Positions 1 through 64,000 of a stretch of 64,000 bases of DNA are shown here, piece by piece. Position 1 is the first letter of the stretch, and each line of letters begins with the position of its first letter. The notes under the pieces are model-generated. The model was not told the origin of the DNA, did no database searches, and saw only the letters and a list, made by a program, of their open reading frames with translations. This stretch comes from Yuukianura sp. NJ FZ-2021 (taxonomy: Eukaryota), in assembly GCA_046563655.1 (NCBI GenBank), contig CM102284.1:620001-684000 (forward strand), in the 5' to 3' direction. Both the position numbers and the translations under genes were made by a program.

Positions 1-1427
1 ATATTACAATATATAAATATATCAGTAACTATTTAATAAGATTTTGCTTACAATTTATTGGTTCTTTTCTTTTCTAACTTGTTTGAAAACCAACACAAAT
101 TAAAATATATCTACTTTAATATATTACAATTTTCCTAAACGCTGGGTTTTCCCTTGCTCACTTTGTTGCTAATGGAAACACTTATGGAAAAAGTATTTAT
201 ATATTTTATAAATTATAAATAAATTTAATCAAATTGTGGGCCTAGAAGGTGTGTCTTTTGTCAGTTGTTGAATGACGGAGTAACCCAAAGTAAAGTCAAA
301 TATCCACGTAACGACTAATCGTGCGAGACAATTGAAATGCAAATATTCTGATAAACGTTTCATTTCAAGTGGAAATTCGCTACTGATTAAAATAACAAAG
401 GAATTGAGAAGTGACGCGATTTTGAAAAGTAAAAGCTGTATGAAGGGTATCAAAATTTTAAACTTCAGATGACGTGAACTATTTCAAAAAAAATATCAAA
501 AACTGGACTTACTGTGAAATTTTTTTTTTCTAATTTAACAAAAAACTAACCTTTGCCTAACTTTTTACCCAAAAAAAAGTCACTTTGTTTTTATTTTAAA
601 TAATTTCTGATGGTCAAAATTTTTGGTTGAATGTTAGCTCGAGTTTTGAATTTCAAATGTTCACATTTGAAATTGAACTTTTTTCGGGGTATGATGAGAC
701 GAACGGGCGATTTTTTGAAAAAAGTAGGTCACAAACAAATTAGCAGGAACGTAAAGTGTTAGTAAGAGTACTGGATATGTAATTATATAAATATTTAAAG
801 TTAATAATGCATTAGTTAAATCAATATACTTCATTCTGTACACTTCTTTTTTGCACATTGTACTCTTCTGGACAATTGCGTAGTGGATGACATAAATTTT
901 CCATCAGTTTTATCCAATTTTGTTTACGCAGATTTTCCACTTGTGAAATTACGTGCCACTGCTATCAAAATCTCTCAAAAAAAAAACTCTGAAGTTGTAC
1001 AGAACGGAAGTTTCTGTACAGAAAGTCAAAAAAAGAATTGACCTCACTGAGGAAAAATGCAACTTAAAAACAACAAGTTGACATTACTTTACTCTTAATC
1101 ACATCATTTCCTATTACATAATTTAAATAACACACAGACAAGATGACTAGAATGAATAACGCAGTTTTCGCTACTTAATAATTAATTGCCACTTGCGTAA
1201 TTAAGGAAATGTAAACTTAACTTTTTTTTAATGAATTTAACTTTCTTTCGTTTCTTACTTTTTCCTTGTCTGTTGCTATTTTTTCCCCACATCCTTTTCC
1301 TGCGTTTCTCCTAAAATTTAGAATTGCGAAAGTTTATTAACAGTCAAAACTAAATTTATTTTTACCAGTCGTTATTTAGTTGTGATTTTTAAAAGTTGAA
1401 CAAAAAATTTGAAATTACAAAGAGAAA

Positions 1428-1958
1428 ATGGCGATTCTTGTTCATTCAACAGCCTTTTTCGCTAAAACTCTGTGTTGCCTAGCAGTCGTTACATTCGTTA
1501 ATGCAAGAGTCTCAAACTTTAATGTAAGTTTGTTAATGTAATATAAATACAAGTATAAAATATAATATAAAATAATATATATAAATCGTAATAGTATGAA
1601 AAAATGGTTTGTTCAGGGCGACAACGATGTTGGTGCGGGAGATTTGAAACCACGGTGGAAGACGACTCTGCCACCAAGCTGGCTTCCGGCATTTCCCGGA
1701 AGAGAATTCGGTGAATACGAAGAGTATATAACAACGTACAAGCCAGTGACACCACGAACTTGGACGTACAAAACTTCAAGTACGGAAAGGTCAACTGAAA
1801 GGTCAACGACCTTTGACCCCTGGCTGACCTCTACTGACTTTTACTATGGCGGGGATTCGACCACTCCCGTTCCAAAAGCAAAACCACTTCCCTGGTACAA
1901 GAAATTCGGAAATTACGTCAAAAAACAGTACAACACAGTCAAGGAAAAAATTGGCTAA
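1428..1958 (+). CDS. Small secreted Thr/Pro-rich protein with a basic C-terminal helix (2 exons: 1428-1523, 1617-1958)
   Basis: ATG at 1428 gives a signal-peptide-like MAILVHSTAFFAKTLCCLAVVTFVNA. A phase-0 GT..AG intron 1524-1616 joins in frame to ORF 1596-1958. Confidence 0.75.
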
Positions 1959-2252
1959 AAGTGACGTCTTCCCAGAACTGAAATTTTCAAAAATTTTACA
2001 ACAGGAATGTTTTGAGTTTTTTTTCTTCAAAAGTTGGATTTTGGTTCAAAAATAAATTCTAAATGAGAAAAGAAAATGAAAATGAAATCACCTTGGCAAC
2101 CTAGCAACCTTATTTGTGATTGTTTTCTTACACCAAAGAAAATCACCTCTTATTTTTCCAAAACTTTATTTTTTCGAAACAAGTTTTTTACTTTCCAAAA
2201 TTTTCAAAAACTTCATTTTCTGAAATCAAAATCACAATTTTGAGAATCAAAA

Positions 2253-3368
2253 ATGACTCCTGTCATGAAAGTGGCTTCGTCCAAAAAGACTTTGGCCAAA
2301 ACCCAATTCAACGAGGCCTTGGCTGATGAACTTTGTAATACTTGTCACTTTACATCAGAAGAGGTAACATAAGCGCCAAAATACTTTAATTTGAATTTCA
2401 AAATTTTGGCGCCAATTTTTCCCTCTTCTTAGATTCGTGCCATTTTGCACCACTATGACGCTTTGACCAAAATGGGCAAGTTGGATCGTCTCCGTTTTCG
2501 TGAATTTCTGTTTTCCTGTTTCGAGCTCACTGATGATCTCATGCTCGACCTCATTTTTCGGTAAGCCAATCAAATCCAAGGAAATCCATCCTCAGCCAAT
2601 CAGAAACGACTTTCAATTTTCTTTGTTGTTTCCAGCGCTTTTGACCGAAATGCTGATGGTGTGGTAAGTTCCTATCCAGTTTTTTATGGTTTTGAGCAAA
2701 AGTCAAAGGTCAAGGGTCAAAAGTTGAAAAGGGTAAAGGTCAAAGGTAATTTTTTTTCAGGTTGACCAAAGTGAGTTCGTGAAGGGCCTGTCAGCGATGA
2801 TGCGTGGTGACGCTGATGAAGCGATCCTGTTTTGCTACACTGTTTACGACATGAATGGCGACGGATCGCTTGCGCGGGAGGAACTCCATCAGTGTTTGAA
2901 GGGCTGTTTTATCCCTGGATACGGTGGACTGGACTACGACGACATTGACGATGCAGAGAGAGACATTGTGGAAATGGCCATGCGCAAACTGGATGTGAAC
3001 AGAGATGGCCAAATCACTTTTGATGACTTCAAAAATGCTGCTCACATTGACCCACTGCTGGTCCAGGCTTGTGGTCCATGTCTCGTGAGTCCAAAGTGCA
3101 TGGCACGCTTTCTGTACACTGTCAGTTGGGAGTACCGTGGCTACACTTCTGAACTTCTCAACAGTAAGAACCAATTAATTAGTTTTTAGACTGATTAATT
3201 ACTTTTTATGATTTATTTGTTATGTTATTAATATATTTAGATTCTGGTGGTCTGCGCAGCACCAAGTCCAGAGCCTCTCGTCGTGAGTCGACCATGGGCC
3301 TCGTGCCAAGCGTAGCTGCGGCTGCGCAAGCACAGGTACATGCCAAGGAAAAGCCAGTCAGCAAGTAG
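2253..3368 (+). CDS. EFCAB1: EF-hand calcium-binding protein, calaxin/EFCAB1-like (5 exons)
   Basis: Spliced peptide LDRLRFREFLFSCFELTDDLMLDLIFRAFDRNADGVVD...FCYTVYDMNGDGSLAREE...KLDVNRDGQITFDDF...LLVQACGPCL follows the calaxin/EFCAB1 motif order. Canonical splice sites; TAG at 3366-3368. Confidence 0.85.
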
Positions 3369-3929
3369 GAGCAACGGAAAAGGTCAAAGGTCAACCCAAC
3401 AAGTTCAAGCAAAACATTTGGGCTTTCTAAATTTTCGGTCTTTTCAAAGTCGTTTTGTTTGAAAAACATGATTCTCAATAATTCAGTCCAAAATTTTGAG
3501 TAAAAATGACAACAATTCCATAAAAATCAGGACTTTATTTCAAAATCGACAATCGTTTCAGGATTTGATGTCAAAATTATTTTAAAATCACAGAGTAGAA
3601 GCAAAATGTGAAACACATTTTATTTTAAAAGAGGAAATAAGTTATTTTATACAATTTTGAGGCTTTACACATGTAAAACATTTTATTTTTTAAAAAGGAA
3701 ATGATTGTTTTGTTGTTCTATAGAATTTTATAGAATTTATGCGGCTTTAAAAAGGCGAAACTTCTGTATAGTAAATTTCGAGTTTCTGAAAATTCTGGTC
3801 AAAAAAGTAAGTAAACCAATGAATGAAGAATCTATTTAGTATCTCCTACTGTTGTTTAAAAACAAAATCAACAGAAGTTAAAATAATGTTGTAATATGGT
3901 GAAATCTGTAAAGGACAAAGAAACGACTA

Positions 3930-6928
3930 CTACACACATTCAAAATAACCTCCATTTGACTCGCAACCTTTTTCACCGCAACAGTCCCCAAAAACATCAC
4001 AACGGTCTCCCGGCAGGTTACACTTCTTCTGGATAAACAAATTTAAAATATTTAGAAATAGAGTATTTAAAAAAGTGGCAGAACTCTTTTAAACTCAAAT
4101 TGAGTTACTTACCTCCATCTTCTGTAAGCACAGTCCATGCTGGCAACTGTCAGTGGAAAAGCAGCAACGATCGACGGAGGAATCGCAAGTGCCCCAGGTC
4201 CTGACGCACTTCCGGCAGCGTCCATCGGATCCACAAAACCCTTTAGAATATTCATTGTAGCCACAACTGCCTACACTGCAACGATTTTTACAAACGCGAG
4301 TCGTTCCGAATGCCTCGCAGATTTGTGCCCTTGGGCAATCAGAGTCCTTTTTACACTCTTTTTTCGCTGTGCACATTCCACCGACGCAGTTGCATCCTGC
4401 ACATGCGCAGCACTCCCCTTTCCTGCTGCAGCGATTTCCCTCTCTCCTGCATTTCGTGCACTTCGAGTCCTTGCAGAATAATTGCGCAGACGCACACTCG
4501 GAATCGGCTTCACACGCCTTGCAACGTCCATCAATACATGCTTGTCCATCGTCGCAGTTTATTTGTTTGGTGCAGTTCTAGAAACCAAAACTAATGTTAG
4601 AAATTACTTGAAAACCAAACGAAAATAGAAATTTTTTCGCAACCATTGGTTTGACTTGACATGTGTTGTTAATGCACTCGTGATATCCATAACAACAGTC
4701 AGTGTCCTTTTTTCCGCATGGACCGCCAGTTTGCGAACATCGAGTACAATGTCCGTTCGCAGTACAAAAAGAGCCAAACCCAAGCATGTTCGTACATCGG
4801 GGTTGCTTGCAACGTTCTGCGCAGTACTTGCCCTTTTTAAACTGTTGGCAAACATGGGAGATTCCACATTGTTTGTCGTTTGTGCAACGCTTCGTGCATC
4901 TCTTATCATGGCATTCGCACTCAGGGCATAAGCAACATTCTTCTATTCTTTTGCATTGTCCCATGTAGGCGGAACACTCACGGCAACCTGAACCGTATAA
5001 AAACTGGCCCGATGGACAGGTTTGTTCTTTCTAGAATAAAATAGTCGAAATTAATCCAACTACACATTTAGTAATATGTACAAATATGTCTATATCCTAT
5101 ACGTAAACCTCATGTCGTGAAGGAAAAAAAAACAAAATCGACAAGCCAACATTTTGGCATCATAGCCAAATTAACATATTTTATTAAGGTAAATGCAGTC
5201 ACGGTATAGCAGCATGGGTCTTTATCGTCGCAGTGTCTACTTTCAGTGTAAATGCCGCCCGAGCAGCGGTTACAACGTTGAGCTGTGACGTTCCAGTAAT
5301 AGCCTTCACTACAGAATCCTCGCTTTTGGCGGTTGGCGATCTAGAATCAAATAGTAGAGATTAATTATTCTAATTGCAAATTTAGTAACATGTACATGTG
5401 GTGTATATTCTGCATGTCATGTGTGCATCTGTTGTAACCACCATAACTAAGTAGCGAATTGTACAGGAAACTGTTAGTGAGGGTTACAGTCATACATTTG
5501 AAACACCAGGTCAAAGCTCAAGCTCAGCTTCACAATAGTTGTCTCAATTAGATGAACAACTTTTGTAAAGCTCGTTTTCGCAATTTCCGTAAAAAAAAAG
5601 TACTTGACCTTGACCTTTGACCCGGAAGTGGCCCACTTTCGGTGGAACCTGAAACCACTTCATCACACTCAGAGCATGAGGCTTCCACCTGTGAAGACAA
5701 ATGGTAGATCGGTCTGAATGTTCTTGAGTTATTGACGCGCGTAGCAGAAGCGAATACATTTAGAAATTTGCGGTGTCTACATCTCCGAACGGTAGGTCAA
5801 AGGTCAATGTAATCTACAAAAAAGTTGTTTGTGTTTGAACAACTTTTACATAGGTCATTTTTTTCGCTTTCCGTGAGAAGGGAACTTGACCTTGACCTTT
5901 GACCCGGAAGTTGTCCATTTTCAGTCAAACTATAGAAACAACTTGAACTAGGCCATGAGGCATCTGTCTGTGCACCAAGGTTGCTATAGCAACCAAATTC
6001 TATATGCTACAAGAGGTTGTCCAGTAACTCGTGCTTTTCAGAAATCTGGCTTCAAACAATTTTTTCCTCCAATTCTCCTCCATTCGCATTTACGTTACAT
6101 GCAAAAATTACCATAGAAAAACAGATTTGCTATTTTCAAACAAATTTTAAAACTTCCAGTTACTGGACAACCTGGTGTAGATTGTTTGCTTACGAACCTT
6201 GCTGTGAACACAGATTGGAAATCGGTCCAGCGGTTCTAGAGTTTTGGCTTAGAGTAGACAGACAGACAGATGGACAGGCAGACATGGACAAAAACATAAA
6301 GTAGCAAACTACTGTCGCCACTTATTGACGTGACAACTTGCATTGGAGATGCATTACATACATCTTTTCCACTTGGACGGCCAGTTGTCGAAGGTGTTAT
6401 ACAATGTCCTGTCGCATCACACAACGTCCCATTCAAAGCCTTGTACCGACACCCGGTTCGCGTGCACCTGCCAATGCAGTACTTCCCATCTGTAAACTCT
6501 TGGCAAACAGATAGGCCTTTTCTACATTGTTTGTCATCTGTACAACGTCTACTGCATCCTCCAGCACGGCATTCGCAGTTAGGGCATGCGCAACATTTTT
6601 CAGTTTGATCGCAGAAGTTGGATTCGCTCAAGCATCGAACACAGCGTCCCTGTGCTGTGTTTAAGTAATAACCTGCTTTACAGTCGTCAGAAAGCTTATA
6701 AGTTGGATTCGTGATTTCCTAGAATAAAATAGTAGAAATTAGTTAATCTAATTGCACATTTAGTAATATGTACATATATGTTCTGTATGCTATGTATACA
6801 TCACTAACAATATTAAAATAATAATAAAATAATAGACGTACAGAGTCGAGAGTAATGTTGAAAGCCGTTGAAGTGGGGAGCGTATAGAGTAGGGCCGCAG
6901 CAAAGAGGATTTCCTTGAAAAACTTCAT
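3930..6928 (-). CDS. Secreted modular cysteine-rich protein with repeated knottin (ICK-like C-C-CC-C-C) units; two internal exons look degenerate
   Basis: Signal exon 6928-6842 (MKFFKEILFAAALLYTLPTSTA). Phase-0 exons start at 6718 and 5340; intact exons 5030-4644, 4577-4113 and 4028-3930 (KKCNLPGDRCDVFGDCCGEKGCESNGGYFECV*). The exons starting at 6718 and 5340 lose the Cys pattern at their 3' ends. Confidence 0.65.
5500..6295. mobile_element. Non-autonomous repeat, possibly Helentron/DINE-1-like, inside the Cys-rich gene
   Basis: Internal direct repeat (gaacaactttt...cttgaccttgacctttgacccggaagt at ~5553-5630 and ~5837-5911) and a GACA/GGACA microsatellite at ~6257-6290. Segment ~6006-6200 resembles ~48402-48665. 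Boundaries approximate. Confidence 0.45.
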
Positions 6929-8471
6929 TTTGAAGTAAACTAATAATTAGTTACTTGTGGAATTATTAGAGAATGGGAGACTTGTTGTTGTTTCAGTTTG
7001 TAGCACAAATTAAACCAGCGTCCTCCAATTAATATTCCACAATTAAACGTTTATCACAAGCAGCTTAATTGGTGGTTTAGCGATTGCTCAATTTTGAGCA
7101 CACTGCTTTGCCTTACACCTTTGAAAACTAATAGTATGCTGTTCAACAACACTCGACCTAATTGTCCTTGTCTTCTTCTACCAACTGAATAATTTCAGTT
7201 TTTCTGTTATCGCCACGTCAATGTTGTGTATTTCTAATATTTTTACAAGATGTGGCTCCTCCTGAATTGTGATATTTCCAGTAACTATAAATACCTCCAA
7301 AAACATCATTGCAATTCAAATTTTTGAACAAAATTCATAACAACGTATTAGCTTTTGGTTCTGCTTGTTTTCCATTTAATTTTCCGTGTGAAGCTTTATA
7401 CCAATATTAGTAGTTTCCGGCGCCACGAAATGCCAATCATACAGAGGTCACACAACGCAAGCTCTCAAGTTTTCTACGATTGACTTAATCCTTGTGGAAA
7501 AAATATTCTGCACGTTATGGTAGAACTCGGAAACAACCACGCGAATTACTTAAGAACTAAAAATTTGAAATCGTTGAAAAACATTCATGTTAAATCCAGT
7601 GTGAGCCAATCACAAACGACTTTGAATTTTTTCTCGTTTCATTCCCTTTTGAGTGAAATGCTGATAGGCTTCGAGCCCGAAGAGAAGGCAATTCTAAATT
7701 TAAAAAAAAAATCATTTTCAATAAAAAACGAACTTTAAAACAGTTTTTTTTGGAAAAACTTTCTGCTTTTCTATTAATTGTGATTGAGTAAGATTTTTGA
7801 AATTTTATTTTTGAAATGTATTGCCTTCTTCCTGTCACTTGGCTGACAGGAGCTTTGGAATGCCTGATTCTGGAAGCTACCTGATCCCGGGACGGCTTAA
7901 TTGAATTCAGAAGCACTTCCGTCCGATTTATCAGATTAAGAGTCCATTCCCTCAAAATGAGGATTTCCTCAAAGTCTAAGAGGACCACGACTTTCCAACC
8001 CTCAATTCTTGACTTTAAATCCATCCTCCTTTCAAATCCTCATCTTTTGATGGTAATAGTAAAATCCTCGTTTTTCAATCCTCATTTTAAAATCCTCCTT
8101 TTCTTATTTTCGTTCAAAAACATGAAAAAAAAAAGAAATATTCAGCTCAAAACTGACTCTGGAGGATTAATTCAAATCTTGTGAGAAGTAAAATGGAACT
8201 TTTCAATTTTCTGGAATTTTTTTTTTCACATTTGTTGACGAAACGCACATTAAGGAAATCCTCATTTTGGTCAAAGTCTAAACCTAGTGAAGCGTAGGAT
8301 GGGATTCGGGAAATGATGATCCACTTTCCTTTTCCTTCGTAACTGGAATCAATACTTTGCGCTGACGCAGCGCTGCTTTGTTCTTCATCGATCTGAGGCT
8401 GGAAAGAGCGAGAAGCGATTTCAGCTTTCCGTAGGTTCAAATCGCTGGGATTTCAGCGATTCAGTTGCAAA

Positions 8472-9521
8472 ATGGCAATACACTGGTCCACACCCTTGGC
8501 ACTTCTTGTGTCATTGGCCATCGTCCAGGCCAGGCCACCGAGTCTCTACTGGCCAAGTAGCGGTGAGCCACATACGGTCCAAACACGGTGAGAAAAAACG
8601 GCGTCACTGTCATCGTGTTTTCAAAAATCTGTCTGAAAAAGAAATTTCGAAATTTTGGAATTGAACTTTTTCGAAACTTTTTTTTATTTTTAATTTCAGA
8701 ACTCACTTGGACGACACTGCTCTGACAGGGTTGAACGAAAACGAGCTGGAGACTTTGTTGTATCTTTTGGACAAAGTGGACCGCCCACGCGTCGTGCCCA
8801 ACCAGCAGCAACAAGAACACTACGCCTACGCCCATCCGTACTACGACAATCGCAACAAACGGACTGGTCACCATGGCGACAGCATCCATGCTGCATCAAA
8901 GAAGGCAGTTGATTGGTCAGACTACTTTGGAATTGACAAGAGAGAGGTCAAGGTCACTGAAAACGAAGAGGTCAAGGTCAATGACCTTGAAACCGGAGAG
9001 GTCGCCAAGGTCAATGACCTTGAAGCAGCGACAACCTCAGCACCAGCCACTCCCGTTCCGGATGCAAAAACAGACAAAGAGCGGGAAGAGATTTTGAAAG
9101 AGTTTTACACAAACATGGCCATGGCGGCAAACGTACGTCGCAAGAGGGCAGTACGATCGCATCCGTAAGTCGTTTTAACAAAAAATGAAAATTTTTGAAT
9201 TTTTTTCAAAATTTTGAAAATTTCAGGATTGACAAAGACATGACGAAAGTGGGGGACAACTTGATCTGGGACGCTGTCAAGTTGACAGGGGCCCACCGAG
9301 ATGAAAAACTGAGCAAAGACGAATTTAAACAACTGAAGAAGGAACTCATTCGCAGAATTGGAGCAGCTTATGAGTAACTTAAACCATAATTTTCAAACTT
9401 TTCAAAATTTCAATTTTTTCTTTAAATTTTAACTTTTTTAACTTTTAGTTTGGAAAAGCTCAGACATGTTTTGGAAGGCGGGAACTTGTTGAAGTTTGCC
9501 ACCAAGAGAACGGGACAATAA
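8472..9521 (+). CDS. Neuropeptide precursor, prohormone-2/NVP-like (4 exons)
   Basis: Signal peptide MAIHWSTPLALLVSLAIVQA, several dibasic sites (KR, KK, RRKR), and motifs KKAVDWSDYFGIDKR, AVKLTGAH and AAYDLEKLR recalled from insect prohormone-2/NVP-like precursors. Exons splice in frame; TAA at 9519-9521. Confidence 0.7.
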
Positions 9522-10136
9522 ACTTTTAATTTGTAGACACGAGAGAGCCACCGCCTACGGAATAGCTTAAGCCACCACCGCCGCCCCACCACTTAATCCA
9601 CATTCTCTATGTAATAAATTCATAAAAAAAATTTCAAAAAACTTTTTTTCGAAAAACTTTTTTTTTAGTTGAAATTTCAATTTAATTGAGATTAATTTCA
9701 ATAGGAGTTTTTATACATAAAGTTCTCGCACCAAATTAATTAGTATTCACCTAACAATTAATTGCAGCCTTTTGAATTCAGATCGCACGAAGATAAAGCA
9801 CTGAAGCTTGAGTTAAAGCCAAAGTTTCATGTTAGCACCCTACTATTTAGTTTATAGACGGCTTGTGGCAGGTCAAAGGTTAAAGGTCAATCGACCTTTT
9901 CATCAAGGACTGGCAAGGTCAGAGGTCAAAGGTCACTGTGTTAATAGCTGCCTATTAGGTATACATTTCTGCTAAAAAGAGAACTTCAAAGAAAATACCT
10001 AGCACCCAAAGTTCCTGTCACCGGTACATTTAAATTCTAACTCAATTAGTTAAACAATTAGTTAACGGGAGTTACGATGAAGGTCAAAGGTCACTCTGTA
10101 AAGGTCAAAGGTCATTCCAGAGAGGTCAAAGGTCAC

Positions 10137-13100
10137 TCACTGGACGAGTGGATAGTAGTTAGTAAGGGAAGTTCCAGTGACAAAGTCGTCCAGAGGAATA
10201 AATGCTTGCCCAATATTCGGCGACTTTCGCAAAAACTTCTTGTCACAAACCTGCACAAAAAAAATCGAAAAAAAAAAGTTTCTGTCACAATAACAATCAT
10301 AACGAGAAAGAAACAAAGTTCGAAATATGATATTTCTTCTTTGAGTTTCGAAATTTGAATTTTTTTTTCAACTTACTTGGACATGAAGTGTTTTTCCACG
10401 CAAATCCAACAGTGGGAAATCAAATCTCTCGTCGTAAATGGGATCCGTTTGGTCTTTCTGTGCCTCTGTCTTGTGCTTTTTGCTTTTTTCTGGCAAAACG
10501 TACATCTTGACATAGGGATCAGGCAGCTCATCTTTGTAAACCGGCAGTCCATTTACATTGATAACCACGACAACGAGAGTCTGTGTCTGCGCACTACAAC
10601 ATTTTCAAAAATAAATTTAGAATCCCAATTTCAAAATTTCAAATTTTTTTTTTAATTTCACCTGTATCTTATAGTCAGTTTGATCTTCATTTCATCTGGA
10701 GCATGTGTATCAGCTCTCATCGCCAAAGTCGTCGGCGGAGAAGCAGCCAATGCCGTGTTTTCATGAGCCGCTGCCACATTTTCATCTTGGAGTGACGACA
10801 AAGACGGTTCAGCCGAACCTTCACGTGACCCGGCCGGTTGCTGTGGCAACAACGGCTCGTTTTCGGCTGGAGGCGGAGCTTCTGGCTGTGGCTCCTCCTC
10901 CTCTTGTCGTTCCCGCTCTTTTTCCATTTCCTGTTCCCATTCTCCCTTGCCGTAACCATGGAGAACACGAAGTTTCATGTCCAGAGTCACTCTGGCTTCT
11001 CCGCGAGCATTCAAAACGAGATTCTGCTTCTCCAAGGTCATTTTGGGCCGACCAAAGACCGTGTCCAGACTTTTCTTCAAACTTCCCAGTTCACCACCGG
11101 ACTTCTTATCCATCATTTTGATTATGAGTGTGTCTGTCAGTGGATTGTTCACAAGAAAGTGAAAAGTTTCTTCAAAAACGGGAGAATCCGTTTTCTCCAG
11201 CACAACTGACTCATGTTGCTTCTTCCCCACGGATAGAATAGCGTATGGATCAGGTTTATGTCCTTCTTTTGCATGCTGAAATTCAAAAAAAAAAACAACT
11301 TGTGATGTTCAGGTACTCACATGGCATGAGAGACAAAGAATGACAGTAAAAAATAGAGCTCCGAGTAGGACTCGAACGCATAACTCTCTTCACTCCGAGG
11401 AGAGCTCTACCCATTGGGCTATCCTGCTCCTTTGCGATTTTGGCAGGAGAACGGTTGCTTTGCTACATAAAAATTTTCAAAAAAAAAAATTAGAAATTCA
11501 AATTCCCGTGTTACCGGTAGGTTCTTGGCGGAATCCAGTCGGACCGTGAGTAAAGCCGAAGCGAGTCCATAGACCTGTCCATTCTCAATGGCCTCCTTAA
11601 CCTCAGCCTGATTTTCAGAAAATCCGAGCCAGGACAGCCTAAGATGAATTTGACCTTTCTTGACATCTTCCAGTTCCAGCCAGAGGTCAACCACACCCTC
11701 GTTTCTCACCAAAGTCAGGTCAACCGATCCCCTGAGACGGAAAACCATCACAATTAAACACAAAATTCAAAAGTTTAAAGAAAAAAAACACTAACACAAC
11801 GTTTTAAAGCAACTAAAGCCATTCAGGAACTGGAAAAGCAGAATCAGTTGAAAAATTATCAGGAAACTGAGAAAAACTGAAAGTAAAAATAAGAAGTAAA
11901 AGTGTGTAAAAAGTGAAAAATGGAAAACAAAATTTTGAAAGCGGAAAGTTAAGACAACCCACCGCCCCAGGAAATCATCGTTGACCCCGGGCAATCCGGG
12001 GTCATAGTCGTACACTTCTAGAAGCAGTTTTTGTTCGACGGAACACACCAGAGCCTGGAACCAGAAAATTTTTGAAAAATTTCGAACAGAAACAGATGTT
12101 TTAAAAAAATAATAAAAAAAAACAGATTTTGAAACTAACACCCCGAAAAGCACAGAATAGTGCCCTGTAAGAGACGGAGAATTTGACATAGACGTCTAAA
12201 AGTGACTAAAAAAAAAGACTAAAAGTGGCTAAAAAGCACCCGAAAATCCATGTGCCCAGGAACCAGAGTGAAAAAAATTTTGAACAAAACGTTTTTTTTA
12301 AAACCTTCCAAGAAATTCGTCTGAGCCTGGAGCGTCGTCTTTGTCATACACGGAGAAGTTTAGGGTTTGGCCAAGTTCTTCAACTAGCATCTGGTTAGAC
12401 CAATATTCTTAAACTTTTAGCTTAACTTCAAAATTCCGAAAATGTTACACAAAAATTATTTTTCGAAAAAAAAAAGTTTAAAACAGAAACAGCGGGAATT
12501 GTTTACCTCACAGTAAAAGTCCCATTTCGGATTGACCGAGTTGTTGATAACTTTGGATTTGAATTGCTGCGCTCCGACGCTCAGAATAACATAGGGGTCA
12601 CTCTTGCCTGTTCCAAGGACTCCAACCTGAACAAAAACGATCGAAATTTTGAAAAATTTCGAAAAATTGAAAAAACGTAAAATTAAGTGACAGTACATCT
12701 TTTTTGAGGAGATTCTTCGCCTCGATGGCACAGACACGAATGACACCTTTGGGCTCAGTCGCACAAGTATCTCTGGGATTGACCGACTCGGACAACGGAA
12801 TAAACATTTTGTTCGGCAACACAACCCTGCAAGCAACATTGTATCACGTTCAAAGGACGCATGGCTTGGGAGACAAAGAACAAAAGTGTAAAAAAAAATA
12901 AGAGACCGGATGGGATTCGAACCCACTCGGATTCTACCCAGGCAGCACTCTAACCATTGAGCTATCAGGCTCCATTCTAGAAATTCTCGAAATTGGAGGA
13001 CCGGACAAGGTATACGTGACGATTAACATGTCAAATGATCTTACATGGCCGCAATTTGTTCCTGGACGATTCGTCGGATAAGATCGGACAGTCCCGGCAT

Positions 13101-14423
13101 GTCGAAGATGTCAGCCATTCCGACAAGATTGAAATCCAATGCTGGTGGATTCAGAAAGTAGTACTGAACTCCACCTACCAGCGGAATCTCGTTGATCAAC
13201 GGTTTCATGATCAGTCGCAGTGTGCCACTCAACTAAGCAAGGAAAAAAACCAAAGTTTTTTTTGGAGAAAAACTTCCCAAAAAGTGGAAAATTCAGAAAA
13301 CTTTTTTCAAAATTACAGAAACCTAGCATTTTTTGTAGTCATACCTGAAGATCCTTGATTCCTGCCTTGATTTTGGCCAAAGAGAACCGAAAGTCACAGT
13401 CTCCAGCATAAATGACATCCAAGTCCATGATGATCTCATCTCTATCGGTCCGCTTTGAGTCATAAACTTTAACACCACGAACCTATTCAAAAAAAGTCTA
13501 CTTTTGAACAAAAGTTTTGTTGAAAGGCGGGAAACTCCGAAACTCCCTGGGTTTTGAATTTTTTGTTGTTACCCGGAGTGGCATGTCTCCGAGAATGATT
13601 TTCTCAAAACGAAATGAGCCCATCTTGTAGCTGGTAGACAATGTTTCACGAAGTGCCGGTTCGATTACGTTCACCACAAGGTCATACGTGTAGTTGTTGA
13701 TCCTTGGCCACAACTGTCTGAAATCATAAAGAAAGTACTTAACTCTAGCATATAAATTTGAAAATCGAAAGTATTACGTTTATCTTTGGTATTCCACTGA
13801 AACTGGATTAATGGACCATGGATTAGGGCATGAATGGAAAGGCTTGTAGTGGGACCATACAGTACTTGAATTGATTGAAATCAATTACGCAACTGGATTC
13901 AAGAGACTTACTCGATAATTTGATTCAGCCATTCAGCACGCTCAACATCAGGAAAAGTTACCCAACTGGGCAGATTCTCTCCGAGTCGTGCCAGCACAAT
14001 TTCACGTTCATCACCTCGAGCCGCCGCTTTGGCAATTTCACGCTGTGCATCGTGTGATCGTCTCCACTGCTCTCGCAGAACCATCAGGATGATCGGCCCC
14101 ACCAACCAGCCAGTGCTTAGCTAAAACAGATACAACAAGTTGTTATCAATCATCATAATCAATTACTTGGAAAATGTTTTGTCTCATACTTGGAAGTATC
14201 CAAGACCGTAGATGAACATCGTCAAAGCACATTTCTTGGCAAAAGCAATTGCCCAGTCAGTGATTCCTGGTGGCTCCACAAACTTGTACTTTTTCTTCAA
14301 GTCCTTCGGTCCAATCGGCTTGAATTTCGGTGTCGTCGTTGTCGCTACTGCTGAACTCGAAGTTCCAGCCACCGGCTGAACAGCTGATTCAGCACCATCC
14401 AGTTCTGGCTGTTTGTTGTCCAT
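10137..14423 (-). CDS. Esyt2: Extended synaptotagmin (TM hairpin, SMP domain, three C2 domains), multi-exon
   Basis: LPSWVTFPDVERAEWLN, SMP exons (GTLRLIMKPLINEIPLVGG), C2A GKSDPYVILSVG, C2B SPVFEETFHFLV, C2C PDPYVKMYVLP. TGA at 10139-10137. Confidence 0.95.
11357..11429 (-). repeat. tRNA-like (A-box/B-box) dispersed repeat copy, in an E-Syt intron
   Basis: Minus strand reads GGATAGCCCAATGGGTAGAGC...GCGTTCGAGTCCTACTCGG; similar to five other copies in the window. Confidence 0.65.
12902..12972 (-). repeat. tRNA-like dispersed repeat copy, in an E-Syt intron
   Basis: Minus strand reads GAGCCTGATAGCTCAATGGTTAGAGTG...GTGGGTTCGAATCCCATCCGGTCTCT. Confidence 0.7.
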
Positions 14424-15555
14424 CGTTTAATCGTTTCGCTGTCGTCGTCACCGAATCCAGCACGCTAAAATCATTTAAAATCTGACGATTACTCTTATCA
14501 TACCTCATTTTTAATCAAAACCTTGTTCGTACCCACCTTTGCTTTGTTTTTCGGATGAGTCAAATACTGGTGAATGGTGATTGTCTTGGATGAAGATCCG
14601 GTTTGTGATAAGAGTGACTTTGAAGCTCTGACGACCACTGACAGTGACAAGTCAAACGTTTCCAGAACTCCGTTATTAGTCGGCTTGTGTTTGTGGTCAG
14701 TCCTGTGGTTAACATTGACATAAACACAAAAGTCAAATTACCAAAATGAATCAATTTTCAAACAGAAATGGTAATGACGAGATGCTTACCTACTGTTATG
14801 AGTGTAACTTAAGAATAACAAGGTCAGAGGAGCAGTAGAGTGTAGAGACTGGATGACCTTCGGATGACCCTGTGTCGGCTCCAATAATAACGCATTGGAC
14901 AAATCGTGAATCCAGATATAAACACCAAAACCAACCACCCTATATGTGAATACAAGAAAATGAGTCAGAAAGGAAAAACTTTTGGCGAATGTATTGGCCT
15001 TCAACTCACAAAAAAATGTGTTTTACATGCAAAATTTTTTGCACGGAAGCAATACAAACAGCTTCATCTTCCAGAAATCGTCTGTACTTCTCACCAAATG
15101 CTAAAAGATGTCGTAAACAAAGCTATTTTAAGAGGTCACGTCACTTCCTTTCAAGAAAAAGGTTTTGGGTCATTTTTTATGCGAAACTTTCAACATTTAG
15201 AAATTGCAAAAACTGTAGGAATTGCCATCTTTTGAAAATTGTAAACACTGCCAGGAATGTAAGAATTGTCCACTTTTCAAAACTGTACATACGGTGTACA
15301 TACACCAAAATGTACTGCCAAAATTGTGAGAATTGGCAACTCCAAATTTTCAGAATTTCAAAATTTGAAAATTTTCACATCAGGTCGGCCACCATTATCT
15401 TGAGCAATTTTCCTTAAAAGAGTAGTACTATAAAAGACGCGGTTGGAGACGACGATAAAAACGTTTTTTTTTAAATCAAAATTTCTATAAAATTGTTTGT
15501 TGCTTTTTAGTTTTCACAATCATTCGGTCGTTTTTTTCTTTTTCTCATCAAAGCC

Positions 15556-16730
15556 TATGGAGGGGCAATAACGACTTTCACTGTTAATTATTTTTATCTT
15601 ATAATTAAAAAAAAATTTCCTTAAAATAAAAAAAAAGTTTACAAAAAGAAAAAAAAAAGTTTTGAAAAAAATTTTTTTTTTGTATTTAAAAAATAATTTT
15701 TGTATTTAAAATTATTTTTCTAAGTTAGAAATATTTTTTCATATCTAAAAAAAAGTTCTTTAAAAAAGTATTTTTTAGTTATAAAGTTTTTTTTTCTTAT
15801 AAAAAAAACTTTATTTTTGACCGGAAAAATATAAATGTGGAGCACTGTGCAAAAAACTTTTCAAATGAAAAAAAGAAAAAACTTTTTTCTTTCTGAAGTT
15901 GGTGTTGTGACGTCATAAGCCAGGATTCGGTGGTCAGTTGTGCTCTCCCAATTGCATACCACGCTAGCTCACTGTTGCCGGTTTTGAAATTGAAAGAGGA
16001 CCACGCCGTTGACAAGGCAGTTTTTTCTCGTGCCTGGGAGCAGCGGTGGGTGGTCCAAATGCTCGGTGGACAATAGACTTGCATGGAGTGTTGGTAGCGC
16101 TAGTCTGGTGGAAAGAATGAGAAACATCTTTTTCCTTCGAGCGAGCGTTATCAATTATTGCTGATATCGTGTGTTTCTCATTCTTTCCGCCAGACTAGCG
16201 CTACCAACACTCCATGCAAGTCTATTGTCCACCGAGCATTTGGACCACCCACCGCTGCTCCCAGGCACGAGAAAAAACTGCCTTGTCAACGGCGTGGTCC
16301 TCTCTGCATTTCAAAACCGACAACAGTGGACGAGCGTGGTATGCAACTGGGAGAACACAAGTGACCACCGAATCCTGGCTTATGACAACACAATCCCAAA
16401 GAAAAATTTTTTCTTTCTTTCTTTTAAAAAGTTTTTTCACTGTGCTCCACATTTATATTTCTTCCGTCAAAAACAAAGTTTTTTTTATACGAAAAAAAAA
16501 CTTTATAACTAAAAAAATACTTTTTTAAAGAACTTTTTTTTAGATATAAAAAAATATTTCTAATTTAGAAAAATAATTTTAAATACAAAAATTAATTTTT
16601 AAATACAAAAAAATTTTTTTTTCAAAACTTTTTTTTTCTTTTTGTAAACTTTTTTTTTATTTTAAGGAAATTTTTTTTTAATTATAAGATAAAAATAATT
16701 AACAGTGAAAGTCGTTATTGCCCCTCCATA
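15556..16730. mobile_element. 1175-bp foldback (near-perfect palindromic) non-autonomous DNA transposon, IS3EU-like termini
   Basis: Arms ~15556-16126 and ~16172-16730 are inverted copies around a ~45-bp spacer. Ends are TATGGAGGGG...CCCCTCCATA. Flanked by the 6-bp direct repeat AAAGCC (15550-15555, 16731-16736). Confidence 0.85.
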
Positions 16731-17348
16731 AAAGCCAGAAACAAAGCAGATAAAGAAATGCGTCATGCAGAAAAATGTTAACTTTGCAATTTAGCCTTTT
16801 AATTTTAGGCGTGTCAAGGTGAAAAACAAAAATTTGGAAAACCAAAAATTCACCGCACCGTTTAATCACTTAAACCAAAAATCCAGACAAATAGAAAGTA
16901 TTACGTCAAGCGGAAATGTCGAACTCCAAAGCTCAAATTTTCCTAATGACTAATAGACTTAAAACAATTAAACTTCCACAAAATTATCGGGAATGGACAT
17001 AGTTAGGTTAACTAACTCATCAGCCCAATTGTACTAATTCGTTGGAATTTAACGCAATCTGCGCTAAGACGTTGATAACTTGTACCGGAAGAGATAAAAT
17101 CGGAACAATTGCTTCAAAAAACGTAATTTGACAGAATGTAATTGTTCGGGTGATTTCATGTACTTAGCTTGTACACATTTTCCAAACGTCATGACAGATC
17201 AAATATGATTTATGAATTTCTTATCAACCGCATCTGTGCAAAGGATCATGTCGAATTTAATGTTAACGTTTATCTACAGCGAATTTAATTCTTAACCTGC
17301 CTTTTTAGTTAGCGCAGCGTTTAGTAGACATTTTGAACATCGGCGGAA

Positions 17349-19343
17349 ATGGCTAACCTAAAGTTTCTGATTTTGGTAATTTGCGTTTTTGTAAAAACGC
17401 AAGGAAGGCAACTGCCGCAAAGCGCAAAAGAATTTGCAGAAGGATTCATAGATTTTGAGAATGGCGACGGTAAGATTATTTCCCGCAAAAAAAAATAATA
17501 TTTTGTGCGCTTTTGCCAATTTTCTAAGCATTTTCTGAGGTAATTCGAGAAAAAATTAGTGTACAAAATTATAAAAAAAAATTTCAGGGAAACCTTACAA
17601 CTTTGAAAGAACCAATTGGAAACCTGCCATATTTCCGTTCAATATATTGTTCTCAGTAACTGCTGCCCCGCCGACTGAAACAGCTACCGATTCCCCTCCT
17701 ACAGAAACAACAACGGATACCCCTTCTACAGAAACAACAACGGATACCCCTTCTACAGAAACAACAACGGATACCCCTTCTACAGAAACAACAACGGATA
17801 CCCCTTCTACAGAAACAACAACGGATACCCCTTCTACAGAAACAACAACGGATACCCCTTCTACAGAAACAACAACGGATACCCCTTCTACAGAAACAAC
17901 AACGGATACCCCTTCTACAGAAACAACAACGGATACCCCTTCTACAGAAACAACAACGGATACCCCTTCTACAGAAACAACAACGGATGCCCCTTCTACA
18001 GAAACAACAACGGATACCCCTTCTACAGAAACAACAACGGATACCCCTTCTACAGAAACAACAACGGATACCCCTTCTACAGAAACAACAACGGATACCC
18101 CTTCTACAGAAACAACAACGGATACCCCTTCTACAGAAACAACAACGGATACCCCTTCTACAGAAACAACAACCGATACCCCTTCTACAGAAACAACAAC
18201 GGATACCCCTTCTACAGAAACAACAACGGATACCCCTTCTACAGAAACAACAACGGATACCCCTTCTACAGAAACAACAACGGATACCCCTTCTACAGAA
18301 ACAACAACGGATACCCCTTCTACAGAAACAACAACGGATACCCCTTCTACAGAAACAACAACGGATACCCCTTCTACAGAAACAACAACGGATACCCCTT
18401 CTACAGAAACAACAACGGATACCCCTTCTACAGAAACAACAACGGATACCCCTTCTACAGAAACAACAACGGATACCCCTTCTACAGAAACAACAACGGA
18501 TACCCCTTCTACAGAAACAACAACGGATACCCCTTCTACAGAAACAACAACGGATACCCCTTCTACAGAAACAACAACGGATACCCCTTCTACAGAAACA
18601 ACAACCGATACCCCTTCTACAGAAACAACAACGGATACCCCTTCTACAGAAACAACAACCGATACCCCTTCTACAGAAACAACAACCGATACCCCTTCTA
18701 CAGAAACAACAACCGATACCCCTTCTACAGAAACAACAACGGATACCCCTTCTACAGAAACAACAACGGATACCCCTTCTACAGAAACAACAACCGATAC
18801 CCCTTCTACAGAAACAACAACCGATACCCCTTCTACAGAAACAACAACGGATACCCCTTCTACAGAAACAACAACGGATATCCCTTCTACAGAAACAACA
18901 ACCGATACCCCTTCTACAGAAACAACAACAGATACCCCTTCTACAGAAACAACAACGGATACCCCTTCTACAGAAACAACAACCGATACCCCTTCTACAG
19001 AAACAACAACCGATACCCCTTCTACAGAAACAACAACCGGATACCCCTTCTACAGAAACAACAACCGATACCCCTTCTACAGAAACAACTACTGATGCAC
19101 CAACAACACTACCGACAACTCCAGCACCCACAAATCCTCCCACGGACCCACCAACGACGCCGCCTAACTCAGGTAAAAAAAAAACGGTTCCCTAACGCTA
19201 ATTTTTAACTCAAACTGCTCTAAATTGCATTGAATTCACCAATTGAATTGTTCTGAATTTTTTTTTCAACAGGAACAATTCCGTCAATTTGCCTCAATCT
19301 ACTATTCCTAGGCACTGTCTACCAACTTATGTTTAGCAGCTAA
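17349..19343 (+). CDS. Secreted/GPI-type mucin with TETTTDTPS repeats (3 exons; 1-bp frameshift near 19039)
   Basis: Signal exon 17349-17469 (MANLKFLILVICVFVKTQG). Exon 2 starts in frame at 17657. The last exon encodes a hydrophobic tail GTIPSICLNLLFLGTVYQLMFSS*. Confidence 0.75.
17674..19095 (+). repeat. 27-bp coding minisatellite, roughly 52 units (ACAGAAACAACAACSGATACCCCTTCT)
   Basis: Directly visible tandem array, with ACG/ACC variants at one codon. Confidence 0.97.
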
Positions 19344-19877
19344 AAATGCAAAAATCTTAAGTTTTTATTAAATTCTTTGAAAAATGAAATCTTGCAAAAT
19401 TTAATTACAGGAATTCACAATATGTATTTAGTTAATACCTTCCCCATGTTCTGATTGATTAACATTATTAAAATTGTTAACAAATTGACACTTATTACTA
19501 ATGACGCAAACTCAAATCCAGGAAACGGTAGAGCGGGAGATAGAACGACAAAAATTCCAGTTTTAAACGTGTGACGAGCGTTTGACCTCGTTTCAATAAA
19601 AGGTCAAAGTCACAACTTCCGGACTTCCGTATTCTAACATTTCAACATGAAGCTATTGTCTCTTTTAGACTAAAAACCTTGAATCAGTGTTAATGAAATA
19701 AAATTTAGCTGTTCATTTGGTTAAGTTCAATTCCTAATTAAAATTTTCTTTATTGAATTTTTCAAAATGTGCACTGGGCATGACTTTTGGACTAATGAGT
19801 TGATTCGCTCCATAATATAAAAAGAAATTATGAAAATGTCAAAAAACGAAATCACAAAAAAGTGTAAATTTTGCACA

Positions 19878-21135
19878 ATGCATTCGTGTGGGAAAACAGT
19901 ATCACTGCTTGGCTTGCTACTCGTCGTTTTTATTGTAAGTTTAAAGTCACTCACAATTCACAAATAATTTGAGATCATTTTTTGAAATCGGTTTTTCCAT
20001 AATTATATTTTTCGAAACTTAGTAATTTAACTTTTAGATTCCGCGCTGCTCGGGACAGGACGATGATGATGCTGCGGCGGAAGATGAAGGAGACACAGAC
20101 GTACAAGAACCAGAAAAAACTTGTAAAAATTACATTGAAAATTTACTCCAAGGTTTCATAAAAGGCGCGCTAAATTGTCTTGGCGGGAAATTTCACATGA
20201 ACAACATCTTCGAACTTGGAACGAGATTTTACGTAAATCTAAAATTAAAAAAAATCTAAACTTATTTTATCCACTTTTTGAAAAAAATGTTCAATTTTTT
20301 TTGTTAATTTTTTTTCAGTGTATCTTCAAATGTATCCTTCAGGAAGTCGGTGTGGTAAGACCAATGAGCTTCAAATTACCAAACTTTTCAGAAGTTTGTA
20401 AAATTTCTTAACTTTTTTTTTTAAATTTTTAAAAAAGCTTGGGTCTAATGGACTTCTGGACGAAGTACAAGCTTTGTTTTACTTTCAAGAAGCCATTCCT
20501 GAAATTATTCTCGATGTGGTAATACAAGGCGCTCAGCCATGTCTGGCACTAGCATGTAATTCAAAATAATTCAATGTAATTCAAAATAATTCAAAGTATT
20601 TGAAATACCACAAATCAAAAAAAGTTTCCAACACAAGTTCAATTTAGCGAAAAAGCCACACAATTTCCTCGTTTTTCTGCAAACCGAAAATGTTTCCTAC
20701 CCGCTTTTTCAGTTTATCAGAAGAATTCATCAATTTAAAAATACAAGAATCTAAAATTCCAAAATTGAAAAACTTTTTCTTGTTACCATAGCAAATTTTG
20801 ACCCGAGCCAGTACTACTGCCAGAGTTACGGACCATTTGCCCAATGTGTCGTATCGAGCTTATCCGGCACCATAGCCCCTTATGCAATCAACTGCTACTC
20901 TACGCCTCTACTTGGCTTCTTCTTCTCCTTCATCAACACAATTGTACCGCCAGCATCTTCTCCGCCAGCATCAGCATCTTCGAATGCTGCAACTGCTAAG
21001 GAAATCAGAAAAAGATACTCAGCAGCCAAACTACGCTATCAACAACGACACAAAAATCAACACAAAAATTCATCTCTCGTCATTCCAAAAAGTAGTCAAA
21101 AATCAACTGCTTCTCCCAAAAATTCAACTACCTAA
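19878..21135 (+). CDS. Odorant-binding-protein-like secreted protein with C-terminal extension (5 exons)
   Basis: Signal MHSCGKTVSLLGLLLVVFI. The spliced product has OBP-type Cys spacing (C..C..CIFKCILQEVGVLGSNG..C..C-x8-C). In-frame GT-AG joins; TAA at 21133-21135. Confidence 0.6.
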
Positions 21136-21262
21136 CACTTTTAATTACAAAATTCAATTCAATTATAAATAGTAAGAATAAGTGGCACATTACACCTTAT
21201 CAGTTCAAAAATTTTGTCAAGGTTCAGTCAAAATATGAAATTTTTAAACATGAGACTAGAAT

Positions 21263-21919
21263 AATGTCGTAGCACATTTTTCTCAAAACGGAGCAAAAAC
21301 GGTAAGGTATTCTCCCACTATAAGGCCTCTCATTGCAACATAAAAATATTTCGTTTTTTTTTCAAAAATAGTCATAAGCTCTGAATTTCATCTTATCAGA
21401 CTAGTCTGTTAGACATAAGTTAGGTTACATAATCTAACGAGTCCTTACATAGTGTACCTATACACTTAATGTACTCTACTCTAACATAAAGCTAAGGTTA
21501 TGTCAGCTGACACAATCTAAGGTTTTGTAATCTTACATAACTGCAGTTGTGTAAGCATGACATGAAGTTAGGCAGTTGATATGAACGGTTTTAAAAATGC
21601 TTTCATGACCTGGTAGACACTAGATGATTCTTGAGCCAGGTTTTGTACAATGGTAAAGTGGTCATCAGAGGCACTTGAGTAGAAACTTGTTCGGTTGGCC
21701 AATGGAGTTTGAGTCCTTAGTTGTTGCAAGTAAGCGAACGACTGACGATGAAACTCTGGAGAATCGTGTTCTCCTATGAGAATAAGAGTCCGAAGGAATC
21801 CAAAGTCTATGACGTTGTTGAACGGAAGAAAAAGAGGACTTGACGCCACAGCTTCGTTTCTACAAAAATCAAAAACGAAATGACGACGATTCTTGGAAAG
21901 AACTTAAGATTTGGTTAAT
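21263..21919 (-). pseudogene. Duplicated last exon plus 3' flank of the kynurenine formamidase gene
   Basis: Near-identical to 29662-30319. ORF 21568-21849 translates identically to ORF 29970-30251. Confidence 0.9.
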
Positions 21920-22546
21920 GGACTAATGGACCATGGATTAGGGGAAGAATGGAAGTTTGTAGTGGGACGAGACAGTACTTGAGTTGATTGAAATCAATTA
22001 CACAATAGGATTCAAGAGACTTACTCGATAATTTGATTCAGCCATTCAGCACGCTCAACATCAGGAAAAGTTACCCAACTGGGCAGATTCTCTCCGAGTC
22101 GTGCCAGCACAATTTCACGTTCATCACCTCGAGCCGCCGCTTTGGCAATTTCACACTGTGCATCGTGTGATCGTCTCCACTGCTCTTGCAGAACCATCAG
22201 GATGATCGGCCCCACCAACCAGCCAGTGCTTAGCTAAAACAGAAACAACAAGTTGTTATCAATCATCATAATCAACTACTTGGAAAATGGTTTGTCTCAT
22301 ACTTGGAAGTATCCAAGACCGTAGATGAACATCGTCAACGCTACATTTCTTGGCAAAAGCACTTGCCCAATCAGTGATTCCAGGAGGCTCCACAAACTTG
22401 TACTTTTTCTTCAAGTCCTTCGGTCCAATCGGCTTGAACTTCGGTGTCGTAGTTGTCACGACTGCTGAAGTAGAAGATCCAGCCACCGGGTGAACAGCTG
22501 ATTCAGCACCATCCGGTGCTGGCTGTTTGTTGTCCATCGTTCAATC
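21920..22546 (-). pseudogene. Duplicated E-Syt coding exons 1-2, with a frameshift in exon 1
   Basis: Near-identical to ~13808-14432. AKKCALTMF becomes AKKCSVDDV through a 1-bp indel. Confidence 0.9.
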
Positions 22547-22554
22547 AAGTTTAC

Positions 22555-23092
22555 CTGGAATCCACAGCTGACACTACATCTGTTCTACCCATGAGAGGGA
22601 GGACAATTCTGAGGGAAGGCCAGATTGAGTTTGACATGAGACTGGACTCTTTTCCAGTCGACTGATGGTTGAGTACAGTCAGGAAATGCTGTGTGCAGCT
22701 TCTCTGAAAAACAAAGTCTTATTCATCAATCCATATTTTTTATAGAGGGTATTTGAGAATAAAGGTAAAAGTTACTTGCTTGCTCCCAGATGCACGAAAT
22801 CCCCAGGTTGTACCATGTTCGAATAAAACCCGGAGTCAGTTCCAGGGCACGGCGGTAGGCACTGATAGCCTCTGCTGATTACCCACCATTGGCCAGCGTA
22901 GCGCCCAACCGATTCCACAGCAGAGAATCCTAAAACAAAACATTGTACATTGGAATATGAATTTTGTCACTAGGATTAAAGGTTGTTTTTCCTTACATTT
23001 AGGCGAAGACTGAGAGCAGCTCCAAAACAATCAGCAGCCTTTTCGTAATCGGTTCCAAGGTTAAACAAAATCCCAAGGCCACACTGTCAATA
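22555..23092 (-). pseudogene. PEX5: PEX5 (PTS1 receptor) C-terminal TPR fragment, 3 exons with introns, disabled
   Basis: [30 protein letters not shown] | [46 protein letters not shown] | EAAQHFLTVLNHQ...MSNSIWPSLR follows the PEX5 TPR C-terminus. It has an in-frame stop and an apparent frameshift, and no N-terminal half. Confidence 0.85.
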
Positions 23093-23552
23093 CAATTGGG
23101 CACTACCTGAGGTGGCTGTTTTGGTGAAAAGTGCAGCGGTGGCAGCAACTCCTAATCCCCCCAATTCCGCAGCAATTCCTTCTCTGGTCAAAGCCGCCGA
23201 CAAATCCATCTTCTATCAATTCAATAATAAAAATTTTAGAAGTGTTATCACTTCTCCTTACAACGCCACTCCAATGTTACGAGTGATTTATTTTCAACTT
23301 GAGTTAAGTCATTGTCCAAATTACGTACGGAATCAAAAAATTATAAAAGTCGAATCAGTTTCTTTTCCTTGAAGGACGGAAAAAAATCCAATGAGTAATT
23401 AATTGTTAGCAAATGCAAGGTAAATGTAGTCATTCATGTAGGGTTCAGAGGTGAACAGAATATCAAAATGGCGGGGGAAAAGTCAAGACCAGTGTAGATC
23501 CCATCAGAATCGGAAAATGATTCTGTACAAACATTAATGCAGCATACTTGCT

Positions 23553-23638
23553 ATTAGTACGACTTATTAGTTACGACTTATTAGTTACGACTTATTAGTT
23601 ACGACTTATCAGTTACGGCTTATTAGTTACGACTTATT
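23553..23638. repeat. 14-bp tandem repeat (TATTAGTTACGACT), about 6 units
   Basis: Directly visible. Confidence 0.9.
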
Positions 23639-23653
23639 AAAAACGTCCCAATC

Positions 23654-24905
23654 TCATTTCTTTAGAAGTCTAGGGAGCAAATACTTTGGAGGAGCCTTGG
23701 TTTGTGGTGCCCGAGTGCTTGGTTGGCGCTGTATGCCACGGTTGACATTGTTTGTGGACGGAGACAATGGAGCTCGAGTAGTATTGCCCACGACAGACGC
23801 CAGATTATTTCCAGTTCGGCCCTAAACACAAAAATTCATCAACGTCAAAATCAGTTTTAACGTTTTCGTTTCTGAATTCCATTTTTTTTTTCAATTTTCG
23901 TAATTCTAGAAGTTAAAGTTGTTGAATTTCGAACATACCGTAACTGTTTCCTTTGTAAGATTGTTGAGCTGCGAGTTTGGAGCGGTGTCGTTGATTCTGA
24001 GAGAGGTTGGAGCTCGACTAGTATTGCCCACGACAGAAGCCACATTATTTGGAGTTCGGCCCTAAACACAAAAATTCATTAACGTCAAAATTAGTTTTAA
24101 CTTTTTCGTTTCTAAATTCCATTTTTTTTCAATTTTCGTAATTCTAGAAGTTAAAGTTGTTAAATTTCGAACATACCGTCAACGGCTGCTTGGTTACATT
24201 GTTCGGGTTAGACTTTGGAGGAGCGGTAGCGTTGAAACTTAAAGAAGTTGGAGCGACCCGGGATTGAATAACCATAGTGAACAGTTCTGGGTCTTCAATT
24301 GGATCTGACTGTGTCGACACCTCCTGATGGCTCGAGTGTGACGCCATTGCATTTTGCAGCTCCTTAGCTTCCATGGCTTCGATTCTAGTCTTCAGCGTTG
24401 TGTTTTCAACCTTCAATTCAGTAATCTCTTGAACCATGCTCTGCTGTACTGCTTCCAAGGTTTCCAATTCTTCCTTGAGTTGTTCCTCTCTGGCTCGACG
24501 TTTTTTTACTTCTTCAGTCGCCTTCTTCAATGCTTCTTCAAGTGCCCGAATGTCGGCCTGACCTGGAATGGACTGAATTTTCGTCTCAAGTAACTGGATT
24601 GTTCCCTCCAGGAGAGTATTTCCATGAAGGACCTTTGTTGCGTTCTGGGAATCACCACAAAGAGCCGCATGCACACACTTGTGCGCCTTCATTAACGAAG
24701 TAGAGCTCGACAGACGATGCAGGTGATCACACTTACTACAAATGGCAAAACCAGTCATTTGTTCATCCAAAAGTAGAAATTCGTAAACGATCCATCCAAG
24801 GGACGGGTTCAAGTGCGTTACGGGCTTCCTACTCAAACGATGACTGTTTTCAGCCACCAGTCGCAGCAGGTAGTCCTTTTCAAACGGAGACTTAGCGTAA
24901 GGCAT
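23654..24905 (-). CDS. BED zinc finger + coiled-coil protein with duplicated low-complexity exons (3 coding exons)
   Basis: W-x2-Y...GFAICSKCDHLHRLSSSTSLMKAHKC is a BED-finger pattern, followed by a heptad-rich helix. Phase-0 introns join exons 24905-24177, 24061-23939 and 23821-23654 (TGA). No DDE domain seen. Confidence 0.65.
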
Positions 24906-27065
24906 ATTATCAGTAATCCCCAGAGTTTTGTTGTACCTGCAGCATGAACAGAATGGGTTAAGAATATTAACTAATGTCCACCGGTACATCCCTACTTTAC
25001 ATCCACAGGGCAGCGGATACGAAAGTTCAATTGTGAGGGAGTGAAGGTTAATTGACTTACCGAATGCCGATTAATTGATTTCCACCGATCCCTGGATGAA
25101 ATTAATCAGAATGACAAAGACGTCCACTCACTCCCGTCGAGAGTCGACTGCAAGCACTCGATAACTCCACCTGTACAAGCAAAGACTCATTAGAACTTGA
25201 TTAATTGAAAATTGTAAAGGAAGTACACTGTTCCTTGAGTTAATTGATAATCTCAATTCATAGGATATGAGATCCATCCCACAAGAATTACTATGTGCAC
25301 AAGCTCTCCAAAGGGCATGAAGGCCACTTTGGAGAAATTATTGCATGCGGAAACTAAAGGTCACCTTGACCTTCCAGTGTAACCTACCGATTATTGATTT
25401 CCACCGACCCCTGGATAAAATTAAGCAGTTAATTGAGATTGAGAATGACAACAGATAGACGTCCGCTCTTGTCCACCCTCCGCACCGCAAACCGCAAAAC
25501 AGAAACTTTCAACTACGGAAGCGTAAAAGGGCCAAATCACTTCCCACTGCTCGGTACTCGATGCCCAGTGCGCGGTTCCCAGTACCCGGTGCGCGGTTCC
25601 CAGTACTCGGTGCGCGGTTCCCAGTACTCGGTACCCGCTTCCCAGTACCCGGTGCGCGGTTCCCAGTACTCGGTGCGCGGTTCCCAGTACTCGGTACCCG
25701 CTTCCCAGTACCCGGTGCGTGGTTCCCAGTACTCGGTACCCGCTTCCCAGTACCAGGTGCGCGGTTCCCAGTACCCAGTGCGCGGTTCCCAGTACTCGGT
25801 ACCCGCTTCCCAGTTCCCGGTGCGCAGTTCCCAGTTCCCAGTACCCGGTGCGCGGTTCCCAGTACTCGCTGCGCGGTTCCCAGTACCCGGTGCGCGGTTC
25901 CCAGTACTCGGTACCCGCTTCCCAGTACCCGGTGCGCGGTTCCCAGTTCCCAGTACTCAGTGCGCGGTTCCCAGTTCTCGCTTCCCACTTCCCAGTACTC
26001 AGTGCGCGGTTCCCAGTTCTCGGTTCCCAGTTGATCAGCTGATATTTTATTATTTGATCTTATCTCTGTATTGTTCAATTACTTTCAATTTTTCTTAGTT
26101 GTACTTCTCAAGAAATAAAGTTTTGTGTTCAACATGTTCTGAAAATTAATGGATCAGCTGATTGTTGGATTAAGTTTACCTCTAAATCTAAATTCTTCGT
26201 ATTTGTTCCTGAAAACTTAATTAACTAGGAAATTGTAAATAATTTATCCTCTTTAGTTTACTTCACATACCAAAAAGTTGTAATTTGTCGCAACTAAAAA
26301 GCGCTCGGCGTGTAACACACTTTTAGAAAAAAATAAAAACCACTTTTCAAACTTTTTTTTCGTACAAAATAAGTATTTATTTTCATTCATAACATTTTTT
26401 TAACTGATTTGAAATTTTATTAACAAAGGAGCATAACGACAAAAAACTTGAAAATCAAGCAATAAAAGATGGTTTTACATTTTTAATTAATTTCTTAGCT
26501 AACCTGGTGATGCAGCGATTGGAATATCCCGTGAATGATCCATCATCAAAGTATTCCAATTTCCAACGAATGGTACCGAACACAATACTACAAAATAAAT
26601 TAGTACAAAATTTTAATTGGAAATGTTAAACTTACCAAATATTTTCAGATTAGAGGATTAGACTTTCGATGCACGCTTTCAGGTTTTTATTTGTTTACTG
26701 TTTAGCAAACAGCTTTTACTCGTAAAGCTCCACGCGAAGCAGCTTGGAGATCTTCAAACTTCCGAAATATTGAACTTAAAATTCAAATTCTGAAAACACG
26801 AAAAAAGTTCATAATTTTGAAAAGTTAAATGTTGTTAATGTTGCACTTTATTTTGCATCGTAATTGGCAGAAGTTGAATTAAAGATCATTAGATATTAAA
26901 TGTTAAGATAAACTCTGCTCTATCCATCTATTAAGTTCATTATAGGTTGTCCCTTCTACAAAAAATTGAATAAAAAGTATTAATACCGGAAGATGTAATT
27001 TGATCCTAAAAATGTAATTTTAAAAATCAAACATCTAAAATCTTAAGTCTGCATAAAAACTAAAA

Positions 27066-27630
27066 CTAAGGAGCATCAGATCCAGATTGCGGTCGCGACC
27101 GTTGTCGCCTTCTGGCCAGTTCAGAGTGCACGACTGGTCCCAACGGCGGGGCTCGAGGACTTTGTGACAGAGCGGAGTACGTTGCTTGTATGGCACTCTG
27201 AAAAAATGCAAAAATAGTGATTAGATTTGTAAAATCTCCTGTTCAATTTTTATGAAAATTATTACTTTGAGCGCTAATGGTTGACAATCGATTGGAAGTG
27301 AATGGGACGGGAGGGTGTATCTGTTTTGAATCCAAGCATGATTCACTACTTGGACAGCATTCGGACGGCGATTTGGATCTACTGCCAACATTTCTGGAAA
27401 AAAAAACACAAAAATGATTTCTCGATTCATATTCACGAAAAAAAGTAAATATTTTGTATCTGAACTCCTTAGCCAGAGTTACACTTAAAAATTCTTACGT
27501 TTGACGAGGTCCTTGGCCGGAGCGGAAATGAATGACCAATTTCCAGTGTTCATGTCCAAGGCGCCAGTTCCGATTCTTGACAAGATAGTGGCCGGAGTAT
27601 CACTTCCACCAGTTGCAAATGGCGTCTTCC
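27066..27630 (-). pseudogene. Last three exons (with introns) of a p90 ribosomal S6 kinase (RSK/S6kII) gene
   Basis: KTPFATGGSDTPATILSRIGTG...WSFISAPAKDLVK | MLAVDPNRRPNAVQVVNHAWI | SAIQATYSALSQSPRAPPLGPVVHSELARRR...* is the end of the RSK C-terminal kinase domain plus the ERK-docking tail. No upstream kinase exons are present. Confidence 0.85.
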
Positions 27631-27905
27631 TATATTTAGTTAGTTCAATATTAGTACTGCACAACATTATATTGCACAACATTTACTAATGATTTTGAGT
27701 TACTCTTTTTGCGTATGACCATTTTTTGAATTTTTTTTTAAATTGCTACCTGCAATAGGAGTCCCGGTTTGAATGACTGTTGCAATTGATTGTCCAGGCT
27801 CCAAGTTGGCAGTCGTAGAGGCCAAGGAAGGCTGCGGGGAATCTAAAATACATAACATTTATTAGCATAAACGCCACCACCTGGAGCAAAGTTAACTTTA
27901 AAAAG

Positions 27906-28283
27906 TTGGTTGGATACTACCAAACGGGGCCCAGATGAAAAATTTTCTAAGTCCAGAAAATTTGACCTGGCGTCCCCTGACAACCTCAAAAATGACCCCT
28001 ACAAAAGTTGTTGAGGTCAATGAGACGATCATTTTGACATATGACACACGACTGTGTGACCACTGGTTTGCCCTATAGGTCAAAAGGTTATGTTTTTACA
28101 AAACCTAACTTTTGACCTCAACAGCTGGTCACATAGCCATAAGTGATATGTCAAAATGATCGTCTCATTGACCTCGACAACTTTTGTAGGGGTCATTTTT
28201 GAGGTTGTCAGGAGACCCCGGGTCAAATTTTCTGGACTTAGAAAATTTTCATCTCTGCGCACCGTTTGCTAGTATCCAACCAA
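27906..28283. mobile_element. Palindromic MITE nested in the larger element
   Basis: ~170-bp inverted arms (ttggttggatacta...tagtatccaaccaa) around a short centre at ~28085-28110. Confidence 0.75.
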
Positions 28284-29969
28284 AAAGTTAGTTTAACTTA
28301 AAAAGTTAACTAAAACTTAACTTTAAAGTTGATTAATACACTTGTTATTGGGAATCTTGTTGGTTTCAAATGATAGTCTATGATATTAAGTCAAAGTGCG
28401 AATGACAAGCTCTCAACATATCAATAGTCTTAACAGTGTGTTTACCAACAAAGATTGATAAAATCAATTAAGCTAATCGCAATTATTGATATGATTTGCT
28501 AAAGTTTATAAACAAAGCCATGATTTAAATTTAATTATAAATACAAGCTGTTACGTATCACTTTGTTAAAGTGCTGATCAGAGATTATTGATTTTAAAAT
28601 ATCAGCTGATCAACTGGGAAGCGAGAACTGGGAACCGCGCACTGAGTACTGGGAACCGGGAACCGCGCACTGAGTACTGGGAAGTGGGAAGCGAGGACCA
28701 GGCACTGAGTAGTGAGAAGTGGGAAGTGAGGACCGCGCACTGGGAACTGGGAACCGCGCACTGAGTACTGGGAAGTGGGAAGCGTGAGAGGGCCAGGTAC
28801 TGAGTAGTGGGAACTGAGAACCGCGCACCGAGTACTGGGAACCGGGAATCGAGTACTGGGATCGCTCACCGGGTACTGGGAACCGCGCACCGAGTACTGG
28901 GAACCGCGCACCGAGTACTGTGAACCGCGCACCGGGTACTGGAAACCGGGAACCGAGTACTGGGAATCGCGCACCGGGTACTGGAAACCGGGAACCGAGT
29001 ACTGGGAACCGCGTACCGAGTACTGGGAACCGCGCACCGGGTACTGGGAACCAGGAATCGAGTACTGGGAGCCGCGCACCGAGTACTGGGAACCGCGCAC
29101 CGAGTACTAGGAACCGTGCACCGAGTACTGGGAACCGCGCAGTTCAACTCCAATGTATTGCTTATGGAGGAGGTAATCGGGAAGCGAGTTGGCACTTTTA
29201 CGCTTCCGTATTCAACAAATCCTCGCCAGAGGAGACACCTTCTAGTAGAAGGTTCTACGAGGTTGCAATAAATGAATCTACACCATTTGTACACACAAAG
29301 TGTAACCACCGCACCCTTTCTTATAACGATCGAATGGTTACTATCAATTGGTTGAGCTAAGTTCCTTAAAATTTAATAACTCAAAAAGTGTAGACGGGGC
29401 TCTAATGTATTTACGTTACCGTAACTATTGGATTCGGGTTTTGGACAAAAGCGATAGTGATGGTTACCCTATAGCAGCGGTAGTCTACTTCCGCCAAATA
29501 CACGCAAAATACACTAACCAAACACAGTAACAACAACAACTACTTGCTCCAGAAGCAAATCAGTAACACTTACTTAATAATTAAGTTCTGCTTCAATTGG
29601 ATGACGTAAAATATTAAAATCTCTCAAAATAACTATAAAAAATTGATAAGTTAGTTGATTGAATGTCGTAGCACATTTTTCTCAAAACGGAGCAAAAACT
29701 TCGGTAAAGTATTCTCCCACTATAAGGCCTCTCATTGCAACACAAAAATATTTCGTTTTTTTTTTTCAAAAATAGTCATAAGCTCTGAATTTCATTTTAT
29801 CACACTGGTCTGTTAGACATAAGTTAGGTTACATAATCTAACGAGTCCTTACATAGTGTACCTATACACTTAATGTACTCTACTCTAACATAAAGCTAAG
29901 GTTATGTCAGCTGACACAATCTAAGGTTTTGTAATCTTACATAACTGCAGTTGTGTAAGCATGAGTAAG

Positions 29970-31212
29970 TTAGGCAGTTGATATGAACGGTTTTAAAAAT
30001 GCTTTCATGACCTGGTAGACACTAGATGATTCTTGAGCCAGGTTTTGTACAATGGTAAAGTGGTCATCAGAGGCACTTGAGTAGAAACTTGTTCGGTTGG
30101 CCAATGGAGTTTGAGTCCTTAGTTGTTGCAAGTAAGCGAACGACTGACGATGAAACTCTGGAGAATCGTGTTCTCCTATGAGAATAAGAGTCCGAAGGAA
30201 TCCAAAGTCTATGACGTTGTTGAACGGAAGAAAAAGAGGACTTGACGCCACAGCTTCGTTTCTACAAAAATCAAAAGCGAAGTTACGACGATTGTTGGAA
30301 TGAACTTAGATTTGGTTAACTTACTGGCTGAAATTGAGCGAATCATTGACATAAGTAAGTAAAAGTGGACGAAGATCAAAAACTCCTGAAATGAGCACAA
30401 GTCCGACAATAGATCGTCCGATAATAGGATCCAGATTTGGCGAATGGAGAAGGCTAGAAGCCAATTGAGCTCCGGCTGAGTGTCCTCCGATGATTAGTTT
30501 CCGTCCAGGATCTGCGTGTCCTTTGAACAACACTTGGATAGCATCCACTAAACCTGTTTCCATTTCTGATACTTTTGCTGAAAATGACAGTATTCAAAGA
30601 TTTAGTCGACATCCTTGTGTAGACGAATACTTTGAAGTTTTCGTAAATCAGAAAGGAGTTTCCTACCTTCCGGAGCCAAAGTGTAGCCAAAAACAAGTGT
30701 TTTGATCCCAATCTTGTAATTCAGCATTGAAATTCCACCGGAAATGTCCTTGCTTCCTTCTGAACAAAAAAATATTCGAGTTAGGTTAGAGATGGATTGC
30801 ACTTTTGCACTCATGCATGTTTGAACTGTGGAGGAGGAGGTGGATTGATTGATTAGATTGTCCTGTACCTTGCCAATATCCACCATGTATGAACACAAAA
30901 ACAGGAGCGCGGATACCCAGATTCGTTCCATACAAATCAAAAACCTGAGCTGGTTGGGTGCCATATGGAATGTCCAATTGGTGTGGCACTGCGGCACGAG
31001 CTGCTGCTGTATCTGAAATACAGAAACGATTTTTTTTTGCAAATTTTCAAAAATCAATGATTAAAGAAGAATACTGATTGAAAGTTACAATCTGCCGAAG
31101 TTGTCAAGTACTCTTGGATAACTTCGTCCGGTGTTTTGGTTGGGTTCCATTGACTAGGAGAGACTTCCTTCGCCAGTTCAGTTCTGGATAACTGCATCCA
31201 TTCCGGATTCAT
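29970..31212 (-). CDS. KFase: Kynurenine formamidase / arylformamidase-like alpha/beta hydrolase (multi-exon)
   Basis: SPSQW N-terminal motif, DIPYG...FDLY, VFIHGGYWQ oxyanion motif, GHSAG nucleophile elbow, ISGVFDLRPL, GEHDSPEFHRQS, DHFTIV. An extra upstream exon cannot be excluded. Confidence 0.9.
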
Positions 31213-32105
31213 GGCTACAAACATAAATAATCAATTAGAACGAAAGAAGACTCAATTACTTCATTCAAGGTCGAACCTTTAAGTTTAAGCGTAATCCGAT
31301 GATTTGCAAGGCAACCGCCGAATCTAAACAACTGAATTAACTAAAAGTAACCAAAAAAGTTAAATTCAACTTAACATAGTTCTTCTTCAGCTCAACTTCC
31401 ATAATCCACGATTCCTGGATTATTTTTGTTGTGGGGTGTCACTAATCCACAGACTAGCGCAAAAGAAATTCCCGCTGAGCGTTGTAATGATAGGGACAAG
31501 ATGCGATTTAGATAAATTTCTGAATGTAAATAAAAGCATTTAAATCGGTTTCTTCTTGCTTCTCTTAAATTAAAAGTTCTAAATTAACAGTTAACTAATC
31601 TTAGTTGGGAATCTATTAAATTGCATTGAATTTACATAAATGGAAAAATACAGGGTAGACATGCACCTTGCCAGATAAACTGTAAAAATTGAACCCTGTG
31701 TTCCAAACCCAAACGAAACCTCTACTTTGCTTTTAGTGTTTTTTATGTTTATATTTCTTGATTCCCGTGTAAGTGTAGTGAGCATTTTAGTTGAAATAAG
31801 TTCTGAAGGCATATTTGCCAACCAATTTTATTCTTATCAAACAATAGCAATAGGCATTATAACGTTCAAGTTTTCAAATGTTCCTAAACAGAAACCGTGG
31901 TATTTGACTTTTAGAACTCGCAAAATAGCAAGTAAAATTCGGACAAACATTTCAAAATTCTATTTTTGTAACAATCCAGCTCAAATTGCAGAAAGCTCCT
32001 CAACCAAATAAACTTCGAAACCGTTTTATGTTCTGAACTTGGCATATTCGGCCAGTAGAACTTTTGGTTTCAAATTCATCAGTCAGCTACATAAAACATT
32101 TCATC

Positions 32106-33681
32106 ATGTTAACCATCTCAGTAATTAAAGTCAAGAAACATCATGAATTGAAACTCAAACTTCTAGCCAAGAAGAACAGGAACGCCAACTTTTGGTTGAA
32201 GATAATGTATTCCTGGGCAAAATTTGTACACTGCGTTCCCGTTGAGTACAAATATGCACAAAATGTGGCAGCAATCATTGCAGTTAGCAACAACACCACG
32301 GCCAATACGGTATTTGGAATATGCGCAATATTTGTTGTAGCATGTTTTAATCTATATTTGTACTACGAAATGTGTATTGGAGTTACGACAAGAATAGAAG
32401 CATTGTTTATCATTGGCACCAACAGCATTTTTGGTATACTAAATTTTACGCAGGCTTTGATGTTGGTTCCGCAACTGCGTCGACGCATAATAAATATAAC
32501 GAACGTCTCAGTCAAAACTTGGTATCGTATTTCAAATCGTACTCCACGCTCTTTTGAAGTTTTCTGTTGTGTTATGTGCTTTACTTCCATTACTTATCCG
32601 CTTTTGTATCTTCCTGGTCTGTACTTTTCGTCTCTTCAATTTCCCGGAGCTTTCAAATCACTTGAGAACGGACTAAAATTTGTAGCTAACAAAAGTGAGC
32701 ACATCGCTCCAATTGCACCAATGCTACTCTTTATAGCGCTTAAACTGTGTATATTATCAGTGGTTTCATTGGGATTATTCCGTTCTCTTGTTAATTCTGT
32801 AATATTCACTCACTGGGGAATCACATACTTCTTTACCACAACGCAATGCCTTCAAGTACTACAAGCCAGAAGGTAAGTAACACACGAGGTTTTATCTAAT
32901 ATACATAGAGTAATAAGATGTGCACTGTATGCACCATAACTATCGGGTGTACCATAAGTCCGTTGTATCTTTTTTCTTTCTGTGTAACTTCTCCATTTAA
33001 ATCTTTCATCTCTAGCCGTGGAGTTTTTGGAGCTAATGAATTTTTTACAGAGAAAGTTATAACGGACTTATGGTACACCCGATATTTTCAATAGTTCCGG
33101 TGTACGATACTTACTTAAGACATAATAAGCGCAATATGCAACATATTAAAAGTATACATACTATATATATTTTTCAAATCGTTCTTTACAGCAATACATA
33201 TTTGCCTACGGACGCACATTCTTACTCAAAGGTTGGTTTGAGGAGCACTGCTGTGGAGTATTTGAAGATTCGATTGATCTCTCAGGAATACAGCCAAGTC
33301 ATGTCTTTCCTTTTAGCCTTCTTTTTAGCCAATGGTTTAGTTACGGTTGTTGTACTGAGTTTTCTTGTGCTTCGCGATATTCAGCATCCAACTATACTGA
33401 TTGTTCCATTTTCTGTAGCAGATTTATTCCTCATTGTTACAGCCAACCTTTTCATAACTCTTTCAACGGATATTTACATCACTTCAAAGCAACTCATTCA
33501 AAAATTTACTCTGTGCAGAAGAGGTTTGAGCAAATTGGATTCAAAGTTTTGGCGGGGAATGGCCCCTCTGCGCATCAACGTTGGGAATACTTTCTCTTTT
33601 GAAACGAGAGAATTCATGTTGTTCATTTGGGGTCAAGTTGTCATTACTATCATTAACTTACTAATTGCATTTAAAAGGTAA
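32106..33681 (+). CDS. Gustatory-receptor-like multi-pass chemoreceptor, copy 1 (2 exons)
   Basis: Multiple TM helices and C-terminal FWRGMAPLRINVG...WGQVVITIINLLI. Paralogous to the next two genes. Confidence 0.7.
32941..33084. mobile_element. Tc1/mariner-type MITE in the intron of GR-like copy 1
   Basis: Perfect 24-bp inverted ends TATCGGGTGTACCATAAGTCCGTT / AACGGACTTATGGTACACCCGATA with terminal TA. Confidence 0.8.
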
Positions 33682-34018
33682 TATATATTGATATATTCTG
33701 TTCTGAATAAAATGCATACACAAGAATTTTTTTTTGTTTTTAAATTTTGGCCACGCAAGCATGTACTTTGCCTTTATGAAGAATTGTAGATGTAACTTCC
33801 TACGGGCTCTTTATTCACGTTTCTGTGTAACATATTATTATTTTCAATCGTTTCGCAAATTATAGCAGGTAGAAAATTTCCAGCCTTATAATTTACCAAG
33901 TTGAAAATTTCCAACCTTGTAATTCACTGTGTTGGAAATTTCCGACTTTGTAATTTGCTTATGTGACGTTCAGGTCTCTGGCTTGATAGCGGAGTGAAAG
34001 TTAGTGTGGAAAATACTG

Positions 34019-34087
34019 GAGCCAAGGGGGATTCGAACCCACGTCTCTTCAATCCATGAAAAGCTCTAACCCTTGAGCTATCGGGTC
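34019..34087 (-). repeat. tRNA-like dispersed repeat copy (intergenic)
   Basis: Minus strand reads GACCCGATAGCTCAAGGGTTAGAGCTTTTCATGGATTGAAGAGACGTGGGTTCGAATCCCCCTTGGCTC. Confidence 0.7.
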
Positions 34088-34493
34088 TTTCCTACACTAT
34101 CCCAGGATGAACCAATTTAGAAGACTGGCTATCCCAGCGGCTTTGAAAATAAAAAAAATTTTTAAACCGAGTCCTCGAGAAAGCCCTTCTGACGCCATAT
34201 TTCTAAAATATTCTTGATCTTATCAAACTACATTGGAGACTATGAAGGTCAAGTCTTGGTAAGTGGTTTTACATGTTCGTAAACAGGGACCGCTGTGTTT
34301 TGCTTACAAAACAGAAAGTAAAAATTGATTATATTCGGCCAAACATGCAGAACTTTCATTTCTGAGTCACTCCAGGATCATATCGCTGAAACCCTTTCAA
34401 TCCAGTATTAAAAATTCCAAACTTTTCAGTATGTTTTCCAATTTAAACAGTCGCGCATTTAAACGATTGCCTTCAAAGTCTAAACATTTCATC

Positions 34494-36376
34494 ATGTTAT
34501 CATTCTTAGAAATTGAAGCCAGCACAGCTCGGTCCAAACTGAAATTCAAACTAAGAAAAAATATACGTTCCTTTCGTTTATATCAGGTAACATATTTGGA
34601 TATTAACAAACTTCTACATGCTAACACGGCGATATACAACATAAATACTACATTAACACTAACTTATTAACTTAATAATTTTATTACTTAATTTATTATT
34701 AACATTAAATTGTAATTATGTAGTTAACTACAGCTATGAACAACGCCAACTGTTGGTTGAAGATCATGCACTCATGGGCAAAATTTGTACACTGTGTTCC
34801 AGTTGAGTACAAATATGGACAAAATATGGCAGGGACACTTACATTCAGCAAGGACACTATGGGCAATATGGTATTTGGAGTATGCTCAATATTTGTTGTA
34901 GGATGCTTCACTCTCTACTGGTACTATGAAGTATGTTTCGGAGTTACCACAAAAATAGAAGGGCTCTTTATCATTGGCATCAACTGCATCTTAAACACGC
35001 TTAACCTAATGCAGACTTTGATTTGGCTTCCGGCACTGCGTCGACGCATACTCAATATTACCAATATCTCAATCAAAACTTGGTTTCGTATGTCCAATCG
35101 CCTCCCGCGCTCTTATGAAATCTTGTCTTTCCTCTTCTGCTATAATTCAATTACTTACCCGTTTTTGTTGCTCCCGTCTCTCTACTTTGTATCTCTTCTA
35201 TTTCCGGGTGTTTTCACTATGCTTGAACATGGAATGAAATTTGTGGCCTACAAAACTGCCCAAATCGCGCCAAATGTGGCTGATCCTTCAATGTTACTTT
35301 TTGCATCGCTCAAACTGTGTATTTTGTCTGTAATTTCAATCGGTGTGGGCCGTTCCCTTGTTAACGGTTTAATATTTACTCATTGGATACTCACCTACTT
35401 CTTTACAACAAGACAATGCCTGAAGGTGCTAAAAGCCAGAAGGTACGTATAACAAGTCTTTATGTCATATACCATTCACTACATGCACAACCCATATTAT
35501 ATTATATTTTATATATATACATATTATATGCATATTATATACATATTAAATATAAACACGCTTCTTATACAAGAGTAGAAAAAAGTAGTTTAAAACCATC
35601 CCCCTGCGTTCAGCCCCTTAGCAACCAATCAATCTAGTTTTGGTTTGTGACGTCACTCGGTGAAAAATACGGGAATTCGGGGAGTAAGGATGGTATCCTT
35701 ATAGCAACCCATATACCGCTTTTTGTTTAGATAAGCGCCTGGCAATTTAATCTGACGATTACGGTATTTTTCAACGAGTGACGTCATAAAAAATGACGTG
35801 GTAACCTAACAAATTTCTCTTCGCACTACCTAGTATTATTCTATTTACCTTGGTTTAAAACTATAATATTTTGAAATATTTCTTTACAGTGATACATTTT
35901 TGCATACCGATGCAAATTTTTACTTGAGGTCATTTCTCCGCAGTACTCAAGTGGAATATGTGAAAATTCGATTGATTTCCCAAGAATACAGTCAACTTAT
36001 GGCTCTCATTTTAGCTATCTTTTTTGTCAATGGTTTCGTCGCAGTTGTTGTCTTGAGTTTTCTTGTGATTCGGGATATTCCACAGCCTACTCTACTCATT
36101 GTCCCATTTTCTGTGGCAGATACAGCTATCATTATTGCAGCAAACTTTGTCATAACTCTCTCAACTGATATTTACATCAACTCAAAACAACTCATTCAAA
36201 AACTTGCTCTCCGCAGAAGGGTTGTGAACAAATTGGATGCAAAGTTTTGGCGGGGAATGGCCCCTCTGCGCATCAAAGTTGGGAATATTTCTGCTTTTGA
36301 AACTAGAGAATTCACACTGTTCATTTGGGGTCAAGTTGTCATTGTTGCTATCATTAACTTACTCATTACATTTTAG
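34494..36376 (+). CDS. Gustatory-receptor-like chemoreceptor, copy 2 (3 exons)
   Basis: ORFs 34736-35452 and 35900-36376 are paralogous to copy 1, with an extra short first exon. Confidence 0.7.
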
Positions 36377-36849
36377 ATGTAGTGCTTTATCTACAACTCT
36401 ATCTACCCCATTTTGAATCTCAAACGTAGGAATTTACGAAATTTAAAATTCACAACCTTGTAAATGTCGGAAAAGTTTTTGACATGGAAATTTTTTTGGA
36501 AATAAAACCGAGTCGCTGATACACCCTAAAGTTTGAATACCATGTTTGAAAAATATTCTTGATTTTATCAAACTGCATTAAGGATTTTGAATATCAAGTT
36601 TTCGTAAGTGGTTTGCAATTTTCCTAAACACGAGGCCGAGGCGTGGCGCTTTGCTTTTAAAACTCTCAAAAACAACAAGTAAAAATGATTAAATTCTATT
36701 AAACATGTAAAACCTTTATTTCCGGATTATTCGAGATCATATCACAAAAGAACTTCTCAATCTAATATTAAATTCAAAGCCTTTTGATGCTTTGAAATTT
36801 GAATACCCGACCAGTTGAACTTTTGCCGTCAAATTCTAAACACTTCATC

Positions 36850-38410
36850 ATGCTATACAACATGAAACTTAAAGCAAGAACACTTCGGGCAAAACTGAAA
36901 CTAAGCAATAAGGTATACTCATTCCGTGTATGCCAGGTAACATATTTGGATATTAACAAACTACATCTTAACTTACAAATATATCATATATATTCTATGT
37001 ATATAGTTATAGTAAGGTATAAATATACTTATCATATGATGATCATACCATGATTTATATAGTTAATTTCAGCAACGAGGAACCGCAGCGCCAACTATTG
37101 GTTGAATATCGTGTATACATGGGCAAAATTTTTGCACTGTGCTCCAGTTGAGTACAAATATGGACAAAATATGGCAGGAACACTTATAGTCAGCAACGAT
37201 AGCACAGCAAATATGGTATTTGGAATATGCTCAATATTTGTTGTAGGATGCTCTGCACTCTACTTGTACTACGAAGTATGTTTTGGAGTTACGACAAGAA
37301 TAGAAGCATTGCTTATCATTGGCGGCAACTGCATTTTCAACATGATGAATTTGACGCAGATTTGTATTTTGGTTCCGGCACTGCGTCGACGCGTACTCAA
37401 TATTACCAACGTCTCAATCAAAACGTGGTTTCGTATTTCGAATCGTATCCCGCGCTCCTTTGAATTTTTTTGTTTTATTTTGTGCTATACTTCGGTAAGT
37501 TATCCACTGTTGTATCTCCCTGGTATCTACTTTGTATCTTTTCAATTTCCCGGACTCTTCACATCACTTGAAAACGGACTGAAATATTTGGCTTACTTAA
37601 CTGCACAAAATGTGCCAAATATGCCTTATGCAACAGTGCTATTCTTTTCTACGCTCAAACTATGTACTTTCTCAGTAATTGCTATTGGTTTAGCCCGATC
37701 TGTTATTAATGCTATAATATTTACTCACTGGATAATCACCTACTTCTTCACCACAACGCAATGCCTTGAGGCGCTTAAAACCAGAAGGTATGTGACTCAA
37801 GCGTTTTGTCATAATTTTTTAATATATATATATATATAAATATCATATATGTATATTATATTTACTTATAAGAGATCAGATACGGCTAGCTGAAAGCTAT
37901 ATTTTTCAAATTTTCCTTTACAGCGATACGTTTTTCTGCAACGGTGCATATTTTTACTCGAAGTTGGGTTCCTACAGCACCGCAATGGAATATGTGAAGA
38001 TACGAGTAATTTCCCAGGAATACAGCCAGCTTATGGCTCTCATTTTAGCCATCTTTTTTGCCAATGGCTTATTCGGAATTGTCGTCTTGAGTTTTATTAT
38101 ACTTCGCGATATTCAACATCCTACAATGCTGATTGTCCCATTTGCTCTGGCAGATTCAGGTCTCATTATTGCTGCAAACTTTGCCATAACTTTCGCAACT
38201 GACATTTACATCAACTCAAATCAGCTGATTCAAAAGTTTACTATGCGCAGAAGAGTTAGGAGCAAATTGGATTCAAAGTTTTGGCGGGGAATGGCCCCTC
38301 TGCGCATCAAAGTTGGGAATATTTCTGCTTTTGAAGCGAGAGAATTCACGTTGTACATTTGGGGTCAAGTTGTCATTGTTGCTATCATTAACTTACTCAT
38401 TACATTTTAG
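36850..38410 (+). CDS. Gustatory-receptor-like chemoreceptor, copy 3 (3 exons)
   Basis: ORFs 37102-37839 and 37964-38410; same exon structure as copy 2. Confidence 0.7.
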
Positions 38411-38419
38411 CAATAAGGT

Positions 38420-38527
38420 ATACTGATATAATGATTACTGATGTACTGGTTACTGATATATTGAATACTGATATACTGATTACTGATATACTGAATACTG
38501 ATATACTGATATATGATATACTGATTG
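38420..38527. repeat. TACTGA/TATACTGA-based tandem repeat
   Basis: Directly visible. Confidence 0.8.
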
Positions 38528-39069
38528 GAAGACATGTTATTTAATAGCCCTTTAAAAAATTCTTGTCTGTCTTCCATTTTTTTAATGGTCAATCATTGAA
38601 CAAAATTTTTTGAAATTGCCTTTGTAAAAGTTTAAAAGAATGAAAATTTATTCAAAACGAACAATAGTTCTCAAATCATAAAAGAAAAACGTCACTTCGC
38701 AACTGGGCGCAAAAAGATGAACTGATTGAGCAAAATCGCGATGGGAAAAAGAATGAAATTTGTGTTTGTGGAATAGCAGTAAAAAACCTACGTTTTTGAG
38801 AACGGGGAAAATGCAAATGTGGTTCGTTTTTTTTCAAGAGATGTTTCATTAGAAAAATATTTGAAGCTCACTTTGATGTTTGTTTGTTCAACTGTTGGCT
38901 ACATCCTGTTCACAGGTTCATTTTGGATACAGCAGGTGAGGAAAGAGACGGTTTTGGAGATGTTTAGATCCAGAAGGAAAGAAAAAAGTAAAAAAAGGAA
39001 AGCAAAGTCAAGGAAGTTCAGCCAGTTGCTTTCACTCTGTCTTCCATGAAGCTATCAGAACAGCCAACA

Positions 39070-39330
39070 CGAAGTTTAGACCATACTAGACATATCGTTT
39101 GCAACAATAGTGACACCTATCAAAATTTTAAACCAATAGCAACACAGACAAACTTTAGCTGACCAATAGAAACATCTTGCAGGAAATTTTATAACCAATG
39201 TAGTAAGGGCATACAAAGTTTAGACCATTAGCACCATACGACACAAAGTTTAAACCAATAGCAGCATCAGATACAAAGTTTAGACCAATAGCAGTCTGGG
39301 ACTCAATGTTTAGACCAATAGCAGCAAACT
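39070..39330. repeat. Degenerate ~30-bp tandem repeat (AAAGTTTAGACCAATAGCAGCA core)
   Basis: Core recurs at ~30-bp spacing, e.g. 39216, 39246, 39276, 39306. Confidence 0.75.
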
Positions 39331-40282
39331 TCTGTACTTGTAAATTAAATATCTCGTTTCTACCACCTTCTGCAACTAACCTTTTAATTGGTAAGTTGTG
39401 CACTAACTTCCTTAAATTTTTTCTGTCCAATTTTTTTTATATTCTACTTCCTGTGGTGCCAAAATTTAAAAATTTCATTACACTTTTCTTCTACCACTTA
39501 AAATTATTGTACTCAAGAAGGCCGTTTGTCGCCTCGTAAAATTCACGACTTTCTCCACTTTCAAAAATCCCGTTTAAATCTCCTTTCCAGCTTTTTCTTC
39601 TCTTTTTTTTTAATTTTTTGTGACTTTATCCCACTGAATCCACTTGGTTATTTTCTTAAGCCAAAGTTTTAGTGCCTCGGAAGAGCAATAATTCCGAGTG
39701 GTTCTAATGGATTGACTTCAATTAAATTTAGAATGAGCAACACGGAGGACACAAACGGACCGAAAAGAAGCCATTTCTGCCTCTCCACAAAAACTACCGC
39801 CAAGATTTAGAAAAAACAAGATTCAAATCTAATTGTGCCCCACTGCTGTGTGCTTTCCAGTTTATTTTATTTTGTGTGCTGCAAAAAAGTAAAGTGAAAG
39901 TTGCTGTTTGGCGGGAGACTTGGATTTTAATCAAATCCGGACTTAGACAGTTGCACAGCGCCAGTCCTTAAGTGCTTCCTCGTGTCATAGCAACGGACAG
40001 TCACTTCTACACCCGCCAGAGTCAAAAACATTTTGAAAAATAAGTGGCGGGTACTTCAAAACATCATCAACAGTGCAAAGTTAGCGTAGGATTTTGAAAG
40101 TGGACAAAAGTGACTTCTATAAAGCCAAAAACTGTTGCACAAAATTTAAAATCTTCACTCTAAAAAAAATGAAATTTGGACACTTTGGAATGAATTTAAA
40201 TTGTAAAATGTTCAAAGCAATTTGAAAATTCTTCAAAGCGGTTCGCTGGTTTTTCAAATTTGAATTTGAAAAATTCAATTTG

Positions 40283-43200
40283 ATGAGAATGTCGCCTTTT
40301 GCTACCAAAAATTTGACTCCTGTGACAGGTAATAATTCAATATTAAAGAGTAAAAATACAACGAAAAAACTAAAAAGACTAAAATCTGACCTAAAACTGG
40401 ATCATGCCACTTAAAATAACATTAACAATCCAAATGGACGATTTCATTCTAATTCATAAATTTTTGTAGGACGAGTTGAGGTTGCATTTTGATTTTTGAA
40501 AAACCAAACTCGAAAAATATTCATAAGAAAGCAGTCAAAGTGTGCAAAATAAAACAAGGTGTTGTGGAGGGATATTTGAATTTATGTTCTAGATTCATTC
40601 GACTATAATTGTTTTTTTGCCGACAGTTGGAATCGATCCAGCGGCCTTTTTCACATATGTTGACAATTACTTTCAGAAAAAGTATTTGGAGCAATATGTC
40701 ACTTTCCTGTCACTAAAAATTTGACTCTTGCTACAGGCGACTCCAAATTATAAATGTCCATGAACTCGTTTTTTTATTTTTGGCATGAAATTTCTGAAGT
40801 TTGTGCCAAACACATTTTTTTAATTAATTTTTAATTAATATCAAAATCATTAAATTTTGTTTTCATTTGCGTAGGTGTTGAATTTATTGATTGATTTCAA
40901 TTTGAATACCGAATCACAACAAGAATTAAATTATTACATCAATTTTTTAAAATGAATTTCTTCTTAAAATTGCCAATTCTTAAATTATCGGAGACCTGCA
41001 ATATTTAAAGTATTATATATTTATTTATATATTATAAATTTATTATACATTTAAATAATTATTATGGTAGTATGTATTACTAAATAAACTTACGGATTTA
41101 GTAGTTGGGTGTTCAAGTACTTTTACGTACATTTCGCACCTAAGTTCACACTTCAGCAACTTTACGCCTTCTGCATTTGGAACTTTTTCTGCACTGTGTG
41201 TCTCCGTTGGCATTCAGCACACAGACGGATCCATGGCAACAGTCGCCTCCTTTGCAACCTTCCTTGTCCTTCGCAAGGCAATCCTCAGGCTAAACATTTT
41301 TCAAAATCAAAATCATTTTGTAAAAATTTAAGCAAATGTTAATGTTACTTACACCAGGGGTGCCTTCGACGCCAAACCCGCATTGCATTATTGCAATCAC
41401 AACAATCGCAAATACGACAAGGAATCTGAAAAAAATGGAAAATTTTAACTTCTTCAAAATTATTTCTTCTTTTGAGAATTTTTACTCGAAAAGAGGAATA
41501 AAAGTTGAGCTTGCCTCATTTTGACAGTAGTTTGGTCTGGATGAAGTGAAGAATAGGCTTTTCAGTAGACGTTTTTACCAATCGACTGACGACTAAAAAT
41601 TCAAAGAGGAGACTATAAAGGCTAAAATCTGACCTAAAAGTGGATCAAGACACGTAGCTTAACCTAACAATTTGTAATAGCGTTGTTCTAACTTATGAAT
41701 TTTAGTGGGACGTTTTGAGGTTGAATTTTGATTTTCAAAGGAAAAAAAAATTGGCAAAAGAAGGACTCGCAACGATTGACAGTTCTGAGCTGGTGATAAA
41801 AAAAAGACAGAACAAAGTTTTAAAAATTTTTCTTTGAAAAATTCAAAATGGAATAAAAAATGAAACAACTGAGAGTAGGAAGTTTCGGGAATTGTACAAA
41901 TTTTGAAACAAAAGTAAGCAAAACCAAGAGCAAGAACGCGGATGTTGTTGAGGGACATTTGAGTTTTATTTATGTAGTATGTTCTAAGGTCACGCAACTA
42001 TAATTTTTTTTTTGCCGACAGTTGGAATCGATCCAGCGGCCTGTCTCACATATGTTGACGATTACTTTGAGAAAAAGAATGTGCAGCAATATGTCACTTC
42101 CTTTAGTTTTTCATGTCATTCCCAATCAGATTCAAGTTTAGCGCCAAAATTCTTAAGCTTATTACTATCAATTTTTTTCAAAAATCTCTTTTTCCTTGGT
42201 TTTTACTTTTGCTGAGTTCATCTTCTGTTTTTTAAAATTTCATTTTGAAGTATGATGTCGCTGGATGAGCAGAAAATTTTGAGAATTTTCATTTTTGAAA
42301 ACCTCTGCAGCCACCTAAACAAATTTTGTGTAGCAGGAAGTCAAAATTTGGCGTTCTTCCTGCCAAAACGGAAATTCAAACAGGTTGCTCAATTTTTTTG
42401 TTTCTCTAAGGTTCCAGGAGTGACTTTTTGCTTCTAAGGCGTGACGACAGTCTTCCACTTTATGAAGAAGAGGATTCGACCTATGCTCAGGACTTTGATC
42501 AAGGTCATGACTTAGGTCAAAGTCAAGGTCAAGGTCAAGGTCAAGGTCATGTGACCCCCGAGGGGTCAAGTGGCCATGATGTGCTGGTCAAGGGAGAAGA
42601 AGTTGTCATCGTCCTCATTCTTATTCTGCTGTGGATTGGTGCCATTGCACTGTTTTTTAATCGCTGGGGCAAAATAAGAATGCTGGAACCGTACCAACCC
42701 AAATTCTGTGAAGCCCATAGAGCCTCATGTCCCATAGCTTCAGATGTCGCAACTCTACAACACTTCCCGGTAAGATTTATGGCGCGAAAATTCAAAATTT
42801 TAAACTTCAAAATCGACTTTTTTTAATTTCTCTTCTTTACATGAAATAAATTGCACAGCAACTTCGAAAAAAAAAATTTTTTTAACTAATTATATCATCC
42901 AATTAAAATAATTTAAGAGCCGAAAAACTGCGTTACATAAAAAAAACTGTTGAATTCTAAATATAGTAGAAAAACAACTGCCGAAAGGTATACAATCCAA
43001 ATAACGATTTCAGACGTATGATTTTGGTAAAATTTTGAAAAATTTTTGAATCTCGTGCTACAGAGTTTTTATGGAGAAAAATTTTCCATTTTTATATTTC
43101 GCATCGAGATATAAAAAATTCTCGCTTTTTGAACCCCAATGAACGGAATTTCACATTTCATGCAATTGAGTTAGTACCTTTGCCATTAAATTTTGTAGTT

Positions 43201-45075
43201 CCGTTTTTCAAATTTAAAAATTCTAAAAATAAATCTTTGTGAAAAGTGAAATACGGCTTTGAGCGTAAGGTGGAAAAGTCTCTAGAGTTTTTGAAAAGTC
43301 ACTTCGAATTGAAAATGTAATCATTTTATTCTCATTTTTTGAAAACACTTTGGTATCATGATCCCACTTCACCTAAAGTGCTACACACTAAATTTTAATC
43401 TTCTTTTTTGAAAAAACTTTTTTCAAAATTTCTTGGAAGCGGTGATGCCTTTGTTTACTTCTTTCGTGTTTCTTTTTCACTTTTTCAGAGTGGTGAGAAA
43501 TGGCTGGTGGAATAATTTAGAAGTAAATATTTATAAGATGTTTGTGAAAAAAGCGAAACCGAGAGCGGGAATTCTGTTTAGAAATTTTTTTCTAAAAGGT
43601 TTAAGCACTTTCCAACTCTCTGTGGAATACAAGAAGCTCTTTCAGGAAGGCACAAGTTATGTTAAAATCTAAAACCTAAAAAACTTAACCTAACGAAGGC
43701 TTAGCCTAACGAGAACCTCAACCTAACAAGACAACCTTCGTTAGGTTGGAAACCTAAAAATCCATGTTTCACTTTTTACGATTTTGACTTTGAAATGTAG
43801 AGCCACAAAGTTCCTTTGGTAAATGAACTGGAGAAAGCTTTTTTTTTACTTTTGAATTTTCTCAAGACACTGCGCGCTTTTTCAAGTCTTTGATTTTTTC
43901 TCCTCGCTTTTTTGGCTTTCCCGGGAAATGGTTTTCAATTAAATATTCAAGGCAGGAAAAATCTTTGTAAACTTTGTTAGTGGTTTTACTAAAAAAAGAT
44001 GAAAGGCTCACTTTCTATAAACTTTGTCTAAAAAATAAACTTTTTTTACTTCCAAACTGAAAAGAGCTCTTAGGAATCAAAATTCAAAATTTTGAACATC
44101 CTCGCCTCGTGTTTTGTTTAAAAACGAGTCTTTTGTGAAGTGAAAACCTTCATTTTCAAAAAGACAAAAGACTTCATTTGCTAAAAGATCAAAACCTCTC
44201 AAAAATTTTCTATTCCTGGAGCAAAAAAATTGAAGAGAGATTCAGGAATTTTTAAATTATGAAAATTCCTGCGACAGAAAATGAAAAAAAAACCTCTACT
44301 TTTCACTCGCTTTGGATTTTCTTTTAAATAATTTGAAAAGTGTAAAGTTCAAGCACAAAAAATGTCAAAACAGGTTAACAGGAATCATTTTTGATGTTTC
44401 GGAAATTCAAAATTTTGAAATTGAATTTTCAAACTTGTTTTCAACATTGCGGTTATTGGTGCATAAAGTAAGTTTGCTAAAGGCAAACATTTTGTGTTTA
44501 TTTAGTGGCTGTTTTTCCAAAATGGTGGCTAAAGCAGAAGCATCACATCTTTTCAAAATGTTATTTGCAAAACAGAAAATGAAATTTTGAATTCCAATTT
44601 CGAAAATACATAATCCATTTTATATTGTGTAAGACTCTACTTTCAACAGGCATTTTGAACATAAAACATTTTTTCAAGTTTTTCAGAATTTCGAAAAGTG
44701 ACTTTTTTTTCTTTCCAGCGGTCTTTTTCAAAGTTTAACTTGTCGACGACTGGAGAAGTGTCTCCGCACTTTGCCAAATGCACATACCTCGGCGTCCCAC
44801 CGAGTTCAAATGGTCATGGTGGGTCCGGTGGGGCCTTGCACGGTGGGACTCCCTTCCTCACGACTTCCGCACTCATTGCCTCTCCTTCCAGACCAAGACA
44901 AAATTCCGTTTTTGTGACTTCCGCTCACTCAGCCTCCACTGCTGCAAATGCAATCAAGTTGAAGCCTAACACGAGAAAAGCCAAATCAGCAATCGACTTG
45001 TCTTCGCTTGTTCTCTCAGAAGAATTCTTCGAAAGCGTACGCAGGAATTCCAAGAATTCAGTCACGCAACTCTAA
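40283..45075 (+). CDS. Single-pass membrane protein with an FNDC4/5-like TM segment (exons ~40283-40328, 42411-42768, 44719-45075)
   Basis: GEEVVIVLILILLWIGAIALFFNRWGKIRMLEPYQPKF TM/juxtamembrane motif; cytoplasmic RPRQNSVFV and RKAKSA. The first exon is inferred from a phase-1 match and is less certain. Confidence 0.6.
41146..41519 (-). CDS. Small secreted knottin (ICK-like) peptide nested antisense in an intron; first intron GC-AG
   Basis: Exons 41519-41515, 41425-41353 and 41289-41146 give MRFLVVFAIVVIAIMQCGFGVEGTPGPEDCLAKDKEGCKGGDCCHGSVCVLNANGDTQCRKSSKCRRRKVAEV*. Confidence 0.75.
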
Positions 45076-45944
45076 CGCTAAAATATGCACTACGACAAAA
45101 AAAAAGTCAGCGGACCTGTAAGTCCTTCGATTTCTCAAAAATTTGCAGACCCAGTTGCTGTTGACCTAATTGACGTCAATTTATAAACGACAACTTTACA
45201 TATCCCGTTAAATTTTTGTGTATTTTTTCCATAGATATAACGTCCGTCTACTGCCTGTTGTCCCTCGCCATGAAAAGTTGTCAATACGTGGTTACGATGG
45301 TTACGACGGACACCGTAACGATATGCATGGTTACCATGGTTACGCCTTTCTCCTTTGTCTGGCCTTGAGGGAAAACTGAAATTGAGCTCTTATTATTCTT
45401 GTCTCGACTTTGTTCTGTGTGCTACCTTCGTCCTTTGTAATGAAACACGGGCAGATATGGAAAATGGAAACAGATCTTCTGGGATTTCAAAAACTATTTT
45501 CTCTATTCTACAAAATTCTGAAAGAGAGTTCTAGATTTCAAAAAAATCTTTTCCTCGTTAGGAAGTTTCCCTTTGGCAACTTTTTCATCATTTTTATTCA
45601 AAATCTGAAAAGATTTGGTCTTTTGACAAAGAAAAGTAAGAAAACTTGTTGCTTTTTCCACGTCTTCTGCCTTTCAAAATGGGAACAAGCATAAGGATCC
45701 GTTGAGAAAGACGAAAAGAAAGCAGGAAAGTTTCAAAAAACTTTTTTCCTTTGTTATAATTCCAACTTTGAAAAATCACTTTTCATCTTTCCTTTCTCAT
45801 TCTTTCAAAAACTTTTGAAAAATAAATCAGGGAAAAGAGTATGACTGTAAAAGAGCTTGAAAAAAGCGACCCTCTAAATTTTTCTTTTGTGGAAATGATT
45901 TTGAAATATAGTTCTTTTTTATTAATTTTTTTCACATCAATACG

Positions 45945-46210
45945 TCAATTTTTTTGAAATTTTTAAAACACCAAGTGTACAGTTGATGAGTGACTTCAGT
46001 TGGTTCAAAATCTAAACTTCGTTTGATAGTTCTGTTTGACACTGCAGAGACATATAGCTTTAGAAAATATAAACTGTCATGCAAATTGTTTATTGAAAAT
46101 GCTGACAAAGGCAAAACTGAAATTTGAGCCGACTTTTGTCATTCGTCATTTGACTCCCTTTGTTTCTTCTTTCTGTCAATCAACATCTTCATAAAAGAGT
46201 TTTTGAGTCT
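45945..46210 (+). repeat. ~270-bp dispersed repeat, second copy at ~52625-52897
   Basis: Shared blocks AGTTGGTTCAAAATCTAAACTT, GAAAATGCTGACAAAG and CGTCATTTGACTCCCTTTGTTTCTTCTTT in the same order and orientation. Confidence 0.85.
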
Positions 46211-46224
46211 AGGATATGGTAGCA

Positions 46225-46330
46225 CGCCATTGTATCAATTGAATTGTATCAACTGCCATTGCATCAACTGAATTGGGTCAACCAGAATTGTATCAACTGG
46301 TCAATTGTATCAACAACTAATTGTGTCAAG
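46225..46330. repeat. ATTGTATCAACTG-type short tandem repeat
   Basis: Directly visible. Confidence 0.75.
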
Positions 46331-46392
46331 ACTTACCCCTTGTTTTAAACAAGCGTTTAAAACGTTTAAAACAGCATGTTTAAAACGTCCGT

Positions 46393-49384
46393 TTAAAACA
46401 AGGATACCCTGCTTCTCAATGAGTTCCCGAAGTAGATTGCTAGTTCAACTGCGAATATTAAAGTGCAGATTGCAATAGCAATTACATCCAAAATAAAAAT
46501 TGAGACAAGGTTCGACTTTAGCGAAATTGGTTTTGGACCAGGACGCATATTTTGATGATTCAAGATCAGTTTTTGGGATTCACTTGGAATGTAACGTGCA
46601 CTCCATCTGTGCCAAAGTTGGTGTATTCCACTATGTATTACAATTTGAGTTTGACGGTACAAACGTTTCATATGGCTCCAACTACAACTGATGTAACCAA
46701 AGTCAAAAGTAAAACCAAAAACATTTGGGAAAACACGTTCAGAACCTGCCAAATACTGAGCGTTGGTTTGATCCTTGTCTTCATTCAAGTTGGCAAAGAT
46801 CTCGAACCCACGTACCTTTGTTTCATCGTCAACAAATGCAATTCGACTACTGTTTTGAATCGAAACATAAATTTGTTCCAGAGGAACTCGACGTGCGGTA
46901 TATATGTGGTAGGGCCAGAAGCAAATGTATATATTTTGAAAATTGTACTTTGTGGTGTTTGTACCAGGCGTGTTCTGTTGGAAAGTAGTAACTGCAATTA
47001 AATTATCTTCATGAAAAAGACAGCTGCGAAGCCCGTAATCGCGATTGCATATCTCATCAGTGTTCTGCAACGGTAGCCAATTTTTATTTAACCCTAAGCT
47101 TTCCATTCTTCTGTATAGTGCATCACAGTAGTTGGCACCCACTTTCCGAGAACATTGTTCGCTTATCATTCTCACCTCCAAGCATTGACAGTACCTGTAA
47201 AAATAGGTTGACAAATGGAGTATATTAATTAAGTAGAATTTATTCTTGATGCAATCATAAAGGCTAAGTCTAAACATATTCCACATAAGTAAGATGTTAA
47301 TTCGCACTATACCATATACAGTGCGCCCCAGCTAAAAGAGTACACCCTAAATTGTATAATTTCGCAACTGTGGAGGGAGAACCAGTGAAATTGCGCCATT
47401 TGCAAATATTCCATATAAGAGTTAACTAAATTTTCACTTTAGGTTTACAACTAGTTTCTATCTTATATCGCTTACGCTTATTACTCTTATTTGGTTTACT
47501 TTTACCTGAAGTCGCCGACATTTGTCAAATTGAACAGTTTTTCGTTTTGTCGCTTATTTTCAGACTTAAGGTGGTAGTAGATAGTAGGTCCATATATTAT
47601 GAATCCCTTTAACTCATGTAGTGCATTCCATCGATTTGTCCATGGTGGAGGTACAACCAAGTCAGTAACAATGACCCCTCTGTATCCCTCTGTCAGGATC
47701 ACAACCAGTAGAAACCATGCACTGATTGTAAGAACTGTCGTCACTTTTCGTTGAGTTGTAAAATATGCTATATCCAGAGAGTATCCCACTCCAAGTAAAT
47801 TTGATACACATGCCATGAACATAAGTTGAAACATTTTGATTGCACTGACAGTTCCATAATACAGTGCAAAAAGTGCCAGGGTTGCTGGAATTGCAACTAC
47901 AACGGCTAGAATTGCTAGCCAAGTGAAGCCTCCATAAGGATATGTGTACACTTTGTACGAACTGCGACGCTCCACTCCATTCTTAGTAACAATTGCCAGT
48001 TGACTTGCATACGTTGGAATAAATTCCGTTCTGCCACTGTCTCCTGTGTCCAAAACTGCATTATAAGTATCATAGTCAATACTTAGGATTTTGATCAACT
48101 CAAGTCCAATGGATTCAAGTTCAGCCGGAGTATCGAGTTCTTTTGGAATCCAAAGTTCTAGTGAATTCGTAATAATAACTTCTTGAAGTTTCCGTCGTAG
48201 CAGAAAATCAGTCTCGTATTTCCTTTCCCAATTTACCGATTTTACGAATTTTGTCATTAATTTTATGTTCAATAAGGCAGATAGAGAGAAAATTTTGTGA
48301 TTGACTTGAGTACAGTTGTGTTGAGGCAAGTTCCAAAAGCCATTTGCGATGACGGGAGAACCACGGTTCCTTGACAAACGTAATAACAACAAATTGTATT
48401 TCCTACAACAGGTTGTCCATTACCTCGGAGTTTTCACAAATCTTGCTTTAAACAACTCCCCCCCTCCCCCCATTCCAATTCCTTTACATGCAAATAATTA
48501 CCATAGAAAAAAAGTTTTTCAAATTCGTTAATTTTTTAATTTTTTTTAACAAAATGAAAAACATCGAGTTATTGGACAACCTGGTGTAGAATAAACAATT
48601 TGAAATCTACAAATTTTTTAAGTATACTAAACAATTTTGTTTGTTTGTTTACGAACCTTGGGGCAGAATGGTGTTCCGGAGTAAAAATGATTACTTTTCC
48701 GCCATTTGTGTACTTGTTCAATTCAGAAATAAAACAATCCGTAATATTTATATTCACAGAACAGTTTAAACGTACCAAGGTCCACAGTTGATTTGTAAAC
48801 GGGGTTAACATTACTTCATTTTTAAATGTCTCTACAACTGAAACCTCGATGATAATGTTGTTTTGAACAGGCATTATGTTAAAAAGATCATAATCTGTAC
48901 CGTCATACTTCTCACAATGGGTAGCATCGTTTACAATCGGAACGAAGAAATCTGTTCCATCGCTGAATGGAAACAAGAATTTCCACTTCTTCAGCCAATA
49001 CGAACAACTATTCCATTTGGGCTGACGACGAGATGGCAAGGTTTTGTTCGAACTGCACTCGACTTCAATCAGTTTAGACGGTTCGGGAAGAATTACAAAA
49101 TATGCAACACAATATAAATATTTCATGGGTTTCAGTTTCCAAAATGGCGTTGTGGTGGTAATAATCTGCATGTAGGTTTCAAATGAAAGTTTCAATTCTT
49201 GTATAGCTATGGGCGTGGTTGGAGTGGAGTACTCAATTTCCAAGTCCTTGGCATGATACACAAACTTCCAGCAGTGTTCGAATGCAGTCAGAGGGAAATC
49301 ATCTAAACGTATTCTAGTCAACGAAGATGTTGTGTTAAAAAATACTGACCAAACTAAAACCAACAATGTTTCATGTCTAACCAT
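46393..49384 (-). CDS. Divergent ionotropic-receptor-like (IR) membrane protein, ~3 exons; exon 1/2 junction uncertain
   Basis: Signal MVRHETLLVLVWSVFF, M1 (YPYGGFTWLAILAVVV), M3 (AWFLLVVILTEGYRGVIVTDLVVP), S2 end (IHSGIHQLW) and M4 after PKPISLKSNLVSIF. Confidence 0.65.
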
Positions 49385-50069
49385 TTTGTATTTTTTTAAT
49401 GCCGCAACAATGTGAAAGCGTATTGTTTCTTTTTTTTTTCTTTTTTTTTGTAAGGAGTTCAAAATGTATTCTGACTGCAAATACTTTGATCGTGACTTGA
49501 AATGTGAAATACGAACATTTAAAAATTTCATCCAGCTTCTTCAAATTCAAAAAACACGACACGTATAGCGTGACATGGAAAATGGAAAATATTTTATCCA
49601 TTGTAGTCATTGAGAATACTCGAGTTAACGGCATAGAGACCGTCGTATACTCAAATCCAATGGACATTTATTAAACTTTAAACAAAAAAAAAATTAACAG
49701 CTAAGAAAATAGTAAAAATCCAAGGTTCATTGACAACCTTTTCCTTTTCCTTAACAGGTTGCGTAATACCTCCGCTGTTTACCAAGAAAAAAATGGAAAT
49801 AACAAAAATCTGAGTACCACTGGTACCAACTTAAAAAAAATCAAATTATTGGTATCAATTCGGATGCAAAGTTTTTAAAAATCGCTTATATTATTTGTGG
49901 TTACTATACCCTAAAATGGTACTTAACTTTTTTGTCAAATCAAAAAAAAAAGCATGAGTTATTACGCAATCTGTTAAGGAAAATTAGATCAACAAACCTT
50001 GGTAAAAATCCATCCGAATAATTAATTTGTTTTCCACAAAGTGGATTACATTAACTCTTAACTTTTAAT

Positions 50070-50560
50070 CAAGGTAACTAAACATAAACAAACACGCGCT
50101 TTCTAAGGTAGTCTCACGAGCGGTTTTTTCAGCTATTTTTCCGATATTTTTTGGTGGGGCGGATTGTTTGTTTTTTAAACATTCCTCTGACAACGTTTTC
50201 CTTCGGTCGAAGTACAAAATCAAATTCCTCCATTGTGACCATCCAGTGTACCCAATCATCGGGCTAGTGGTTTACATTGATTTTAAGATTGAAAAATGGA
50301 GTACACAAATTTTACCCTTATAATTACTACGAATTCAATGCAACTCAATGACAAATAGTTGATTTGCCTAAAATACTGAACGCTGGGTACAACTAACACA
50401 TCGTTGTTACCTCAACCAACATTTGCATGAATTTTATACAGTTTTATTTCCTTGGAAACCGAACAATCCGCCCCACCAAAAAATATCGCAAAAAAATATT
50501 AAAAACCCGCTCGTGAGACTACCTTAGAAAGCTCATGTGTATTTATGTTTAGTTACCTTG
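50070..50560. mobile_element. MITE with ~95-bp imperfect terminal inverted repeats
   Basis: CAAGGTAACTAAACATAAA...CTTTCTAAGGTAGTCTCACGAGCGG...TTTTTTGGTGGGGCGGATTGTT at 50070-50168 is inverted at 50462-50560. Confidence 0.8.
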
Positions 50561-50776
50561 CTTTTAATATATTTGGCATTGTTGACCATTACGTTTCCAT
50601 AGGAATGAACTAGTAGCACACTGCCTTACTTTAGCATTGCGTGGGGCGAGTAGCTCGGTTAAGGCTCCGATCAATTTCCATGCGCGAGTGTAAAAGAATT
50701 TTAAATAATGTCACTTTTATTTATTTTTCTGTACAAAAATTTGGAAATGGGGGTTTTAAAAAATTTTTTGTTTGGT

Positions 50777-52532
50777 TCAATACCTTAAACTTATATTTTT
50801 ATGTAGCTTTGAGTTCCTGTTTCGCTTCGTTCTCATTTTGACGAAGTTTGAATTCGAGTCAAACAATTTCGAAATGACGGCGATCTCAACCAGTTTCGTT
50901 TCGGTTTCATTTTTTTCAAAATGTTGTTCCAGTTTGATCAAAAAATAAAAGTAGACTGATTTCTTGAGGTTCATTTTGAGCATGTAGATGACGAAGAGGT
51001 CACTCAAGGTCAAGTGCTTGGCAAAACGTGATTGGACGCCAGAAGTCACGAGTGGCAGGATACAATGGAACCGGTAACTGGGACAGACGACAAACAAGAT
51101 CCAAGAGGAAAAAAGCATGGCAGTCATCATACTGAGGTTAACAAGCCAAAACCTAAACAAAGTTTCAAAATTTTGAAAACAAAAACCAAAAAACAAAATT
51201 TTTAGAAAATTTGTGTTTGTGGTAATTACCAAATCCAGATGAAAACTTTTTCGTTGAGGATGTTGTTAGGCAATAGGCAAATGAAGTCACGGTGCTCAAC
51301 GTTTCCTGAAGGTCCGTATCTGTCCATGTTACATTTTGCCACTTTCGGAAAAACTGCTGTAAATGGAATAAAATATATTAAAATATTGATATATTATAAT
51401 ATATTGATATATTTTTATTATATATAAACACATTTTAACAGATTTTATTATCATCGTTACCTTCGATTCCATCTACTCGTTTTTCCGGATTTTCTTCTAC
51501 GTATCCGAGAACATTTACTCCGTACGTCGTCATTTCGCCGCCCAAAAACGCATTGACACAGATGACCTGCGTAAGGACGTTGATGACGTAGAGAAGCTGC
51601 GTGAATATGAATGCGCAGAAGTAGACAGTGTAGTGACCCTGGTTGGCCAGAAAGTAGGTGAGTACGTGCTGAACTTTTTTTAAATCTCCCGGGTCGAATC
51701 CTCTGACCTTCTTGTCTCTATTGAGCTTCGGTGTCAGTTTGGATGTGAGCATGCGCAGATGACCTTGCTCAAAAGACTTCCAAAAGAAGCGGGGAGCGTA
51801 GAAACAAATGCCTATTAGTCCCAGAAGCATGTGAACCCAGAGGTAGTAGCGCTGACGTATCACTTCGCCCCCGTTCGGAGCAATGCGCACTGGGGCCACG
51901 CCTGGGTGTACGGCCAGTCCTATATTAAAAGTCACGAGGTCAAACAAAACATATTTTTGAGGACTAGCTATAGAAATATAGAGGAAACAAAGGACAAGCC
52001 AGAAAAAAAGTAGAGGGACCGAGTGGAACTCGAACCCACATCTCTTCAATCCTGGAAGAGCTCTAACCATTGAGCTATCCCACGCTGGCTTATTAGAGAG
52101 AAGAACTGGTGATATTATGAAATAGTTATAAAAATATGGTAGCATTCTGTGACGTTAGAAAATGTGAAAGAAAAACAACATATTTTTTTTTTGAAAAACT
52201 TCAAAATTTTGAAAAAAGGTGATTGGTTGGTACTCACCTGCTTTTGATTTGGGTACGGTGTATGTTGAGTGTATGAGACAATACCAGTTTGCCATTTCGA
52301 CTTTTTTGCTGTCCTCACCTTCCTCCGATCGGCACAAAATCGGTTCTTTAAGGAGATGATGAAAAGTGAGCAAAAGTGACACAATCACTAGGGCGACAAA
52401 TGTACAACGGTAGTGCAAAAATTCCACGCTTCCATCGATCCAAATTTTCGGAAATTTCCATTTCATCTTTTTCAAAATTTCTTGATCAAGTTTAGCCACT
52501 TTTGATTTCGATTCCCAAGTTTCTTTACCCAT
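50777..52532 (-). CDS. Innexin family gap-junction protein (4 exons, divergent)
   Basis: IDGSVEFLHYRCT, PILC...NWYCLIHSTY, RYYLWV...FYAPRFFWKSFE, VFPKVAKC...YGPSG...CLLPNNILNEKVF, and a C-terminal SDLFVIYMLKMNL. Confidence 0.92.
52015..52085 (-). repeat. tRNA-like dispersed repeat copy, in an innexin intron
   Basis: Minus strand reads GGGATAGCTCAATGGTTAGAGCTCTTCCAGGATTGAAGAGATGTGGGTTCGAGTTCCACTCGGTCCC. Confidence 0.75.
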
Positions 52533-52624
52533 TTTTCTGCTAAACAAGGAACTTTTAACCGTTAACTTTCAAAAACAGAAATACTGAAATGGGTAACTTT
52601 CAGAAAAATTCGAAATTCAAAAAG

Positions 52625-52897
52625 TCAATTTTTTGAAATTTTTAAACAAGCAGTATAGATACAATCTGTCTCTGTCTTAGTTGGTTCAAAATCTAAACTT
52701 GGTTTGATAGTTCTGTTTAAACTGAAACATTGCAAAGACATAGCTTTTGAAAATGTAAACTGTCTTGCAAATTTTTGATTTGAAAATGCTGACAAAGACA
52801 AAACTGAAATTGGAACCGACTTTTGTAACTCGTCATTTGACTCCCTTTGTTTCTTCTTTTTGTCATTCAACGTCTTCATAAAAAAGTTTTTGAATCT
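52625..52897 (+). repeat. Second copy of the ~270-bp dispersed repeat (see 45945-46210)
   Basis: Direct sequence similarity. Confidence 0.85.
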
Positions 52898-53145
52898 TAT
52901 ACTTTTGTTTAATGCTAAACTAGTGAAGCCATACAAATTTTATGAGAGCGGAAGCAACGACATCGTAAATTTGTTTGTGTCTGGACAATCTGAAATGGCA
53001 TTTTTACAAGTTGCGAGAAACATAAATTTTAGACAGCTTGAAAAATATGTCGTAATTTGATTTGACTTTGATAAATTTAGCTACTGGATGGAAATTTGAC
53101 TCAATCGTCACGTTTTCTGGGATAGCCGCTGTTTAATGTAGAACA

Positions 53146-53217
53146 GAACCTGATGGCTTAAAGGTTAGAGCTCTTCCAGGATTCAAGGAGGATGTATGTT
53201 CGAATCCCACTCGGCTC
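53146..53217 (+). repeat. tRNA-like dispersed repeat copy
   Basis: GAACCTGATGGCTTAAAGGTTAGAGCTCTTCCAGGATTCAAGGAGGATGTATGTTCGAATCCCACTCGGCTC followed by a T-rich tract. Confidence 0.7.
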
Positions 53218-56200
53218 TTTACTTTCTTTTCACTCAGAACAAAAAAAATTGTGGTGTTTATTTTGCTGACTTGAAAAAAAAGTTGAACAATCTCCTTTTG
53301 TTTTTTTTAATTTGGTATTATAATAGAATTGTTTTTGCCCAAAAAATTCACACTTTTTATAAAGAAAATGCTTATATGTTTTCGACACTTTTGCTGAAGT
53401 TCTAAAGCAACTGCTCAGCATTTGGTAAAGAAAAAAGTTTTGAACAATTTTCATAATTTTTTTTTTGAAAAACTGATTGTATAGAGAAAAAAATTTAATC
53501 CCTTGTGCAAAGATGACGAAGATTGGAGATTTGTTGCGTGATGCTGAACAAGTTGGAGATCTCAAGCTCCTCAAATCCCTCTTGACAAGAATAGAGAAAC
53601 AGATCTCCAGTTTTCATTTTGGCAAAGATTTCTGTTCCAGGAAACTCGTCTGAAGTAGGATTTGCAAAAAGTGGTTTCCGGAAACTCGTGCACGGAAAAT
53701 AGTACACCGATGTTTCACTGAACGGAAAGTGACTAGGTATATGTACCTGATGCTCCTTAAAATTTGAAACCTTTTCCTAAAATCGTACATGATGATTTCA
53801 GTATTTTAGTCGGTTTGTTTTATTTCCGTTCAAGAGTGTTCTAGAATGAGAAAATTGGAAGAGGAAGATGAGGCGACATGACAAAAGATGTATTAAGCTT
53901 TTCATTTCCGTTTCATCTGAAACTAAATCCTCCTTCCGTCACCAAGAACAACACGGAAGATTATTCAGAATGAGTCCATTAGTCACACGAAAGTCAAAAA
54001 TACACAAAACTGACACACTCCTCCCTCCTCCTCCGATTTCACTCCTCCTGAAAACTTACAAATTTCATTAGAATTCGGAAGCTACAGACACAGGAGTAGC
54101 CCTGGAGCAGTAACACAAAGTTAGTCTGGTGAAGGTCAAAGGTCATGAGAGGCTTCCTCTCCTCCTCCATCCCTCCTCCCTCCTTCCTCCTCCCTCCTCC
54201 TGGGGGAGTTAAGGTCACGGAAAGCTGAAATGGAAAAGTGAAAGTTCCGAGTCGCCTCTGGGTTCATTTGGGCTGATTTAATCAAACCCTGAAAATTTGA
54301 TGATGCGGAATCCAGTTATGTCCAAAACAACAAATTTGGTGGAAGATGCACTACCAACATGCAACTTCAACACGATTCAGCGTCCAGCATAGCATAAAAA
54401 CATCAATTGTTTTCCTAAATTGGTTTTCGAAAAAAAATTTTGTTCGTTTTTAATAGAAGTTTGTAGTGTTGTCAAAATTTGATGCCGCCAGAGGACTGAA
54501 AAGTGTGAAAACAAAATTTTTAGACGGCAGATTATTTTGTTTTTAGATTCCAGAATTTTGTTCTTTTACGAAAATTTGAAACACTAAAAGTTTTTATGAT
54601 CCTGTTTTCCTGTCCTGGCGGTTTAAAATATTTGAAAATTTTGAAACCACAAAAAATTGAAAAATTAAAAACCGAAGTGTCAGTTGCGATTAGTTCCGTT
54701 TTTATTGGAACAGCTTAGCTTTTCCTGTAATTTGTGTTTTGTTGATGAATTTTGGAGGGTATTGCGTGTTTTCTGGTTTGTTTGCTAATTTACCCTTTGT
54801 TCTATTTGTGTCACTCAAGGTGTGACTTTTCACACCTTTTCATACTAATTAGTTAATTACTAACAGGAAATATGATTCGTGACATGAAATGCTAAGCTCA
54901 AAGAGCTTTTGCGTCAATGAAATGACACTTCTGGTGTCATCAAAGGCGGAAACTCATCGCTCATTATCACTATCTCATATGCAACGGACATACAAATTAT
55001 CAAAAAAAGTTATTTTTGAATGTTTAGTTTTGGGTGTGTCTGCGAGCAGTTTTGCCAAAAATATTTTGATTTTTTTAGTTTCACAGAATGCGTAGTTTTG
55101 AAAGTGCTTTAACTGGTCTTAGGGATTGAGCTTATCCTGATGTGTTTGATATGAAGCCCTAAAATTTTTCTTTGAGGTTTCGAGATTTTTTAAGATTTTT
55201 ATATTTTTTTTTTAAGATTTTGAAATTCTAGATTCACCTGAGATTATGGTAGATTGTGTAAAAAAAATTGGATTTTCTCTTTTTCCTAGAAAAGTAAAGT
55301 GACGAGGGCTGAAAGGTCTTTCTTATTCCCCGTCTCCAGGGAAATCCACTTTCTGTCTCCAATTGTCACACTTCACAACGAAGTGAAAGTTTAGTCCTTG
55401 GTTGAAGTACAGCAAAAGTACAACTGTTGTAACCACCAAACCGGAGGTGGTTACATACATAACCACCTTACCGCTTACGCTTAGCCACTTTTTGTTCTAG
55501 CTCAATCGGAACAAAAACACTGCTACCAACCACACTGTGGATATAAGTGAAATTTCTCCTTATTTCTACCAACCAATATTATACTTGCTTGCACCCATTT
55601 TACGAATTTTTTCAATCAATTTTTTACTTACACTTTTATCAAAAGTTGAGAGTTAAAAAGGCATAAGAATGGAATATTGATAACCTCGTGGGTACATTGA
55701 AGAGATTCTGGTTTACGTCAACCGGGTTCTCTGAGAAGACTCTAAGCTCATCTTCTCATTGAAAGACGTTTTGAAATCCGTGGTTTAGCGTCTGTCACCT
55801 TCGCTGGAGCTGAAAACATGAGACCCTCGTTAGATTTAATTTTGGAAGTTGAAGATTTAGTGCTCTTCAGCCTCCCGGCCACAAGATCTTCCTCTGTCCC
55901 AGAAAGTGGAGAGCTTCAATTTCTGCTCATTTTGAAATCGATTTGAGCGGGAGAGTGAAGTGAGCGGAAATTAATGAGACACCTAATTGCTAGGCAGCTC
56001 TTCTCATTCATTCTCAAGTCACTTTGTTTTCCCCATTGTTCCTCAAGTGCCAATCAATATGCAACAAAAATAAATTAGTATTTCCAAACCACTTTTCACT
56101 GCTCCAGCGTCACTCTGCATAGGAATAGCAGAACAAACCTGGACGGATTAAAAAGTACGACTTTCAACATCAACAAAGGTACATTTTGTTACCGCCAGCA

Positions 56201-56342
56201 GTTTTAGGAAGAATACACCAAAAATAGAGTTTCGAACAAACCCTAACGCAAATTAATAATCCCGCAAAAATTTTTAAAACTAAAAACAGTTTAGGAGTTT
56301 TCTTTTCATTTAAAAAAAAAGACCTTCCGTCATGAAAAGTTA

Positions 56343-56435
56343 ACCACCGACCACCTACGAATTTTTGGCCACCTACCACCCCCCGACCACCTACCATTTG
56401 CCGACCACCTACCACTTGCCCGACCACCTACCATT
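56343..56435. repeat. CCGACCACCTACCA-type short tandem repeat
   Basis: About 5 imperfect units, directly visible. Confidence 0.75.
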
Positions 56436-56835
56436 GGACGGTAACTATTTTTCCGTAAATTTTTGTAGTGGATCTGTTCATCGTTGGTCTAAAAAGCAAT
56501 GACACTAAAAATTAACAGTTTGCACCTCCTAAGATTTGAAAATTGAATGTCATGAATTCGTGATGAGGAACCAGTGACGCTGGAACTGAGATTATTAATA
56601 AACACTCATTCGGCACGGACTTTGTGATGATCAGATTTCACTCATACTTGACTCCTACTGGCGTCATTACCTTTAACCACGTCACACTTTTCCAAAAATT
56701 TGCAATTTATTTGCACACTGATAACCAAACAAAAGCACTTCTCTCTTACTCTCATTCGCTCATTCGTTGTGAACAATTAACACTCCACTTATTCGCCAAA
56801 TTACACCAACAAACAGAAACTACAAAAAGTGGACC

Positions 56836-59651
56836 ATGGAGTCCGGAATCTATCCAAGTCAAGATCTTCTGGACGAAATGCCATTTGTGGACGAAGAGCA
56901 CGAAGACGGAGTCATGATGGACGAGGAAATCCGTCCATCTGAAATGGACGGCCGTCCATGCGACCTGGACATGCAAGGACGACACGCTTTTAACCAAAAA
57001 CTAACTGTTAAGGCCAAGTTGGAACGGGCCTTAAGTGAAGAACTTTTCACAGACTTGACCTGTTTAGTGGGTCAAGGTGAAAATTACCCCGAGGGGGTCA
57101 AAGGTCACGGTCCAGAAGAGGTCAAGTGCCATTCTCTGCTTCTGCGCATTCACTCTCCAACGTTTGATCAGAGTTACACTAAACTACAACAGCCAAGTCA
57201 CATGACTTTTCCAAACTTTAGCCCTTCAGCCTTCAAAAAGTTTTTGCTGGTGAGTTTCCAAAGTTTTGTCTTACTTTCAACACGCTAAGAACTTCAAAAA
57301 CAGAGAAAAAAAAACGAAAGTTTTTAGAAAGTTTAAAAAAAAAAATAGAAAAAAAAGTTTAATTTTGGGATTTTCAAATACAGCTTACAGTAGAAAATCT
57401 GAAATTCAAAACAAGCTAAATGCGTAGATTTTGCAATTTTGGAAATTTTTTGCTGTTTTGATTTTTGCTTCTTTTGGTTTTCTTTTTGTTCGTTCAGCTT
57501 TGATTTGTTTTCATTTGGTTTTCATAGTTTTCATTTGTGTTTTCATGAGTTTTCATTGGGTCTTAAGTGTTTTTGAAGGTTTTTTTAATTGTGTGTTTTC
57601 TTTATATAGTTTTTGTACACTGAGAAATTTGATTCGAGTGTGGACGAGACAATTTCATTAATTGAAATTGCAGCAGAGTTTCAAGTGGAGTCGCTGCTTC
57701 TCCGCTGCTCTAAACTTCTCAAAGATCAAATTGACATTCCAAATTCAAGTGCCATTTACGCAAAAGCAACTGAATTAGGCAGAAAGGACTTGCAAAAATT
57801 TGCTCACAATTTCATCATACGGTTAGCATTAACAAAAAAAAACATTTGCAAAAACAATTGTTTAGAAAAACTTTTGATTTTGAATTTTTCTTTTAGAAAC
57901 GCTGAAGACGTTTTCAAAACGCAAGGATTTTTGAGTCTTTCACTTCCCTGCCTCCGTGCTATTTTAGCTTCGCCAGAGAAAAATGTCGATCAAGTCTCCG
58001 CTTTCAATGCTATGCTCCGGTAATAATATAATATTTAATATAATATAAATCATACATAATATAATACAAATGATATAATATATCATATTGATATATATTT
58101 TAAGATATACGTACAGTATAGACATATAAGCACTGTAAGCGTTACGCAAATGGTGTTAATTTTTTATGCTGTTAATTGGTGGTTTAAATTTTTTAGATAA
58201 ATGTTAGGTATGCGTGTGATTTTTTTCAATTTTTTTTTCAGTTGGGGCAAAGTGAGATGCGAACGCACAAACCTGGACCTCACACCCGCGAATCTCCATT
58301 CAGTTCTAGAAGGTTGTCCGAACCTCTTCACCTACCACCAGTTCACTCCAGCCGAATTTTCAGAACACGTCGTTGACACTGGACTGCTGCCAGAGCGCGA
58401 AGCCCTTCAAATTTTGAAAAAGTTGCATCTGACTCAAATCGGTAGCAAAAGTAGTCTCAAGTTGAGTCACTGGGGAATGTCGAGCCAAATCAGCTCAGGA
58501 TCCAGTTCAGGAATGTCGGATTCAGCGTCCAGCGAATGCTCCAGTCCAACAGACATACCACAGGAACAGCCGATTAGGCTCAAACGATACAAAAATCCAA
58601 CACTCAAGGCATGGATTTCGGGAGGAATTGAGAAAATCACGTAAGCGGAATTTTCAAATTTCACCAATTCCAAAATATGGACGCCCCTTTCAAAAAAACG
58701 ACAAAAAACGTTTTCTACTTTTTATATCTCAAACGTTTTACAGTTATTTTGTTTTCTAACGTCAGAAGGACGTTTTCCACCATTTTGAAACTCAAACGTA
58801 GGCAAAACGTTTTGTATCACTTTTCAACTCAAACGTTGAGCAAAACGTGCTAAATCATTTCTAAACTCAAACGTCGAAACAACGTTTTGATTCACTTTTG
58901 AACTGAAACGTCGGCAAAACGTTTCGCTCTGTTTGTGTTTAAAATTTGTCTGTTTAGTTCATGTTTTTAAAACGTTTTAAAATTCGCTAGTTCGTTAGTT
59001 AGTGCGCAGTAGTTACTACGCATGGCGGTATAATCATCTCACATTGTTAAAAATAGACGTGTTAATTGCTCAAAGCCAAATTTGGACCAATTTTAACACC
59101 TTTTAAAGATCATTTAAACCCGGAGCTAAATTGTTAGCGCCCACACCATAAAACTTTAAGTGCTAAGCATTTCAAAGTTTAAAATTTCCCGCTAATCTTT
59201 TTATTTTCTTTTCAGATTCATGACTAAACAACCAATCAGAATCTCTGGCGTTGGACTGTACGGGCGTTCTGAGCTGAACGCCAAAGGAGAGCCACTTCCC
59301 ATCAAAGCGAGCATGACACTGTCCAGTTTCGACGAAATTGCACAAGTTGGAGCCGCTCGCAAAAATTTCCCGCCAATCCGCGAACCAATGAATTTTGATT
59401 TCCTCTTTGAGACGCCCGTGACCTTGCAACCCAAAACTTGGTACTCTCTACTAGTTGACCTTGGTGGAGAAGTGCAACCAGTGGGGGTCTGGAGTAAGAA
59501 GAAGGTCAAAGGTCAAATTTCTAATGCAGAAATAACATCAACTGAAAAGCAAAAGCAATCTCTGACCATAAGATTCAAAATTCCGAAAGGAATTGGCGCC
59601 AGAACGAGAACGGGCCAGTTTCCGCAGCTCCTGTTTGCCCCCAATCCTTAA
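56836..59651 (+). CDS. BTB/POZ-BACK-PHR domain protein (BTBD1/2/3/6-like), 5 exons
   Basis: BTB (FTDLTCLVG...CHSLLLRIHSPTF...FSPSAFKKFLL|FLYTE), BACK (AEDVFKTQGFLSL...AMLRWG) and PHR-like end (IRISGVGLYG...FETPVTLQPKTWY...TGQFPQLLF*). Confidence 0.85.
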
Positions 59652-60299
59652 AAATTAAGCTCTTAATTAAGAAAGTTAGTTAATTAGGGTGTTAATTAAG
59701 TTTGTACTTTCCAAAAACAGCAATTGATTCCCTGTTTCGTCTTAATTTTTTCTTGTTCTCGTGTTGAAGTAACAAAAACGACCGGAAATCTGTGGTTTAA
59801 GATAAAACAGAACTTGAGAGCTTAATCTGCACAAGAGTTTCAGTTCAGTTGTTATTCATAGGGAGATCCATTTTGTCATAGAATAAACAAGAGTCAATTT
59901 TTTTTTTCAAAATTTTTTGAAATTTTGAAGTTCTGACTAATTTTTAAGGAATTTGAAGTTAGGTTAAGCTTATTGAAAACTATGAGTCGAAGTTAGATTG
60001 CTGAAAGTGTGGAGTCAAAGTTAAGAAGTCACAGCTACCATGAACGAAAGTTTAGAATTTTTGAAATTTTACAGTAGTTTGTGACTAATTTTTAGAGAAT
60101 TTCAATTTTTGAACTTAACGAAGCTTCAAAAACTTGAAATTTTGGAGTGTGAGGCTTAAGAAATTTTTAATTTTGAAGGTTTTCAGTGAGCGTAGGAAGT
60201 TTAAATAAAATGGCGTCTAGTTTTAGCGAATTTTTTCTTGTCGCCTATTGGAAACGTTGAAGTGTGGAGTGAAAAATTAAAATTTTGAAAATTTTCAAA

Positions 60300-63200
60300 A
60301 TGTACTACCGAGTAGTTTGGAATCAAGTGAGGTCAAGGTCAAGGTCACCGAGGTCATTGACCTTTGCACTTTTCCTGTTCCTGTTGTGTCCAAAACTGAC
60401 GCTGTTGTTCAACTTTGACCTGCGCAGTCCAATTGTGATTCACGACAGTTTTGATAAGCCGGATAGCCACTTCGGTGCATCCGTTGTGCTTGTGGCGCCT
60501 TCAACTGGAACCGGATGGTAATCAAAACCTAAAGGAAGCTGCATTTTTATAAAATTTCAAAAAAAAATGCATAAAAAATTTCAAAACAATATTTTGAAAC
60601 AATTTCCTTTAAATTTGAAACCAAATTTGTCTAAATTTTGTAACAAGGATTGTGATTGGAGCTCCCAAAGCTGAATCCCCATTGGCCAATTATTCCACCG
60701 TGAAAGAGCCAGGAGTAGTGTGGAAATGTTCTTTAGGCATGCGCGAAAACGCGTGGAACTGCTCACTCCTGGAAGTTGACCCGATAGGTAAAGGTCAAAG
60801 GTAAAATTTTCAAAATTCAAAATTTTGAAGATCTTAAATTTTGGAAATCTAGGTGAACTGGACGTGAAGTTGGGCCAAGTTCCAAAAGAAGTTATTCACC
60901 GAGACAGAAAAGATTTCGGCCGATTCGGATCGGCGATGAGTGCCGGATCGGGAAATTCGAGTCGATTCATTGTGTGTGCCAGCAATTGGGCCAATCAGAA
61001 GTACAGAGATCACCACCTCATGAACGGCCTATGCTATTGGCTGCCCACTGCCGATCTCTTCCAGCACGATTCAAATAACACCGCCGCGGTGCCATCTCTG
61101 GACTTTTCACACCGACTTCTTCCACTAATCAACTCTAGTAAACACCATAACATAACACCATAGAACGGCACAAACGCCCATATCTTAAAAAGCGTGGGAA
61201 AATCAAAATTCAAATTTTAAACTTCAAAATTCCCGCTTTTTTGTTTAGGTAGACAGGCCTACACTTTGGTTACGGCCAATGGTCAGCTGACTGAACGCCA
61301 GCGGCGTTTTGATTGGGCGTTCGGCCAGGCTGGATTTTCAATTGACATTTCACCCAAAAATGAAGTTTTGCTTGGAGCCCCGGGCGTTCTGGAGTGGGCA
61401 GGTCAGAAATATGTTAAATTAAATACTATATTTTAATATATTAATATATTTTAAATATATTTTCAGGTTCTGTAGTCCAATATAAGGATTACGATCCGAT
61501 TGCACTGAGTTTACCATGGAGAAGATTCAACCAAAAGGACTCTACTTTTGCACAAGTCAGGATTCCCCGAGCCCAGACCAACATTAATCGGAAAGTAATC
61601 AATTACTTCGATTACTTCGGCTATTCTGTCGTGTCCGGAAATTTTTTGAAGTTGAGCACGGCGCAGACCCAGTACGCCGCTGGTGCACCGCGCGGAGCCT
61701 CACTTCATGGCAAAGTCTTAATATTTTCGTTTAAAGACGAACCACGTGACCTCGGATCGCCCCCGGACGAGTCAATGACCTTTCTCACCGATCCGATCAC
61801 GGGAGATGGTCCGGCATTTTTTGGATCGTATTTCGGATCGGTCCTGGCCGTGGCGGATGTCAACGGTGACGGACTGGACGATCTCTTAGTTGGAGCACCG
61901 CAGTACGAAAGCACAGTCACGGTTTTTAGTGAAAACAGCAACGGAAGCACCGCGGCTGAAAATAACGACGGGACATTGACCTCTGGAGACGAAGGCTGCG
62001 TTTTTCTGTACTTTTCACTTGGGGTAATGTGAGATACTTTTGTTTTCCTTCTGTTCACGTTAAAAGGTAGGATTTGGCAGAAGAGCAGAATAGCTCAATG
62101 GTGAGAGCGATTACCCCGGAATGGTAGCTGTGAGTTCAAATCTTGCTCCAGGGATAAATTTGTCTTCTCTCTTTTTTTGCAATATACAGTCGGCGTAAAC
62201 TAAACTAGTGCATTGATTTCATTCCTGAAATTGGTGGACACATTTTAAGTCAACTTTTTGATAAAAATTTTGAAAACTTTCTTTTTAAATTTCACGTTTT
62301 CAGGATAATTTTGGACGAAACCCGCAAGAAATTTGTGGTGACAGCCGTCCGGGAGCGAGATTTGGTTCGGCAATTTCGCGGCTCGGAGATACAAATTTTG
62401 ATGGATTTCAAGGTTCGTTTTCTCAAAAAAAAAATCAAACTTTTTTAAAATCTTCAAATTTTCAAAAACCTGGTTCGTGCCTAGATGTTGCTGTTGGAGC
62501 ACCTTATGAATCAGAAAACCGTGGAGCAGTTTACATTTACCTTGGCAGTGCCAAAAGGCTCATATTTTCACAAAAACTGATTCCGGAAGCGATCGATTTG
62601 AATCTTCGCGGGTTCGGGTACGCCTTATCAGCTGGAGTTGACATTGATGAGAATGGATACGGCGGTAAACATACCAAACATTAAAAAATTTACAGGAAAT
62701 CGAAAATTTTTCAAAATTTTGAGAAAATTGTTTCAGATCTGGCCGTTGGTGCGTACGATTCAAATCACGTTGTGATTTTCACAAGTCGTGCAGTTGTTGA
62801 CATCAGCAGCAACATTTCAGCATCAGTCACCGCTCTAGGCTCAACCACCGGACAATTCACAATCACAAGTTGCTGTAACTACAAAGGTCACCGAGTACCA
62901 GATGACCTCCGTAAGTCTTCAAAATTTCAAGTTTCAAAATTTGGAAATTTTTCAAAATTTCCACTTTCAACTTCAGAAATCTGGGTGAAGATAACCCTTG
63001 ATCCAGAAATCCGGAAATCCCGAATCGTCGAATTTCTACCAAACAGTGGAATTTCAGCACAGAATTTTTCAAAAAATCAAATTACCTTCACGGGGTCATT
63101 CACCCCGAGGGGAAAGTGTCACACTTTCAAGGTCACGACGCTCGGCGACCTTGACTCGATCACTGTCCCAGTGATAGTCAGACAAGAAGTTTGGCTAGAC

Positions 63201-64000
63201 GATGACGACGCCACTCCGGAACCAATAAAACTTGAGCTAAGCAAAACAGACGCAGGTCAAGCAACTTTAAACAAGCTCTCTCCTGGTAGGTTTCAAAATT
63301 TCGAAAACGCAAATTTGAAAATCAAAATTTCCAAAATTTCATAGTTGATAACATCTTTGTCCAGCACATTCCTGGAGTCCAAAGCTGCCCATCGTGTCAC
63401 CGATTTCAAAAAATGCAAATCCCACCACAATTTCAATTCCAATTTTGGCCATTTGTGAAGAAGATGGAGATCCTACATGCTTAGCAAATCTTTCAATTAG
63501 CGCTACTTTCAAAACCAGTGATGGAGCTCCGTTACAGTAACATTTCAAATTCATGTTTTCCAAAAATTTTGATTCCAATTTCAAAATTTTGAATTTCAGA
63601 GACATGTCCTATGTCATTGGATCGTCCAAGTCAGTGATACTCCAAATAGAGCTGACCAATCACCGTGAACGGGCTAATTTACCTTTGACATTAGAAATTG
63701 CCTGGACAAATCCATTGATTCTGCGCAGTAGCCAAAGTGACTGCAAACGTGCCGAAGCAGAAAACGACGTGCAGAAACTCTACATTTGCTCTTTACTGGC
63801 ACCGCTTGGAAAAAACAAAAAAGTTTGAACGAAGAAATCATTTTCATTACCAACAATATTTTTTAAAAACTAACAATTTAAAAAACACGTTTAGAAATTT
63901 GATTTTTTAAGTTTATATGTTTCTGTGCAGGAACTCATCGAAATGGAGCTGGATACGACCGCACTATATGCTGGAAAGGGCGTTGACCTCTTGACCTTTG
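60300..64000 (+). CDS. Integrin alpha subunit (PS-type), multi-exon, truncated by the window end
   Basis: Signal peptide then FNFD, followed by FG-GAP repeats (HFGASV, IVIGAPK, FGQAGFS, YFGYSV...GAPR, DVNGDGLDDLLVGAP, GAVYIY, DIDENGYGDLAVGAY) and thigh/calf exons. Confidence 0.93.
62083..62150 (+). repeat. tRNA-like dispersed repeat copy, in an integrin intron (more divergent)
   Basis: GAGCAGAATAGCTCAATGGTGAGAGCGATTACCCCGGAATGGTAGCTGTGAGTTCAAATCTTGCTCCA. Confidence 0.6.

Follow-up and report, generated by a model that had tools for sequence, protein, structure and literature searches.

How do the last three exons of an RSK gene come to lie between two long inverted repeats, and is the unit that holds them a transposon? 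The question is raised by a locus within a 64,000-nt stretch of invertebrate DNA (the window), for which a first-pass annotation had proposed a gene-capturing foldback transposon with IS3EU-like ends. Our analysis identifies positions 25514-29210 as a genuine non-autonomous foldback transposon bounded by TIRs and a TSD (Table 1), which neatly exemplifies an established phenomenon and does not found a new class of transposon.

Table 1. Features of the transposon and its cargo, in window coordinates.
Feature	Position	Strand	Details
Transposon unit	25514-29210		3,697 bp; TIRs, TSD and empty site
Left TSD TTCAAC	25508-25513	.	Sequence; joint 25507->29211, 6 letters fit either side
Left TIR, start TACGG	25514-25545	+	Exact 16-mer; 29/32 identical to right end
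Left foldback arm	25514-26052	+	TIR, ~23 units of 21-bp repeat (array 25543-26028), inner motif TTGATCAGCTGATATTTTA; GC 0.625
Left unique interior (L)	26053-26434	.	AT-rich, GC 0.26, non-coding; one contig goes straight from here to 27847
Segment A, acquired host DNA	26435-27846	-	1,412 bp; RSK 3' exons, introns and ~630 bp past stop codon
Last RSK exon SAIQATYSAL...ELARRRQRSRP... and stop codon	27066-27197	-	PDB RSK1 C-terminal tail peptides, E 1.4e-4
RSK exon QMLAVDPNRRPNAVQVVNHAWIQNR...LALK	27266-27393	-	End of C-terminal kinase domain; in frame with neighbours; PDB E 0.02
RSK exon KTPFATGGSDTPATILSRIGTGALDMNTGNWSFISAPAKDLVK	27499-27629	-	AG acceptor and GT donor; PDB RSK1 chains, E 7e-10; best relative 79% identical
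Possible degenerate fourth RSK exon	27750-27842	-	AG/GT borders, collinear YD....W; similarity not significant
MITE 8-bp TSD AAAAAGTT	27900-27907 and 28282-28289		Flank duplication
Nested palindromic MITE, ends GGTTGGATACTA.CAAACGG	27908-28281	.	374 bp; its two halves align
Right unique interior (R)	28290-28587	.	AT-rich, GC 0.27
Right foldback arm	28588-29210	-	Inner motif, 21-bp repeat array 28612-29141, TIR
Right TIR, end CCGTA	29179-29210	-	Outermost part of right arm
Right TSD TTCAAC	29211-29216	.	Sequence; same empty-site joint

A motif search with the end 16-mer TACGGAAGCGTAAAAG returned exact matches at 25514-25529 (+) and 29195-29210 (-), and no other site of the window matches within 3 mismatches. 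Two matches are not a significant number by themselves, as 12 of 100 shuffles reach at least 2 at that threshold; the pair is meaningful because both copies are exact, inverted and located at the element's two ends. Alignment of the ends revealed 29 of 32 identical nucleotides, the outermost 16 without exception. Between the TIRs, the 21-nt unit GTGCGCGGTTCCCAGTACTCG was matched 28 times at up to 3 mismatches, with 14 matches on the plus strand in 25568-26022 and 14 on the minus strand in 28622-29142, where none was expected over 100 shuffles. TRF reported periods of 21, 42 and 63. The longest inverted pair spans 280 nt with 88% complementarity, and the inverted repeat extends inward to about 26052 and 28588, giving arms of about 540 bp (left) and 620 bp (right).

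The 2.5-kb interior contains no stop-to-stop frame longer than 85 aa, and Pfam analysis of three interior frames gave a family above its cut-off for none of them. The same was true of three flanking frames, a 308-aa frame among them giving coiled-coil-type matches that all lie below their cut-offs, and no transposase was found among ten large ORFs of the window. Rfam and tRNA scans of 21000-31000 gave no matches, nor did one metagenome scan each with the end motif and the 21-bp unit. An Atlas look-up for taxonomic hints returned generic C2-domain clusters only. The first-pass description of the structure, comprising 32-bp TIRs with three mismatches and 16 identical outermost letters, a perfect TTCAAC duplication, inverted minisatellite arms of ~500 bp and an interior devoid of transposase, is thus borne out in each of these parts.

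An empty TTCAAC site, which the same annotation had proposed to look for in other material, was observed in contigs of public runs (X1-X4). These contigs join 25507 directly to 29211, skipping 3,703 bases and keeping one TTCAAC, with 6 letters common to both sides, in two samples of two studies. The joint has at least 31 letters on each side in X1 (a 450-nt contig, 0 other letters), X2 (1,156 nt) and X4 (depth 2.7), and in X3 the same joint has a shorter side of just 30 letters. The precision of the empty site identifies the whole unit as a polymorphic insertion. The filled junction is in none of the contigs listed, and the window's assembly is the sole source of the filled allele here. End-proximal sequence is present in the runs in several variants, and part of the depth at 25537, just inside the left end, carries a 7-nt insertion variant. 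Summed depth at this position, which is not equivalent to copy number, was 1823, 336, 1670 and 922 in X1-X4, and single flank contigs had depths of about 174-337, 22-53, 48-263 and 4-12, respectively. Several arm-to-arm joints and hairpin-like loose ends also occur among the contigs. The runs are also unequal in their cover of 21201-22000 and 29601-30400, and parts lacking cover were given no weight.

The termini and the TSD together fit the IS3EU/GingerRoot superfamily best, a putative placement made from the ends. As stated in the first-pass annotation, IS3EU elements are described as having TA..TA termini and a TSD of usually 6 bp, and Kojima and Bao place GingerRoot and IS3EU in one lineage with 99% bootstrap support, according to the portions of their paper available to us (PMC10045372). 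The present element begins TACGG and ends CCGTA, and, with TTCAAC on both sides and exactly 6 shared letters at the empty-site joint, has the 6-bp TSD given for this lineage in the available text of PMC10045372 and PMC6839031. Among integrase-related groups with 6-bp TSDs, the latter source lists ends of AG..TC for Polinton and TG..CA for Ginger2, which differ from the TA..TA found here.

The resemblance of the ends to IS3EU could nevertheless be coincidental. In that case foldback architecture would have arisen here from a different superfamily (Mutator/FB-like, P/Galileo-like, hAT or one not yet described), which we regard as a serious though less favoured possibility. The tie to IS3EU consists of two short features, TSD length and terminal dinucleotides. 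Foldback TSDs measure 8-10 bp in Mutator-like elements and 7 bp in Galileo/P, compared with 6 bp here. FB itself generates 9 bp and Galileo 7 bp. In the accessible part of a study of foldback elements, most are assigned to Mutator and Galileo to the P superfamily, and the architecture is thought to have arisen independently across lineages, which would allow such a derivation; the 8-10 bp given there for Tetris, however, contrasts with a TSD that the empty-site joint fixes at 6 bp (PMC4079207).

The cargo lies in segment A on the minus strand. Searched against PDB, the exon translations matched C-terminal kinase-domain and tail chains of RSK1 and RSK3 (E 7e-10, 0.02 and 1.4e-4), and tblastn with full-length RSK proteins against the window reached E 2e-19. 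Two introns, 105 and 68 bp long, lie between the exons, and both the AG/GT splice borders and the phases are intact. The earlier reading of this segment as the last three exons of an RSK gene, taken up as DNA with its introns, is upheld. When eight RSK proteins and fragments were searched over the 64 kb by tblastn, RSK matches were confined to 27114-27682. A possible degenerate fourth exon at 27750-27842 was not counted, as BLASTP of its two candidate frames against full RSK gave E 3 and E 11 and tblastn missed it. The three exons lack everything upstream and so represent a gene piece, not a gene; with no other RSK exon in 64 kb and an empty allele devoid of the fragment, the data support an intron-containing 3' piece foreign to any local RSK gene. 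It retains the RSK C-terminal tail, including a LARRR-type stretch whose counterpart in mammalian RSK we take to be the ERK-docking site.

HMMER against 1.84 billion representatives gave 160 matches at E ≤0.001, with top identities of 79% and 66% among the best 150 of the 160; the 79% relative is encoded on a metagenome contig. Three matches that were inspected are short (110-256 aa), and their source contigs, in Logan or JGI/IMG, measure 1.4-9.6 kb. In two of these, and in one other sequence, no intron separates the two middle exons, so that they were rejected as the parent. Of 25 candidates from a word-based search with the best exon among longer proteins, none reached E ≤0.001.

The borders of segment A, read directly and from the contig joints 26434->27847, 27843->26434 and 27845->26441, have 2-3 nt of microhomology only, with neither TIR nor TSD. 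This indicates end-joining or template-switch repair, not transposition of segment A itself. Helitron ends read 5'-TC ... CTRR-3' and are inserted between A and T; borders of AACGAC...AATCTAA or TTAGATTCC...GTCGTT do not fit, and a Helitron was rejected as the carrier. Beside segment A lies the nested MITE, over which summed contig depth is about 20x that of neighbouring bins and which one contig joint (27899->28282) skips, omitting 382 bases with 8 shared letters. One contig (X1 and X2) passes 26434->27847 and then 27899->28282, which suggests that an interior copy lacking both the 1.4-kb segment A and the MITE probably exists; this contig comes from one sample only, its shorter side in X1 has 22 letters, and the stretch between its two sides is marked 'not known'.

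We consider it fairly probable that the locus holds one copy of a non-autonomous foldback cut-and-paste DNA transposon, recently inserted at TTCAAC and still polymorphic, whose family acquired the RSK segment into the element's interior. In this proposed pathway, a transposase encoded elsewhere would recognise the 32-bp TIRs and, in analogy to Galileo, probably also use the subterminal 21-bp repeats for additional binding. Its cut at the target is staggered by 6 bp, as TSD and empty site show. The 1,412 bp at 26435-27846 would have been copied as DNA, introns included, when a family element took up part of an RSK-like sequence internally, and a hAT-like MITE with an 8-bp TSD would have inserted beside it. 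The locus presents two features of Pack-type elements: TIR and TSD bounds with no transposase between them, and an internal, DNA-level host gene fragment with introns. Both halves of the proposed name 'Pack-IS3EU' are putative: 'Pack' would imply that the element moved together with its cargo, and IS3EU is a fit of the end signature. A family that shuffles exons in this genome is likewise a conjecture.

The chief rival on origin, to which we assign a smaller but real chance, is that the element landed empty and received the RSK segment and the MITE later at this locus, making it a transposon hit by DNA rather than an exon-mobilising Pack element. This reading accommodates segment A borders with just 2-3 nt of microhomology and nothing characteristic of a transposon, the apparent existence of an interior version lacking segment A, and a cargo known here from one locus. 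The comparison of flanks with interior points the other way. The empty-site flanks match the window with 0 other letters over 334+119 nt (X1) and 1 over 678+481 nt (X2), whereas at six listed places in 26578-26728, within segment A, all covering contigs differ from it. Segment A thus looks older than the insertion, although this argument is weak in a species with other haplotype blocks ~3% apart. Moreover, organism B, though empty at this site, has sequence of the left interior (26001-26400) together with a unit resembling segment A, at approximately single-contig depth.

Acquisition into a family element leaves one observation unaccounted for. Contigs of both organisms carry an RSK-like segment that is about 95-97% like segment A, differing ~3-5% from the window, and its two ends are joined head to tail exactly at the insertion borders (27843->26434, 27845->26441). 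Simple capture from an intact gene does not predict such joints. In organism B the element's own two ends also meet, with the 6-bp spacer GAAAAC between tail and head, at ~40x single-contig depth. IS3-type circle junctions or (IS)2 dimers have a spacer of TSD length. A currently active animal IS3EU/GingerRoot branch that evolved foldback architecture and acquires host DNA in circular or tandem form, one unit length at a time, would be in keeping with these joints, and we rate it a long shot; were they transposition intermediates or integrated products, they would imply copy-out-paste-in transposition in a eukaryote. Tandem arrays formed by unequal crossing-over, as in Tetris, are the plainer reading.

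An origin of the palindrome as an artefact, whether of foldback in long reads or of assembly, is very improbable. Long-read data do contain foldback artefacts, as stated in the available part of PMC12870357, and the filled allele appears in no listed contig; however, the arms are of unequal length and just ~88% complementary, the ends bear a proper TIR and TSD, and the same TIR-proximal and arm sequences are present in independent runs of two organisms. Least probable of all, and close to refuted, is that the exons form the true 3' end of an RSK gene, a case that the first-pass annotation had named against itself, and that misassembly or a pair of independent insertions mimics an element. Three intact exons with in-frame splicing speak for it. 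Against it, introns in this genome measure 70-100 bp and the 64 kb contain no further RSK exon, the exon expected upstream is degenerate, and contigs of two studies precisely lack the 3.7 kb, with one TTCAAC left.

The locus introduces no new principle, and its worth lies in being a clean case with an empty site. TIR transposons that capture gene fragments have been documented amply in plants and rarely in the animal literature consulted, and the polymorphic element provides a natural marker of ongoing transposition in the species. If the IS3EU/GingerRoot assignment is true, the element would add a third lineage to those with foldback architecture, so far tied to the Mutator and P superfamilies in the text available of PMC4079207, and an animal example of exon carriage in its own lineage. 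If transcribed, a copy could conceivably give rise to a decoy peptide or to small RNAs that silence RSK.

Among known systems, GingerRoot of the clubmoss Selaginella lepidophylla shares the 6-bp TSD, the 5'-TA...TA-3' termini, the TIRs and the acquired host exons and introns; as far as the consulted text of Cerbin et al. 2019 goes, 22 of 77 intact elements carry gene fragments, and their acquisition often accompanies loss of the transposase (PMC6839031). Gene capture, of which the first-pass annotation knew no description for IS3EU, has therefore been published with intron-bearing fragments in the same lineage (PMC6839031, PMC10045372, both in the parts available). GingerRoot differs in being a plant element of 3.9-12.9 kb with simple TIRs of 100-150 bp, where the animal element measures 3.7 kb and has arms of ~540-620 bp made of 21-bp repeats. 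IS3EU elements share the TA..TA termini and the usual 6-bp TSD and occur in animals, including a beetle, but their membership is defined by an IS3/IS481-like DDD/E transposase, whereas the present element is putatively placed by its ends; the portions of Kojima and Bao 2023 at hand mention neither foldback arms nor gene carriage under that name (PMC10045372).

FB, Galileo and the Tetris elements of D. virilis resemble the element in their long inverted arms of tandem sub-repeats, short non-coding middles and non-autonomous copies. In the excerpted account of these foldback elements, the sub-repeats are proposed as extra transposase-binding sites and the elements tend to spawn tandem arrays; their terminal sequences are different, and that account describes no exon-intron host fragment for them (PMC4079207). 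Plant Pack-MULEs and other Pack-TYPE elements, and Turmoil-1 of C. elegans, are likewise non-autonomous TIR elements with DNA-level host gene fragments, although their superfamilies are different ones (MULE, CACTA and others) and most are found in plants. In the available text of the 2008 Turmoil-1 study, transduplication was called unknown in animals (PMC2572040).

Five public sequencing runs cover parts of 21001-31000, and four (X1-X4) were compared as Logan contigs over 20001-32000: organism A supplied X1-X3, all from a single sample, and organism B, in a separate study, supplied X4. In all four, 25507 is joined to 29211, with 6 letters that could belong to either side; the 3,703 bases left out equal the element (3,697 bp) and a single TTCAAC. 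The empty TTCAAC site, named as a check in the first-pass annotation, is present in contigs of X1 (450 nt, 334 + 119 nt, 0 other letters), X2 (1,156 nt, 678 + 481 nt, 1 other letter) and X4 (shorter side 82 nt, depth only 2.7), and in X3 with a shorter side of 30 nt, one below the threshold for bridging contigs. A repeat of 6 bp is too short to mislead an assembly built on 31-mers, so DNA molecules with an unoccupied site exist in two samples from two studies. Being clean and holding just one TTCAAC, the site is in its never-occupied state and does not represent a scar left by excision. Filled junctions were absent among the contig pieces listed, so the filled allele rests on the window's assembly. 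The transposon nature of 25514-29210 is well supported. The element sits in the upstream region of a 308-aa open frame (24147-25070, minus strand; 440 bp from the insertion site), which has a BED-finger-like stretch (C..C...H...H, by reading, without a Pfam match) and a long coiled coil; its Pfam matches were all below cut-offs.

When up to 3 mismatches are allowed, the end 16-mer TACGGAAGCGTAAAAG matches the 64-kb window at two places, each time exactly. At least two such matches were reached in 12 of 100 shuffles, a count that is unremarkable by itself; the weight of this evidence lies in the two copies being exact, inverted and placed at both element ends. The terminal inverted repeats (TIRs) align with 29 of 32 nt identical, and the target-site duplication (TSD) TTCAAC directly adjoins both ends on the outer side. 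Each end is followed inwards by an array built from a 21-bp unit, which matches 28 times with 3 mismatches or fewer, against 0 expected by chance; TRF gave a period of 21 with higher-order periods of 42 and 63. The best inverted pair in the element is 280 nt long with 88% complementarity, and the inverted repeat, which takes in a common inner motif, reaches as far as about 26052 on the left and about 28588 on the right, giving arms of 539 and 623 bp. These arms are GC-rich (0.63 and 0.59), in contrast to the AT-rich middle (2,535 bp, GC 0.34), in which frames longer than 85 aa are absent. The palindrome GATCAGCTGAT(C), a candidate protein-binding site, occurs three times in the window (26033, 26152 and 28601), always within the element, and the inner edge of each arm carries one of these copies.

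Features of the element and its cargo (window coordinates)
Feature	Position	Strand	Remark
End 16-mer TACGGAAGCGTAAAAG	25514-25529	+	exact match
End 16-mer TACGGAAGCGTAAAAG	29195-29210	-	exact match
21-bp unit, left array	25568-26022	+	14 matches at ≤3 mismatches
21-bp unit, right array	28622-29142	-	14 matches at ≤3 mismatches
RSK exon	27629-27499	-	RSK1/RSK3 chain match in PDB, E 7e-10
RSK exon	27393-27266	-	RSK1/RSK3 chain match in PDB, E 0.02
RSK exon	27197-27066	-	RSK1/RSK3 chain match in PDB, E 1.4e-4
AG/GT-bounded piece	27842-27750	-	at place expected for preceding exon; collinear YD....W kept
Palindromic MITE, 374 bp	27908-28281		8-bp TSD AAAAAGTT; nested in element

The three exon translations correspond to the end of the RSK C-terminal kinase domain and the C-terminal tail, and tblastn of a 760-aa RSK against the window gave E 2e-19. 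Acceptors, donors and phases are all intact, and the joined exons form one 129-codon open frame ending in a stop. The AG/GT-bounded piece lacks DxWSxG, a kinase motif, and has no significant similarity to RSK (E 3 and E 11); at best it is a decayed RSK exon remnant. A genuine local RSK gene is excluded by the absence of other RSK-like sequence in the window (none at E < 1, tblastn with 8 RSK proteins or fragments), the local introns of about 70-100 bp and the empty allele. The first-pass annotation had described the TIRs, the TTCAAC TSD, inverted repeat arms and a transposase-free middle, all confirmed in the sequence 25400-29320, and its RSK exons and introns in the interior are borne out by the PDB and tblastn matches and the intact splice sites. 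A DNA-level origin of the RSK fragment is well supported; the element may also move this fragment as cargo, in the Pack sense.

A contig found in X1 and again in X2, runs of the same sample, joins 26434 to 27847 and, further on, 27899 to 28282. The first junction (2 letters common) omits 26435-27846, the 1,412-bp RSK-bearing segment A, while the second (8 letters common) omits exactly the MITE and one AAAAAGTT; what separates the two sides of the contig is flagged 'not known', and the shorter of them measures 22 nt in X1 and 53 nt in X2. A copy of the interior lacking both the RSK segment and the MITE thus probably exists in this one sample, in which case the RSK DNA would be an acquisition within the family. 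At the borders of segment A, TIRs, a TSD and Helitron-type ends are all absent, and a Helitron carrier was rejected for lack of such ends; on the coding strand an acceptor site lies 4 nt downstream of the segment's start. With these features, segment A may have entered through end-joining or template-switch repair, the usual proposal for Pack elements. The MITE, whose summed contig depth in each of X1-X4 is about 20-fold that of the adjacent bins, probably belongs to a high-copy hAT-like family, the superfamily being guessed from TSD length alone.

Contigs about 95-97% like segment A are found in both organisms (for example, 19 other letters and 13 gaps over the 675 nt of an X1 contig), and at six listed places in 26578-26728 all contigs differ from the window. 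In these contigs the two ends of segment A are joined to each other, at 27843 to 26434 (X2, X3, X4) or at 27845 to 26441 with 8-10 letters between (X1, 2 contigs; X2; X3); the intervening letters read as variants of window 26434-26441, so that both represent one junction. A segment A-like unit is tandem or circular somewhere, and its period is exactly the inserted length. Any of three origins would fit: the unit may have been duplicated in tandem within another copy of the element, inserted as a concatemer, or released from a tandem duplicate as a unit-length circle.

Summed contig depth at 25537, just inside the left end, is 1823, 336, 1670 and 922 in X1-X4, sums that are not copy numbers; single flank contigs have depths of about 174-337, 22-53, 48-263 and 4-12. 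A 7-nt insertion variant near the left end carries part of this depth (617 of 1823 in X1), several junctions run from arm to arm (for example, 25538 to 29131 at depth 1101 in X4), and X4 has hairpin-like loose ends about 60-70 nt from the element tip that look like miniature foldback derivatives. From these variants, junctions and loose ends, distinct copies of the ends and arms are present in both organisms, and the element belongs to a repeated family. In X4 (25511-25514, 29210), only the 6 nt GAAAAC stand between the element's right end and a following left end, with a depth of 227 where that of single contigs is about 5. Most plainly read, this is a tandem array of (mini-)elements; a bolder reading is an IS3-like circle or dimer junction with abutted ends.

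Elsewhere in the window, a 1.28-kb chimera (21263-22546) lies between two genes, with the element in the second half of the interval between them. Its first part, 21263-21918, copies the 3' exon region of a formamidase-like gene at 29662-30319 (97.1%), directly followed by 21919-22546, a copy of 5' exons of a C2-domain (E-Syt-like) gene at 13804-14432 (94.6%). Parts in this order are expected at the junction of a tandem duplication or a circle, yet the flanking 6.8 and 7.1 kb share nothing; this could be a real rearrangement, another capture event or a haplotype false duplication. Further repeats comprise a 1.6-kb perfect-looking tandem array (17575-19205), open in all six frames, one of them a mucin-like (TETTTDTPS)n, and a unit of roughly 245 bp present twice in tandem (23768-24254, 85.6% identity). 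At 32158-38410, a two-part gene is present as three tandem paralogues (75-85% DNA identity), with no Pfam family in the single frame tested, and may be a lineage-specific membrane-protein cluster.

The first-pass annotation had named TAY..RTA termini and a 6-bp TSD as the IS3EU signature, in agreement with the account of Kojima and Bao (PMC10045372), where TA..TA termini are constant in complete IS3EU families and a 6-bp TSD is usual, and where GingerRoot (6-bp TSD, mostly TA..TA) and IS3EU form one lineage. IS3EU is reported in animals, including a beetle (PMC11934779). The element has both the TA..TA termini and the 6-bp TSD. In contrast, the integrase-related Polinton and Ginger2, also with 6-bp TSDs, end in AG..TC and TG..CA, respectively (PMC6839031). 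[quoted passage not shown] The element works like a foldback element, yet lies outside the Mutator-assigned, Galileo and Tetris families, and its ends make IS3EU/GingerRoot membership plausible, at roughly an even chance.

Among the titles listed under the name IS3EU, neither gene carriage nor foldback structure was a topic, and among the listed matches of a combined search none paired IS3EU with gene-capture terms. For the lineage as a whole, the first-pass remark that gene capture was not known to be described for IS3EU does not hold, given the GingerRoot account in PMC6839031, which reports gene fragments with introns in 22 of 77 intact elements of Selaginella lepidophylla. In animals, transduplication was called unknown in the 2008 Turmoil-1 abstract (PMC2572040). 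Against this background, the novelty is modest and consists of an animal, foldback-shaped and recently mobile element that combines the IS3EU/GingerRoot end signature with spliceable exons.
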